A stretch of 64,000 nucleotides of DNA from Eremomyces bilateralis CBS 781.70 (lineage: Eukaryota). A program made the translations under genes and the position numbers. The notes beneath the pieces are model-generated. The model was not told where the DNA came from, did no database searches, and saw only the letters and a list, made by a program, of their open reading frames with translations. Positions 1 through 64,000 of the stretch are shown piece after piece (position 1 is the stretch's first letter; the number at the start of each line of letters is the position of its first letter). The stretch is taken from the NCBI GenBank assembly GCA_010015585.1, contig ML975150.1; one strand, given 5' to 3'.

Positions 1-298
1 TAGGATATATGTGCGACCTGGAATTAGTGCTAGACAAATCCAAGGACAAATCCATGGTAGTCTCGTTTGGGTTGAGGAGCAATGCTGGGTTGTCTTGTTC
101 ATGCTGAATGGTAATCGTTGGAATAATTTGTCGATCCTGAGCTGAATCGGCGGTGCCTCGTTGGTGGTTGCTGCCTTAGTTAGTGGTTCCATGCCGTCCG
201 TCTCTGAACGATGTCGAACCTCAATAACGTTGTGGCAGAGGGGTTTTGCATCCATTATCTCAACTTTCAATGCTTCGACCTATCCACTAGCCGTAGCC

Positions 299-1197
299 TT
301 ACCCGTACCATTCGGTTAACAACCTCAAAGGGATCTCGTACTCACCATGGTACTTGTCATGATACCCCATGAGTCGGATCCCAGCTGCTTCATTACAGTG
401 ATCGGGGGACAGCGCCATGAGTCCAGATGTCTGCAGGTGCAGGTATTTGTCCTTGGAATATGACCATGCGAAGATAGACTGATCATCGGATTTCTTGACT
501 ATTTCTTGCTGCAGCCGTAAAAAAGCCTTGCTTCCCTCACCATATAGCAGCGGCATACTCACGTTAAACAGCCCGAGAAGGGAGTAAGCTTGGTCCTCAA
601 GTCTTGTGGTTCGCCTCCCGGATGCCCATGACATCTTCTCCGCAATGCTGCTTGTGGCCCATCTTCCTTCCTCGAGCATCTTCCGGCCGATATGGGTGAT
701 TCTCGATACCGCCGCGCAAAGGGACTTCTTCGTACCGATCTCGACCCAGTCCGATCCTAGGAACACACCTCGGCCGGCGCGAGTAGTTCTTGTAATGATT
801 AACCACGTGTGAACCATCGGCTAAGAGAAAAGGACGATTTAAGGGCCGTAGGATCCTCGGAGGAATCGACGTCGCTTATGTAGACATAACAGACAGCCGC
901 ATCAGAGTACCATTTGAATATGGAATTGATGGCTTCGGACAGCTCGGCGCTAGAAGACTTGTCGATGCAACAGGTATCGATCCATACGTATTGGAAGCCT
1001 TCAGATTTTGCAATCCTACAGCAGCCGCGGATCTTCTCATAGACTATCTTAGACCAACTCTGTTCACTGATGTGGTCTGCAAATGATACCTCCTCTTCAC
1101 CCCATGTATGAGAGAGGAACGCGTACAAAGGGATGTCAATGCCGACTTCACCGATGAAGTCCTCGAATTCTAATGTTTGGACGTTGACCAGCCGCAT
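299..1197 (-). pseudogene. HET-domain (heterokaryon incompatibility) protein, disrupted
   Basis: Motifs LSHTWGEEEV, WIDTCCIDKSSSAELSEAINS, SRWFTRG(W)xLQELLAP and AYSLLGLFNVSMPLLYGEG. The Trp of RGW is TAA (799-801), and a 1-nt frameshift follows near 768. The 3' end is uncertain. Confidence 0.9.
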
Positions 1198-2013
1198 GAC
1201 GAACAATGTTCGAGACGTCGTGCGACTAAAACTACTAGAACTGTTGCGGTATGGTAGCTGAAGTGATGTCGAATTGGCAGTTTGAAGCCCATGTAAGTTG
1301 TACCATAATCCTCACCAAACATCCTGGCTCGGTCCAGTACTATGTAATACGTACGGACCAAGTGGCTGCTTGTAATACTGTACCTACCTCTACGTACTAC
1401 CGCTGACCTGTGGATCACTTTCCAGTTTCTATACATGGTGATTGGCGAATCGAATAATGATACATGTGCATTGATCGTCAAAACAGCACTCGTGACTCAG
1501 GACTCCGCATGTGAGCAACCCAGCCGTCAGCATCTGGGCCCCGCAATCGCCTGTTAATCAATTCGGGACCTAACGTCTAAATTCTGGACTCTGAACTCTG
1601 AACTATGAAGGACCCGAATTCCTATCCGAAGAAGCATCCTGGCTACTAATTATGAAGACCCATGGAGGTATTCGAGCCCTGACGATCAGCACGCCTTGAG
1701 ATGAACCTGGACCTGCTCTTGATTCATGCTTTCTACATTTCGGGTCAATGTCCTCCGGTATTGTACCTAGTAAGATGCATTTCTCCCCGAGGCCATTTCT
1801 TTCCCTATACTGGACTCGGTGTTCGGTCATATACCGTGTTGTCTATGCGGAGAGATGTAAATTACAATTGCGGTTGGGGTTGACATCGGCGCCTTGAGAC
1901 TATTAAGTATATATGCTCGCCAGTCCCACATGGAATTTCCATCCTGGGAACGAAGTACAGATCCGTCTTGCCTGTCTTGAAATATCTTATGAGTCTCAGA
2001 TCCAGGTGACAAT

Positions 2014-3753
2014 ATGAGTACCAACAAAATAGCTCAAATACTTGCCAGCAGATCCAAGCTAAAGGCCGGAAATAATCGAACCAATGCCGGGAATATTACT
2101 GTCAGGGAGTCCTTATTGCCTTTAATCCTAGAGACGATGTTGTACTTCCTTTGGGTATTGTTTGGTCCTTGCCTAGACCCTTTGGTGTACATAGCACTGA
2201 TCTTCTTATAGGGGTTTGCATACGGTCTGTTTGATACGTTGAACAAACACTTCCAAGATACGCTCCACATAACGAAGGGGCGGTCTGCAGGCCTTCAGGG
2301 CGTGTACTTCGGGTATGAATCCAAACTCTGAATCATGTCATAAGATTGACTGGAATGGTATAGAGCATACCCCTTAGCATCCTTAGGTTATGCGAACTAG
2401 ATACTCCGGCACTACGGTTATAAGGCAACCTTCATCGCAGGTACGCACAGCGTGGTGGATCTATGACCCGAGATCTAATAAACAGTAGGACTCGTACTGT
2501 ATGGTATCGGTGCTCTTTGCATGTGGCCGGCCGGACTGTACCAGTCGTTTGGTGGGTTCTGCGGTGCTACCCTCGTTATCGGCAGTGGTCTCGGTACACT
2601 CGAAACCGCCGCGAACCCCTTCATGGCGGTCTGTGGGCCTCCGAAATATTCAGAACTCCGGATCAATCTTGCCCAGGCTGTACAAGCTGTCGGTACGGTC
2701 GTCGGTCCCGTTCTGGGTTCGTACGTATTCTTCAAAGAAACCCGTGACTCTGTCGACGCCCTTCGTAATGTGCAGTGGGTTTATCTGGCCATTGGAATCT
2801 TCGTCTTTTGCCTCGCCGCCGTCTTCTTCGTTTCGTGGATTCCAGAGATTACTGATGCCGATATGCAAGATCAGGCTGAAGAAACTCATGCAGGCTCCAG
2901 TGATAAGCCTTTTCACCAGCAGTATAGGCTATTCCATGCTGCCGCTGCACAATGGTGCTATACTGGAGCCCAGGGTATGATGCTCTGCCTTAGGAACTAC
3001 TCAGTGATGCTGACAATTGTTCTAGTTGCAATCGCCGGTTACTTCATCAACTATGTAGTTGAATCGCGACCAAGGACAGGCAACGCCATGGCATCGAATT
3101 TCCTGGCAATAGCACAAGGCTGTTTTGCTGTGGGACGCTTCAGCGGCGCCCTGATCATGCGGTTCATTCGTCCACGCTGGGTTTTACTCGCCTATATTTG
3201 TGGCGTGCTGGCGTTTAATTCGGCATCCATCACGTCCGAGGGCAATGCTGGTCTGGTAAGCTCAAGGATTCGATCATTTGTTGTTGGAAGGGCACTGATG
3301 TTGCGCAGTCATGCTAATGCTCACCTTGTTCTTCGAATCCGTCTGTTTTCCGACCTTCGTCGCGCTCGGTATTCGAGGTCTAGGACGGCACACCAAGCGC
3401 GGTACCGGTCATGGTAGCTGGAGTTTCAGGAGGAGCTGCAGGTACGTCCAGCCTCCATTCGCAATGCTATCTTCCGCATTTCTGATGGGTTAATAGTGCC
3501 TCCGATTCTTGGGGCCGTTGCCGATGCCCGAACCACGCCGTTTGCCATGGTCGTCCCTGTCCTGTTCTTTGTCGTACCGTTTTCATACGCAATATGCGTG
3601 AACTTTCTTCCCGCTTATCGGGACCCCGCGGACAAGATCGGAGAGAGTGGCATCAGAATGCAGACAGATGGGGTAGATATGGAGCACGGTACAATGGAAA
3701 GGAAACCTCACGATGTTGAGCACGAGGAAGTCGTGGGAGAAAAGCGAGGTTGA
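2014..3753 (+). pseudogene. MFS L-fucose/glucose-galactose permease (FucP-like), multi-exon, disrupted
   Basis: Spliced translation gives FLWGFAYGLFDTLNKHFQ, LETAANPF, RINLAQAVQAVG and FFESVCFPTFVALG. There is an in-frame TAG at 2398-2400 (YAN*ILRH) and a frameshift near 3410 before MVAGVSGGAA. Confidence 0.85.
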
Positions 3754-4446
3754 GGTATTGTATCCTGGACAAGGTCGAGGACGGATGGCTCGGAATCGCG
3801 ACCTGCTTTCCCGTTATATTCCCACGTCAATGTATTGTGCAGAATGCGAGACACCTACACCTTAGTACTGTGCCTAGATCTTGTGATATCATAATACCAC
3901 CGTATTCCCTGGTTGGAGTGGAGTGGATTAGTCACACGACTCTGCCTGCCGTAGCATAGTTCCCGTCGCAATGGCAGTCGGGGACTGAGGCAAATCTCTT
4001 CCTGCATCACTGCGTCTTAGTCGTATCATTCTGGAATCATAAATATCCAATTAATCTTCTTGTATCTCGTAACGCTTATTTCAACGCCAACGCTGCAAAC
4101 AACACTCCAGTTGGGCGCGCTGATCAATATAGCCTGCCCGTCATGGGTACCCCGGTCTGCCCCGGTAATCATAATCATACAAGTAAGCAATTGAAAACTC
4201 ACTTCGTTGCACTCGACCAGGCTGAAAATCCATTGAGCCATTTCCAATGGGTTTCACCTGTCAGTATGAAACTTTAAATCATAACTCCCATCTGTCGTAG
4301 ATAAGCTCGAAGTATATTCGAGAAGCAAAATGGGTATAGATTTTCCCAATGGTGTTCGCAGTTAATGCGGTTGCTGTCTTCCTTCCCGGATTAAGGAAAC
4401 ATTGCCACATAAAGGCTTTTCAAAGTTCTCGTAGAGCGAGGTGTGA

Positions 4447-5285
4447 TTACGTTGTCCTGCCGGGCATGCTAGGCATTGGGGGAATCGCACTCTTCCCCGA
4501 ATCTTGAGATTGGGGCCGAAGCGACTTCATGCTACGGAAATAGTCAGCATAACCCTTATTAGGTACAGAAAGCCTGAGAGATCAAACCTTTTCGCCTTTC
4601 GTAGGTTCCCTCTCGAGAAAAATTTGCGAAGACCTCTGGGAGCCGTAGCGCCAGTTTGTGTCTGCGAATGCTGTAGCTCAATTAGTACAGGCTCGGATCT
4701 ACGACGTAGAATATGTCGCATTGGGAGCCATTTGCTCACCTGGCCACCACTAAGTGGTCTTCCGCTACTAATGCTTCCATTCACGCTGGCGACTGGTCCA
4801 GCTTGATGTCTCCAGCCGTTTGCGCCTTGCTCCCCTGCCTCCAGGCCATTGGGGATTTCTGGAGGCGGTGCCACGCGTTCGGTATCTCCGCACACAACCA
4901 CATACCAGGCAACCTTCTCGCCAGGAGCCAACTTGTCTCTCAATTCGACCAACGCGCCCCAAGCCTCGCTGTCCACGCCTTTACCTCGGACCTCATCCAA
5001 GTCCACGCCCAGCTTGATCTCGTGAACCACATCGGCCACATACGCAAACGGTTGCGATTTGCTCTCTGCGCGCTCGTCCAATGGGTCATACTGTTCGATG
5101 AATCGTAGGGAGGGCAGCGACGGCATAATCGAAGGGTGAGTCTCGGAGAAGTTGTTGAGGAGGGTGTTGGTGGTCATCGGAGCCATCAGCCATTCCGCCG
5201 CGGCGTCATCGAGGTTCTGTAGGATGATGTGGATGCGGATGAGCGATCGGGGCCACCGGAAGCCGTGAAGGAGGTAGGTCGGCAT
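4447..5285 (-). CDS. FlbE-like conserved fungal protein (3 exons)
   Basis: MPTYLLHGFRWPR..IRIHIILQNLDDAAAEW..LRFIEQYDP..SQPFAYVAD resembles the Aspergillus FlbE family. Introns lie near 4670-4740 and 4532-4587. The last exon reads SMKSLRP..GRTT*. Confidence 0.75.
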
Positions 5286-6354
5286 TGTGGATGGATTCCT
5301 CGCTGTCTGAAAGATTGGGGATGCTCTGGGAGAGTATCAGACTGTCAATTGGAAGGGAGAGGTGCCTTTCAGGCCCAGATGGTATTAATGTAATCGACCA
5401 CTGCCCACCAAAGGGGAGTTTTGGGCGACTGATGATCGGACCGTCGTGGATGCGTTCGGAGAGGATTTTGTGAGACTTCAGGAAATCAAAGGTCAACTTT
5501 GTGTCGCCGGGAATGGACTGACAGTCGCAAAAAGGATGCAGAGCGCACAATCGGGGGACAAACTGAGTTCCCGTTGCTGTCAGATCTCCCGATTCTCGTG
5601 ATCCCTGCCGCCGCCGACCACGCACGTCGCGCCAAAAGGATATTTCGAACTGTCACCGAGCAATATCAGAACGTATTATACGTGATGCTCGCGTTCGAAG
5701 CGCGTCCAAACATTGATGCGGCTCCACGCAATGATGCAAAGGCTTTTGGAACCGGGTAACACCACGTCAGGCTCCGTTCATGCTATTGGAGGGAGTGAAC
5801 CGGGAATTGGTAGCCAGCACGACCTCTGAGGGGGTTGCTGGTATTTCGTGGCCCGTGAGATCAATGATAAATAATTATGGCCTTACCATATGGCTTACGG
5901 ACTAATGATTGGTGCTATCCGACGATTTGTTTGCTTGGAAGTAAGGAACCAAAGAAAAGAATAGAAGGACTGAGAACATATTGGAAGCTCATAATAGGAA
6001 CTTAAGGACCATAATTATTAGATTTGCGGCTCCGTCCGTGGTGAGTCTGGGGCCAATCCAGGATTCCCATGACATGGGACTGCGCGGGGAATCCAAAGGA
6101 GATCCATCTGCACAATGAGTCTGCACTCTGCACGATGGATGATGATTAGCATTCATGTCTGTATTTATGCCTGCATCCATCATCTTGCATTATTGATGTT
6201 GGACAATCGTTTAGCCCAACCTGCGATTCGAACGAGCCTACGTCTTGCGTCGAAGTGTCTAACTCCGCAACTCGATATTTCACGCGCCTTGGCCGGTTCG
6301 GTTGTGCATCATCCAGCTTAACCACTTTGGAATATTCAGGCGAGGCGCACTACA

Positions 6355-7606
6355 ATGCCCCTGTACGTACCATTTTTTAGTGACATCTGCTTGAGGGGTG
6401 AATTCGCTGACCCATGCCTTGATACGCAGGCACCTACTCCCGAAGAAATCATGGCACGTCGCCAACGCAGAGAACATCGCTCGGGTGAAGCGGGATGAAG
6501 CTCGTGCTGCCGCGCTCGAGGAAGAGGAAGACCGGATATTGGATGAATACGATGCAGCGAAACGCCTGGCAATCCTGAGCGGGACAACGCCGCCTCCGCC
6601 ACCAGCACGACTTACCGAAGAGGATCGCAAGCGACGTCTCCGCGACGATGACGTGTCGGGTGAGAAAGGCCGTGGGCAGGACAGGATCAAGAGGAGACGA
6701 CATGGGGAAGACGACACCGAGAGAGACATCCGGTTGGCACAGAATACAGTGTCCGTCCACTCTACAGCTGTCCAGGCGGAGCAGGATGTGGGATGGGGTG
6801 GCAGTCGCAGCATTCGTCATGGGAAAGATGGAAATGCTGCCGTCATCGACCACCAAGGTCATATCAACCTGTTTCCCGCCCCGGAGGTCCCGGTGAGGAA
6901 CGCCGATGCAGAGATTAAGGATAAACGAGATCGGAAAGAGCGGCAGTTGATGCGGGAGAGCGGAGAGGGAATGAAGCTTGTCGATGCTTCTGGATACAAT
7001 CCGGATTCACGGGCTCCATGGTACACAGCTCGCGCCACTGCGAACCTCCCCGCCTCGAAGTACGACGTCACGGAAGACAGTGGCAGGCGAGACCGCAAGA
7101 GCGAGGCATTTGCTCTGGTTGAAAGCAAGGACGTTTGGGGGAAGCCCGACCCTCGTCGAATCGAGCGCGAAAGGACGCGAGTTACTTCCAACGACCCGTT
7201 TGCCCTTATGAAAACCGCGCAAACGAAGCTGAAGCAAGTGGAAAAGCAACGCAAGGATTGGGTCAACGAGCGGGAAGCGGAAGAGGCAGCGCTGCGACGC
7301 AGTCAGGAGGGTTCTTCCTCCCGGAAACGGAAGCATGAAGACCGCCGCAAGAGAGCAAGGTCCATCAGCCGAGCAAGTATCGATATCGACGACGCGGACA
7401 GTCTGGACGGGTTTTCCCTCGATGCCAAGGAGGGACGCCGGGCGAGCGCCCAACGTGTCCCGGAACGATCCCGCGATGACAGGCGTCATGCAAGGCACCA
7501 GCACCGATTGAAATCCAGACCTCGCAGTAGAAGCAGGGATACGAGTCGCCGACGACGCCATGGTGACAGCCACGGTCGTCGTGACGATCGCCATCCTCAT
7601 GGTTAA
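6355..7606 (+). CDS. Cir_N-domain LENG1-like putative splicing-associated protein
   Basis: ATG at 6355 and intron 6363-6429 give MPLHLLPKKSWHVANAENIARVKRDE (Cir_N motif). The C-terminus is R/S/D-rich. Confidence 0.85.
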
Positions 7607-9618
7607 GGAATTGTCCCGGCCGGTTCAGAACACATAAACGATGAAATTGCTTGCTCCGTTCCGACACATCTCAGTACCCAACCATCACAACTGAGTGAAC
7701 TGGCGCATATGACAACTATCCGAGTAATATCGGGTAAATAAACAAATTTAGGCGCTGGCTACAGTTCACCCAATGAGGCACCAATGCTCCGGTTCGGGGT
7801 CAGCCCAGGTTCCCGGGTCAGCGTTGGCGATATCAGCCGTGGCAATGTAGTAAGTTGGTGTTGTCATCCCAATCTACCCTTCCTGGAGACGATGGCAGCC
7901 CCCTTTGTCAAGTGAGCTCGACGGCTCGTACACCCTTGACGTTGTGTGTCCTGGGTATCCTGATGACGTCCATTATTGGTTAGAGGTATAACCCGAGCAT
8001 TCCTGCCGACCGATATCGACTAGACCCCGTCTGGTTGTATCAACTTGAGGCTTGAGAGCAAGCAAGCGATCTGTGTATTCCGTACGGAGTTACAACTTTC
8101 TTGTTTTACATATCCGCCTTTCCCTCCTCCCAGGTCGGTAGTTGCTGAACTCTATGGGTAGGTAAACCGATACTTGCGCGACGATCCGATCCATTTCTGG
8201 CTGAAATATCGATTTGAATGGCGACGAGGGGACTCCTGGCGGCACTCTCCGGGACAGCCGCATCGTTTCTGTGCAGAGATGGATCAATTCTCCAGCAGCC
8301 TACGGAACCCCTGGAACGAGGCCGGCGAAGAGACCAAGACATGGTGGGTAAGCGGACACGCAATTGGCATTCACGACGTTGCTTCTGGAAGTTCTGGACT
8401 ATTTCCCAGTACGGTCCTTGAACTGCCGAATACCGAGCACTAAGCAGATGGACGCCACTGATGCTAGTCATCCGTTCCCACTTTCCCGGCTTGTCGAGGT
8501 CCAAGGGTGGGAATTGGGAAATTGGCGGTTTATTTTCTCTCGATCCTTTCTCGAAACCATGACATGAAGTTTCCGCTGCGCCTTGGCACGGCGCAAGGTG
8601 GACCAGACATGCTTCCTTCTTGCGATACCCTGAAATCGGAGGACTAATATGACCCTTGCGTATTAGTGATCGGAAGAATTGACAAATTCAACAGCTACGC
8701 TTCATTTAGTCACGACGCTTCTAAATAACATTGGGCCAGAAGGACGTGCATGCGACCCACCCATCAGTGAATCCTTAATTCGCATATTCCAACTTCCAAG
8801 ACTCAACATTAACTTATGCTCGTATACATTGTACCCTAAAGACCGTGCCAAGTAGGAGGTTGAATACGACCCATGTCAAAAGTTCTATCTCCGGTTGACA
8901 AGATGGATGGTGTCACCTCATGCATGAAATCCCACGTCCACAACAGATTGGTGAGATAGCGATGACCCAACTCTCCAACACATCGATCCGATTGCGCCAG
9001 GCACCAAGGCACCACTGTGATCCTTGTCTGGTCCAAGTCTGGCGATGGACAAGCTGAATCGCAAGAATAATAATAGCATCCCATGTGAATGTGTCCGTCA
9101 CCCCACAGTACCGGACATATAACACGGAAAACACGCGACAGTCTAGTGACAGCAACTGATTTTCGATCGATCTTGTTGTTTGATTTCGCGGGGATCCCGT
9201 GCGTTAGCACCTCAACTGCACGGCATAACATTCACGTTGGGACTTGGGAACATGAACATACGCCAAGGCTGACCAACCCTGGAGACTATGGAGTACCTTT
9301 GAGTGACTTTAACTACATTAATGATATCATATGTGGATATGAGAACAGAATAATAGCCGCTCCTTACTTTTGTCCTTGAAGTGAAGTGATGCTTACAAAA
9401 TGCAAAATGGTCTGCATTATGGTCCCCTCTCTGGCTGTCTCACGTGAATTCGCTTAGCCACGCAGCGCCAGGGCTTGATGCCTCGCTTCATTCAACCTGA
9501 AATCGATATATCTCACATCGGATTGTTCGTCAGCTTGAAAATGAACATGAGAAAGCCACATGGACTTGGCTTGTTATGGTGTAGCAGTGGTGAGTGGTGA
9601 GTCGTTGATATGAATTAT

Positions 9619-10610
9619 GATAAGATCGGGGTGATGTTGGGAAGTGGGTCGGGGCCTTATCTTTCTCCATTCTCCAGCCAATCACCAGCGGGAATTCAAG
9701 CAATGCCAAGCCAACGGATTGATGGCGAAACGACTGGCCGCCGCGTCTAAGGCCAGGGCCTTAAAAAACCCTCCATGGACAGGGACGACCAAACCTGACC
9801 GAACCACGCTTACCCACACGGCAATTCAGGGCCGATTTGGTGTTGACCAATCAGCACGTGCATTTGCCCGATTGCATCCCTGTCGCTTTGGTAAGGCGTT
9901 GATGCAACCAAAACTGATAAGGACGTCGCCTGGACAGAAATCGGAGATTGCTTATCTTTGTGTCAACGTCGTACATCTCGCCCTCACACTCACGACCAGA
10001 ACTCAATTCCACACGCCGTCACGATCCTGGATGTCGATCGTAGGAATTAGCTGGTGCCCTGGCGGTAGCGTTCGGGTCCAACAGAGCCGGCATTCAGCAG
10101 TAATAATGCTGAGCCACTGAATAGATCGAGTTTGCTATGGTACTTGCGGTCCGCGACTTAGCATTACGATGGACACTAACCAGATTGTATCATGATAACG
10201 ATCGCCTCCATCGAAGGCATCGGAACTGCTCGCGTAGATATGAATGGTAAGCCGTATAGTTGCCCGCCCCATTTCCCTATCTCTCTCTCCGGCAGACCCT
10301 TCCAGTCTGTGCCAGCTGACGGGTCGAGGCGACCGAGTTCGTCCCACTCAATCCGGTCCCATAACGGTACCAATAACCAACTATTTACAGCTGCAAGGAA
10401 GATGAGCTTCCGCTAGCCCTGTTCTCCCCACGACCACTGGGATGGAACTGATGGAATGTGTGGGAGTCTGGGTGTGTCCCCCAACATGGCGCCACCCAGA
10501 TTCAATGCGAATTCCAATCATATCCCGGCGTCCCAGCCTTCGATCTGCGGCTCGTCTAACCTTCCGCAAAGTTGCCCACCCGGTTCCCCCATCTGGCCAG
10601 GGCAGATAAG
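9619..10610. promoter_or_regulatory. Clustered GATAAG (AreA/NIT2-type) sites upstream of the ammonium permease
   Basis: GATAAG 9619-9624 with CTTATC 9656-9661; GATAAG 9916-9921 with CTTATC 9951-9956; GATAAG 10605-10610. Confidence 0.6.
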
Positions 10611-10950
10611 CTGCGCAGGTCGATGCAAGTCAGTCCAGGCCTAGCGTTGCCGAATGGTCTGCATGCTTCCCTTATTTTCCCGGAAAGCCCACTGGCGTGT
10701 TCTCTCCTAGTGGACCTGGCTTCGAGACGTTCGAAGACCGCGATCATTATTTTAATCCCTCCTGTCCCATTCATCTTGTGCGATCTTGCTCTTGAATTCA
10801 CGATCTCATCCCCCTCCCTCCTCCCTCCCTCTCGACGTCAGTTCAGAGTCAGAGTTGATATATTCTCTTATACCTGGCGCTGTGCTTGCCTTGAACACTC
10901 TTTTCGATTTTTTCATTCAATATAACAGTATCCCCCGTCCCGATTCCAAC

Positions 10951-12750
10951 ATGGCGGCCGCGGACGCCTACTTCCCGAACTACGGGTATGTGGGAGCTCC
11001 GTCGAACTACAATGCGACAGAGGGTTATGAAGACATCGGTGGCGACTCCCGTAAGTTCATCCTGTCCGGTCCTGGTGTTAGCATCCAAACTGGCCAATCA
11101 GTCCATCTCCTGCTCATCCCGAGACGACGACCATCAATATCATGAGAAAGAGTCCTAACACCTATTTCCAGGCACGGAGAACTTGAACCAATGGTTCAAT
11201 GCTGGCGACACGGGATATATCATCATTGCGACGGGTCTGGTGTTGATCATGGTTCCAGGACTGGCTTTCCTCTATTCCGGTTTGGCTCGCAGGAAGTCGG
11301 CCCTCAGTATGCTCTGGGCTGTGATGATGTCCTCTTCGGTCATCTGCTTCCAATGGTACTTCTGGGGCTATTCCCTCGCCCTCAGCCCCACTGCCACGAA
11401 CGGCTTCATCGGCAATCTCGACAAATTCGGCCTAAGGAGGACTCTCGGTGCTCCCAGTCCTGGTTCTCCTCTTGTCCCTGAATTACTATACTCTATCTAT
11501 CAAGTATGCCATATCGATATACCCCCCAAATCGTCGGCAGCCACTAACTAAAGACTCCAGTGTATGTTCTGCTCTGTTACTGCGGCTATCATTGCGGGTT
11601 CGATCGCCGAGCGGGGCCGTGTCATCCCCATGATGGTGTTCCTGTGGGTCTGGGCCACCATTGTCTACTGCCCGCTCGCCAATTGGGCGTGGGGTGCAGG
11701 AGGCTGGGCCTTCAACTGGGGTGTCATGGATTATGCAGGTGGCGGTCCTGTCGAAATCGGCTCCGGTCTCACCGCCCTCGCCTACTCTATGGTTTTGGGG
11801 CGTCGCCAGGAGAAGATGATGCTCAACTTCCGACCGCACAACGTCTCTCTTATCACCCTCGGCACTGTCCTCCTGTGGTTCGGATGGCTCGGATTCAACG
11901 GTGGCTCGGCGTTCGGTGCCAACCTCCGCGCTGTCATGGCTTGCTGGAACACCAACCTTACTGCTGGCTTTGCCGCCATCACTTGGGTTCTCCTCGACTT
12001 CCGCCTGGCTAAGAAATGGTCTATGGTCGGCTGGTGCTCAGGCACTATTTCTGGCCTGGTCGCTGCAACTCCCGCTTCTGGATTCATTACCCCATGGGCC
12101 TCCGTTGCTCTCGGTATCGTGACTGGCATTGTGTGCAATTTCGGCACCAAGGGTATGTTTCCACGATCGTTCTGCATCTCGGGTCCAATCACTAACTCCT
12201 CCCAGTCAAATTCTGGATCAAGATCGACGACTCCATGGACGTATTCTCCGAGCACGGCATCGCCGGCATAGTCGGCCTGATCTTCAACGGCATCTTCGGC
12301 GCGAGCTACATCATCGGCCTCGACGGCGTCAATAGCGCCGACGGTGGCTGGGTCGAGAAAGGCTGGAAGCAGCTGTACATCCAAGTCGCCTACATCGTCG
12401 CCGCCTCCGCCTACACCTTCGTCATGTCTGCCCTCATCGCCTTCGCCATCAACAAGATCCCCGGCCTCCAGCTCCGCGCCACCGAGGAAGCCGAGCTCCT
12501 CGGCCTCGACGACGACCAACTGGGCGAGTTCGCCTACGACTACGTCGAGGTTCGCCGCGACTACCTCGCCTGGACTCCCGCCAAAGCCGACCCCTCCACC
12601 AGCGAGTCAAACATCCCACAGGGCGACCGCCACGGCATCTCCCAGCACAGTCAGATGCTCGAGGGCCGGGCGCCTAGTGACAGCGCCAGTGCGGAGCACC
12701 CGGGCGACGGTCAGGGCATCGCGCTGGAGAAGGTTGAGGGTGGGCACTAG
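10951..12750 (+). CDS. Ammonium transporter (Amt/MEP family), 4 exons
   Basis: Motifs MVPGLAFLYSGLARRKSAL, MDYAGGGPVEIGSG, LWFGWLGFNGGS, GLVAATPASG and DVFSEHGIAG. Three GT-AG introns. Confidence 0.97.
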
Positions 12751-13455
12751 CGTGCCGATGTGCCGTTTGCACACACCCTGGGCGTTGTGGGAGCGTTGCC
12801 AGATATCACCACTGTACTTTTTTTTATTTTAATTCTTCCTGTTCTTTGAGCGACATGCGGAGGACCTTCTCTTCCGACGATATACCAGCGCAGATCTTTT
12901 TATCAAAATATAGCGAAATCGTTGAACGAATGATTTGAACAGCCCTTCTGCCGTCGTCCGTATTCTATTTGATCTCCGTAATCCCCTTGTGCCTCTGCAA
13001 TCATTTTGCATCGTACAGTTTTCCAGTAATAGTCCAACCTTCAAGTGCTTGCAGCCACTCCAATCAACCAGGTTCTCTTGACGTTTATCTTTGGTAAGAC
13101 CTAGAGTTGCGTGGGCAGCCTGACCCAAAGGGAGAAAATTTGGATGGACAGGATATGCAGAAAGATGGGAAGAGTGGGAATCACCTCGTGAGACGTTGAA
13201 AAAGAAAACCCTTCTACCCCAGGATTTCTAGGTCTATCCATGTCTCAAAATCCGGTTGTACGTACAACAGGGATATGGCAGAGTATGTAAATAGTAAATA
13301 CGGATAGGAATCTCAGAGAAAAATTTCCATTCGTTATGAAGTGCCGTTATGCCAGTCTATTGTCATTCCATCTGTGTCGTCACCCAGCCTCAACACCTTC
13401 GCTACATTACAGAATATCAAATAGGATACCCGACCAATGCAATCGAAATCCATGC

Positions 13456-16400
13456 CTATGACGCGGATTTGACCGCCTGTTTGCCCACCTCAGCAGCCTT
13501 GGGGACGACGCTGCCATATCCTCTTCCGCCGGTTTGGCTCTGTTCCCATTCCATGGCCTGCTTCCGTAGTAATTCCCGATCAAACTCATCCCCTAGAAAC
13601 GTCCATGTCTCTTCAAAGTCATCGGGTAACAGCTCCCCATCGGGGCCCGCTTTGTGCTTGCGCTTGATCAGGGATTTCGCGTACTCCAGGTCACGGTAGA
13701 TAGTTTGGATCGCATGCCCAACGCCATCCTCCTGTCTTGTGTTAGCATCAACGATCATCGACTAAAATGGCAAGATTCGAATGCAAGAAGGATGTAAAGA
13801 TGTGGATGTACGTACCTGTCGAATCTGCTCCCCTAGAACCCGAGCCTTAACGATCATCCGCTCACTATGCGTGGCCTCCCACAAAGCCCGTGCGAACACG
13901 CTCGTATTGATCTTTTTGAGGCAGATCCCCACGCCCAAGTCTTCGATCCGGGACCCGAAAAAGAACTGATCGCCGAAGAACGGCTTCACGATCGTGGGAA
14001 TTCCGGCGCGGAGACTGGCGCCCGTGGTCCCCGACCCGCCGTGGTGCGCTGCGGCGTCGACCTGCCGAAATAGCCAGTCGTGCGGCGCGGATTTGATCTG
14101 CAGGATCTCGGGTGGCAATGGCACCTCGGGCTTGCTGGCGTCCTTTTTGCCGAGTCGATCGGACCAGCCTTTGGAGAGGATGCAGCGAACGTCCGCTTTG
14201 ATGACGGAGTCGACGACCGTCTTGGTCAGGGCGGCAGGGTCCTCGACAACAATGGAACCGAAGCCGACGTAGACTAGTTTCTTGTTGTCTGCCCGCGCCT
14301 TCGCGATGAAATCCACCAGCTCCTGATCCACCTGCCATTCTCCACCCTCATCCAGGAACCAGTAGCCAGTGACGCGAATCCAATCACTGTAATCGAGCGG
14401 CGGCACCACTACGGAAGGGCTGAAATTGTACAGAAACGGCACCTTGTTCGGCTGCATCTTGTCCAAGCTGGTGGCGCCAAGGCCGAGCTCCTTCCGTCGC
14501 CACCGATTGACTTGATTGGCGATGGCCTTCCAGAAGACCGTGTCGAACATGACGTAGCTCACGTAGTTGTACGCTCCGCCCATCTTATGCTCGGGGACGG
14601 TGAATGCATGCGGGTAGGCCCGCGTGCGCGTCCAGGGCATGGTGAAAGCGCGGAAATATGGGATTTCGAGCGCCTCGGCGATATGGATGCCAGCCATGGC
14701 CGAGGGGCTTTCGATCAGCAAGTCGCTGTCCTGACAAGCCGTCCAGGCTGAGGACATCAGATCATCAAGCCAGCCGCGGAACTTCGAGGTGGCTTCCTTG
14801 AGGAAGGAGTACGTAAACATGCCGTTTTCCACGCAGATTCTCATGAGCTCCGCTGGGTCGCCTTCCACCGGCGCAAAGTCAATCCCATGTTTCCGTACCC
14901 AGGGTTCGAATTCTGCGTGCGTTGCAATCCGCGGTTTATGCCCGTCGGCCAGGAAGCCTTTGCATAGAGCGATATAGGGCTGGACATCTCCCCGAGAACC
15001 GATCGTCAAGCACGTAATGCGCATTGGTTCAGTCGGTTTGAAGTTGAGGATGGAAGCGCGAGCGTCGTCGAACAGGATCATGGGGGCTTCAGGTTCCGCC
15101 GGGGTGTCTCTTGGCAGCTTGATATCATGCTCCGCGTGCCCATCAGCGCGAGCTTCCTGCAGCAGACGATTCTCCAACTTTGCATATTCCACTTCCTGGT
15201 TTTCTTCCGAGGTGAGATCGCTAGGCTCTTCCATATACCGAAGCTTTTCAAGCCGTTGAATCAAGGTCACGACGCAGTCGTCCCGCGTTCCAACCGACCG
15301 GAAATCGAAGAACAGCTCCTCATGGCCCCGGATAACGACAACCATGGCAGAATATCCAAGGCGGTAGCCTTTCTCCTTCGCAACATTCTCGATGTCTTTG
15401 AACGGTAAGACTAGCTTGGTGCGCGTTCCGGGAAGCAAGCTACGGTAGCAAAAATGCTTATTGCTAACGTATATCTTCCCGTACAAAGGGAGAACCCGGT
15501 GAAAGTTGCCAAAGTACGTGGCAATAAGGGGTTCTGAGGCAGGTAAGGCAAAGTGCGCACGGAACCGGTCGCCATGGTTGGTTGCATCCTCCTCGTCCTG
15601 TTCATCCCCTTCTTCATCCAATGGAGTGCCATGGGCGCTATAGTGTCGGTGGCCACCAGCCCACATGCCCGACACTTTCTCGTAGTAACCCATACTCTCG
15701 GTAGCAAGCATGGTGCTCACGCGTTGAGATCGGGAGCGGAGGAAAAACGCAAGCTCGGTTGCACGCTGGAATGGGTATGAGCCAGCCTTTCGGATGTCCT
15801 GCAACGCGGTTGACGCCGTTGCCTTCTGGTACCTATCGCTGGCAGCAATGCTATCGTCTTCGGCATCGTTGGTCGTTCCTCCCGAAGAGTCACCACGATC
15901 AAGGTACCCTGGTCTCTGCGATCGTTGGCCAGTATGCTGCGGCTTAGAACTTGGAACCTTCGTTGTGTCTTCCGATATCTTCCGTCCTCGTTCGATAGAA
16001 ACCTCCGAAGTGCTGACTCGAGGTGCATCGAGCTGGGTAGGCAGTTGAAAGACATCGCTACGATTCAGAATCTGGCTGGCGGAGAGGTTCGTATCCAATG
16101 ATTGGATCGCCGCTGACGACTCGGTCCCGGGGCTAAACGAATTATTGGACCCCGTCGAAGGCTGAGGATGAGGGGATTCATCCGGTTCATCTTTCTTTGC
16201 CACACGAGAAAGCGGTCGTGGACTCACGCTGAAACTCGTCCGGGTTTTGTCGAAGCTGGCTCGAGGACGACTAGAACTTCGTCGAAAATGCTCCGAACTC
16301 ATCCGTCCCATATCCCCGCTCACTCTGGGACTCTGGGGCATACCAGGCCGGATAGTTGCTTTCACACTCTCAAAGTGAGGGGCCGGGGACCCAGGGACGT

Positions 16401-17912
16401 GAAGGGATGCTCTGTTCGGCGTCATAGTCTGGACCGCCCCTTGCGAGGACGTATCCACAGCCCCCGGCTCTTCCTCAGTTGCACTTAGCCCGTTGGCATC
16501 AATCATGATGCGCAAGATCTGAAGCGCTTCTTTGCCGAAGCTGAAGAAGGAAAAGAAATACTGCTTGTCTGTCAGCGACGAAATTCAAAGAGGGACAGAT
16601 AATGACCGACATCGTCTATGACATAAGTATCATCGTTGTCTATCACGCGAATCTTGACCGTATCCGCAAATTCTAAGACGGGGTTTTCCTCCAAGTCCAT
16701 AACATTCTGAATCGGAATGGAAATCTTAACACTGTCTCCATCATTATGCGACCGAAATATGACTTTCTGGAGATTCTTGACCCATTCCCTCGCGCTGGTC
16801 GAGCTATCGGCCTTGAAGGAATAGCTTCGCTTATCGGTCGTCACGGTGAACCCTGTGCTGTCCCTGCCCTTATCTTTGTCCAGGCACGCCGATATGCCAT
16901 ATCTCAAGTCAATGTTGCCTGCCGGGAAATAAGGCTGTGACTGATCGGTGTAGTAGCTGAGCACGTCGCCCCTCAGTTGGAACCAATAGCGATTATATCT
17001 TGGGTTTTGCCGGCCGCGTTTCGACAGGTATCCGGATTTCGCAATGACGCTGTCGCGTTTCGGTAGATATGCGTAGAAGCAGATGTGATGCTGGGTGATG
17101 TACATATAACCCTGGAGCAGCACGCTTTGAAGCAGCCAGCAGGGGTATTCTAAGATAGTTAGACGGTCCGCCTTGAGATATCCGCATGGGTACGTACCGG
17201 AGATGACTTCCTCCGGAGACTCAAAGCCGAAAATCTCCATCAAGCGGTCTGGTAGGCTCACGGAGTGTTTTCCCCGATGCGTGCCAATGACGACATCCTC
17301 TTTTGAGCCTTTATCGCCACGATGCTCGGACACGTCAAGTTCCGCGCGTGCTCTGAGCATGCGGCTCATCACTGGCACACCCCCATGATTGGGTTGGTCT
17401 GTTTCATCATCGCTTTCGGCATCGTCCTTGCCATCGTTTGTATCATGTTTTTTCGGTGGGAGTATCTGGGAGGAGGACATTCGTTCTTCATCGGTTTCCT
17501 TCAGCTTATGTTTGCGAGACTTCATCCTCAGCTTCGGCATCGATCTGAAGAGCTTGGCCTTCCGGGACTTCTCCTTTATCTTAGCTTCTTTGGAAGCGGT
17601 GCCCAAATCATCCTTTTGGGCTTTGTCGGAGGTCTCGTCGTCGCTTTCATGGGATTCACTGCTGCTGTCACTTGACTCTTCGTCGAATCTTGCAGTGAAG
17701 TCAACGTTCGACCCGGCAGCAGCGACCATGGAGAAGATGGATTGATTCATATACATCCCCGGCACCGCACCTTTGGGTGCTGTGACATCTTCATGCGCAT
17801 CGTCGCCCTCGCGTAGTCGTTCAGGAACCTCGAATGATCGACTGGGCCGTCCTCCCCTCGTCTTGGCCAGTTTCCGCCCCAAGTCCTCCCTTAACCTAGC
17901 ATCTGGTGCCAT
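13456..17912 (-). CDS. ATG26: Sterol 3-beta-glucosyltransferase (GRAM-PH-GRAM-GT), 4 exons
   Basis: [16 protein letters not shown], a PH domain ([15 protein letters not shown]), [11 protein letters not shown] and [24 protein letters not shown]. Confidence 0.97.
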
Positions 17913-18799
17913 GATGAGTGTTCGGTCGCCGAAGATTATGTGTAAAGGCGTTCTGCCCTTTCCTATCCCGCGTGTGTATCGTTGCCTAAGGGTGGCGGTA
18001 TTGGCAGTGCTACTACGGGGTGGGATTCGACGTGATATACAATCGTATGAATCTCCGAGGACGGCTGCCGTCGTGAGCGGGGAGGAGTCACATCATCGAT
18101 GACCAGATCTAGGTATAAGGAATGTCCGCTGATCTTCTGCCGAGATTCCCAACGGATTCCAGGTGGTGTTGCCTCTGGATGTGCGAAGTGAGTAGATGTG
18201 TAGTCTGGTGCTGCGACTTTGGGAGGACCAGCCCCACGAACCACCGAACATCCTTGTCAGCCACTCCACCGAACCAGGCAGTCGTCAAATCATGGACAGT
18301 CATAATCACATGATTGGATCCAAGCAGGGAAATGTTCCCAGTACGGAGTATATGAAGTTAACTATTATTAACTTGAACAGTATCTAGTCACAGCTCTCGG
18401 TTATTGTTGGAGGGCCGGATAGTACCAGATGTAGATTCGATGGAGAAATGACTGTGCTGTTCCCCCAATGGCAAGACGAGATGAGCGGGCATCCCAAAAC
18501 GAGTCAACATCCCGAGCGGAGCGTACTAGAAGTTCACTGCATAAGGTAGGTTGAAGCTTGACAGTAGCCATGTATAGCAAGTAGAGAGAAACAGATAGTA
18601 GAAATGATGTCCGACTACAGACTATGCATACTACAAGAGCATTTCAAAGTAGCAAACGAAAATAAATCATTGTACATAACGCCCTTCATGACCCCAGTGC
18701 CCATGGATACTATCGCACTATACTCTGCTCCCTCTTCCTCCCAATCCGCTGGTACGCGCTATCTATGCTGACACTCAACGACAAACCGTATCTCCTAGC

Positions 18800-20174
<1,375 letters not shown>

Positions 20175-20860
20175 AGTGGGCAACGAGTGGCAGTCAAATC
20201 TTATCAAGCAGAGAAAGAGTGTCGAGGGTCTTGCAGCAGTAAGTGGTATTGGGATGGAGAGACGAAGATGGATGATTATGAAGCGCCGCAGTCTGTCGGA
20301 AGGGGAGGGAGCCGGAGCTTGGTGGGTGAGTGGTGACTGGGTGCTTGGGTGGTGGCTGGACCTGGAGCTCCTGTTTCGGTTTGGGGGTTGCTGCCGCCAA
20401 CTCCGCAACTCCGCCAAGCCAAGGCAGCACTCCTGCCACATCATGTGCTGCAAGCTTGTGCTGACGTATGACCGTCTGGGGTCTGGGCGACTGGGCCTCT
20501 ACGGTTCGGGGCTATGGCGCGCTAGTCCCAACGTGTCTCCTGGTAGCTTCCACAGCAACCAACTCCGCAAGTTCAGGCTGACTCTGAGTTTCTGTCCTCT
20601 CTTAACTTTCTGGTTGTCGTCCACTCTGCAACACATACGATACGTGGTAATTAGTACTATCTTGCGGTTCTCAGTGATTGTATGTTAGTAACTTAGTATA
20701 GGAATTAGTATAAGAATATGGGAAAGGGCTTATATTTCGCTGATTGCACAATATCTGCTGCTATAGCACGATGACACCATACATAGTGTTTCATGAGCTT
20801 CATCAATACATTATCTCCGACCTCACAATAACTGCATATTCTCATACACAGGGATGTACC

Positions 20861-21797
20861 TCAAGGTGCGTCTACATAATCCGGTGGCTCCTGTGAGCGA
20901 TTCTCCACTTCCCTCTTCCTATCCTCAAGCGAGGCTGCCCATAATGCAGAGCCAGCAGCAGTGGTAAGGAGAAACAGCATGCTCAGGGCGGGTACCAGTT
21001 GTAATGTTAGGTAGACCGTTCCAAACCTTCTCGACCATTAGCAGAGTCCAAATTCATGGCTGGGGTCATCCATACCACGTATATTGCCACCGATGCCTCT
21101 TGATGAACGCATTGCGCGCCTTCCTGTCGAACCCGCTGAGCCTAAAGTAACGCCAGTGTTGCAGTGGACCGGCTCGCCATCCCGTCCCCAATAGGAAGAG
21201 TGGGATTCCCACGATAGGGATGAGGTTCAGTGGTAAGAGGAACATGAACTCGATGATCTGCCGGAAGGAGAACGGTGCATAGTTGGAGGATCGAAAAGGC
21301 TTTCCAAGTCGCTTTCGGGGATCGGATTCATCCACCAAGATAGGCCGCGTTGTGGATACTAGGTCTTCGAGGCCCTTGTAGACGAGGATAGAGTCAAAGA
21401 TGTCAACTTGCGTCTCGTCGACGAGGAAGGCTTCGAAGAGGAGCGCAGTGATCACAGCCCCCTCTCCAAGGACGAGGATCGTGCCATTTGCCCATGCCGC
21501 CGGCCCGTGCCAAATAGCGAGAAACGCGACTTGAGGAAGATAGGTCCAGAAGAATAAATTGAATAGCACGAAGAGAGTAAGTAATAGGCACGGTATAAGT
21601 CTGGCTTTGAGCAGCGGCCAGAGAAATGAATGGGTGCAGAAGAAGATGATTCCCTAGAATGATGTTTAGAGACTGCTGTAACACCTGCTTGCGATCGGAT
21701 TGGAACTGACGTAGAAAGGGAAGAAAATTGCAGGTATTCCTATGTAGAATCGTCCTTGACTCCTATGTATTTCGGTATCTTCCTCCGGTCGCGGCAT
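20861..21797 (-). CDS. EI24/RRT8-like multi-pass membrane protein, 3 exons
   Basis: Spliced MPRPEE..FFPFYGIIFFCTHSFLWPLLKARLIP..TYLPQVAFL..LPLNLIPIVG..HWRYFRL..FGTVYLTLQLVP..AAGSALWAA. Confidence 0.85.
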
Positions 21798-22987
21798 TTC
21801 TGGTTGTCGATTACTCAATATCGGCTCGGTGTTAGATGCAACTTGGTCGAGAGAGGAACTAGGAACTGGGAATGTAGGGCATGTCCTAGGCTATCGTCCC
21901 ACGGACTTTTAATCAAAGGTGACGATTGTGTTCCCTGAGTTGAGCATGGCTAGGAGATGCAGTTGGGAATGAATTAGACTTTATTTGGAAAGGGTGTTCT
22001 TCGAGATGGGATTGATACAGGATTCGGTGGTGGACTCGGCGAGGGTCTGAGCAAGTGAGCATGTGTACAGGTCATCTGTAAGATCCAGCGTCTAATACCA
22101 GATGCACTCATCATCAACAATTGCATACTACAATAAACACCAGTGGTAAGCATGCCACCAATTAAAACTGTCAGTCTAGCACAGGTCAAACTGATTTGTA
22201 AGTACTTAACCTTTAAGAGTGAACTTATCTCCAAGTCGTTTGGTTGTTTCGCATTCGGTATCCTTCTTCATTCTCACATCTTCAACAACTATTCTTAAAG
22301 TAGAGGAAGGCCACCGACGATCATAGGAGGGGCCTCGTGACTTCATGTGGATCCTGATTACTGGCACATATGATGATTGTACTACCCGCATATAGTTTCA
22401 AATCTGCAGGTGTTCGTTCGCATGGGAATTCATCATTTCCAGTCCACCATCCAACCTCAAGGCTCAAGCACCAATCAGACATTGTTCATTTCACTTGCAG
22501 CGCGAACCAACTTTCTGTCCTCAATAGGTAACCCTGCCTTCGGACGGCCATCGGATAAGGAAAGGTTGAATACCTAACGCCGCAACGATTTTTTCTCCAG
22601 GCTACTATTCTAGTCGCGGAGGACCAACCAAAGTCTGCGTGGAGCATAAAAGCAAGGAAGCAGATGTATATTCCGGGGTAACAGGATCGAGGATGTTTCG
22701 ATATCATACATAGTAGCCTTGAGTGGATAGGCTGAAGATGGTTTGAGGCAAGCTTCCTGGTGAGAAAGCTTCGAGAAGCTTATCCATTGACTAAGGAATG
22801 TATACGGTAAAGCGCTGAGGCTAGCAGAGCAATGGAGGCTCGTCACTGGTCTCACTGACATGCGGATAAGATCCCGGCAAGAACTGCATCCTTTCTCTAA
22901 ATGCCATCGTCACTGGTAAGTTGACAGCTCAGTCACATCGCTCATTTTAGCCCCAAAGTCATGACTTTCGCGGTTGATCAGCTCACC

Positions 22988-24235
22988 ATGACTTCTTCTT
23001 CCCCCTTGAAAATAGTCATTGTTGGCGGCGGCCCCGCTGGTCTCACACTTGGCCTTCTCCTGCACAAACAGAATGTCCCCTTCACGATTTTCGAGCTTCG
23101 TCCGAAGCCCACCGATGAGGACCTCGCAAAGCCCGTCGGCATGCTGGATCTCCATGAAGAATCCGGCCTTGCGGCGATCCGAGAATGTGGTGTCTATGAC
23201 GCATTCCTTCCTCTCACTGGCGAGTGTGCAGAGTCAAATATAGTGGCGGACCAGGACGGCAATCTTCTCTGGGCCGACCAAGGCGAGCTGTCGTTGCGCC
23301 CGGAAATTTCGCGCAATGCTCTACACCGCCTCCTGGTGTCCAATCTTCCTCCGGAGTCGATCCAATGGAGCCATAAACTAGTCTCTGCTACTAGTATTAC
23401 TGTATCCGGCCACACCGAAACCGAACTAGACTTTGGTGCCCACGGAAAGCACACGTTCGACCTCGTCATAGGAGCCGACGGTGCATGGTCCAAGGTCCGC
23501 AACGTGCTTACCGATGTGAAGCCGCGATATTCGGGGATCCAGAACATCAATGTCACGATCCGGCACATCACCTCGAAATATCCCAAGCTTGCCGAGCTGG
23601 TCGGGGCTGGAACGTTCATGGCACTGGGCACAAAGCATGGAGTCATGTCCCAACGCACGTCGCAAGACTCAGCCCGGATCTACTTCGTGCTGAGCACGGC
23701 GGACGAGCACTTTGCAACCGTATTTGGACTGGAGGGCAAGTCCGCGGAGCAAGCCAAGGACATCCTCCTCAACCATGACGCCCTGCTCAAACCTTGGGGT
23801 TCTATCATCAAAGAACTAGTAGCCGTGGCCTGCGACGAAGAGTCGGCGGATAATCCGGGCACCGCGGCCGATATCAAGCCGCTTTACATGCTGCCCGTCG
23901 GGCATACCTGGGAGAACCGACCTGGAGTAACCCTCATCGGTGACGCATCGCATCTTATGTGTCCGTGGGCCGGGGAAGGAGTCAACCTGGCTATGTGGGA
24001 CTCGTTGCTTCTATCTCGAGCCATCATCCAGGCATACGAGGGTGCCGAAGGAGAGTCGAGGTCCTTCCAGAGCGCATTGGATCCCCTGGTGAAGGCATTC
24101 GAAGTGGACATGTGGGCGCGTGCTAAGGAGAAGGCGGACGAGACCGTGGCTAACTGTGAGTTGATGTTTGGAGGTGATGATAGTGCAAAGGCGATGGCAG
24201 ATATGTTTAAGAGCTTCATGTCTCCACAGGGGTAG
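22988..24235 (+). CDS. FAD-dependent monooxygenase, TetX-like subfamily, single exon
   Basis: IVGGGPAG, GMLDLHEESGLAAI, RPEISRNAL, VIGADGAWSKVR and TLIGDASHLMCPWAGEGVNLAMWD. An alternative ATG is at 22961. Confidence 0.9.
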   Translation: MTSSSPLKIVIVGGGPAGLTLGLLLHKQNVPFTIFELRPKPTDEDLAKPVGMLDLHEESGLAAIRECGVYDAFLPLTGECAESNIVADQDGNLLWADQGELSLRPEISRNALHRLLVSNLPPESIQWSHKLVSATSITVSGHTETELDFGAHGKHTFDLVIGADGAWSKVRNVLTDVKPRYSGIQNINVTIRHITSKYPKLAELVGAGTFMALGTKHGVMSQRTSQDSARIYFVLSTADEHFATVFGLEGKSAEQAKDILLNHDALLKPWGSIIKELVAVACDEESADNPGTAADIKPLYMLPVGHTWENRPGVTLIGDASHLMCPWAGEGVNLAMWDSLLLSRAIIQAYEGAEGESRSFQSALDPLVKAFEVDMWARAKEKADETVANCELMFGGDDSAKAMADMFKSFMSPQG

Positions 24236-24445
24236 ATACAGATGAATTGTATCTAGACGACTGCTCATGATGTGTTGTGCTAGTTCTCCACAACTGCGAT
24301 AGTAACATACCTTCAAAAGCTCCGGGCTTTGAGGATCCATTTAAATTATTGGAGCATATACAAAAGCAGAGCAACATCAATCGGCTGAAGCAAGGCGAAA
24401 TGGGTCCATGGTTGAAGTATATCTGGAAAATTTCCATATTCTAGT

Positions 24446-24468
24446 ACATACGGCCACATCAACCTGAA
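24446..24468 (+). pseudogene. 5S rRNA 5' fragment (nt 1-23 only)
   Basis: ACATACGGCCACATCAACCTGAA is identical to nt 1-23 of the 5S gene at 42424. The upstream flank is also similar. Identity stops abruptly at 24469. Confidence 0.85.
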
Positions 24469-24923
24469 CAAATCGAGGACGATGGAGTAAGTCCACCCAT
24501 TTCATGAGGTTAAAACACTATAAAAACTGCTTTTGCCCCTACAAAATTGGCTGCTTCTGCTCTCAAGTGATAGGCACGAGAACGACTGTGTATGGATTGC
24601 AGGGGGTGAACAGGTAGACGGTACTCCGTACCTATATCCAATACATCGCTCTTCTCTCTCATACGTGATCTTTGCTCTATTGGAGTATTCTCTACACTTA
24701 CAGTCCCTAAAATTTGGGAAGAAGAGTGTCACTCGATTTCCTGGATGCGCATCTCCTTCTCCTGGATGTGTGCCTTCTGGGACCTGTAGAGCATTCACCA
24801 CTGCTCGGAGATGCTGATTAGCAGTTTAGGAGCTTCTCCCTTTGGATTCGCGAGGTGCGTAGTGCTCGCTATGGTATACGGAACCTTCGGTTGAGTAAAC
24901 CACATCCCTGCGAAACGACATGC

Positions 24924-27075
24924 GAGAGAGAGAGAGAGAGATTCATACGCCTGTCAGGCCTCTCTGCGAGGCCCATGTGGGGAACTAGCTAGGATGACTA
25001 ATTACATGATGGTTGCCTTGTGTCCTTATGGCCTTGTCAATATATTTCTTTCCTGCCGCTTTCCATTTTCCGCGTCTGTTAAACAAAGGAGAGTATTACA
25101 AGGGTAGTGTATGAAAACGGTCCATTTCCTGGACGTCTCTGTCTTTCTAGGTTGTGTTCTAGAGTGACGCTGCTCTTACTCGGGCACAGCGTCGGGTCAG
25201 AGGGTGGAGACCGTGTAGTTAGTAGAATAGAAAGTTAGTTGGAGAGGAAAGGGGTAGCTAAACCNNNNNNNNNNNNNNNNNNNNNNNNNNNNNNNNNNNN
25301 NNNNNNNNNNNNNNNNNNNNNNNNNNNNNNNNNNNNNNNNNNNNNNNNNNNNNNNNNNNNNNNNNNNNNNNNNNNNNNNNNNNNNNNNNNNNNNNNNNNN
25401 NNNNNNNNNNNNNNNNNNNGCTCGGGGTCCAGCTATTGTCCTTATCTGCCGCCTCTGAGATTCCCATATCGGGCATTCAAGGATGAAGTGACGGACGGTC
25501 TCAGTTACCCCGCACTCGCAGGCGCTGCTTTCGGCCTTCGTGATCCTGTGGAGGTAGCCGTTAAGGCGGCTATAACCTGATCGGACTTGGACGAGGAGCG
25601 CTGCTTGGACTCTCGTTAGGTTGTCGTAAAGTTTCCTTGTATGTCTGCCTGGGAGTGCGTTGTCGAGTGCCTTTACGAAGCGCCCTGTCTTCCTGGCCAG
25701 GAAAGCCGTGCGTTTCGCTCCCTGCTGTCTTCGCCCTTGCCGGATTACATGTCGAAGTACTTCAGTGTACCCTCCGGCTGCGATCCCGCAGAGGTAGCGG
25801 ATTGGGCAAGGGAGTGTGCCTCTTCATTGCCGGGGACGCCCTTATGTGCCGGAACCCAATGGAAGGTGAACGTGAATCCCTTTTCCTTTGTCTCTGCAAG
25901 TTTCCGGAAGATCTCTTGGAGGGTTCCACTCCTTTTCCACTGTGGCGTCTTGATCATGTCGAGGGCTCTTTTACAGTCCGATAAGATATAACAGTGGTCG
26001 AGGCCGAGGCCTAGCGCGGGGATATTAACGGCTGCTTCCGAGATGGCTTCCGAGATGGCGGTCAGTTCTGCATAAAGGGCATCGACGCCTGGTGTTAGTC
26101 CTATTGTGCGAGCTTTACGGAGACGTGGGATATTCGGGGCATAGATCCCAATACCCGCCAGGCCGTTCCGACATGATCCATCGGTGAAAATGGTTCTAAG
26201 GCCGAGCTGGGTGGCCTTCCCGATTGCAATCGTCTCCTCGTTGATTACAACGCAAGGTGGGTCTTGCCATGGCGGCTTAACAAACGCCTCTACCTTCTCG
26301 AGCGTATCTAGCTTGACGTGTTGGAAGAGGTGACCTATGCCTTTCAGTTTTGTGTAGGCGTCGGATAAGTCGCCAGCTATAGTGGTTCGGTGGTTTCGTA
26401 TGCATCTTAATCCAGTGTTTCCTCGTTAGTTCGTAGAGCCTATCCTGGACTGATTCAATCCCGGCCTCACCAGTTACCACGTCGTACGCCGCGGACCTGA
26501 AGATGGCCGTGATTGCGCTCGCCCCCAGTTTGGTGGCCCTCTCGATATGACGGGCTACTGTCCCTGCGGAGCCTGGGAACCAGATCGGAGCACCATAGTC
26601 GGTGGTTGGCGCGACCGTCGCTGTAAATATCTGCCTGACTGCCTTCGGGGTGAGCCCCTTCAACCTCTGGAGTGCCATAGCCGCTTTTTCGCCTCGTTTG
26701 GCCGCCCTCCTCGCGTGGGATTGAAACCCAAGTTTCTGGTCCATTACTACCCCCAGGAGTTTGACGTCCGAGGCCGGCGGTACGTCGCGACCCATAAATA
26801 CCAGTGGCTGGAGCTCGTCCTCGTCCTGTCTTAAACGCTTCGTGAAGTGGATAAATTGGGTCTTATCCGGTTCGAACAGTGCCCCGCTATCCTGGCTCCA
26901 TTTTTCAACCTTCGGTAGGACCTGACTCTGGATTCGCCGGATATTACTTCCCATGTTTGGGCCGGTAACCCACGCCGTGAAGTCGTCCACGAAGGCCATG
27001 GTTCCCGACTGGTCCGCCATCTTCCCTGCGACGAGGTTTGCGTTGTAGAAGAGGAAGAGGATGGGTGAGCAGGAC
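24924..27075 (-). mobile_element. Tad-like non-LTR retrotransposon (LINE), 5'-truncated and frameshifted
   Basis: RT motifs SPILFLFYNA..AFVDDFTAW..KLLGVVMDQKL; RNase H motifs IFTDGS..GLAGIG and WVPAHKGVPGNEEAH; Cys-His motif CECGVTETVRHFILECP; (CT)9 tail at 24924-24941 on the minus strand. Spans an N-gap. Confidence 0.9.
25265..25419. other. Assembly gap
   Basis: Run of N. Confidence 1.
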
Positions 27076-27152
27076 ATTATATTGTGTTTGTATACAATCG
27101 CAGGTTTCACCAGTCTGCCTATCCAGACTCCTGCCACAGTTTTCTGAGCTGT

Positions 27153-28017
27153 NNNNNNNNNNNNNNNNNNNNNNNNNNNNNNNNNNNNNNNNNNNNNNNN
27201 NNNNNNNNNNNNNNNNNNNNNNNNNNNNNNNNNNNNNNNNNNNNNNNNNNNNNNNNNNNNNNNNNNNNNNNNNNNNNNNNNNNNNNNNNNNNNNNNNNNN
27301 NNNNNNNNNNNNNNNNNNNNNNNNNNNNNNNNNNNNNNNNNNNNNNNNNNNNNNNNNNNNNNNNNNNNNNNNNNNNNNNNNNNNNNNNNNNNNNNNNNNN
27401 NNNNNNNNNNNNNNNNNNNNNNNNNNNNNNNNNNNNNNNNNNNNNNNNNNNNNNNNNNNNNNNNNNNNNNNNNNNNNNNNNNNNNNNNNNNNNNNNNNNN
27501 NNNNNNNNNNNNNNNNNNNNNNNNNNNNNNNNNNNNNNNNNNNNNNNNNNNNNNNNNNNNNNNNNNNNNNNNNNNNNNNNNNNNNNNNNNNNNNNNNNNN
27601 NNNNNNNNNNNNNNNNNNNNNNNNNNNNNNNNNNNNNNNNNNNNNNNNNNNNNNNNNNNNNNNNNNNNNNNNNNNNNNNNNNNNNNNNNNNNNNNNNNNN
27701 NNNNNNNNNNNNNNNNNNNNNNNNNNNNNNNNNNNNNNNNNNNNNNNNNNNNNNNNNNNNNNNNNNNNNNNNNNNNNNNNNNNNNNNNNNNNNNNNNNNN
27801 NNNNNNNNNNNNNNNNNNNNNNNNNNNNNNNNNNNNNNNNNNNNNNNNNNNNNNNNNNNNNNNNNNNNNNNNNNNNNNNNNNNNNNNNNNNNNNNNNNNN
27901 NNNNNNNNNNNNNNNNNNNNNNNNNNNNNNNNNNNNNNNNNNNNNNNNNNNNNNNNNNNNNNNNNNNNNNNNNNNNNNNNNNNNNNNNNNNNNNNNNNNN
28001 NNNNNNNNNNNNNNNNN
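27153..28017. other. Assembly gap
   Basis: Run of N. Confidence 1.
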
Positions 28018-28599
28018 CCCTATCGGATGGTTTTCATCTCCCATTTTTATCCCTCAAGAGGCCTCCCTTGATGAAAGGACACCGTGTCTAAGCGGAGGCA
28101 GTAAACACGGTCGTGATGGTGTTGGTGGCATGGCGATACCACGCTCAACGCTTGCGACCTGCACGCGTAATGCGTGCGTCTCTTTCATCGCCACTGCACT
28201 TAGCCATCGATAGAGAACTCTTCCCCATCAATGTTTCCACCCGCGGCGACGTGGACGCGTGCAGTTGGACTTCGCGGGCGGAATCAACATATTAAACATA
28301 AGTTAAGGCAGAAAATTCTACCTTGAAAATTGCTCGCTTCCAAAACCTTTGAGTATGTCCTGGCCGAGCCACCGTGGCCACTTATAGAGAGACCTCCATC
28401 GCAATACGCAACTGCTTCTGGAGAGGCTCAGGAAAGATGGACGCATGGTAGATCTACATTTGCTAACTGAAGGGCAAGTCAAAATAAAATGCGCAAGGCT
28501 TCGACTGTGCAGCTCATATGGTATGCAATCATAGTAAAAGAAACTACTATGATGAAGACTAACAAGGGCAGCCTGGAGCCAATGATCTCTGCCGAGTAC

Positions 28600-30245
28600 G
28601 ACGGGGACAATGTTGGTCTCGGATGACTTGTTACAGGCAGTGCTGGAGACAACCAATGCTTGGACCTGGCTAAAGAATGGTTCCACCGATGTACTCGCTC
28701 GCACGGCAAAGCATGTGCGTTGATCGAAGACGAGCAGTCCCGCGAGACTCGTTCATATCCCACCAGACGAAGCCGAACCCTTGAGAGTATGTCTTATCCA
28801 AGGCTTGAGAGGGCAGTATGCGGCTTTGTCGTACGTTTGGGGAGAGGGCTCCAGATTACAGACAACAACAGCTACGCTCAATGACAGAATGTCAGGCTTC
28901 CGAGCGAGCATACTCCCAAAGACGCTTCGAGATGCGGTCCATGTGGCCCGAAAATTTGGTCTAGAATGGATCTGGGTCGACGCTCTGTGCATCATCCAAG
29001 GAGATACCACTGATTGGAACTGGGAATCCTCCAAGATGGCTTCGATATATGAGAACTCAGCGTTGACCATATGCGCTGATCTTGCCTCGGACACAGACAC
29101 TGGTATTCTGCTACCGCGAGACCTGAAAGTTTCGAACCGATTCGGAGCGAATGAAGAACTTTTGTCTTCAACACATCTCTCAAGACTGGATGCACATGTG
29201 CCACCAGCCGCTCTATTTACGCGGTTGGGCGTTTCAGGAACGCATCCTGGCCTCACGTACTCTTCATTTTCTGGACGACCAGATCGCTTGGGAGTCCAAT
29301 ACCACGCTATATCGAGAAGGTTTCCGTGGACGCCAGGCTTACGCCCCGGATCATTTCGCGAAACACCAACTTGCCGCATACTCCCATCAAGGACGATGCC
29401 CAGAACCCCCAAAGAGTAGCCATGGGCAAGACATCGATCTGCGAGTACGCATCTCCAAGTGGAATGACGTGATCCAAGAAATGGCCATGCGTTATTCCAC
29501 TGTGGATACGGACACGCTGCCTTCGGTGTCTGGCCTCGTCTCTGCGATCCAGACACTAGAGCTAAGTCAGTACTTTGCCGGCGTGTGGTATGGGGATCCG
29601 TTTTCGTCTATGACATGGTACGCCCGCTTTCCTCAGTCCTCTCCAGCATCGTATAAGGCACCTTCTTGGAGCTGGGTATGGACGGCGGGCCGGTTGATGC
29701 GGCGTCGGCATGCTCTGATGGCCGACAGGTAACCAAAGCAAATCGCGAAGTAGAGAAACTGGAACGAACAATACGGGCCACGCCTTCTTGGATACGATAC
29801 GGTACTCAAGAACACGGATCCCCATGGCGAAGTCATGGAAGAAACTCATCTTGTAATGAGCGGCTTGTGCAGAAACGTCTATGTCGCTGAGCATCCAGGT
29901 ACCGTGTATGATGAGTGGACATGGTGTTACGAAGAGCCCAATGAGGAGGGAATGTATGTCCATATGGGCCAAAGGCAGAACGATCACGCCTTCGCATCGT
30001 GCTTTACCGAATATCTTGCGGAAATGTTTCCAGATATTTGTGAAGAATCCGTCGTGTGCTATCTATGTGTGCAGCTTGCTCAGGAGCGAATGCCGGAACA
30101 GGACTTTCCGAAGAATATCGCTCTAATTCTTGAACTGGTCGATAACGATGGGGAGGAGGGATTCCAGCGGGTTGGAATCCTTTTGTTTGACTTTAGTGAG
30201 CAAGATGGTAATTATTGGAAGCGGAGGACGTTGAAACTATTCTAA
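28600..30245 (+). pseudogene. HET-domain protein, multiply frameshifted
   Basis: YAALSYVWG, LPKTLRDAV, IWVDALCIIQGD..ESSKMASIY, RGWAFQERILA, APSWSW and FQRVGIL are spread over different frames, with shifts near 28775, 29155 and 29700-29830. The 5' end is probably further upstream. Confidence 0.88.
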
Positions 30246-30595
30246 ATCAACTCGGGCTCTTACTCTATTAGCCCCTAAACTCTAGTTAGGTTGAGCCCCC
30301 ATCTATTTTCTATAGTCGTTAGCGACATTAGAGAGATTCGAAGCGCACCCTTAGGAATGCATATGATAACTACACCCGGTATAGCGGCGGAAGACGTGCA
30401 CAGCAGCATAGTAGGCATTAATGATGGATGCTTCCGACAGGTAGCAGTTGTTCGTCGTCTCTTCTCGTCGTCTTGTCGTCGGCGAGGTGCAGGCCTGTCA
30501 GTTGGCTCTGTTAGGAAATCGGCGAACGGGTTTTACAAACCCTCCCTACGGAGTACTCCCCAGTAATAATTAAAAACAAAACAAAACAAACCGCA

Positions 30596-32035
30596 ATGAG
30601 CCCCACTCACTCTGCCCGACTGGCTTACATTGACGTCTTTCTTCAGCGCTAACATCGACTCAGTTGTCCGTCGCCAATTTGATGCAGGCTCAGGTGTCCA
30701 CCAGCGATTTTGTTGTTCAACCCCGAGCAGCCTACCCATCACCATCCCGTCACTACGGGGGCAGCGGTGTTCCCGATATCAGCAAAGCTCAAAACGTCGC
30801 CTTTCGTCATCCCGGATAACCTGATGGAGCTAATATCCTGCTCGTACTATCCGCGCACGACGGCCCTAACGGAGGTATTCACCACGACTTTGCGTGGGCC
30901 GCTTGTGCTGTTGTTGCGAACTGTGCATGGGGGGGTTCTTGTCCGGGACGCGAGATGGGCAAAGAGTTGATGTGGGAAAAGACGGCCTCTTGATGGGGAG
31001 TGACTATTACCTTCGATTAACGGATGATGAGGTTCAAGGGGCATAGTAGAAGCGAGAAAATGCATTAGGTGCTGATGGCCCGCTATATAGACATTGAGAA
31101 GTACCCTATCGTCGTATCCTTCGCCCATTTCAAGTTCCCGCACCGCAACCTTCCGCCATACTGGACCTCCGAAGCTCTTCGAATTCCTAGATCGAACCAT
31201 CAGTTCCGTCAGACCGACCTCTCAGATACACTTCTGATGCGCGATAGATCCTGTCGAGTTACCGACCACTACGAAGGAGGAAGGTACTGAAGCCGCGCAT
31301 CTCATCCCGCGAGTCGAAGAACGTTGGTTCAGATCAAACGAAATGTTGAAATACACTTCTCGCCCGCTTCCATCGGTCACTTCGACTGACGACCCTCGCA
31401 ACGCTCCACTGCTGCGCTCCGATCTACACTCTACCTTCGACGCGAAACGCTGGGTCGTGGTCCCGAAGGCAGGAACCTGGGTAGTCCACGTGCTGGATCC
31501 TGGCCCATCAAGGCAGTTTCTAAGCTTATACTACAACGTGACGTTGTAGCCGCTCGAGGACGTGTCAGTTGAATATTTGTTCGCACGATTTGCTTGGACG
31601 ATCTTAAATCGGCTCACATTGACTGGTTTTGCTGGACGACGGAAACCAGTTATTGTAGGCACGGAAGACCAATCGAGTAATATCAAGGAGCTCACGGGCG
31701 AACAGTGGACAAGGCTCTTCCCTCTTCGAACGAAGAGCAGGAGCCAGAGTCCGACAAAAGGACACTGGCAGGAAGCAGCTGAAGAGGATCTTAACGAAGA
31801 AGAAGAAGAGCCCGAGCCCCGGGGTCGAATGAGAAGGAGGAGTTTGAACCTTTCTACTCCCACTTGGTCATCTAGAGAGGATGTTTCCTTGACGGAAGAC
31901 GGAGATAGTCGAAGCAGTACAGGGACAAGTGTGGAAGAATTTGGTCTCTCAAAAAGAAGACAACTCTTACAGCAAGAGCCTAGAACGATTGGGACACCCG
32001 GCGAGAGTGTGGATATGGAGTTCTTAGATACATAG
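30596..32035 (+). pseudogene. Fungal HNH endonuclease (HNH_2) domain protein, disrupted
   Basis: FRHPG*P..GGIHH..ACAVVAN, YPIVVSFAHFKFPH, RDRSCRVT..EAAHLIP, DDPRNAPLLRSDLHSTFD and EYLFARFAWTI. Stops at 30817-30819 and 31547-31549; frameshift near 31280. Confidence 0.85.
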
Positions 32036-33042
32036 CGGAAATAACGGTCAGTGGAATGAGTACTTTGAGTGAACGTGTATATCTGCCGAAGATGGTAGCA
32101 TCAGATTAAATTTCGAAGATCGAACAGTCAACTTCGCAAAGCAAATGACAATATGCCCGCTCATCCGTACTAAATGTCTCGTGGAGCTACGTATGATCTT
32201 CTGTCGTAATAAGAATGAAAAGGAACGGAAGGAAGGAGTAAAATAAAAACTCCTTCGTGCAGCTTCGAGGACCCTAGTCAACCCCCAAAAGGAGGCGTAT
32301 AGGACAAGTCCTGAGAACTATAGAGAAAAGCTTACACATGTTGGGGTTCACGATCAGTGAAGATTCTGAACCCTAGAGACGTTATCGAATTGCTAGAGAA
32401 AAGATGAAGAAGAGGAAAAGGCCTCTCCTTCCGGAGCTCTAAATACACGGGCGTCGCATGGGCGCGATGCGGTTTGCTCATTCACTGCACCATGTGTAGG
32501 CTGCGAACAAATCTCTGACTGAGAGCGACACTGGAAAACTAGGGAGAAACGACAACTTTACAATCCTTTCGGCGGTATTGACCCTCGGATTTCGTTTCGA
32601 CCTCTTTTATACTGCGGGAAGAGTCATGGGGAACGCATCCACCGTAGTACCATCCAACATGACTGCCATTGGCCGGGCTAGAACTGACTATTGCTATACG
32701 AACTTAGTCAAGGAGCGGTTAGAGGGGGATAGCGGAGCTGATCAGGTTTCCTTCACCCAACGCTCCGCCCCCGCCTTGCCTACTCCCCCGCACAATTTAG
32801 ATCCACTCCCCCACTATGTAATGATGAATAAAACCAATTGATTGGCTAGATTAGCTTAATACCCCTTTTGTAAATAGCCCCGGTTCGAATCTTGCACTAA
32901 TTAGTCTTTTTTTCCGCCCTTTTCTCTTTTTTACTACACGGTCTTAATGCCTAAGGCACCTGAGGCATTACATCCACAGATTGGAACATGAACTCCTTGG
33001 TCAAGGTCACGTTGAGGTGCCTTACCAACATATATAATTATT

Positions 33043-33156
33043 AGCGGGACGGGGAGGAGGACGGGGGATAGAGTAGGTATCTACTATGTAGTACACCGCT
33101 GTATAGTCTACAAGCGACTGGGATAGCATAATGAAATCTAATCCAATCTAATCCAA
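33043..33156 (+). mobile_element. Probable 3'-terminal relic of a LINE (or LINE-dependent SINE)
   Basis: A G-rich tract, a short AGTC-N7-GACT stem, then TAATGA followed by a (AATCT/AATCC)4 pentamer tail. This is the layout of Tad-type 3' ends. Confidence 0.5.
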
Positions 33157-33456
33157 CACAACCCAATATATCCTAAACACCCATGTCAATCGACAGGACA
33201 CCTTACTACTTCACCTGGATCTAATCCTAAGCGGGGACATATTCCTGCATTCAACGCCTAGCTCTGCCTGAATTTCAGGCCAAGGCTCACTAATTAAAAG
33301 AAAATGTCCCAACGATGGATGAGCCGAGGAAACTGCTGTAGGGAGGAGGACGACTCGTTATCCAAAAGGACATGCTGCAGCACATACAATAAAAGATAGC
33401 ATCTTTACCTCCTCTCGTTCTTCGAACCTCCCGATACGATTACGACAACATCACAA

Positions 33457-35388
33457 ATGTCGGACTTCAGTCAAAATCAAAGGGTCGCGCCGACCAAAGG
33501 CGCGACTACAACCAAAGAGCTCGAATTCGTCGAGACCATGTCGAATAGTGCAGTCGACCAGCCTCATGTACACGCCAAGGTTTGTCTCATCTTCTCGCTG
33601 AGGATGCCACTGATCCCGACTGTATAGATGAACCCGAAACTCTTCGTCGCACTCCTCACAATGTCGTTCCTCTGGATTGGATCTCAGATTCCCCTTTATC
33701 TGTTCGGCAGCGTGTTACCCCTGATCTATAGCGATCTTGGCGGTGTCGATCGCTACGTGTGGTTCATCATTGGGTACCTCATTCCCTGTGCTGCACTCTG
33801 TCCTTTCGTCGGGGCTCTGTCCGATATCTTTGGCAGAAAGATGGTGGCAATTGTGGGACAGGTCCTGCTCATTCTTGGGCCGGTCGTCACGTCCACCGCG
33901 AACACCATGAACATCGCGATTGGTATGTCTCCCCTCATTCCGTCATCCTCACTCGATAACGTTCGCTTTACTGAATTGGTCGTAGCGGGACAAGTCTTCT
34001 CCGGTCTAGGTGCCGGTCTGAACGAACTGATCGCCCTTGCCGGAACCGCGGATCTGGTCCCCGTTAACAAACGAGGCCAATATGTGGGAGCCGTGGTCTT
34101 GACCATCCTACCCTTCTGCGCATCGACACTCTACGCACAACTCATCGCGAGAGATAGCGACTGGCGCTATGTTGGAATTTTCGTCGGCGCCTGGAACTTC
34201 CTCGGCCTCGTACTCTGCATCTTCAGCTACTCCGATCCGCCCCGGATCTCGACCGAGTACACTCGCAGTGACGTGATGAAAAACGTCGACTACATCGGAG
34301 GCATTCTCAGCACCGTGGGTGTTGTGCTGTTCATGATGGGCATGCAATGGGGAGCCGAACAGGTGACACAGGATCTCCACTGTCTCGATCACGACTAACG
34401 TCCGCAGTACGAATGGCAATCAGTGCAGGTCCTCGTCCCCTTCCTCCTGGGCGTTGTCATCCTCGTCGCTTTTTTCGTCTACGAGTTCAAATTCGCCAAG
34501 TACCCCATGTGTCCGGCCGGGATATTTAGCAAAGACAGACGCACCATGATCTGCATTCTTCTTATCACCTTCCTGTCGGGAGCCAACTTCTTTGTCATGC
34601 TCCTCTTCTACCCAACCCAAGTGTTCCACGTCTGGGGCCACGAGCCAGTCAGCATCGGCTTGAGGACGTTGCCAATGGGCTTCGGCATCGTGATCGGCGC
34701 CGCTATTTCCCTCATCCTCATCCCCGTCACCAGAGGCAGAATCAAACACCTCATGATCTTTTTCACCGCCATGATGACCGCTGGCACAGGAGCTATGGCC
34801 GCCGCACGCACCGACAATCTTCCTGCGGTCCTCGGCATGGTCACTGTGGCAAGTCTGGGTGTTGGAGGCGTCATCATTCCATGCTCCATCATCGCCCAGC
34901 TCATCTGCCCACATGACCTTCTCGGAACAATTACAGCCATCACTCTCTCGATTCGCTACGTGGGTGGTGCGATCGGGTATACAGCATACTACAACGTGTT
35001 CTACGACCACTTTACACCCGATGCCACCCGGCTCGTGGCCATCGGCACCATTGTGCTCAAGGGCATCGTCAACCTCGGCTCCAACCAAGAAAACCTCGGA
35101 CTCATCGAGGAGTTGACAACACTGGCGGCAAAGGCGCAGTTCGCTCAACTCCACGACGTGATTGCGACGGATTCACGAGTGAATCACAAAGATATCGCAT
35201 TCGATCTCATCGTCGACGCCACAGAAGAAGCCATGGCACTGGCGTATCGGTGGCCGTACTGGATGTCCATTGCATTCGGTGGTATTTGTGTCATTCTCGC
35301 ATTCTTTGTGCGAGATATCAGGGCGGTTTTGGATGAAGAAAAGGAAAAGGTGCCGGTTGAGGAGATCCACCACGGCGCACTTCGGTGA
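33457..35388 (+). CDS. MFS efflux pump, TRI12-like (fungal trichothecene efflux pump family), 4 exons
   Basis: FLWIGSQIPLYLFGSVLPLIYSDLGG, VGALSDIFGRK, GAGLNELIALAG, DYIGGILS and SIRYVGGAIG. The frame is intact across three introns. Confidence 0.92.
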
Positions 35389-36047
35389 AATCAACAGGGC
35401 CTATTCAACAGGAATCATAGCTGGTGGGGATATCGAACGGAGAATCATGTCCGCTTCTAAGATTTGCGAGGCTTTTCGGGGTCCTCTTCATTCGAATGTT
35501 CATGTCTTCTAATCTATAAAGTATAAGGGAGCCGTCTTGAACTGATCGCCATCACTATTTGCCGTCCCGCCAGTCCCTTCCGAATGGGCTCCTCTCTGGC
35601 GCGTTTCCTCTACATCATGCGCGTTCATGTTAACTGTCAGGACAAGCCTCACACGGACGACTCGAAGACGGGTCGTCCAAGGGCTATCCGTGTCCGACCC
35701 AGGATACCGATCATCTTCCCTTTTGACCCTACCCGCATCGTATATAGGATAGGAGGCTCCGGCATACCGGCCACTTCGTAGCATCGATACTATATTCTAT
35801 AAAATTGGTTAGAGCTAAGCTCGACGAATGGTCGAACCTCCAGTCCCGGGTCCCAAGGGAGAAATAGCGCTTTAACATTTTAAAGATTCGGGCGGTATAA
35901 GTCTGCTATAATTTGTATAATGGTTCATCGGTCTAAGGAAGCGTATGCGACGCAATGGCGAAGCGACATACCCCTTCTTTGGAACCCCGGGTCTTATATC
36001 AACTGTCTACCATTACTGTAAGTTTGCGTGAGTGTGTGTTCCATTAG

Positions 36048-36220
36048 TGTTACGGCACGGTAGCTGGATGCACACAACATACACATAGCCAAAGATACTC
36101 TAGATTGAGATAAAGAGTAAAGGTATCAGTGACAGAGGAATCTTGACGAGGTTCCATCTCGATGCTACTAGGCTTGATTAGGCTTAGGCTCTCAGCCTAT
36201 GCCAACTAGGGGTGTGTAAT
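36048..36220. mobile_element. Possible degenerate solo LTR
   Basis: Begins TGTTACGG and ends about 170 bp later in GTGTAAT, an imperfect inverse of the start. Non-coding and next to the MULE TIR. No target-site duplication (TSD) found. Confidence 0.3.
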
Positions 36221-36240
36221 GTAAGATGTTGTATAATAGA

Positions 36241-39200
36241 GGGCGGTGAGATTTTCCCCCCGCGCTAGTAATGATGGAAATCAATCGCTGAACTAGGCTT
36301 AGCGCAAATGATTCTATATCTTCTTCAACAGACAACTTCAATGTTTCAATCTATTCCTTATGAAGCCTATCTTCTACTAACGTCGCTGTCTCTTGCGCGG
36401 GCTAAGTCCTTTCCAAGCATTTGAAGCCGTCTCTGCTGCAGCACGCTTAGGACGCTGTCTATGCACATCCCCAGATCCAAAAAGAGGATTTTGAGCAGCG
36501 ACTTGTGCAAATTTTTCAGCATAGAAAGCTTCCATATCTCCAAAGTGATAATTCCATGCCATTGTTGGAGTACAGGAAGCAAACGCCCCTCTTGTCGCGA
36601 GAGCCATATCCCATGCTTCAACTAGTTCTGTAGGGTCGTTTTCCTGCCCTGTCTCTGCCAAAAAATTCATCACTGTGCCAATGTCACTGCAGTTACATAG
36701 AACAGGCTGGAGTCGTCGACGCTCGAAGTCAGCAAAGAACTCTTCCAACGACGGGGGTTGCCAAGCAGGCTGTAGAGGGGATTGAGCCGTAGTAACAGAC
36801 GCAGTAACAGAGACAGGTGAAGACAAATGAGATGGAGTAGGGGAAGATATAGGAGTAGGTGAAGGGATCGATATAGATGGAGAAGTAGTTGTAGAATTCG
36901 TAGCTGTGCAGATGTAGGAACTGATACGGTAACAGCTGTGTTTGTGTGTCGCAAGACCTCAGGAAGTGTTTGACCCTGGGGGTGAGGAGGAGGAGGCTGA
37001 AATTGAGGGATAGAAGGTGGCACACGTCGTTCAAAGCCTGAAAGATCTCGACGAGTTATAGCATTCGTAGGTAGTGCAGATGTAGGAATTGACACAGCGA
37101 CAGAGGTGTTTGTATGTCGTAAGACCTCAGCAAGTGTTTGACCTTGGGGTTGTGGTAGAGAGGGCGGTACACGTCGTTCAAAAGCTGATGGATCTCGACG
37201 AGTTGATGCCTTGTTCTTCCTCGGCGCTCCTCTTGTTTAAGCAGGAAGCGGCTCTAGGATAGATTGATATGGCCTTGGAGAGAGGCTTATTGACCGTCCT
37301 TGCTCACGTTGATAGCGCCAATGATCGTCGTAAAAGTGATTTGGTCGTAATATCGATCCAGAACTTATTACATCTCGCAGCGTATGATGACATGGAAGAC
37401 CGTTTATCTTCTCAAAGAGGCCAGTACAAGGACCCCCGCTACGACGTTGTCTCTGCTCCTTCTAACAACACGCAGCAAGTCGCCTGTTGAAGCCATAAGG
37501 TAGTCCTTCAATACCTTATGCATTCCTTCACCAGGAGAGGTTGTGATTATATTATAGTGTCGATGCTGAGACGTCCAAGCAGCTGCCCACTCGGTACGTG
37601 TATGCCATTGATTGCCACGTAAGTATTGGCAAAGTTCTCGCTGGTCGGCATAGTCTTTGAGTAACTCGTTCCACTTTAGCTTAAATATATGTGGACTCTT
37701 TGCGTAGACAAGCTGCTCCAGTCAGTTCTGTAAAAGAATTATAAGAGGCATTCCCGGAAGCCTTCTAGAAACGCCTCTTAGGCCATTGGCAGGGAGCATA
37801 CCTGACTCTAACGTTTCATAAATTGAGCCCGGTGCTCAGCAATTCTCTGCTTCTCTTCTTTTGTTACGCCATTAGCGTCTCGCCAGGGCTTTTGAGCCTT
37901 TGTCTACACATTCTTGTTGATATGCCATACGCACAGGAGTTATGGAACACCCGGAAATAGAGTGCGAGCTGCTAGTTTTACCGCATCCTCCTGATCGCTG
38001 ATAAACACGCGTGGCTGCGGTGTCCCTGTCTTAAGGAGGAAGTTTGAGATTGCCTAATGGTAATCTGCTTCTTTCTCGCTGTGGAGGAAGCAGAACCCTG
38101 CAGAGAAGAAGGTCTGCAGATTGGTGCAGCCGAGTATGTGCAACAGTGGGAGTTTATACTTGTTGGTTCGGTACGTACAGTCCATCAACAGGGTATCGGG
38201 ATTCGCAAGCAGTAGCTTAATCTGCTTCTGGTGGGCAAAGAAGAGACTTTGTACGTGATTATCCGCATCCTTCTTAACAGTAAAAACCCATTCCGGCGTA
38301 GACAGGTCATCTAATAATGTCTCAATCGGACTCCTCCCATTTAAGTACTTCTCTCTGATTGCCTTCCTCTCGCCGCGAATATCGGTGGCAGATACTAGCG
38401 TGTTCGGATCCTCCTTTTGAATAGCAGCCATTATCTGCATCGGCCGTACCCTAGCATGTGTCATTGATTTAATTGTATCTTCCTGTGCTAATGTACGCTT
38501 GCGATAAACATTATGCGCACTGGGGTTAAGCGACCGGGGATGGTTGTGATGCTTGTGTAGAACCTCCAGCTTCTACTGGTCGTCGCTTTTGTTCTTGAAT
38601 ATAATAAGCCTAAAATGACACCCTATTAAGCGTGTGCTTGTACTCAGAGTCCTTGCTCTTGACTGATAGTTTCCGGATCGATTACAGTGGTAGTAATATC
38701 GTGTCTTGACATTAGAATTGTGAGGTTTACTCCGCTTGAGTAGGAAGCCGTAGCCATGCCGTGCCATGCTGCATGCCATGGTCCCTAAGAGAATTGTAGG
38801 CTTCTTTATAGGACGTGTAAAGACAATCTGGAGGAGGGGCGATATCCTCCATGCTAAGATCTGTAAGAGAAGGAATGTGAGAAAACAGCGGTTCCTGATA
38901 TCAGGTGGTCTGCAAGACAGGTCACAGCGGGAGCTCTGTGTTTGACTAAGAATTGAGACATTGATTGATCTTGCTCCTATACGCCCATATCTAAGTTCTA
39001 TATGCAAATTGATGGCTACCGAGACCCTGGTTTCCTCAAAACGAGCGAAAAAGCAAAGAATGAGGGGTTGGTAACATCGCGGGATGTGTGATACACTGTC
39101 ATGGTTGGGAACACGGGATCGATACCACCTAAATACGAGCAAGAAATGGTGATCACGGGTAGGAAACCGGAAAGCGCTAAAAAACAGAGGTATCTCGAAA

Positions 39201-39384
39201 ACCTGATCTCTAACAAGGAACACCTCCATGCTGGGATTATAAGAGAAAGAACGGATTGAACATTGACGCTGTCCCTGGGCGAAGAGGAGGCAAAATGCGA
39301 GCTAGGCTCAGTTGAGCGATTAATTTTCATCATCACTAGCGCGGGGGCAAAATCTCAAAAGCGGGGGGGAAATCTCACCAGCCC
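36241..39384 (-). mobile_element. Mutator-like (MULE) DNA transposon with TIRs and an inactivated transposase
   Basis: TIRs GGGC(T)GGTGAGATTT..CCCGCGCTAGT.ATGATG.AAAT.AATCGCT at 36241-36305 and about 39295-39384. FAR1-like region HGYGF..YYHCNR..GCHFRL..HNH. MULE core LLMDCTYRTNKYKLPLL..FISDQE. In-frame TAG at 38573 and 38054. Confidence 0.92.
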
Positions 39385-39423
39385 TATTTTAATGTATTAT
39401 AATTTAAGTAATACCTCGTATTA

Positions 39424-40945
39424 TTAATGCCAACTATCAATGGTCTCCTCCTTAAACATCAAGGCGAAATCTAGTTGCTTGGCCGCTTCGAACAGAGGAT
39501 CCATGACATTCTCTGGGAAATTGCAACCATCTATACAGCCTTCGCGGCGGCCGTCGTACACGATCTGGATCCGTTGCAACGGCGACTGCCGCTGCCTCGC
39601 GATCTCCATGAATTCCCCCATCCATTGGTCCAATTCCGTCCCGTGCGTGCCCCCAGGACAGGCCCCGGACCGTGCGAACCAGTCGAACGTCTCCATGACC
39701 AGCGTGAAGTTCCGTAGTTTCGGAGCCAGCAGCGCGTTCGCGGCGTCGGTGGCGTCGAGATCATCGATCCGGTAGCGGGGATTTGCGGTGAAGGTCGGCC
39801 AGCGGATTGTCAGGGTTTCTAGTGCAGGCAGGCCCATGACGTCGAGGGGACGACCGGGCAGCCGGTGGAAACTTCCGATGGCGAGGGAACGCACGGTCGA
39901 ACGGTGGCGGGCAAGAAGCCAGTTAAAGAAGGTCTGGTCATCGTCTGGTGGGAAGGCGACCTCCTCGATGTTATTGTACTCTTTGTACGCGAAGTGCTCG
40001 ATGGTTTTACACCAGTTAACGATCGTCGAGAGGATCAACTCGTCGTGGGAGAAATCGCCGATATCTACCGTAGTAAACGGCGCGGTGCCCTCCTAATAGG
40101 CGGAGTTATTAGCGAGAGAGCAATTACATCGACAGCGGAGGGTTAAATAGGGGTTTGAATAGGAAGAAGAGGGGGTGTGGACATCGATCTTAACTAACTT
40201 TGAGAAGGGCGACGTCGGATCTCGATATTGGTACGAAGCCGTAGATTTGGAGCGCTCGGTCACAGAGGCTCGATCTAGAGCGCATTATATTATAGCAAAG
40301 GCTGTATCCCTCCCTTTCATGCTCAACATCAATCAGCATGACATGATTGATAGACCCAAGCCGCTTCCAAATACCGGCGAGTGGACCAGCACCGTCCGTA
40401 ACGCCTGGAGGACGGATGTCCAGGGGAAAGCTTACAAGCTTAAGACATCGGAGGTTCGCTGTCAACGACAAAATTTCACAGAAGACTTCGATATATTGTT
40501 CGGGCTCCAATGTCTCCATGCAGTACTGTTCAATCATTAAGGTGTGGCAGCGTTGAGCAAGCGCTGGGTTACCTCGGAGCGTGGCATGTAAACTGGCGAG
40601 CCGATCCGAGCGCCGCGGGAATGAGATGCCCAACCAGATCTCGATGTGGCGGTAAAACAGAGGTTGAAAGATCGAACGAAAGCGACGGCAAACTAAGGGT
40701 AGCCAGAAGGCTTCATGGGACGGTCGAACGTTCGGGTGCGGGCATCTTTGTAGACCATCGTCACTCTTCTGCTTCATTTCCTCGCCCGTGCTGGAATGGA
40801 TCTCCTTAGTATCTGGTACAGAGAATGTCGACGCGCCATATCCAATAGAAGCGTAGTCGAGGATTAACTCGAGGAGCTCGTCCGACAGACGTAAGATAGG
40901 AGACTGCTCGTTCAGCTCTCTGTTACCGGTGGGTGCAGCCGACAT
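39424..40945 (-). CDS. F-box domain protein, 2 exons
   Basis: SPILRLSDELLELILDY..LPLVCRRFRSIFQPLFYRHI. An intron near 40094-40198 joins the two ORFs in frame (VALLK|EGTAPFTT). Confidence 0.85.
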
Positions 40946-42423
40946 GCTAGAGCTGACCGGAAGGCGGAAGAGATCGTCTTACTAGAGCATCAGTTAATAG
41001 ACAGTAAAACTGCGTCCAGTAAGTGTTTTCTACTATTTCCTAACAAATACGAATGGAGATGAATTAGATGATAGTTAAGAGCTTAAGAGCAGCCATAGAG
41101 ACGTGAGGATTGATCTGGTGGCGCTATTAAACTATAAATAGAGCTACTAACTTGGCAAAGATGATAGCGTACAGAAGCTAGCTTAAATTACATCTCAGCT
41201 GGTAACTTATACAGCACGTAGCGGCTGATACAATACTGCGGTGTACGGATCACTAAGAATCAATGTGTATAGTTTACGCCAAGAGCTCCAAGGTGGCTGT
41301 GCATTCAGAAATTCTGGAGTGCACCAAGGCGGAAGGTGATTTCGCTAGTGACTGTATCAGGATGATGGTCTTATTATCTTGGAATCCCTTCGAAGTTTAG
41401 CAGCGGGAGCCTTCGCCCGATTGCTGCATGAAAATTTTCAGCCTCTCGCTCGTTATATTCCGCCCCTGGCGCGGCGGTGCTTCGCAGCCAGTGATCCCAT
41501 CCGACAAGCCGATTTCCCTCAGGAATGTGCGAATGCCATGCAATTATGGGCCATATCTACTGAATCGACTGGACCAATCACAGTCTCTTCAATGCGTATT
41601 CACCAGGCAACGTTAGTGCGCGGTCGGAGTGCGGGAGGGTTTGAAAATGTCGGTCCTTTGGTCTATGCCTGCCCATCAGAGCTTGTCACTTTGAATGCCT
41701 CCTTGAATTGGGTACCAGATATACCGCGTAGCTTGATGTACATTATTCACACCTCTGCTGTTCTAGGGAATGGAACCCTTATGGTCTTCATCGGGCATGA
41801 AGAGGCCAAAAGAGTCGCCCCACCATCCTTCGAGCAGAAGGAAGCGCTGAGTGTGTCAATGTGATATTTAGGATGCGTAGTAGTTAAAGAAGGAAGGAGA
41901 TGTACAATCTCCCTCTCGAAAAATTTATTGTTTGCCCCTATCGCAATTCACCTCTGATATTGACAAATCTACTTGTTCTAGCTAGCTTTTCTTCCCATAG
42001 CATATGATGTTTTCAAATGAATCGGAACCTGAATATGGCCATGGAACTGATTGGCATGGGCGACGGCGTTCTAACACGATACACTGCAGCAGTGGATTTA
42101 GGAATAAAAGAGGAGAACTGTGCATGGTGTAAGGTAAAGTAATTAATGGACGCTAACAAATGACACGGTCTGGATGCGCAAGGTCTGCGATTACCAAGTT
42201 CCATTAATCTAAACTGAAGAGAGAGAGAGAGAGAAATCTCCCGGCACCTTTTGTGCGCGAGATAGCGACTCTCCTCTCCAATGCCCTAATGCTGTGTTAC
42301 CATGTTTGTTTGCTTCTCTGATATAATCCACCAGCCACCTCTTCAGCCACAACCAAGGGAACAGGCCGGAGGCCTGGGACCATAACAGCTAGATTGATAT
42401 TGTGAAAAGCTTCACCTACAACT

Positions 42424-42542
42424 ACATACGGCCACATCAACCTGAATATAGGGCATCCCGTCCGCTCTGCCGTACTCAAGCAGGTTAGAGATGGAATAGT
42501 ACTACGGTGGGTGACCACGTGGGAACTCCCATTGCTGTATGT
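42424..42542 (+). rRNA. 5S rRNA, copy 1
   Basis: 119 nt. Helix I ACATACGGC/GCTGTATGT, conserved CCCGTCCGCTC and GGGTGACCA motifs, and a T-run terminator. Confidence 0.95.
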
Positions 42543-42610
42543 TTTTGTTTTTGTTTGGTTGAATTTTGCAGATTGCTAGGTTGATATTGTGAAAAGTTTC
42601 AATTACTACT

Positions 42611-42729
42611 ACATACGGCCATATCAACCTGAATATAGGGCATCCCGTCCGCTCTGCCGTACTCAAGCAGGTTAGAGATGGAATAGTACTACGGTGGGTG
42701 ACCACGTGGGAACTCCCATTGCTGTATGT
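42611..42729 (+). rRNA. 5S rRNA, copy 2
   Basis: Same as copy 1 except C>T at nt 12; same terminator. Confidence 0.95.
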
Positions 42730-42932
42730 TTTTGTTTTTGTTTGGTTGAATTTTGTAGATCGTTGGTGGCTGGATAGTGGATAGAAGCAAGGACTTATGA
42801 AGCGTTTTAGCGATGAGGGTGGGGTCCAAACGGGACGAGTTTCGGTTATTTAGTCGATTCTATCTTGTCCACTCTCCGATTTCAAATTTCAATAACTATG
42901 GGTACATAAGTCGTGATTTCGCAAGCCATTCC

Positions 42933-43429
42933 CTATCTCCTCTTCTCCTCCAGGTGGCGCAGTGGCCTGACATGAGATGAGTGAGTGGTTTCATCGCGGC
43001 GTCCTTGGTCCTCGTCGATCATAGCGGCACTGCCTTCCAAGCGATGGGTTTTGGCGCCGTACATGTCGCGGGAATGCTTTCCCTGGTTGCGTCCATGGCC
43101 CGCACCGAAGTAATCCTGATCTGGTTCGAGGAGAGAATGTTAGCCAGCGCCACGAACGCTTCTGCGACCCATATATTAGAGGTCGAGGGTGACCGGTCCA
43201 GAACTTACTCTTTCTAAGAGGAGAGATCTTGGATTCCTCGATGTCGTGATCGGTGCCGACGGATTCCTCCGGCATCTCGAGGCAGTGACCCTCTTTGAGA
43301 GGGGAGCCGAGAGGGTCGATCTTTGACTCGGCGATCTCGGGATCGTAACCTCTTTCGTGTCTGGATCGTTGTTCAGTACCGAAGTCGCATCGTAGATCAT
43401 TTCATGGTAGGGACATACTGTGAAGACAT
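42933..43429 (-). CDS. Small hydrophilic protein (116 aa), 3 exons, unknown function
   Basis: Exons 43429-43419, 43360-43209 and 43120-42933, with GTATGT/GTAAGT donors and CAG acceptors, give an uninterrupted MSSQHERGYDPEIAESKIDPL..EESKISPLRKNQDYFGAGHG..EEKRR*. A TATTTAAAA element lies about 90 bp upstream. Confidence 0.8.
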
Positions 43430-45254
43430 GGCTGTATTTGGATGTAACTGTGTTGTGATTGTTGTCTGGGTGTTGGTTCGTTTGGATCAGTGCCGCCATG
43501 CTGCAGCGAAGACGGCTTTTAAATACGCATCCAGCATCAAAGATCCGACGCGGTAGCAGGTGGCTTCTAGAAGACTTGACGTAGAACATGACGCCGATAT
43601 TCAGGGTCTGCGGGGTTCTGGATGTGGTAATTTCCTATTCGGGATATCTCATGACTTCGAGTCTGGGTCAAGATGCCAGTTGCCCCCGTCGCACCACCCA
43701 TGTGCGATGACATCTGGAGAAAAAGACCCAGTGCCAGACCTCCGATATCCTAAGTATAGAATACCCCGTGTGGGTATTCTGGATTTCTTGGATTGTAGTA
43801 GGGTCCAAGTTGTCCCTTTCTTGCCCCAATTCCTCAGAGTTTATCGCCAAGCATCATCTTGGAACGGGCGGACTTTTGCAGCGTTTGGACTCGACTTCAA
43901 GTCAGGTCAAGATAGGTGCGAAGTGCGCCTGGAATCCTTGATTGACGAACAGCTTCTTCTATTTCCATCCCTTCGATACCAAACACTTTGCAACTGGAAT
44001 GAAACAGAAGACGAGATAATAAACCTTACCGGCAAATGAAATTGAGAGCCCCGGATACCAACCGGAAGTCCTGAAATGCTCACCTTGTGGCGTTGCCAAC
44101 TTCTTGTGTAATTTTTCTGATGATTCTAGAAACCGAGAAGTTACCCACCCGCTTACGCGATATACATTGTAGTTATGTCTACTCCGTAGTTCCAAGTGGA
44201 TTGCATTATAAATTTATAATAGACGAAGAAGCCATGCCTATCCCAGTCTCGGAAAGAGGCTGCGAGAAAAGAGTGAGATCCAATATGCAGCTCATTGTGA
44301 CAATGAGGGATAGCAGCTTTGATCTTTTGTATGAGGGAGATAGAGCCATGACCGAACAGTCTCTTGGATCGCTGTGCATCGGACTGAAAGTACATATCAA
44401 GACCTCCGTCGAAGTGACTCCACCGACGTCGACGTTAAAACCGACGATCAAGCACGTGGCTGAGCTATATCATGTTCCAACTTCCAGCCGACGGTTTCCG
44501 GGAATCCCTGCGATATCCTCCCAAAATGGTCGGGGCAAAAGGAATTTCGCAATTAATATCGCAAATATGAGGTCGGGGTTCAGCAGCGTCAGCACTTAGG
44601 TGTGCAATATCGCAAAATTGACTCGCCAATGCAACGTCGCCGGCCAGCTCAAGATCTCTGGCGAAGGGTAACAGTTGGAGCTTTCCTGCCTGAAAAGTTG
44701 GCGATTTCTTCTGTGAGGTGATAGAGGAGCGAACTTCGAGGAGGATTGGCTGGTACAGCACGGACCGAAGCTCAGCGTTTCAGGATTCGAGCCGTCGCGG
44801 TCCAAATCCTCCCAAGTTGGGATCATCGCACAAGGTTTGACATCTGCACCAGGATCCGGGATGATTGGACCGAAATTAGAATTCGATAATGGGAGCGTGG
44901 CGGAGTTGGAGTGGATGGAACATGGCGTTGGCACGGATTCGAGAGATGATCCTCGATAATACGATCAGGGCCCCAGCTACGTCGAAATTCGAATTACCAA
45001 GTGGATCCAAGAAAGATATTGCAGACTGGGTTCTATGATGATTCATAAGGAATTGTATTTTGAAGGGCGTTTCTAATAATTAGCGAGAGCTGTATCTGTA
45101 GACCGGTTGGCTATGTGTGAGGAGTGAGGAGTAAGGACAGAAGTGAGGGCATTTGGACATGGGTCCGGGAGGGTCCGGAATTCCGGATGGCGGATGAACA
45201 ACAAGTATCTTGGTGAGCATGTGGAGGCTGGAGACGTTGTGGTGGTGAGATAGA

Positions 45255-45283
45255 GCCTGCCTGCCTGCCTGCTTGCCTGCCTG
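45255..45283. repeat. (GCCT)n microsatellite
   Basis: About 7 near-perfect units. Confidence 0.85.
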
Positions 45284-46197
45284 ACCGCCGGGCTGTCTTG
45301 GTCTGCCAGTCTCTGCCTTTGGAAAAACAGAACCCGATGTCAGACCGGCACCAAACTTTGAACTTGCCCAAGGACTCGAGGAGATGTCTGAATGACTGAT
45401 GAGGGCGGCACTGGCCCAAGCGCCCAACCTGTTTGATGTGATCCAATAGGAAATCAAAGGTGCCTGGCAACGGAAATTACGTCCCGTGCATTAGCCCACT
45501 AGCGCGCTAACCCCGGCCCGTCGCCAACCTAGCGATCCAATCACCATTCATTCCCCCATCGTTTCATTTGAAGCCATGAAGCTCTGAAGCTGCAGAGACG
45601 GTTCGCCAGTCGCCTGTTCGGCTTCCTCCTTCATTCCTCAAGGAGACCAGGACCCCATCAGGCTCAGGGCTATCACCAATCGGCCACAGAGGCACAGACA
45701 GGCACAGGCTTCCTGCCCACAGCCGCCGTCCTCCATCACGAAGTCTCACGTCTTTCCTCCTGTCCTTCGGTTCTCTTCCTCCCTCCTTCCTTTGCTTTCG
45801 CCCTTTTCCGCCATTCCGCACCAGGTCGTGAGAATTCATTCCTTCAGAACTGTTATGAGTCCCCCTCACTCTCCCTTTTAACCAATTCTTCCATTTTGCG
45901 ACCAGGCTGTCGCCGCCCTTCTTTTATCGGCCGCGCCTCTGTCTAGCGAAACAGTCTTCAATCGTTTCATCATTATTCTGTCCGTCAGGATTTCCATTCG
46001 TTTCCCATACATAATTCAACCGCTCCTACGGGGTTGCCAACCATAGCAAAATCCCAAGATTTGGCTGGTCAAGATCCAGAACGGCGCTGCACGGCAAGGA
46101 GGCTATATCCGCCAGCCCCGACTGCATTCCTCGAATCCCTTCGACTCTATCTACTTATTGCCGACACCGATAGACTTCCACGTCTTTAATCGCAATC

Positions 46198-48472
46198 ATG
46201 CATATTCCAGACGACACATTTTATGTGCACCACCACCATGCGCGTCACCTGCACGCTGCTGTAGAGCGTGAGGCAGAACCGGAGACGGAGGCGGTGGTGG
46301 TGGTCGAGCGTGAGGCAGAACCGGAGGCGGAGGCGGTGGAGGTGGTCGAGCTTGAAGCAAGGGGTCCGGAACCGCAAAATGGTAATGGCATCATCTCCAA
46401 TTTGCTGGGCGATCTTGGTCTCCTTCCCGAAGGCAATAGCAACAGCAACGGCAACGGGAACGGACAAGGGAGCAATAGTAATGCAAATGGCGATAGAACA
46501 ATCATGAGATAGGAAATGCTAACAGGAATTCAGGCCGAACCCTGGTATCGGTCATCTATGTCACGGCGCCGAAAACCTTCGAAGGACCTGCCGTCTATAT
46601 TACCCAGGGTGATCCTGCACCGAGTTCAACGAAGAACACGAAGGCTACGACAACCAAGAAGGAAAACCCGAAGACCACCTCAACCGAGGATGCGAAGCCC
46701 ACCTCAACCAAGGAGAAGGTTACTTCGAAGTCAACCGAAAGTAGCAGTGTCGCCATGACGACCAGTGCTGCGGTGCTGTCGTCCACTGCACTATCGTCGT
46801 CCCAGAGCACTTCCTCGACTTTCTCGACCGCTCAGCGAAGCATCGCACAGGCCTCTGCGACCTCAACCCCATCCGCTGCACCTGTGTCAGGTGGGATGTC
46901 GGGTGGAGCCAAGGCCGGTCTCGCGATTGGTATCATCGCATTGGTTGCCCTGATCGGCGCGGCAGCCTTCTTCTTCATCCGAAAGAAGAAGAGGGATCAA
47001 GATAATTCGAGCATCAACGAAAAGAGCGGCAATGGGCATAACCCATTCGCCGATCCTCCGGCTACCGCTGCGGCTGCACCGCCCGTAGCTCCGCAACTGA
47101 GTCTTCGCCCCGTCACTCAGTTCCAACCCAACCTTGCCGGTGCCCGTGGCAGCAATGTTCCCCCGATGGACATGGCTCCCGCTCCCCCTGCGAAGACAAC
47201 CGATGCTCAGGGTTTCCTGGCTCCCAATGGCCAACCGGCCGGCGGATTGGAGCGATCTGGCGAGCCAAGCTATGCGAACGGTCCCGGCGACGCTCAAAAT
47301 CCGTTCGGCAGCCACGCTGAGATGACGGATGCGCCGAAGCCCATGAGCGGTGCCAGCTTCAACCTTCCAATCCAAAGTCCAGATGGAACCGCGCTTGCCG
47401 CCGGTGCTGCCGGTGCTATTGCTGTTGGTGCCGTTGGTGCCGCAGCTATTGGTGCCTCTCACCACAACCAAGGATCCTCGAATACTCCTAAGCCGTCCAG
47501 CGTCCGGTCTGTCGATGGCGCTCTCCAGGCCCCTCCGACGCCCGGTACGCCCGGCGCTGACAGCGATTCTTCTTCCGCCGCTGGTGTTCCTGCTGTTGCG
47601 ACTACCGCTGCTGCTATTCCCCTTGGTGCCCTGGCCGCAAATGGACAGAAGCCACGACCGATCGGAACCGTTCACCGCGTGCAATTGGACTTCAAGCCTT
47701 CGATGGAAGATGAGCTCGGGCTCAATGCCGGGCAACTGGTTCGTGTCCTGCACGAGTACGATGATGGTTGGGTAAGTTTTTGATCCTTTGACGTTTGGTT
47801 TTGACTGCTTTCTAACTTTTCCAGGCACTTTGCCTCCTGATGAACGGCTCAAAACAAGGTGTCGTTCCTCGATCCTGCTTGTCTAAGACTCCTGTGAAGC
47901 CTCGTGCTGGTCCCCCGCCGAACGGCCCTCCTCGAGGACCGCCACCGCAGAACATGCGTCCTGGTCCTGGTCCCATTCCCGGTCCCGGTGCATTCCCGCA
48001 TCCCCCATCCGGTCGCAACTCACCAGGTCGCAACTCTCCAGGGCCATTCCCTGGCAGCCCGGGTGTCCCACGCCCGTTGACCCCTGGTAGCGGTCGTAAT
48101 TCCCCAGGACCTGCGCCTTCTCACCGTCCCATGACGCCCCCAGGCGGCCGCCCCCGCGGTCGACCCCAGTCCCCTGGCCTCCAGCACATGAACCAGCACG
48201 GCCCCCGACCCCGCGCGAACAGCAACGCGGCCCCCTTCAACGCCTACCAGCCTCGCTCCATGTCCCCCGGCCCATACGGTGGCGGCCCTGCGCAGCAACG
48301 TCCGCAGATGCAGACAGACAACCGGCGACGCAGCAACTCCACGAGCCAGCTGGCGGGCGCCGCTCCGGCTCCCGGTGGACCCGGCCCGAGCCCGATGAAC
48401 CCGATTAGCATCGCCCCTCCGACTGCCGCGGCCGTGCCGCAGCGGAAGCCGGTGCCTGGCGTGGCGATGTAG
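46198..48472 (+). CDS. Single-pass membrane protein with S/T-rich ectodomain, cytoplasmic SH3 and Pro-rich tail, 3 exons
   Basis: Spliced VSVIYVTAPKTFEG; TM segment AGLAIGIIALVALIGAAAFFFIRKKK; SH3 HRVQLDFKPSMEDEL..LHEYDDGW|ALC..QGVVPRSCLS. Confidence 0.88.
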
Positions 48473-49941
48473 GGACGCTCTAACACGCGACGACGCGTCC
48501 TGCAGTCCGCGGTTCGGGGCGTGTTTTAGACATGACGGTGCCATGGTGGGGTCGACGGCTGGATTTCCCTTGCTTGTGTCGATAATGATGGGCGTTTTTT
48601 GCCGATTGCTTCGTTTCGTTGACTGGGGCGACGTGGGTGCCTTTCAACATTACCTCCGCTTGCTCTCGCGACGCGGGGGTGCACTCCTCGTTCCCGGTCA
48701 TCAACTCTTTGAGTGTGGATATTTCTGTGGTGTATGGAAGCCTTCTGCTTTGGCTAGAACCAGTCCGGCTCCATCGCCGCCTCTTCTTTATCTGTATAAT
48801 GTCTTTTTCAGGTCCCTCGACATTCTTTGCTTCATCCCAATATCCACCCCGCACTGAATGCTCGTCGATTCTTTCACGCCCTCTGCCCGTGCGGCGATGG
48901 CGATTATTCTTTCGACTTCATTCTTACGCCTGTTGAGTTGTGTACGCGGCTCGGAGGTCGATGATGATCTCGTGGGAATTTGGATGCTTGATTTGTATTG
49001 TATGTCACGGAGGCATCGATGATGGAACGGAGGAGACGACGCGTGCGAGCCGTAGGCTGTCGCACGGGAGGTCGGGATGCACCATTTGTGTAGCTACGTC
49101 CCTTATAGATAGGAATGGAGACGCTTTCTAAGGTATCTTTTTGCCGCCACTTGACGGTTTACAGCTGTGATATCGAGTAAAATATGGATTGAATCAACTC
49201 GACGGGGGAGAGTAGGGTGGCCCCCCGAGAAGAAAGCTACTGTACACGTCAGATATTCGGTTGAGTATTCCCAGTCCCGGTCCAGCCGCCTCTCACTTCC
49301 AATGTTCACTCAATCGTTTTTGCGGCTCGATGTGTCATCCCATGCATAATTAATGCCTTTCTAGAAATATCGATATTTCTTCCAATACTCCAAAGATAGC
49401 AAGGACCATGCCGGTGGCGTTCTAGGATCTAAGTCCAATAGGCAATAAAGCAAGTCTTGGTATCTCTGGAGTCTAGGCTCGTCCAGCCTCACCAGTAACC
49501 TCCACGAGGCGTGCATAGCTTGACCATTTTGGACTTCCTCGACGTTTCTATTGACTGACCACCTCCTTTCGGGCGCAGTTGATATTCTCCCATGTATCCT
49601 GCTTTTCTTACAATGCTTTGAAAAGGGTTTGATGATCTTCCTTTCTCATGTCTAATGTTTTTGGCCTTTCATACTCTTGTCATTGTCCGCATCGCCCTGC
49701 TCTCTGTACTGGGACGCGTCAGATCGTCAGATCGTCGCCCGTTCCTTATTTTTGATCTGGAAGAGGGTCGAACGTTGTCAAAAAGTCTATGTGTTTCATC
49801 TGCGCGGTGGAAAGTATTTATACTGTGTTGTTTGATATTGGCCTCAAAGGGCCCTTCATCGAGGTTGGTGTACGGTTAATTTCGACCCCTTCGCCCTACC
49901 ATCTACCGCATATCCTTGGTTTTGTACTCATCTAGTCCACC

Positions 49942-50916
49942 ATGCTATTCTTCGCTTCAGCAACCACCATCCTCGCCTTCCTCACCTCTACCACCCTCGC
50001 CACCAAACGCGGCCTCATCTACATCCCCCCCGCCTCCGGCCCCTCTGACGACCGTATCTGGACCCAACCCCCCAGCCCCCTCACCTGGTACTACAACTAC
50101 CAATCCGAACCCACTCCCTCCCTCCACAGCAACCCCCTTCACTTCGTCCCCATGCTCTGGGGCGCGCCCCCACCCCACCAACCCACCGCCTTCCTCGACG
50201 CTGTCACCGCGCAGCTAGCCCGCGGCGCCAACATCACCCATGTTCTCGGCTTCAACGAGCCGGACGGACCCCCGTCGACAGGCGGGTCGGCGCTCACGGT
50301 GGAAGTGGCCGCGGAGGCGTGGATGGCGAATATGGAGCCGCTGCGGCGGCGGGGGGTGAAGGTCGGGTTGCCGGCGACGACGGGGGCGCCGGGCGGGCGG
50401 GCGTGGTTGGAGAGGTGGTTGGCGGCGTGCGAGGGGAGATGTGGGTATGATTTTCTGACGGCGCATTGGTATGATAATATAGAGGGGCTGGCGAGCCATG
50501 TAGGGGAAAAGCGGCAGGTGTTCGGGGCGGGGATGGCGGTGTGGGTGACGGAATTTGCGTATGCGCATCAGGGGTTGGCAGCGACGCAGGAGGTTTTTAA
50601 TAAAAGTTTGGAGTACCTGGATGGGTCGGAGTGAGTGAGGCGCTTCTACTTGCGGTGGTGGGATTTCGGCGACTGACTTGCGGCGTCTAGTTTCATCGAG
50701 CGTTACGCATATTTCGGCGCCTTCAGGAGCGGTGTCTCCAACGTCGGGCCGAATGGGGCGATGTTGACGGAGAGCGGAAAGCTTACTGACATTGGCTCCT
50801 GGTATCTTGGGGGTTCCGCGACGGGCAATGTGCCGACAAGTTCGGGAGCAAGGGCCAATGTCTTCGCCGGCTGGTCTGTCGTCGTTGTCCTTGTGTCTGC
50901 TTGGGGGCTTCCCTGA
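49942..50916 (+). CDS. Glycoside hydrolase family 128 (Asl1-like beta-1,3-glucanase), secreted and probably GPI-anchored, 2 exons
   Basis: Signal peptide, then KRGL, WYYNY, FVPMLWG, LGFNEPD, HWY, WVTEFA and IERYAYFG. Hydrophobic C-terminus. Confidence 0.92.
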
Positions 50917-51216
50917 TGTGGTCTGTGATCTGATATTGGGATATATTAGTACGACTGGATACCAATTTGAGCGATTTTTCTGGAGGAGTCTCGGACTGGC
51001 TTAAGGTTCTTAGTTGCCTTTGGAGGAGTGCGAATTAGAGGTATATGGGACGGACGCCACAGGTCTGCTTGGCTGGGCACCTATGATCCTGCAGTCGGTT
51101 TTGTAGCCGAATTCATACTCGCATAATCATAATCTAATCCATGACTCATGACGCTGATCCAAAGGTGTATCCGAAAACCCAAAATGGACTCAAAAGCATC
51201 CGAAAAGTCTACTTGA

Positions 51217-53874
51217 TCAGAGCTGCTTGCGGTTCCACCGCTGCTTCTCCCGCCAAATGCAGCATACGCTCCGCTCTTCGCACCATTTCTGCACCATCCA
51301 CGCCTTCAACTTCACCTCCTTTAGTTTCGCCGCTTGTCTCTGGGAACCATATGGCCCCGTTTGGGCCTCAGCTGGCATCTCGGCCTTGGCAAGTCCCTCG
51401 TCACGAAGCCAATCTGCAAGATCCTCGATGATAATCGGCTCATACATCATGATGCGTTCATGCCACGAGAATGGCCGAGGATCATCTTCTGTGTCCCTCT
51501 CCGGTGCTGTCGAAGCTTTCACTCTCCTCGTGATCTCCGGGAACAGCGTCGCTCGGAGATGATCTACCCACTTCAAGAAAGCCGCGTCTGTCCCCTCTGT
51601 CGTAGTAAGAACAAATTCACCCACAGCTTCCACATCGGCTGGTTGGAGATAGCCAGTTTGCCGACCGGCCGCGCTGCCAGAGACGAGTTGCAGCTCCGCT
51701 CCCTTCTTAGGAGGGGGATTCCTCCGCGGCGGTGACGGGGTAGAGCCTTCTTCGGAGTCGCAAATATCCTCAATGGGCAAAAATACATCTTCGTCATTAA
51801 CGATTGTGGCCTCCGTGGTATTATTTAGACGACCTCTTCCTTTCTTGGCAGGAGAGGTAGAGAGCAGGCGTGCCTGACTCAAGTGAGCATCAGGTCGTGG
51901 GTATGTTGGCCGGACTGATGAATGTCTTGACGGAAAGGCAAACGGCCCTTCGCTGCTGATCGATGACCTTGGAGGTGTCGTACCATCGGAGGATATTGTG
52001 ATAGCGCTCGACTTTAACCCGATATTAGATGACCCGGCGCCAGCAAGGCTTTCCCGTAGAGAAGTGTCTGTTTTTGAATCCATTGAGGTTGTCTGGGGCT
52101 CGTCGCGCATCAGCCGGTCGATATCGACCCACTCGTCCTCTCCAGACTTCGGCAATGAGGTCTGTGTGTTCTGCTTTAGATCCGCTTCGGAAGAGCCGCG
52201 TCTGGGTCCGGACAGACCTAGTGACTCTGACCAGCTCGGGAAGCCAGACACCTTGGTAGAAACAGGCTCTTCCTCGAGCGACATGTCAGCGTCATATTCA
52301 TTTTCCCGTGCCCCCGCTGCCCATAGGTTCCTGCTTGGGCCGGAGACTGATCTCCGGAAGCGACTTTTAGGCGGAGACGTCCGGCGAACGGGGGGTGCAT
52401 CACGCTCCGACTCTCGCATTGCCTGGATGATTTGCCGTGTAAAGGTAGGCGATTCATCGGCAGCCAACTGACTCGCCGTTCCGAAGAGGATATTTTGTTG
52501 GTGAAGCCGTTCCGCGACAGTTTTGGGTGATACGAGCTTCGGCTTCGCGACCTTTGTGGCCTTTTTCTTTGGTTCGGTATTCTTCTTCCGCTTCGAAGTG
52601 ATGGTAGCATTGGTCTTAGGCAGCTTGCCGGTTTTCTTCCTTTTTGTTGCTTTGGAGGGCGGTTTGGGCTCTGGATTTTGGCCGGCTTGAAGTACGTTGC
52701 AGATAGACTGCATGGCCGCTTGTTCAATCGGTGGTTGCTCAGGCTCCAATCGGTAATGTGCTGTTGCAATCTCCGTGATTGTCCGAACGCCTTTCTTTTT
52801 CTTTGCAGGTGCTACCTGTGGCGGTTTAGGTTCGGGGATAGGCACTGGAACAGGCGCTGGGGGAGACTCGCTGACTGGAGTGTTTAAGGGTTGCACCAGC
52901 TATGAAGTAGTTAGTATGCAAACTCTCATCTTGGATTGTGGGATAAATACCTCTATCCGTCGTCGCTTCGTTAGAGCTTCACCGCCAACGTCGGACTTAC
53001 TCAAGACCGTGGCATCTGCTTCGGCATATGCGAATCTGTCCAAAAAGCTGGAGATGTCCGTTGCAGGGCGTGGAGAAACACTGCCACTCAGAATATCCCG
53101 ATCTACATCACCCTGAAGTTCTGAGTGCTTTGGAGGGGTCCAGTTTGATTTCCGGGAGACAGCCCGTGATAAATCTGCCGTATTAATATTTTCTGGCGAC
53201 GTTCGCCGTGAATGGGCCTGTATTGCGGCCGGTGAAAAGTATTCTGAACGCTCCCTCGAGCTCTTGCGCCGCCTCTCCTTCCTGGGCCTAGAAGACGGCT
53301 TCATCTTGTTGTCATTGGCATCTCGAGGCGGCAGATCTGGTCTCTCTAGCGGGTCGTGATCCTCGATTGTTCCTAACGGCGTGGCGGTCTTGTCCAGTTC
53401 AGTGCCGAGTGAAAGTTCTACTCCCTTGAGAACAGAATCATTACATTCGTCGCTCTTCCTCTTTGGCACCCGCTTTGGACGGGGGTGATATTCCCCATTA
53501 GGGTTTGCCTCCTGAACCTTCAAGTTCTGCTTCTTGGTCCGTTTTTGAGATCGATCCGGCTTTCTCTTGGTGTTTGTGTTTTCCGTATCGGATGGAACCT
53601 CCCAGACATCCACCTCCTTCGGCTTAAGAGTATAAACTCCATCCTTGACAAGTTTTGCGACGCTGGTGAAGCCGGTGATCGCATCGTCCGGTATCTGTGC
53701 AGCTTGCGATCCGCTTCTAAGCGGGGTTTTCTTCGGCTTCGTCTGATGAATCACCTCAAAGAGTGAAGGAAGGTCGTCTGATGATGGCTCGCCATATTTC
53801 GGCCGGTTCGCTTTGCGACTGTCTGTTGGATCTCTTGGGGAAGAGGACAGGATTACGAGGTCGAAGGCAGACAT
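51217..53874 (-). CDS. SLX4: Structure-specific endonuclease subunit Slx4, 2 exons
   Basis: TITEIATAHY, LFGTASQLAADESPTF and the C-terminal SWHERIMMYEPIIIEDLADWL..VQKWCEERSVCCIWRE. Confidence 0.9.
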
Positions 53875-54300
53875 TCGGGTTGAAAATTGCGAGCAACGTA
53901 CAACCGCCCGCGAGGAGAAGAGTCAAGGAATCATTGTTGGGAATCTTTTGGTTCCAATACTCCAGTACTCCTACTGTGAACGCATACACGCATCAATATC
54001 GGCTATGGTAGAGTTTAAGGAGCTGGGGCTGCATATGGCGCGCGACTTCGCGATTTGGTCAATGAAGGAAAACGCGATCCAACACGGGGTCACGTGACAG
54101 CGCTATCGGGCGTCACTTTCTGCTGGAAGCTCAACAGCTTCGAAAATTTCTCTTGGGAAGCACGATAGCTCCCACGTATGAAAATCATGGTAAACATTCT
54201 ATGTCCAATTTCTCATTGAAAGCCTTGATAGACCCCTTCTTCAGTACCGACATTACTTGGAAAGCTCCTACTTAACTACAGGTCGGATACAACTGCGAAA

Positions 54301-55389
54301 ATGGCAAACACCAAACCTTCCGACGACACCCCACTCACATACGCCGCCTCTGGTGTTTCAATCTCATCGGGGAACGACCTTGTTCGCCTCATCAAACCAA
54401 TTGTTGCGTCCACTGCTCAGCCTGGAACGACCTCGTCAATTGGTGGCTTTGGCGGTGTCTTTTCTCTACACGATGCAGGCTTTCCTGGCGCACCAACCCT
54501 CGTTTCCGGCATCGATGGCATCGGCACCAAAGTCAAGATTGCGTTTGCATTGGGGAAGCACGATACTGTGGGCATTGACTTGGTAGCGATGAACGTCAAT
54601 GACCTGGTGGTTCAAGGCGCGAGGCCTCTGTTCTTCCTCGATTACTATGCGTGTGGAGAACTGAAGGTTCAAGATACCGTGGAATTCGTCCGAGGTGTCG
54701 CTGAGGGATGTCGTCAGTCAGGAGCGTCATTGGTAGGAGGTGAGACGGCCGAAATGCCGGGCGTTTACACCAAGGGTGAATATGATGCTGCTGGCTGTGC
54801 CGTTGGTGCTCTGCCGCATGGCGCTAAGGTCCTTCCCGACATCAACTCCATGAGATCTGAGGATGTGCTACTCGGTCTGGGTAGCAGCGGCTTGCACAGC
54901 AATGGGTTCAGCTTGGTTCGCAAGATTGTCGAAAGAGCTGGCTTGAATTATTCCGACCCCGCTCCCTGGGACCAAAGCACGACCGTGGGTGCGAGTCTAC
55001 TAACGCCGACCAAAATCTATGTGAAAAGTCTACTGAAGGCCGTCGATGCCGGGGCCATCAAAGGCATGGCGCATATCACCGGGGGCGGGCTTGTTGAAAA
55101 CATTCCGAGGATGTTGCCAAAGACGCTGGAAGCAGTGGTCGATGCCGCGTCGTACCCTGTCCCACCGGAGATGCAATGGCTGAAGAAGACTGGTCAGATC
55201 GAGGATACCGAGTTCGCAAGAGTCTGGAACACTGGCATTGGCATGGTACTCGTTGTGGACTCGAGCGATGCCAAGAAGACGATCAAAATCTTGGAGGCCG
55301 AAGGCGAAAAGGTATACACGGTCGGCCGCCTCGCAGACAGGACGTCACCCGACGGCTGTGTTGTCCAGAATATGTCAGCCTGGAGTTGA
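54301..55389 (+). CDS. purM: Phosphoribosylformylglycinamidine cyclo-ligase (AIR synthetase, PurM/Ade7 domain only)
   Basis: TYAASGVSI, IGGFGG, DGIGTK, GIDLVAMNVNDL, GGETAEMPG, SSGLHSNGFSLVRK and AHITGGGL. 362 aa, single exon, no GARS domain. Confidence 0.95.
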   Translation: MANTKPSDDTPLTYAASGVSISSGNDLVRLIKPIVASTAQPGTTSSIGGFGGVFSLHDAGFPGAPTLVSGIDGIGTKVKIAFALGKHDTVGIDLVAMNVNDLVVQGARPLFFLDYYACGELKVQDTVEFVRGVAEGCRQSGASLVGGETAEMPGVYTKGEYDAAGCAVGALPHGAKVLPDINSMRSEDVLLGLGSSGLHSNGFSLVRKIVERAGLNYSDPAPWDQSTTVGASLLTPTKIYVKSLLKAVDAGAIKGMAHITGGGLVENIPRMLPKTLEAVVDAASYPVPPEMQWLKKTGQIEDTEFARVWNTGIGMVLVVDSSDAKKTIKILEAEGEKVYTVGRLADRTSPDGCVVQNMSAWS

Positions 55390-55842
55390 GCGCTGCCACC
55401 TGGCGTGCGTGGCCAATACAATATGGCCCATATTACTGCAGATGATTTAATTCATGAGCTAGCATGTACGTATCATCCTTTTCCGCTTGAGTGCGCTTTT
55501 GTCGATGCAACGAACCGCAACATCCTGTATACTGCCGCTTGCCTAAATCAAGCTTCCTCACAGAACAGCGCGCTCCAGGTACGTCTTGTGCTTTGGACGT
55601 TGCTGGTGGCAGTCATGGTGCAGATATTAGTTTATCTCTTGTTGCAAGATTGGACAACGGACGGTCATAGTGCGCAAGCTTTCCGGTCATCACTGATCTA
55701 GAAGTTTGAGCCTCCAAGAGTCCTACATTTTCAACAAACTTCCTCCCACTTTGCTTAGTAACAATTTGTTATCTTGCTTCCTTTCTCTTCCTTGGGACAA
55801 GTCTGAGACCTTTCTGACTTTTGGATAGGGCGAGACGCCGTT

Positions 55843-57832
55843 CTATTTGGCTAAGCGGCCGGATGCTGCAATACCTAACTCCCCTCTGGCTCTTGAATCC
55901 GCTTCATTAGGATCAACGAACTTCAACGAACGATAACGCGCATCCCACATCTGCTCACGAATCCACTCTTCAAGCTCGTCATCGCTCTCCGGAATGTTCT
56001 CCACTTGGGCCAGCCCCTCCTTAACAGCCGCTTTGATGACTGCTCTTGCGATTTGGACACTGATCTCCCTAACATCTGTGACATCAGGCAATAGGGCAGC
56101 TTTGGGGTTCTTTAAAGCCGGCGCTTGTGCTGCCAATGCCTTGGTTGCTGCAACAAGTAAAGACGGCGGCATCAGTTTCGTCCGGCACAACACGGCACCG
56201 AGTCCGATTCCTGGGAATACCGTGGAATTGTTACATTCCGCTGTAGCCGTTAGCTAGGGACAGCTTGGTATTGCAAACGACGTACCGATTTCCAACTTCT
56301 CCCCATCATACTCCACTGGCGGGAATGGGCTGCCTGTGGCGACGAGGGCTTTCCCATCCGTCCATTTATAGAGATCCTCTGGCCGTGCTTCGTGAAGTTT
56401 CGTCGGGTTGCTAAGCGGGAAAATGATGGGCCGTTCCACATGCTTCGCCATTGTCCGAATGACTTTCTCGGTGAACGCCCTGGGGTTCGTTGAGGTTCCA
56501 ATTAACACATGCGGCTTCACCTCGTCGACCAAGGATGCGAGGTCTTTCCTCTCCTTGTTTTCCCATTCCTTGTCGTCCCGTGCATATGTCAGTTGCGCCT
56601 CTGTGAGATGCTTTTTATCGGATGTGAGCAGAAGTCCGGGCTTATCGACACACCAGATGTGTTGCGATGCCTCTTCACGAGAAATGGAGCCTTCTTGGGC
56701 AATTACATCCCGGAGTTGGTCCGAGATTCCCATTCCAGCACTTCCAGCCCCAAATATCATTATTCGAAGATCGGCCAACTTTATGTCGCTGACATGTGCT
56801 GCGGCCATGATTGCGGCTAACGTGACGCATCCTGTGCCTTGAACATCGTCGTTGAAACACGCAATCCGAGGCTGGTACTTGTCCAAGATTCTCCGCGCGT
56901 TCGCAAGACCGAAGTCTTCGAAGTGGATATATGCCTTTGGATATCGGTTTCGAACCGCTTGCACAAACTGGTCCACGAACGAGTCATATCTCTCCCCCCG
57001 AATTCGAGACTTCCGCAAACCGAGGTATAAGTCATCCTCTAGAAGCGTCTTGTTATCCGTGCCGCAGTCCAATACTACCGGCAATGTTCGGGACGGGTGG
57101 ATGCCAGCACAGAGTGTGTATAGGACAAGTTTCGCGATGGATATCAGAATGGCTCCGGAGCCCTGGTCGCCGACCCCCAGAATCTGCTCTCCATCACTGA
57201 CAACCACGACATCGATGTCGTCCGGATCGCCCCACTGCTTGATGTTATCATCAATCCGATCTTGGTCGTCGATGTTCAGAAAGCAGCCTTGCGGTCGGCG
57301 AAACAGCCTCGAGTAGTTCTCAATCGCCTCGCCTTCTGTAGGCGTATAGATCACCGAGAACATCTCTTTTAGATTGTCATGGAGAAGCCTGTAGTACAGC
57401 ACTTCACTCTGCTCTTTCATACTGGTCATGAAGGTGTTTTTGGCAATATCGGATGGACGGCTCGAATATTGCTCATAAGCACGCGCGACCTGCTGCTCGA
57501 GGGTTTGGACATTCTGAGGCAGGAGACCGTACAGCTTGAATTCCTTCCTCTCGTCAGGGGGGAATGCCGAGCCTTTGTTGAAGTATGGCGATTTGAGCAG
57601 AGCCGCACCCTAGCAGCATGGAATTAGCGACTACAAATCCGACTTGAATAAACAATAGAACGACATCTTCGTTGGGAAATTGCAGATATACGTGAATACA
57701 GGACACCATCACGTCCGCATTGAATTTCAAGCCAGGAACACTTACCGTCAAGGCACAGTTCAGAGGCCCAGATGTCGAGAGCGGCAAGTAGCCGAACTTG
57801 GGATTCTTTTCGGTCTTGTGAGGGGCATCCAT
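55843..57832 (-). CDS. MAE1: NAD-dependent malic enzyme, 3 exons
   Basis: VIYTPTEG, SDGEQILGVGDQG, HFEDF, FNDDVQGTG, GAGSAGMG, FPLSNPT and ATGSPF. Confidence 0.96.
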
Positions 57833-58371
57833 AATTGATTATATTTAGTTATGCACTCTTGAGGGAACGAATTGGAATTTGCGTTTGTGATTGTCGTCAC
57901 AACAGAAACCTTGAATTACCAGTGTAGGCGTAGGGAGTAGCATCTACCTCATCCTGAGCATAAACAATACGATACGTCATCAGTAGCTTCACGTTGTCAA
58001 CAGAAGGCACCAACAAGGCAAATATTCCTTACGGTAGAGAGGACTGCATGTGGACTGGATAGGCAGCATAGACAATATTATTTCTCAAGTTCTACAATTA
58101 ATACCTAATATTAACCTTAATTCATTGATGGATCAATAGTTCGACACATCGATGTGTCGAGTTCTGATGTCAGCTTCCAGTTCAGTGCTAGCTCCCCACA
58201 TCGGTGATGTCGTGATATTCGTCTCGTTATCAACCGAGATCTGCGAGCTTGGTTTCACTGATTGCGTTTAATCCAAGGCAAGGCTCCTCAGGAATGGAGC
58301 TACGGGAAGAATACAATATACCGGTTTTGTCATATAGTGTACCGGTAGTTGTTTCGATTTAGTTTGGGATT

Positions 58372-60937
58372 ATGGGACAGCCTCACATCATGTCGTCCGA
58401 CTCCCCCCCGAATGAGCAAACCCCGCTCATCACCATCGTTCACGTTGCTCCTCTTCGAAGACGATACCCTCACCAGCGACTTCGCCAGTTCTGCACCGGC
58501 CTGCTTTCTCTTGTCCTCATACTCTTCGTGGTCGCTTTCTTCTTGCTAGCGTTCGTCTTCGAGGATTGCAAGTCACCGAGGAGGTTGACGTTGAATGGGA
58601 AGCATCACCTACCATGTATCCCACATCATCCATTCCGAGAAGGTAACGATATATTCCGCGTCGATGGCACCCAGAGTCTGCAAGACGGTCCTTCGACTTC
58701 GAGCATCAGCCAGACTGTCCTGTTCGATATCCTGAGCGAAACGCCAGACGAGCAGAAGGTGCGAGAGTGGAGCCAATATTACACCGCTGGACCGCACTTG
58801 GCAGGGAAGAATCTATCACAAGCAGAGTGGACGAAGGATCGCTGGGTAGAGTTCGGAATACCACAAACCGAGATCGTGTCATACGATATCTACGTCAATT
58901 ACCCGCGCGACCATCGTCTAGCGCTTCTCGAAAAAACCAAGTCCGGCAGCGATGAGGCAGCCGAATGGGGCGTCAAATACGAGGCCAGTTTGGAAGAAGA
59001 TGTCCTAGACGAGGATGGAACTAGTGGGCTGAAGGATAGAATCCCCACGTTCCATGGATATAGCGCGAGCGGGAATGTGACGGGACAATACGTTTTCGCG
59101 AACTACGGCACGTACTCGGATTTCGAGGAGCTGCAGAACGCAAACGTCAGCCTGGAAGGAAAAATCGCATTGATCAAGTATGGAGGAATATTCCGGGGGT
59201 TGACGGTGAAACGGGGCCAAGAATTGGGCATGATCGGTGCTGTCCTATACAGCGACCCTGGTGACGATGGAGCGGTCACCGAGGAGAACGGCGAAGAGGC
59301 GTATCCGAATGGTCCGGCAAGAGAACCGAGCAGTGTTCAGCGGGGCAGCGTTCAATTCCTCAGTGAGTTTCGGACTACGACGCCCAAGGTCTGACTAACT
59401 AATTGACAAAGGTATAGCTCCCGGCGATCCGACGACGCCTGGCTACCCTTCGAAGCCAGGAGTACCACGCCTCCCAGCGAATGCTTCGACGCCCTCGATT
59501 CCCTCCATACCAATATCATATCAGGATGCCCTCCCCCTCCTCAAAGCGCTCAACGGCCATGGCCCGAACGCGACCTCGTTCTCCGAACGCTGGCAACGTG
59601 GAGGGCTTGGCTACAAAGGCGTGGAATACAACGTCGGTCCCTCGCCGGCCCATCTGCAGCTCAACCTCGTCAATGATCAAGAATACGTTATTACGCCGAT
59701 GTGGAACGTCATCGGAATCATCAACGGCACGCTTCAAGACGAGGTGGTCATCCTCGGGAACCACCGTGATGCTTGGGTCGCTGGAGGTGCCGGCGATCCA
59801 AACAGCGGCTCCGCTGCCATGATCGAGGTCGTACGATCTTTTGGCAAAGCACTGGAGGCGGGCTGGAAGCCTCTCCGAACCATAGTTCTGGCGAGCTGGG
59901 ACGGCGAAGAATATGGTCTCCTCGGCAGCACCGAGTGGGTCGAGGAATATCTTCCTTGGCTCAACAGCAGTGCAGTGGCGTATCTCAACGTGGATGTTGG
60001 GTCCTCTGGTCCGCATTTTAAGGCTGCTGCGGCGCCCCTGCTGAACCAAATCTTGGTCGAGGTGATAGAATCGGTTCAATCGCCAAACCAGACCGTCAAA
60101 GGGCAAACGGTTGCAGACGTTTGGAATAAGAAGATCGCTACAATGGGCTCTGGAAGCGACTTCACAGCATTTCAAGATTTTGCTGGCATCCCTTCGATCG
60201 ATATCGGGTTCAGTGCAGAACCCGGTTCGGCAATATATCATTACCAGTACGCAATTGTCCTCCATTTTTGTCTCAAACTATGGTGTACTAACCCGAATAG
60301 CTCCAATTACGATAGCTTCGACTGGATGGACCGCCTTGGAGACCCTGGCTGGCATTATCACGTCACAATTGCGAAAGTCTGGGCACTCCTTGCCGCTCGT
60401 ATTGTTGAGAAGCCTGTGGTGGCCTTCAATGCCAAAGACTATGCCGAAGCACTGATCGGCTACCTCGACGGTGTCAAAAACCAAGTGTCGAATAGTACAG
60501 CACTTCAACTCGCCTTGTCGGAGGAAGGGTTTGAGGCCGAGCCGGCAACTCTCTTCCCTCGACTGACCGCAGCTTTGGATGTGTTGCTCACGGCGTCCGA
60601 GAGTCTCGATGCCAAAGCTGCAGTCCTAAAGGAGAAGCTCGGCCACGACATCCCCTGGTGGAAATGGTGGAAGAAGATCAAGCTTTACCACGCTATCCGG
60701 AAAGTGAACACAAAGTACAAGCTCCTGGAGCGAAAGTTTCTCTACCAGGAGGGATTGGATGGCCGCCCTTGGTACAAGCACACGGTGTTTGCGCCGGGCT
60801 TGTGGACGGGATATTCCGGCGCCACCTTCCCAGGACTTGTTGAATCTATCGAGCAGGGTGATACTGAAAATCTCAGGAAGTGGGAGGGAATTTTGGCCGA
60901 TGTCGTCAAGAAGGCAATCGGGTGGCTGGAGAAGTAG
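58372..60937 (+). CDS. Glutamate carboxypeptidase II-like M28 peptidase (PA and TfR dimerisation domains; Vps70/Tre family), 3 exons
   Basis: N-terminal TM segment, GPHLAG, YSDPGDDG, GNHRDAW, GAGDPNSGSA, SWDGEEYGLLGSTEW, GSGSDF and RPWYKHTVFAP. Confidence 0.95.
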
Positions 60938-61234
60938 TCGGCGGTGAAGGCCAGCGGACGCAATATATGGAATATGGTTGATGATGGAATGTAGCAGGTA
61001 GGGATGCTTAGATTTCGTAACCGCAGTAATAGGTCCCTCGGGGTGTCATAAATGCTTCCAGTGTCGAACTCCCAGACTCCTCCCTTTCGTGCAACTTTCC
61101 GTGCCTTCCGAATGCCCATAAGGTTAGCCAACCGTATACCTTGTTTCGTAAGACTAGATTCCAAAGACATTATAATCATGAACCGGTTTCCAATGCGCTC
61201 CTCAGCCTCTGGAATCCTACTTCACGGGAGCTTT

Positions 61235-62032
61235 CTAGCCCGCCTGTTTCTTGGCGAAGATTCCATACACCCCCCCCTGAGCCTTCACCTCCTCTTTCAA
61301 GCCCGCAAAACGCGCTTCCGGCAACCTCTTTCCGGCCTTCAAGCTCTCGATGACCCATTCAACGGTCACGAATTTCACCAGTCCGACGCCTCGTGACCGT
61401 TTCATATCATGTTCGATCTTTGTGGCCGCCAACCCTCCACCGCATCCGCGTTCTCGTGATGGGCGGCCAAGGATTACATGAGTGACCGATCGTCTCGCGA
61501 GTCCCATGGTCAGGTTTGCTCCATGCTGGACCAGGAGTTGTTTTAGCTTGTGGTCGGAGATTGTCGGGTACGTTGAGCCGTTGATGTAGATTTTGAGGGA
61601 GGAGAAAATTTGGGGATGCTGGTGTTCGCTGTTTGACTTCGGTGGTAACTTGATAGTGCTGCCGAGACCAGTCTCTTTGCTTTTTCCAACTCCCGTCGGT
61701 GGCTCTTTTGAAGCATGCTTTTTCATCCGCCCTCCCATCGAATCAAGGATGCTGACTTGTCTCTTCCCCTTCGACGTCCCCGCAACATCATGATCTCGAA
61801 CCTCATCTTTGCGATGGACGCCTCGGAGCCCATCCAGCCTCCGGTCCGAGCCAGAGAATTGCAGGCCCAACTTCGCATCTCGGAGATCCCTCCAGTGAAT
61901 AGAGTGTCCTACCTGATTCTCGGCCGTTTGGTACCCACTCGAGCCTGAGTTCCAGGGTTCAAACACCTCCCGCGATGGTTGCGCAGCTCTCAAAGGCTGG
62001 AGAGATGAGAACTTTGGCTTTGAAGTCGGCAA
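61235..62032 (-). CDS. BRCT-domain protein (start codon unresolved)
   Basis: FEPWNSGSSGYQTAEN, IFSSLKIYINGSTYPTISDHKLKQLLVQHG, VTHVI and FVTVEWVIESLKAGKRLPE. The ORF starts at TTG, so a small upstream exon is likely. Confidence 0.85.
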   Translation of the reverse strand: MPTSKPKFSSLQPLRAAQPSREVFEPWNSGSSGYQTAENQVGHSIHWRDLRDAKLGLQFSGSDRRLDGLRGVHRKDEVRDHDVAGTSKGKRQVSILDSMGGRMKKHASKEPPTGVGKSKETGLGSTIKLPPKSNSEHQHPQIFSSLKIYINGSTYPTISDHKLKQLLVQHGANLTMGLARRSVTHVILGRPSRERGCGGGLAATKIEHDMKRSRGVGLVKFVTVEWVIESLKAGKRLPEARFAGLKEEVKAQGGVYGIFAKKQAG

Positions 62033-62866
62033 GTAGTCGGATTGACTGCCTTCACCTGCGGTTCACTGCATCCCGTTTGTACACAGTACATATCTTGCAT
62101 GTAGCTGTGGGGATCTGCGGTGGTGGCGTTCTGGGAAGCGGGGACAGCGGGAGGACCGAGTCACCAAGAGCGCGAACGGATGTCTGCAGTGGTGTCGTTT
62201 TGCAAGCAATTTCCCCTCAGAGAATGAATGTCATTTGTCAAAGGAAGGAACTGTTATGAAGACGAGGATTCGTCCTGATGTGCAACGTCGTCATAACGGT
62301 TGAGAATCGAAATTAGATCGTGATGTTGTCCAGTTGGCCTTGCATCAACCTGCAACGTCTACGGGTGTCGCGCATCGCGTCGGCGTGGAGCAGAGAGGAT
62401 CCGCCACGATTGAGACACGCTATCACGTGATCCGATTAACGGTCTACCTGAACCTCACTTCATCTTCATCAGTACTTTGGACAAGCATACAACTAGAGAT
62501 TATTTCTCAGACCCTGGGGGTAATTATCACAATCAGACGACGGCATAGTCTCATGGTTTAGGACTGGCAGGTGGGGATCGTAGCACTTGATGCTTACTAA
62601 CATTTACTCATGCGGAGTCCTTCAGCTGGAGCCGGAAACAGTTTCGAAAGCACCCACTTATACTGATCTTTCTTATATCGGGACGTTGCTCCTCACAGTC
62701 CACAGATACAACATTAATAAGCTGGTCCTGTTCCCCTCCAACTATTTGCGAATGATCGTAGGCCTAGTCGATGCGTTTATTGATCCAGCCTATCCTACCC
62801 AAACTCAAAGGAGGCAATCGTTCCTTCAACAATCTTCGAAATCATCTATCTAGATCTTGTTCGACC

Positions 62867-64000
62867 ATGTCTCGGGCACCGTATGATGCGGTCATCATCG
62901 GCTCTGGGCAGTCAGGGAATCCATTGGCAAAGGCCTTCGCGGATACCGGACGAAAGACGGCCTTGATTGAGAAGGCGGACATAGGAGGAACATGTGTGAA
63001 CTGGGGCTGCACCCCAACGAAGACCATGATTGCATCAGGAAGAGCAGCATACTTGGCCAGGCGAGGAGCGAACTACGGTGTCAATGCCGGCAAGAATGTC
63101 AATTCTGACGTCTTGGTCGACATGGAAAGAGTCCGGGAACGCAAGAGAGATATCGTAGCGAGCTTCAGCGGAGGGAATGAAAGTCGATTGCTGGAAGCAG
63201 GAGTGGATGTTTTAAAAGGAGAAGCTAGGTTCACGGGGCCGAAGTCGCTCACTGTGAGGATGAACGATGGTGGCGACAAGGAGGTCACAAGCGATCTGAT
63301 CTTCATCAACGTGGGAGAGCGGCCGTCGAGACCAGATCTGTCAGGTATTGATAGCATTCCGCCTGAGCGAGTGCTAGATTCGACAACCATCATGGAGCTT
63401 GGCTCGGTACCAGAGCATCTGATCGTACTTGGCGGCGGCTACATTGGATTGGAATTCGGACAATTATTCCGTCGATTTGGTTCGAAGATTACGATCATCC
63501 AACGGGCGGAACGTCTTATACCTCGAGAAGACCCGGATGTCTCGAAGTGCATGTTGGATATCCTGGAAGAAGATGGAACCTGTGTCTACCTATCGAGCCA
63601 GCCCAACTCCATATCGCGTACAAAGAATGAGGCTTTGCCAGTTTCATTGAGCATCAAATTTACTGACGGCAGGACGAAAACCATCGAAGGTTCGCATTTG
63701 CTCCTTGCTGCGGGTCGAACTCCCAACACGGACACGCTCAACTTGACTGCTGCCGGGGTCACTACTTCTCCCCGCGGCCATGTTCTCGTCCACGATGACC
63801 TTTCTACCCATGTTCCAGGCATATTTGCAATCGGCGACGCCAAGGGTGGCCCTGCCTTCACTCACATATCCTACGACGACTTCCGCATCATTCGCTCCAA
63901 CCATATTCCATCCGCCATGTCACCAACGGCGCGGAGGCTGTCGACAACGAAGGTGTCATCGTCGCGAAGGCTGACCCCGTACGTGATCTATACCGATCCA
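62867..64000 (+). CDS. Pyridine nucleotide-disulfide oxidoreductase, mercuric reductase-like (partial, runs off the window)
   Basis: Not in the ORF track. YDAVIIGSGQSG, GGTCVNWGCTPTK, LGGGYIGLEFGQ, AAGRTPN and AIGDAKGGPAFTHISYDDFRI. No intron in the visible part. Confidence 0.93.
   Translation, partial: MSRAPYDAVIIGSGQSGNPLAKAFADTGRKTALIEKADIGGTCVNWGCTPTKTMIASGRAAYLARRGANYGVNAGKNVNSDVLVDMERVRERKRDIVASFSGGNESRLLEAGVDVLKGEARFTGPKSLTVRMNDGGDKEVTSDLIFINVGERPSRPDLSGIDSIPPERVLDSTTIMELGSVPEHLIVLGGGYIGLEFGQLFRRFGSKITIIQRAERLIPREDPDVSKCMLDILEEDGTCVYLSSQPNSISRTKNEALPVSLSIKFTDGRTKTIEGSHLLLAAGRTPNTDTLNLTAAGVTTSPRGHVLVHDDLSTHVPGIFAIGDAKGGPAFTHISYDDFRIIRSNHIPSAMSPTARRLSTTKVSSSRRLTPYVIYTDP

Follow-up and report, generated by a model that had tools for sequence, protein, structure and literature searches.

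A truncated 5S rRNA gene in a probable transposon nest or insertion hotspot

What separates a 5S rRNA gene that breaks off after 23 nucleotides from a tandem pair of complete 5S genes lying 18 kb downstream? The initial annotation had proposed that the interval 24446-42760 of the window (the whole 64-kb stretch of DNA that was analysed) is one degraded or captain-less cargo element inserted into a 5S gene, or a 5S-associated insertion hotspot. We give about an even chance to the interval being a 5S pseudogene next to a transposon nest, and not one mobile cargo element. The features are as follows, with the evidence for each in brackets.

24410..24445, plus strand: 5S-type upstream promoter-like flank of the truncated gene (alignment with the flanks of both intact 5S genes)
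24446..24468, plus strand: 5S rRNA gene stump, nt 1-23, pseudogene (blastn-short, 23/23)
24469..24923, no strand: left part of repeat R (R1a), non-coding, multi-copy, abutting the 5S break (depth, no Pfam match)
24924..24941, minus strand: (TC)9 microsatellite tail of the LINE, reading (GA)9 on the plus strand (related LINE loci)
24942..27072, minus strand: 5'-truncated non-LTR retrotransposon (LINE) of APE-RT-RNaseH type (RNase_H, tblastn)
27073..28280, no strand: probable continuation of R, as 27073-27152, gap 27153-28017 and R2 at 28018-28280 (depth, LINE end at 27068)
28281..35965, plus strand: single-copy block with HET, HNH_2 and TRI12-type MFS genes (depth, unique contigs, Pfam)
~28560-30250, plus strand: HET-domain gene, domain 28724-29416 (Pfam; gene ends approximate, by eye)
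~30680-32030, plus strand: HNH_2 gene, domain 31238-31546 (Pfam; gene ends approximate, by eye)
~33400-35388, plus strand: TRI12-type MFS transporter gene, domain 33628-35385 (Pfam; gene ends approximate, by eye)
35966..39600, minus strand: repeat block, a MULE in another repeat (domains, inverted repeats, depth)
39424..41864, no strand: low-copy block, two minus-strand ORFs and one plus-strand ORF (ORFs, depth)
42161..42387, plus strand: high-copy repeat Y, adjoining the 5S pair on its upstream side (contigs, depth)
42388..42760, plus strand: tandem pair of 187-bp 5S units (Rfam RF00001, direct repeat)

The stump was identical to the start of the first intact 5S gene (42424-42446; 23/23, E 9e-8, blastn-short) and matched the second at 22/23 positions, the latter gene having T, not C, at nt 12. 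The C12 variant is common to the stump and the first intact gene, 17,978 bp apart, and absent from the tandem twin of that gene. Both intact genes were full length by Rfam RF00001 (42424-42543, 85.1 bits; 42611-42730, 88.2 bits), in agreement with the pair annotated initially at 42424/42611, and the tandem units (42388-42573 and 42575-42760; 187-bp unit) were 96% identical. The genome has roughly 70 5S copies. The 36-nt flank upstream of the stump showed the TATAT..GAAAA..TTTC pattern of both intact genes; 19/36 columns were invariant in the three-way alignment, and 21/36 matched the second-gene flank (hand count from the alignment). Flank and stump together gave a 59-nt blastn match to intact 5S at 81%. 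The reported 5S nt 1-23 with a 5S-like upstream flank was thus upheld by the exact match and the aligned flank, which argue for a DNA-level break of a genuine gene with its own promoter-like flank and disfavour a retrocopy. No further 5S piece was identified in 20000-46000 by cmscan (E<=10), and blastn-short across the 64-kb window gave only chance-level 10-12-mers; the isolated 3' half (nt 24-119), noted as missing at the outset, was not found by these searches either. No target-site duplication or terminal structure was seen at 24469.

Repeat R abuts the break. No Pfam match was found in any R1a ORF of at least 42 aa, and no ORF, TIR, LTR ends or tail were seen in R. There was no second R1a copy within the 64-kb window, and no inverted-repeat partner for the left end of the interval was found. 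The depth over R1a (bin 24267-24933) was 1101 against ~164 for single-copy sequence, an upper bound of ~9 copies; these depths are summed contig means, which the (GA)n run inflates in its vicinity, and are rough. R2 was also repeated (bin depth 1078), 27602-28268 having 7-17 times the single-copy depth, and a unique contig begins to its right at 28251. The right end of R was present in a run from another organism (X3), as a loose end behind 28278.

The position of the junction was examined in two independent contig sets, X1 and X2, assembled at k=31. Unique contigs of the left flank run through the stump and stop at 24471 (X1) and 24468 (X2). By the k=31 rule, the shared sequence starts at ~24439-24442, that is, at the 5S start and not at the break. 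The same rule predicts boundaries at 28280 and 42158, and independent loose ends put them at 28278 and 42161. The X1 and X2 ends are 3 nt apart, and part of the explanation could be a sibling 5S gene, itself intact and preceded by 7 identical bases. As independent contigs stop no more than 3 nt from the break, the data suggest that other R copies carry the same 5S stump, and R itself may be 5S-targeted.

The element nested in R comprises the 3'UTR of a LINE and the C-terminal half of its ORF2, with one frameshift and the assembly gap 25265-25419. An RNase_H domain was identified at 25748-26425 on the minus strand (E 7.5e-15, Pfam). The ORF P0241 (25420-25802) showed 57% and 52% identity to aa 1126-1222 and 1098-1211 of two 1268-aa ORF2 proteins, and the ORF2 C-terminus meets the gap edge at the equivalent of aa 1222/1268. 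By tblastn, ORF2 aa ~596-667 through ~1223 mapped onto 27068..25419, and all 5/5 queries started at ~27068, the 5' truncation. The sequence at 25147-25193 resembles the 3'UTR of a related LINE locus, L002 (48 nt, 83%). A microsatellite lay 210-353 nt past the ORF2 stop in 17/30 of the related loci examined, and was (TC)n in loci L007 and L008. Given the ORF2 C-terminus, the 3'UTR homology and the position of the microsatellite tail, R1a is not part of the LINE, and R would be one element split by it. Depth was ~4.5x at 25128 and ~2.3-2.5x over the LINE body. Judged from its relatives, the LINE does not appear to be 5S-specific: nhmmer gave 0 5S matches at E<=10 in 79 related LINE loci (322 kb), which held one 18-nt blastn 5S match (E 0.11) and one motif match within a coding region.

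These data bear on whether targeting was involved at all. A non-specific rearrangement, in which deletion or end-joining connected 5S nt 23 with the interior of an ordinary dispersed repeat, is consistent with the 79 LINE loci lacking 5S by nhmmer, and with the absence of a 5S 3' half, a target-site duplication and a terminal structure at 24469. Truncated 5S copies are moreover frequent in filamentous fungi, at 18-83% of copies (Rooney and Ward 2005, quoted in the available text of PMC5555474). However, a unique junction predicts contigs reaching ~30 nt into the repeat, to ~24498, rather than the stops observed, and the coincidence of the break with the target region of Voyager elements (below) would be left unaccounted for. 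We regard this explanation as unlikely.

The two N runs are gap 1 (25265-25419) and gap 2 (27153-28017, 865 N). Gap 1 was bridged by one X2 contig and gap 2 by none, and R would be continuous across gap 2. A scaffolding artefact, with a real stump-R junction and a wrong join across the 865 N, would mean that the 18-kb spacing of stump and 5S pair on one chromosome segment is false. Such a join would fit the multi-copy nature of R and the LINE, the mere 38-nt loose end that reaches into gap 2 from the right, and the 9 differences in 868 nt between the window and the contigs over the LINE. Against this, gap 1 is bridged, the repeat sequence to the left and right of gap 2 is consistent with a single element, and housekeeping genes lie on both sides in the scaffold, making the artefact decidedly improbable.

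To the right of R, the single-copy block was covered by unique contigs (28251-31140, 31441-32173 and 32149-35965) at a depth of ~157-295 in X1, single copy being ~160. The HET, HNH_2 and MFS genes look intact where checked; the MFS gene has a 45-nt intron (34363-34407, GT..CTAAC..AG). The MULE (36241-39384) has a degenerate transposase with MULE (38057-38572, minus strand) and ZSWIM RNaseH-like domains and carries 99-nt inverted repeats (36247-36345 and 39259-39357); its termini were read from the sequence. Its host repeat lies at 35966-36240 and 39385-~39600. The low-copy block (depth 1.1-1.9x) has minus-strand ORFs at 40190-40945 and 39424-39837 and a plus-strand ORF at 41538-41864, in the open frame 41352-41861. 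Pfam supported the LINE, HET, HNH, efflux pump and MULE of the initial annotation; its F-box gene, the weakly F-box-like ORF 40190-40945, fell short of the cut-off (F-box-like_2 E 0.033, F-box E 0.078). Housekeeping-type genes flank the interval, in keeping with the conserved genes stated initially to lie outside it: on the left, ammonium transporter, sterol glucosyltransferase, aspartyl protease and FAD monooxygenase; on the right, SH3, glycosyl hydrolase, Slx4, AIR synthase and malic enzyme.

Repeat Y contains (AG)9 at 42218-42235 and reached a depth of 15,724 at 42249 (~96x single copy), with 13 X1 and 10 X2 contigs of differing sequence before 42161. Integrases that target tRNA genes can restore the target gene on one side with an element-borne end, leaving a stump on the other. 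A captain-less element at 24469-42446 could likewise have integrated within 5S nt 1-23, carrying its own 23-mer at the right end and leaving the stump behind. The sharing of the derived C12 with the first intact gene and not its twin, within an exact 23/23 repeat spaced 17,978 bp apart, counts against our preferred reading and is more directly explained in this way. The repeat family boundary also lies at the 5S start and not at the break, and 5/7 mismatches between the tandem units lie within the 36-nt upstream flank of the first gene (hand-counted positions), which would fit a separate origin of that flank. However, 42161-42423 is a ~100-copy repeat with many left flanks and looks like a standard 5S unit rather than an element end. 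A recombinase is lacking, R ends separately on the right at 28278-28280, and the supposed ends differ in copy number (R at most 17x, Y ~96x). Such an origin is very improbable.

The proposal of a single 5S-inserted cargo element found no support among the defining features tested. DUF3435, DUF3723, ferric reductase, patatin and NACHT domains were absent from 60 ORFs of at least 80 aa and 143 ORFs of 42-79 aa within the interval, and from 104 ORFs of at least 110 aa elsewhere in the 64-kb window; the initial annotation had likewise reported no DUF3435 tyrosine recombinase. The sequenced bases thus hold no Starship core gene, and an inverted-repeat partner and a 5S 3' half are also missing. K-mer depth shows a mosaic of four or more repeat blocks with two single-copy gene blocks; depth is that of single- or low-copy sequence at 28269-35605 and 39608-41608, whereas 35606-39607 has 17-32x the single-copy depth. 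At the proposed right boundary stands a complete 5S gene, preceded by an upstream region of its own.

The closest published parallel is the Voyager family of Starships, described in Macrophomina phaseolina and also in Botryosphaeria dothidea and Alternaria tenuissima (PMC9156397, available text, as for all statements from this source). Like the window, these belong to Dothideomycetes, and Voyager inserts in 5S rDNA ~20 bp from the 5' start, leaves fragmented 5S, and carries HET/NLR-type genes, transporter-like cargo and nested transposons (PMC9156397). Voyager elements are, however, 74-124 kb long with a DUF3435 captain, 12-bp duplications at both ends and TIRs, none of which were found in the window, and their empty sites are known from other isolates, whereas the window was read in one genome (PMC9156397).

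The locus could accordingly be a degraded element of this kind, the stump being the non-captain end, R the conserved terminal region, the HET, HNH_2, MFS and F-box-like genes the cargo, and the LINE and MULE nested transposons, with the captain end and the 5S 3' part lost. The 12-bp Voyager target, GCCCTGTATTCT, lies "20 bp from the 5' start" of 5S (PMC9156397), and in our comparison its reverse complement agrees at 10/12 positions with TGAATATAGGGC, the homologous stretch at nt 20-31 here. The break at nt 23/24 falls within this stretch, which also weighs against the nest. With the target printed in reverse complement, the captain would presumably lie at the far end, so that none should be expected beside the stump. 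The genome matching the window, apparently that of Eremomyces bilateralis, has captain genes elsewhere, with 15 predicted captains and 0 resolved elements (starfish supplement S8), with 19 tyr rows in supplement S3. R2 is common to X3 at an identity of at least 90%, the flanking genes not being shared, and the shared stretch ends at 28278, like a boundary between conserved end and variable cargo. Starships typically contain HET and MFS genes and 15-50% transposon sequence (PMC9156397).

Several observations nevertheless make this a rather unlikely account. None of DUF3435, DUF3723, FRE, PLP or NACHT was found among the ORFs scanned in the 64 kb, a second boundary and a Voyager-type direct repeat were not seen, and the junction keeps only TGAA of the Voyager 12-mer (4/12). 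The 18 kb is below the published Starship range of 27-393 kb (PMC9156397), and housekeeping genes begin ~4 kb right of the 5S pair, which leaves the element no room to extend beyond them. The putative cargo is not odd in similarity, the best match of MFS being 65% and that of malic enzyme 76% in the nearest sequenced relative.

Among known truncated 5S genes are the 5'-half pseudogenes of Aspergillus. The stump resembles filamentous-ascomycete pseudogenes in being a dispersed copy with a partial coding region that cannot fold (PMC5555474, available text). It differs in having only 23 nt, identical to a neighbouring functional gene, with the upstream flank kept, and in abutting a member of a repeat family whose boundary apparently takes in the stump. 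Clustered 5S, fragments and repeated independent insertions also characterise the 5S-rich Starship hotspot on Aspergillus fumigatus chromosome 3 (bioRxiv 10.1101/2024.06.28.601215, in the part available). The insertions in that hotspot are identified Starships that have captains and direct repeats and segregate among strains, whereas the window has only conventional transposons and an unclassified repeat, in one genome. Mutsu, a 5S-specific non-LTR retrotransposon (PMC5340908), and Dada, DNA transposons of multicopy RNA genes (PMC3706591), would be matches if R sits at the same 5S position in several loci. Both are, in the available text of these sources, animal elements with known coding capacity, whereas R has no ORF and its multi-locus specificity is deduced from contig ends.

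For the pseudogene and nest, we propose that a break after nt 23 truncated a genuine 5S gene that had a promoter-like flank of its own, and that non-coding R (24469-24923, resuming at 27073-28280) took the place of the 3' part. Either R or a larger element ending in R would target 5S genes at nt 23/24. A 5'-truncated LINE would later have entered R by target-primed reverse transcription, its tail occupying 24924-24941 and its body reaching ~27072. To the right of R follow, in order, the single-copy genes, the MULE in its repeat, two or three low-copy ORFs, Y and the tandem 5S pair. A small 5S-specific R predicts 5S nt 24-120 after its right end at 28280; these are absent there, which counts against this history, so that an extra deletion must be assumed. 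Nt 24-120 would have been lost with or after insertion, or may sit in the 865-N gap. The insertion hotspot first suggested fits R at the stump, the LINE in R, the MULE in a repeat and the high-copy repeat upstream of the 5S pair, and our verdict is a 5S pseudogene lying in a nest of transposons or at an insertion hotspot.

The 23 nucleotides at 24446-24468 match nucleotides 1-23 of the 5S rRNA gene exactly (E 9e-8), and the initial annotation was correct both in this and in placing a tandem 5S pair at 42424 and 42611, where Rfam identified two complete genes. The features are as follows:

24446-24468, 5S stump (nucleotides 1-23)
24469-24923 (R1a, the left part), 27073-27152 and 28018-28280, non-coding repeat R
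24924-27072, LINE (non-LTR retrotransposon, APE-RT-RNaseH ORF2 type)
36241-39384, MULE DNA transposon
42388-42573 and 42575-42760, tandem 187-bp 5S unit, 96% identity between units
42424-42543, first complete 5S gene
42611-42730, second complete 5S gene

The 36 nt immediately 5′ of the stump carry a TATAT..GAAAA..TTTC pattern common to the flanks of both intact genes, with 19 of the 36 columns invariant, which bears out the 5S-like flank described earlier. At nucleotide 12, the stump and the first intact gene have a C and the second intact gene a T. As a partial 5S sequence that lacks the internal control region and keeps a 5S-type upstream flank, the stump is a truncated 5S pseudogene. From the flank, this was a genuine gene disrupted in the DNA itself and did not derive from RNA; a 5S rRNA retrocopy or template-switch chimera was ruled out because the promoter-like flank is retained. 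No further 5S pieces were detectable between 20000 and 46000 (cmscan, E ≤ 10), and thus no isolated 3′ half, as had been reported. The candidate 3′ remnants at 42026-42036, 32639-32650 and 28283-28292 (the last judged by eye only) were dismissed as chance-level matches of 10-12 nt (E 0.34-1.4) with no cmscan hit.

Between the tandem units, five of the seven mismatches lie within the 36 nt upstream of the genes (42388-42423 versus 42575-42610), where identity is 86% as against ~99% elsewhere. In X3, a public sequencing run that at this resolution comes from another organism, one contig follows the 5S gene to nucleotide 45 (window position 42655) and continues into 43 nt of unrelated sequence; this may be a 5S copy broken at another position in that organism.

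The stump and 42424-42446 form an exact 23-nt repeat, and an integrative element bounded by this repeat was considered. On the right, the repeat begins a complete 5S unit that has the high-copy standard upstream region, and we regard this explanation as very improbable.

The sequence adjoining the break is best read as part of one non-coding repeat, R, which the LINE has split into R1a, 27073-27152 and 28018-28280; we infer its continuity over gap 2 (27153-28017, 865 N). A scaffold misjoin at this gap is improbable. The other N run, gap 1, spans 25265-25419 within the LINE. X3, too, has an end where R stops on the right (28278-28280). R showed no ORF or terminal inverted repeat (TIR) in a small-ORF scan and an end alignment, and no LTR or Helitron ends by eye (no TG..CA, no TC..CTRR).

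In X1 and X2, the public runs of the probable source sample, the unique contigs stop at 24471 (X1, a 61-kb contig) and at 24468 (X2). For k = 31, the shared sequence would thus begin at 24439-24442, in other words at the 5S start. Applied elsewhere, this rule came within 3 nt of two further boundaries (28280 versus a loose end at 28278, and 42158 versus 42161). The contig ends imply a shared 30-mer spanning the stump-R junction and suggest, without proving it, that other copies of R carry the 5S stump too. The junction 22-mer had no matches in the metagenome scan. A non-specific rearrangement, in which the 5S gene was broken without any targeting, is doubtful. The joints 24981->42161 and 24987->42312 were rejected as an "empty" or joined form, since their shorter sides measured 22-32 nt, each occurred in a single contig from a single run, and a (GA)n run is all that the two regions have in common.

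The LINE was assigned on ORF2 homology, a simple-repeat-tailed 3′UTR and 5′ truncation. An ORF on the minus strand (25420-25802), not in frame with the RNase H ORF, aligned to aa 1126-1222 of a 1268-aa APE-RT-RNaseH ORF2. By tblastn, ORF2 aa ~660-1223 aligned to 27068..25419, and all five queries began at 27068, indicating that the copy is 5′-truncated. Tails were inspected in 30 hand-picked loci, the longer of 79 related metagenome loci; a microsatellite lay 210-353 nt past the ORF2 stop in 17 of them, (TC)n in two, and three of the 13 loci without one had less than 120 nt of downstream sequence. Window positions 25147-25193 matched the 3′UTR of one relative (L002). Together with the tails of the relatives, this match indicates that the (TC)9 tail at 24924-24941 marks the end of the LINE, and that the 455-nt R1a is not LINE. 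None of the 79 related loci (322 kb) contained 5S sequence, so this LINE family is not 5S-specific. A 5S-specific LINE ending at the 5S break was ruled out on both counts, the tail lying 455 nt to the right of the break. The target-site duplication was unconvincing, consisting only of GACAT at 24917-24921 and 27073-27077.

The tails of the related LINEs are lineage-specific and lie ~210-350 nt past the stop (AAAG, TTCA, CAAC, AATC, TC, TG, ATCC, TAC and ATTGT). The window segment 24924-24987, comprising the last ~45 nt of the LINE 3′UTR and the (GA)n tail, had a bin depth of 5738 versus ~400 for the LINE body. This excess fits many extremely 5′-truncated copies, or a SINE sharing the LINE 3′ end. 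A back-joint, 24981->24932, was also seen near the LINE tail.

Contig depth, with ~160 in X1 as the single-copy yardstick, resolved the interval into a mosaic:

LINE body, 2.3-2.5x single copy
25128 (single position), ~4.5x
27602-28268, repeat stretch, 7-17x
28269-35605, HET, HNH_2 and MFS block, single copy, with a mild excess (up to ~1.8x) in three bins at 30937-32937
35606-39607, MULE within another repeat, 17-32x
39608-41608, low-copy block, 1.1-1.9x
5S region and upstream repeat Y (42161-42387), ~70-100x

Y starts sharply at 42161, where 13 X1 and 10 X2 contigs have differing left flanks. It is present in ~100 copies, near the 5S copy number (about 70), and runs into the 5S gene. Given the divergence of 13 X1 contigs immediately left of 42161, Y together with 5S looks like the standard dispersed 5S unit here, and the 5S genes of this genome appear to lie in such units, at least 410 bp long (42161-42573).

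Pfam confirmed the LINE RNase H, HET, HNH_2, TRI12-type MFS and MULE assignments of the initial annotation; its F-box remained sub-threshold. The MULE was assigned on PF10551 (E 1.1e-8) and 99-nt inverted repeats that are 75% complementary, and lacked a clear target-site duplication. With a 45-nt intron at 34363-34407 taken into account, the MFS gene is intact. Its best match, at 65% identity, was judged not unusual because a malic-enzyme ORF of the window, 100% identical to an E. bilateralis CBS 781.70 protein, has its next-best match at 76%; that value also indicates that CBS 781.70 has no close sequenced relative. Among the public runs, the left flank was found only in X1 and X2; X3 shares next to no flank words and nothing at ≥90% on the unique flanks. 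HET and MFS genes also occur beyond the proposed island: the leftmost part of the window has another HET-domain ORF (802-1311, minus) and another MFS ORF (2482-3414, plus). For the ORF at 39424-39837, the 3′ end (39422-39573) also exists in the genome as a diverged second copy, with about half of the depth carrying five variant bases; X3 has the variant form at 91% identity, yet shares no flanking genes at ≥90%.

Starships are characterised by a DUF3435 captain at the 5′ end and boundary direct repeats, with TIRs in many families, but not all. In agreement with the earlier negative, no DUF3435 domain (PF11917) was found among the ORFs scanned in the sequenced bases (all but 1,020 N), which numbered 60 of ≥80 aa at 22925-45490, 143 of 42-79 aa at 24219-42977 and, elsewhere in the window, 104 of ≥110 aa. 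The same 307 ORFs contained no DUF3723, ferric reductase, patatin or NACHT domain; the HET domain is present without NACHT. According to 10.1101/2021.12.13.472469, a "degraded Starship" label needs at least three co-located conserved genes among DUF3723, ferric reductase, patatin-like and NLR. The best TIR partner of the left end (24469-24540 against the reverse strand of the interval) scored 15, and shuffled queries scored 15-16.

Some observations speak for a degraded element of the 5S-inserting Voyager family. The Voyager target, GCCCTGTATTCT as printed in Table 1 of PMC9156397, is the reverse complement of the stretch homologous to 5S nucleotides 20-31, and the stump breaks inside it. Judging by how the target is printed, the captain would be expected opposite the stump, at the other end of the element. 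The target string had no match in the MBE supplement. For this species, the starfish supplement (PMC11162782) lists 19 tyrosine-recombinase rows on 16 scaffolds (S3) and a tyrCount of 15 with an elementCount of 0 (S8); by these tables, no Starship has so far been delimited in this genome. However, the interval is 18 kb versus the 27-393 kb published for Starships (PMC9156397), housekeeping-type genes closely bound it (the conserved genes indeed lie outside, as annotated), its right "end" is a standard 5S unit, and neither the core genes, a TIR partner nor a second boundary was found. We consider a degraded Starship unlikely, and the proposal of one cargo element spanning 24446-42760 was not upheld.

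We instead favour, with about even confidence, a 5S pseudogene made by a possibly 5S-targeted repeat. R would have created the pseudogene, after which the LINE and the MULE would have inserted, nested, among resident single-copy genes. This corresponds to the insertion hotspot that the initial annotation had offered as its second alternative. A bolder possibility, to which we give little credence, is that R forms the conserved terminus of an element that targets 5S, with nucleotides 1-23 present in every copy and recombination taking place within those first 23 nt. Taken furthest, this would make the entire 17,978-bp segment a captain-less integrative element that leaves the stump behind on the left, regenerates an intact 5S gene on the right and is moved in trans by a Starship captain, of which the genome has 15 or more. 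A eukaryotic 5S gene would then be used in the way that tRNA-targeting integrases use their target genes.

The locus illustrates that a broken 5S gene with cargo-like neighbours is insufficient for a Starship call, and that copy-number structure and both boundaries are required. Should other 5S genes share the stump-R junction, the little-studied Eremomycetales lineage, without a close sequenced relative, would have a 5S-targeted element. An R-type element would then act at nearly the same 5S position as the Voyager Starships of other Dothideomycetes, with a bearing on repeated versus inherited origins of 5S targeting, and on the persistence of non-autonomous remnants of giant elements.
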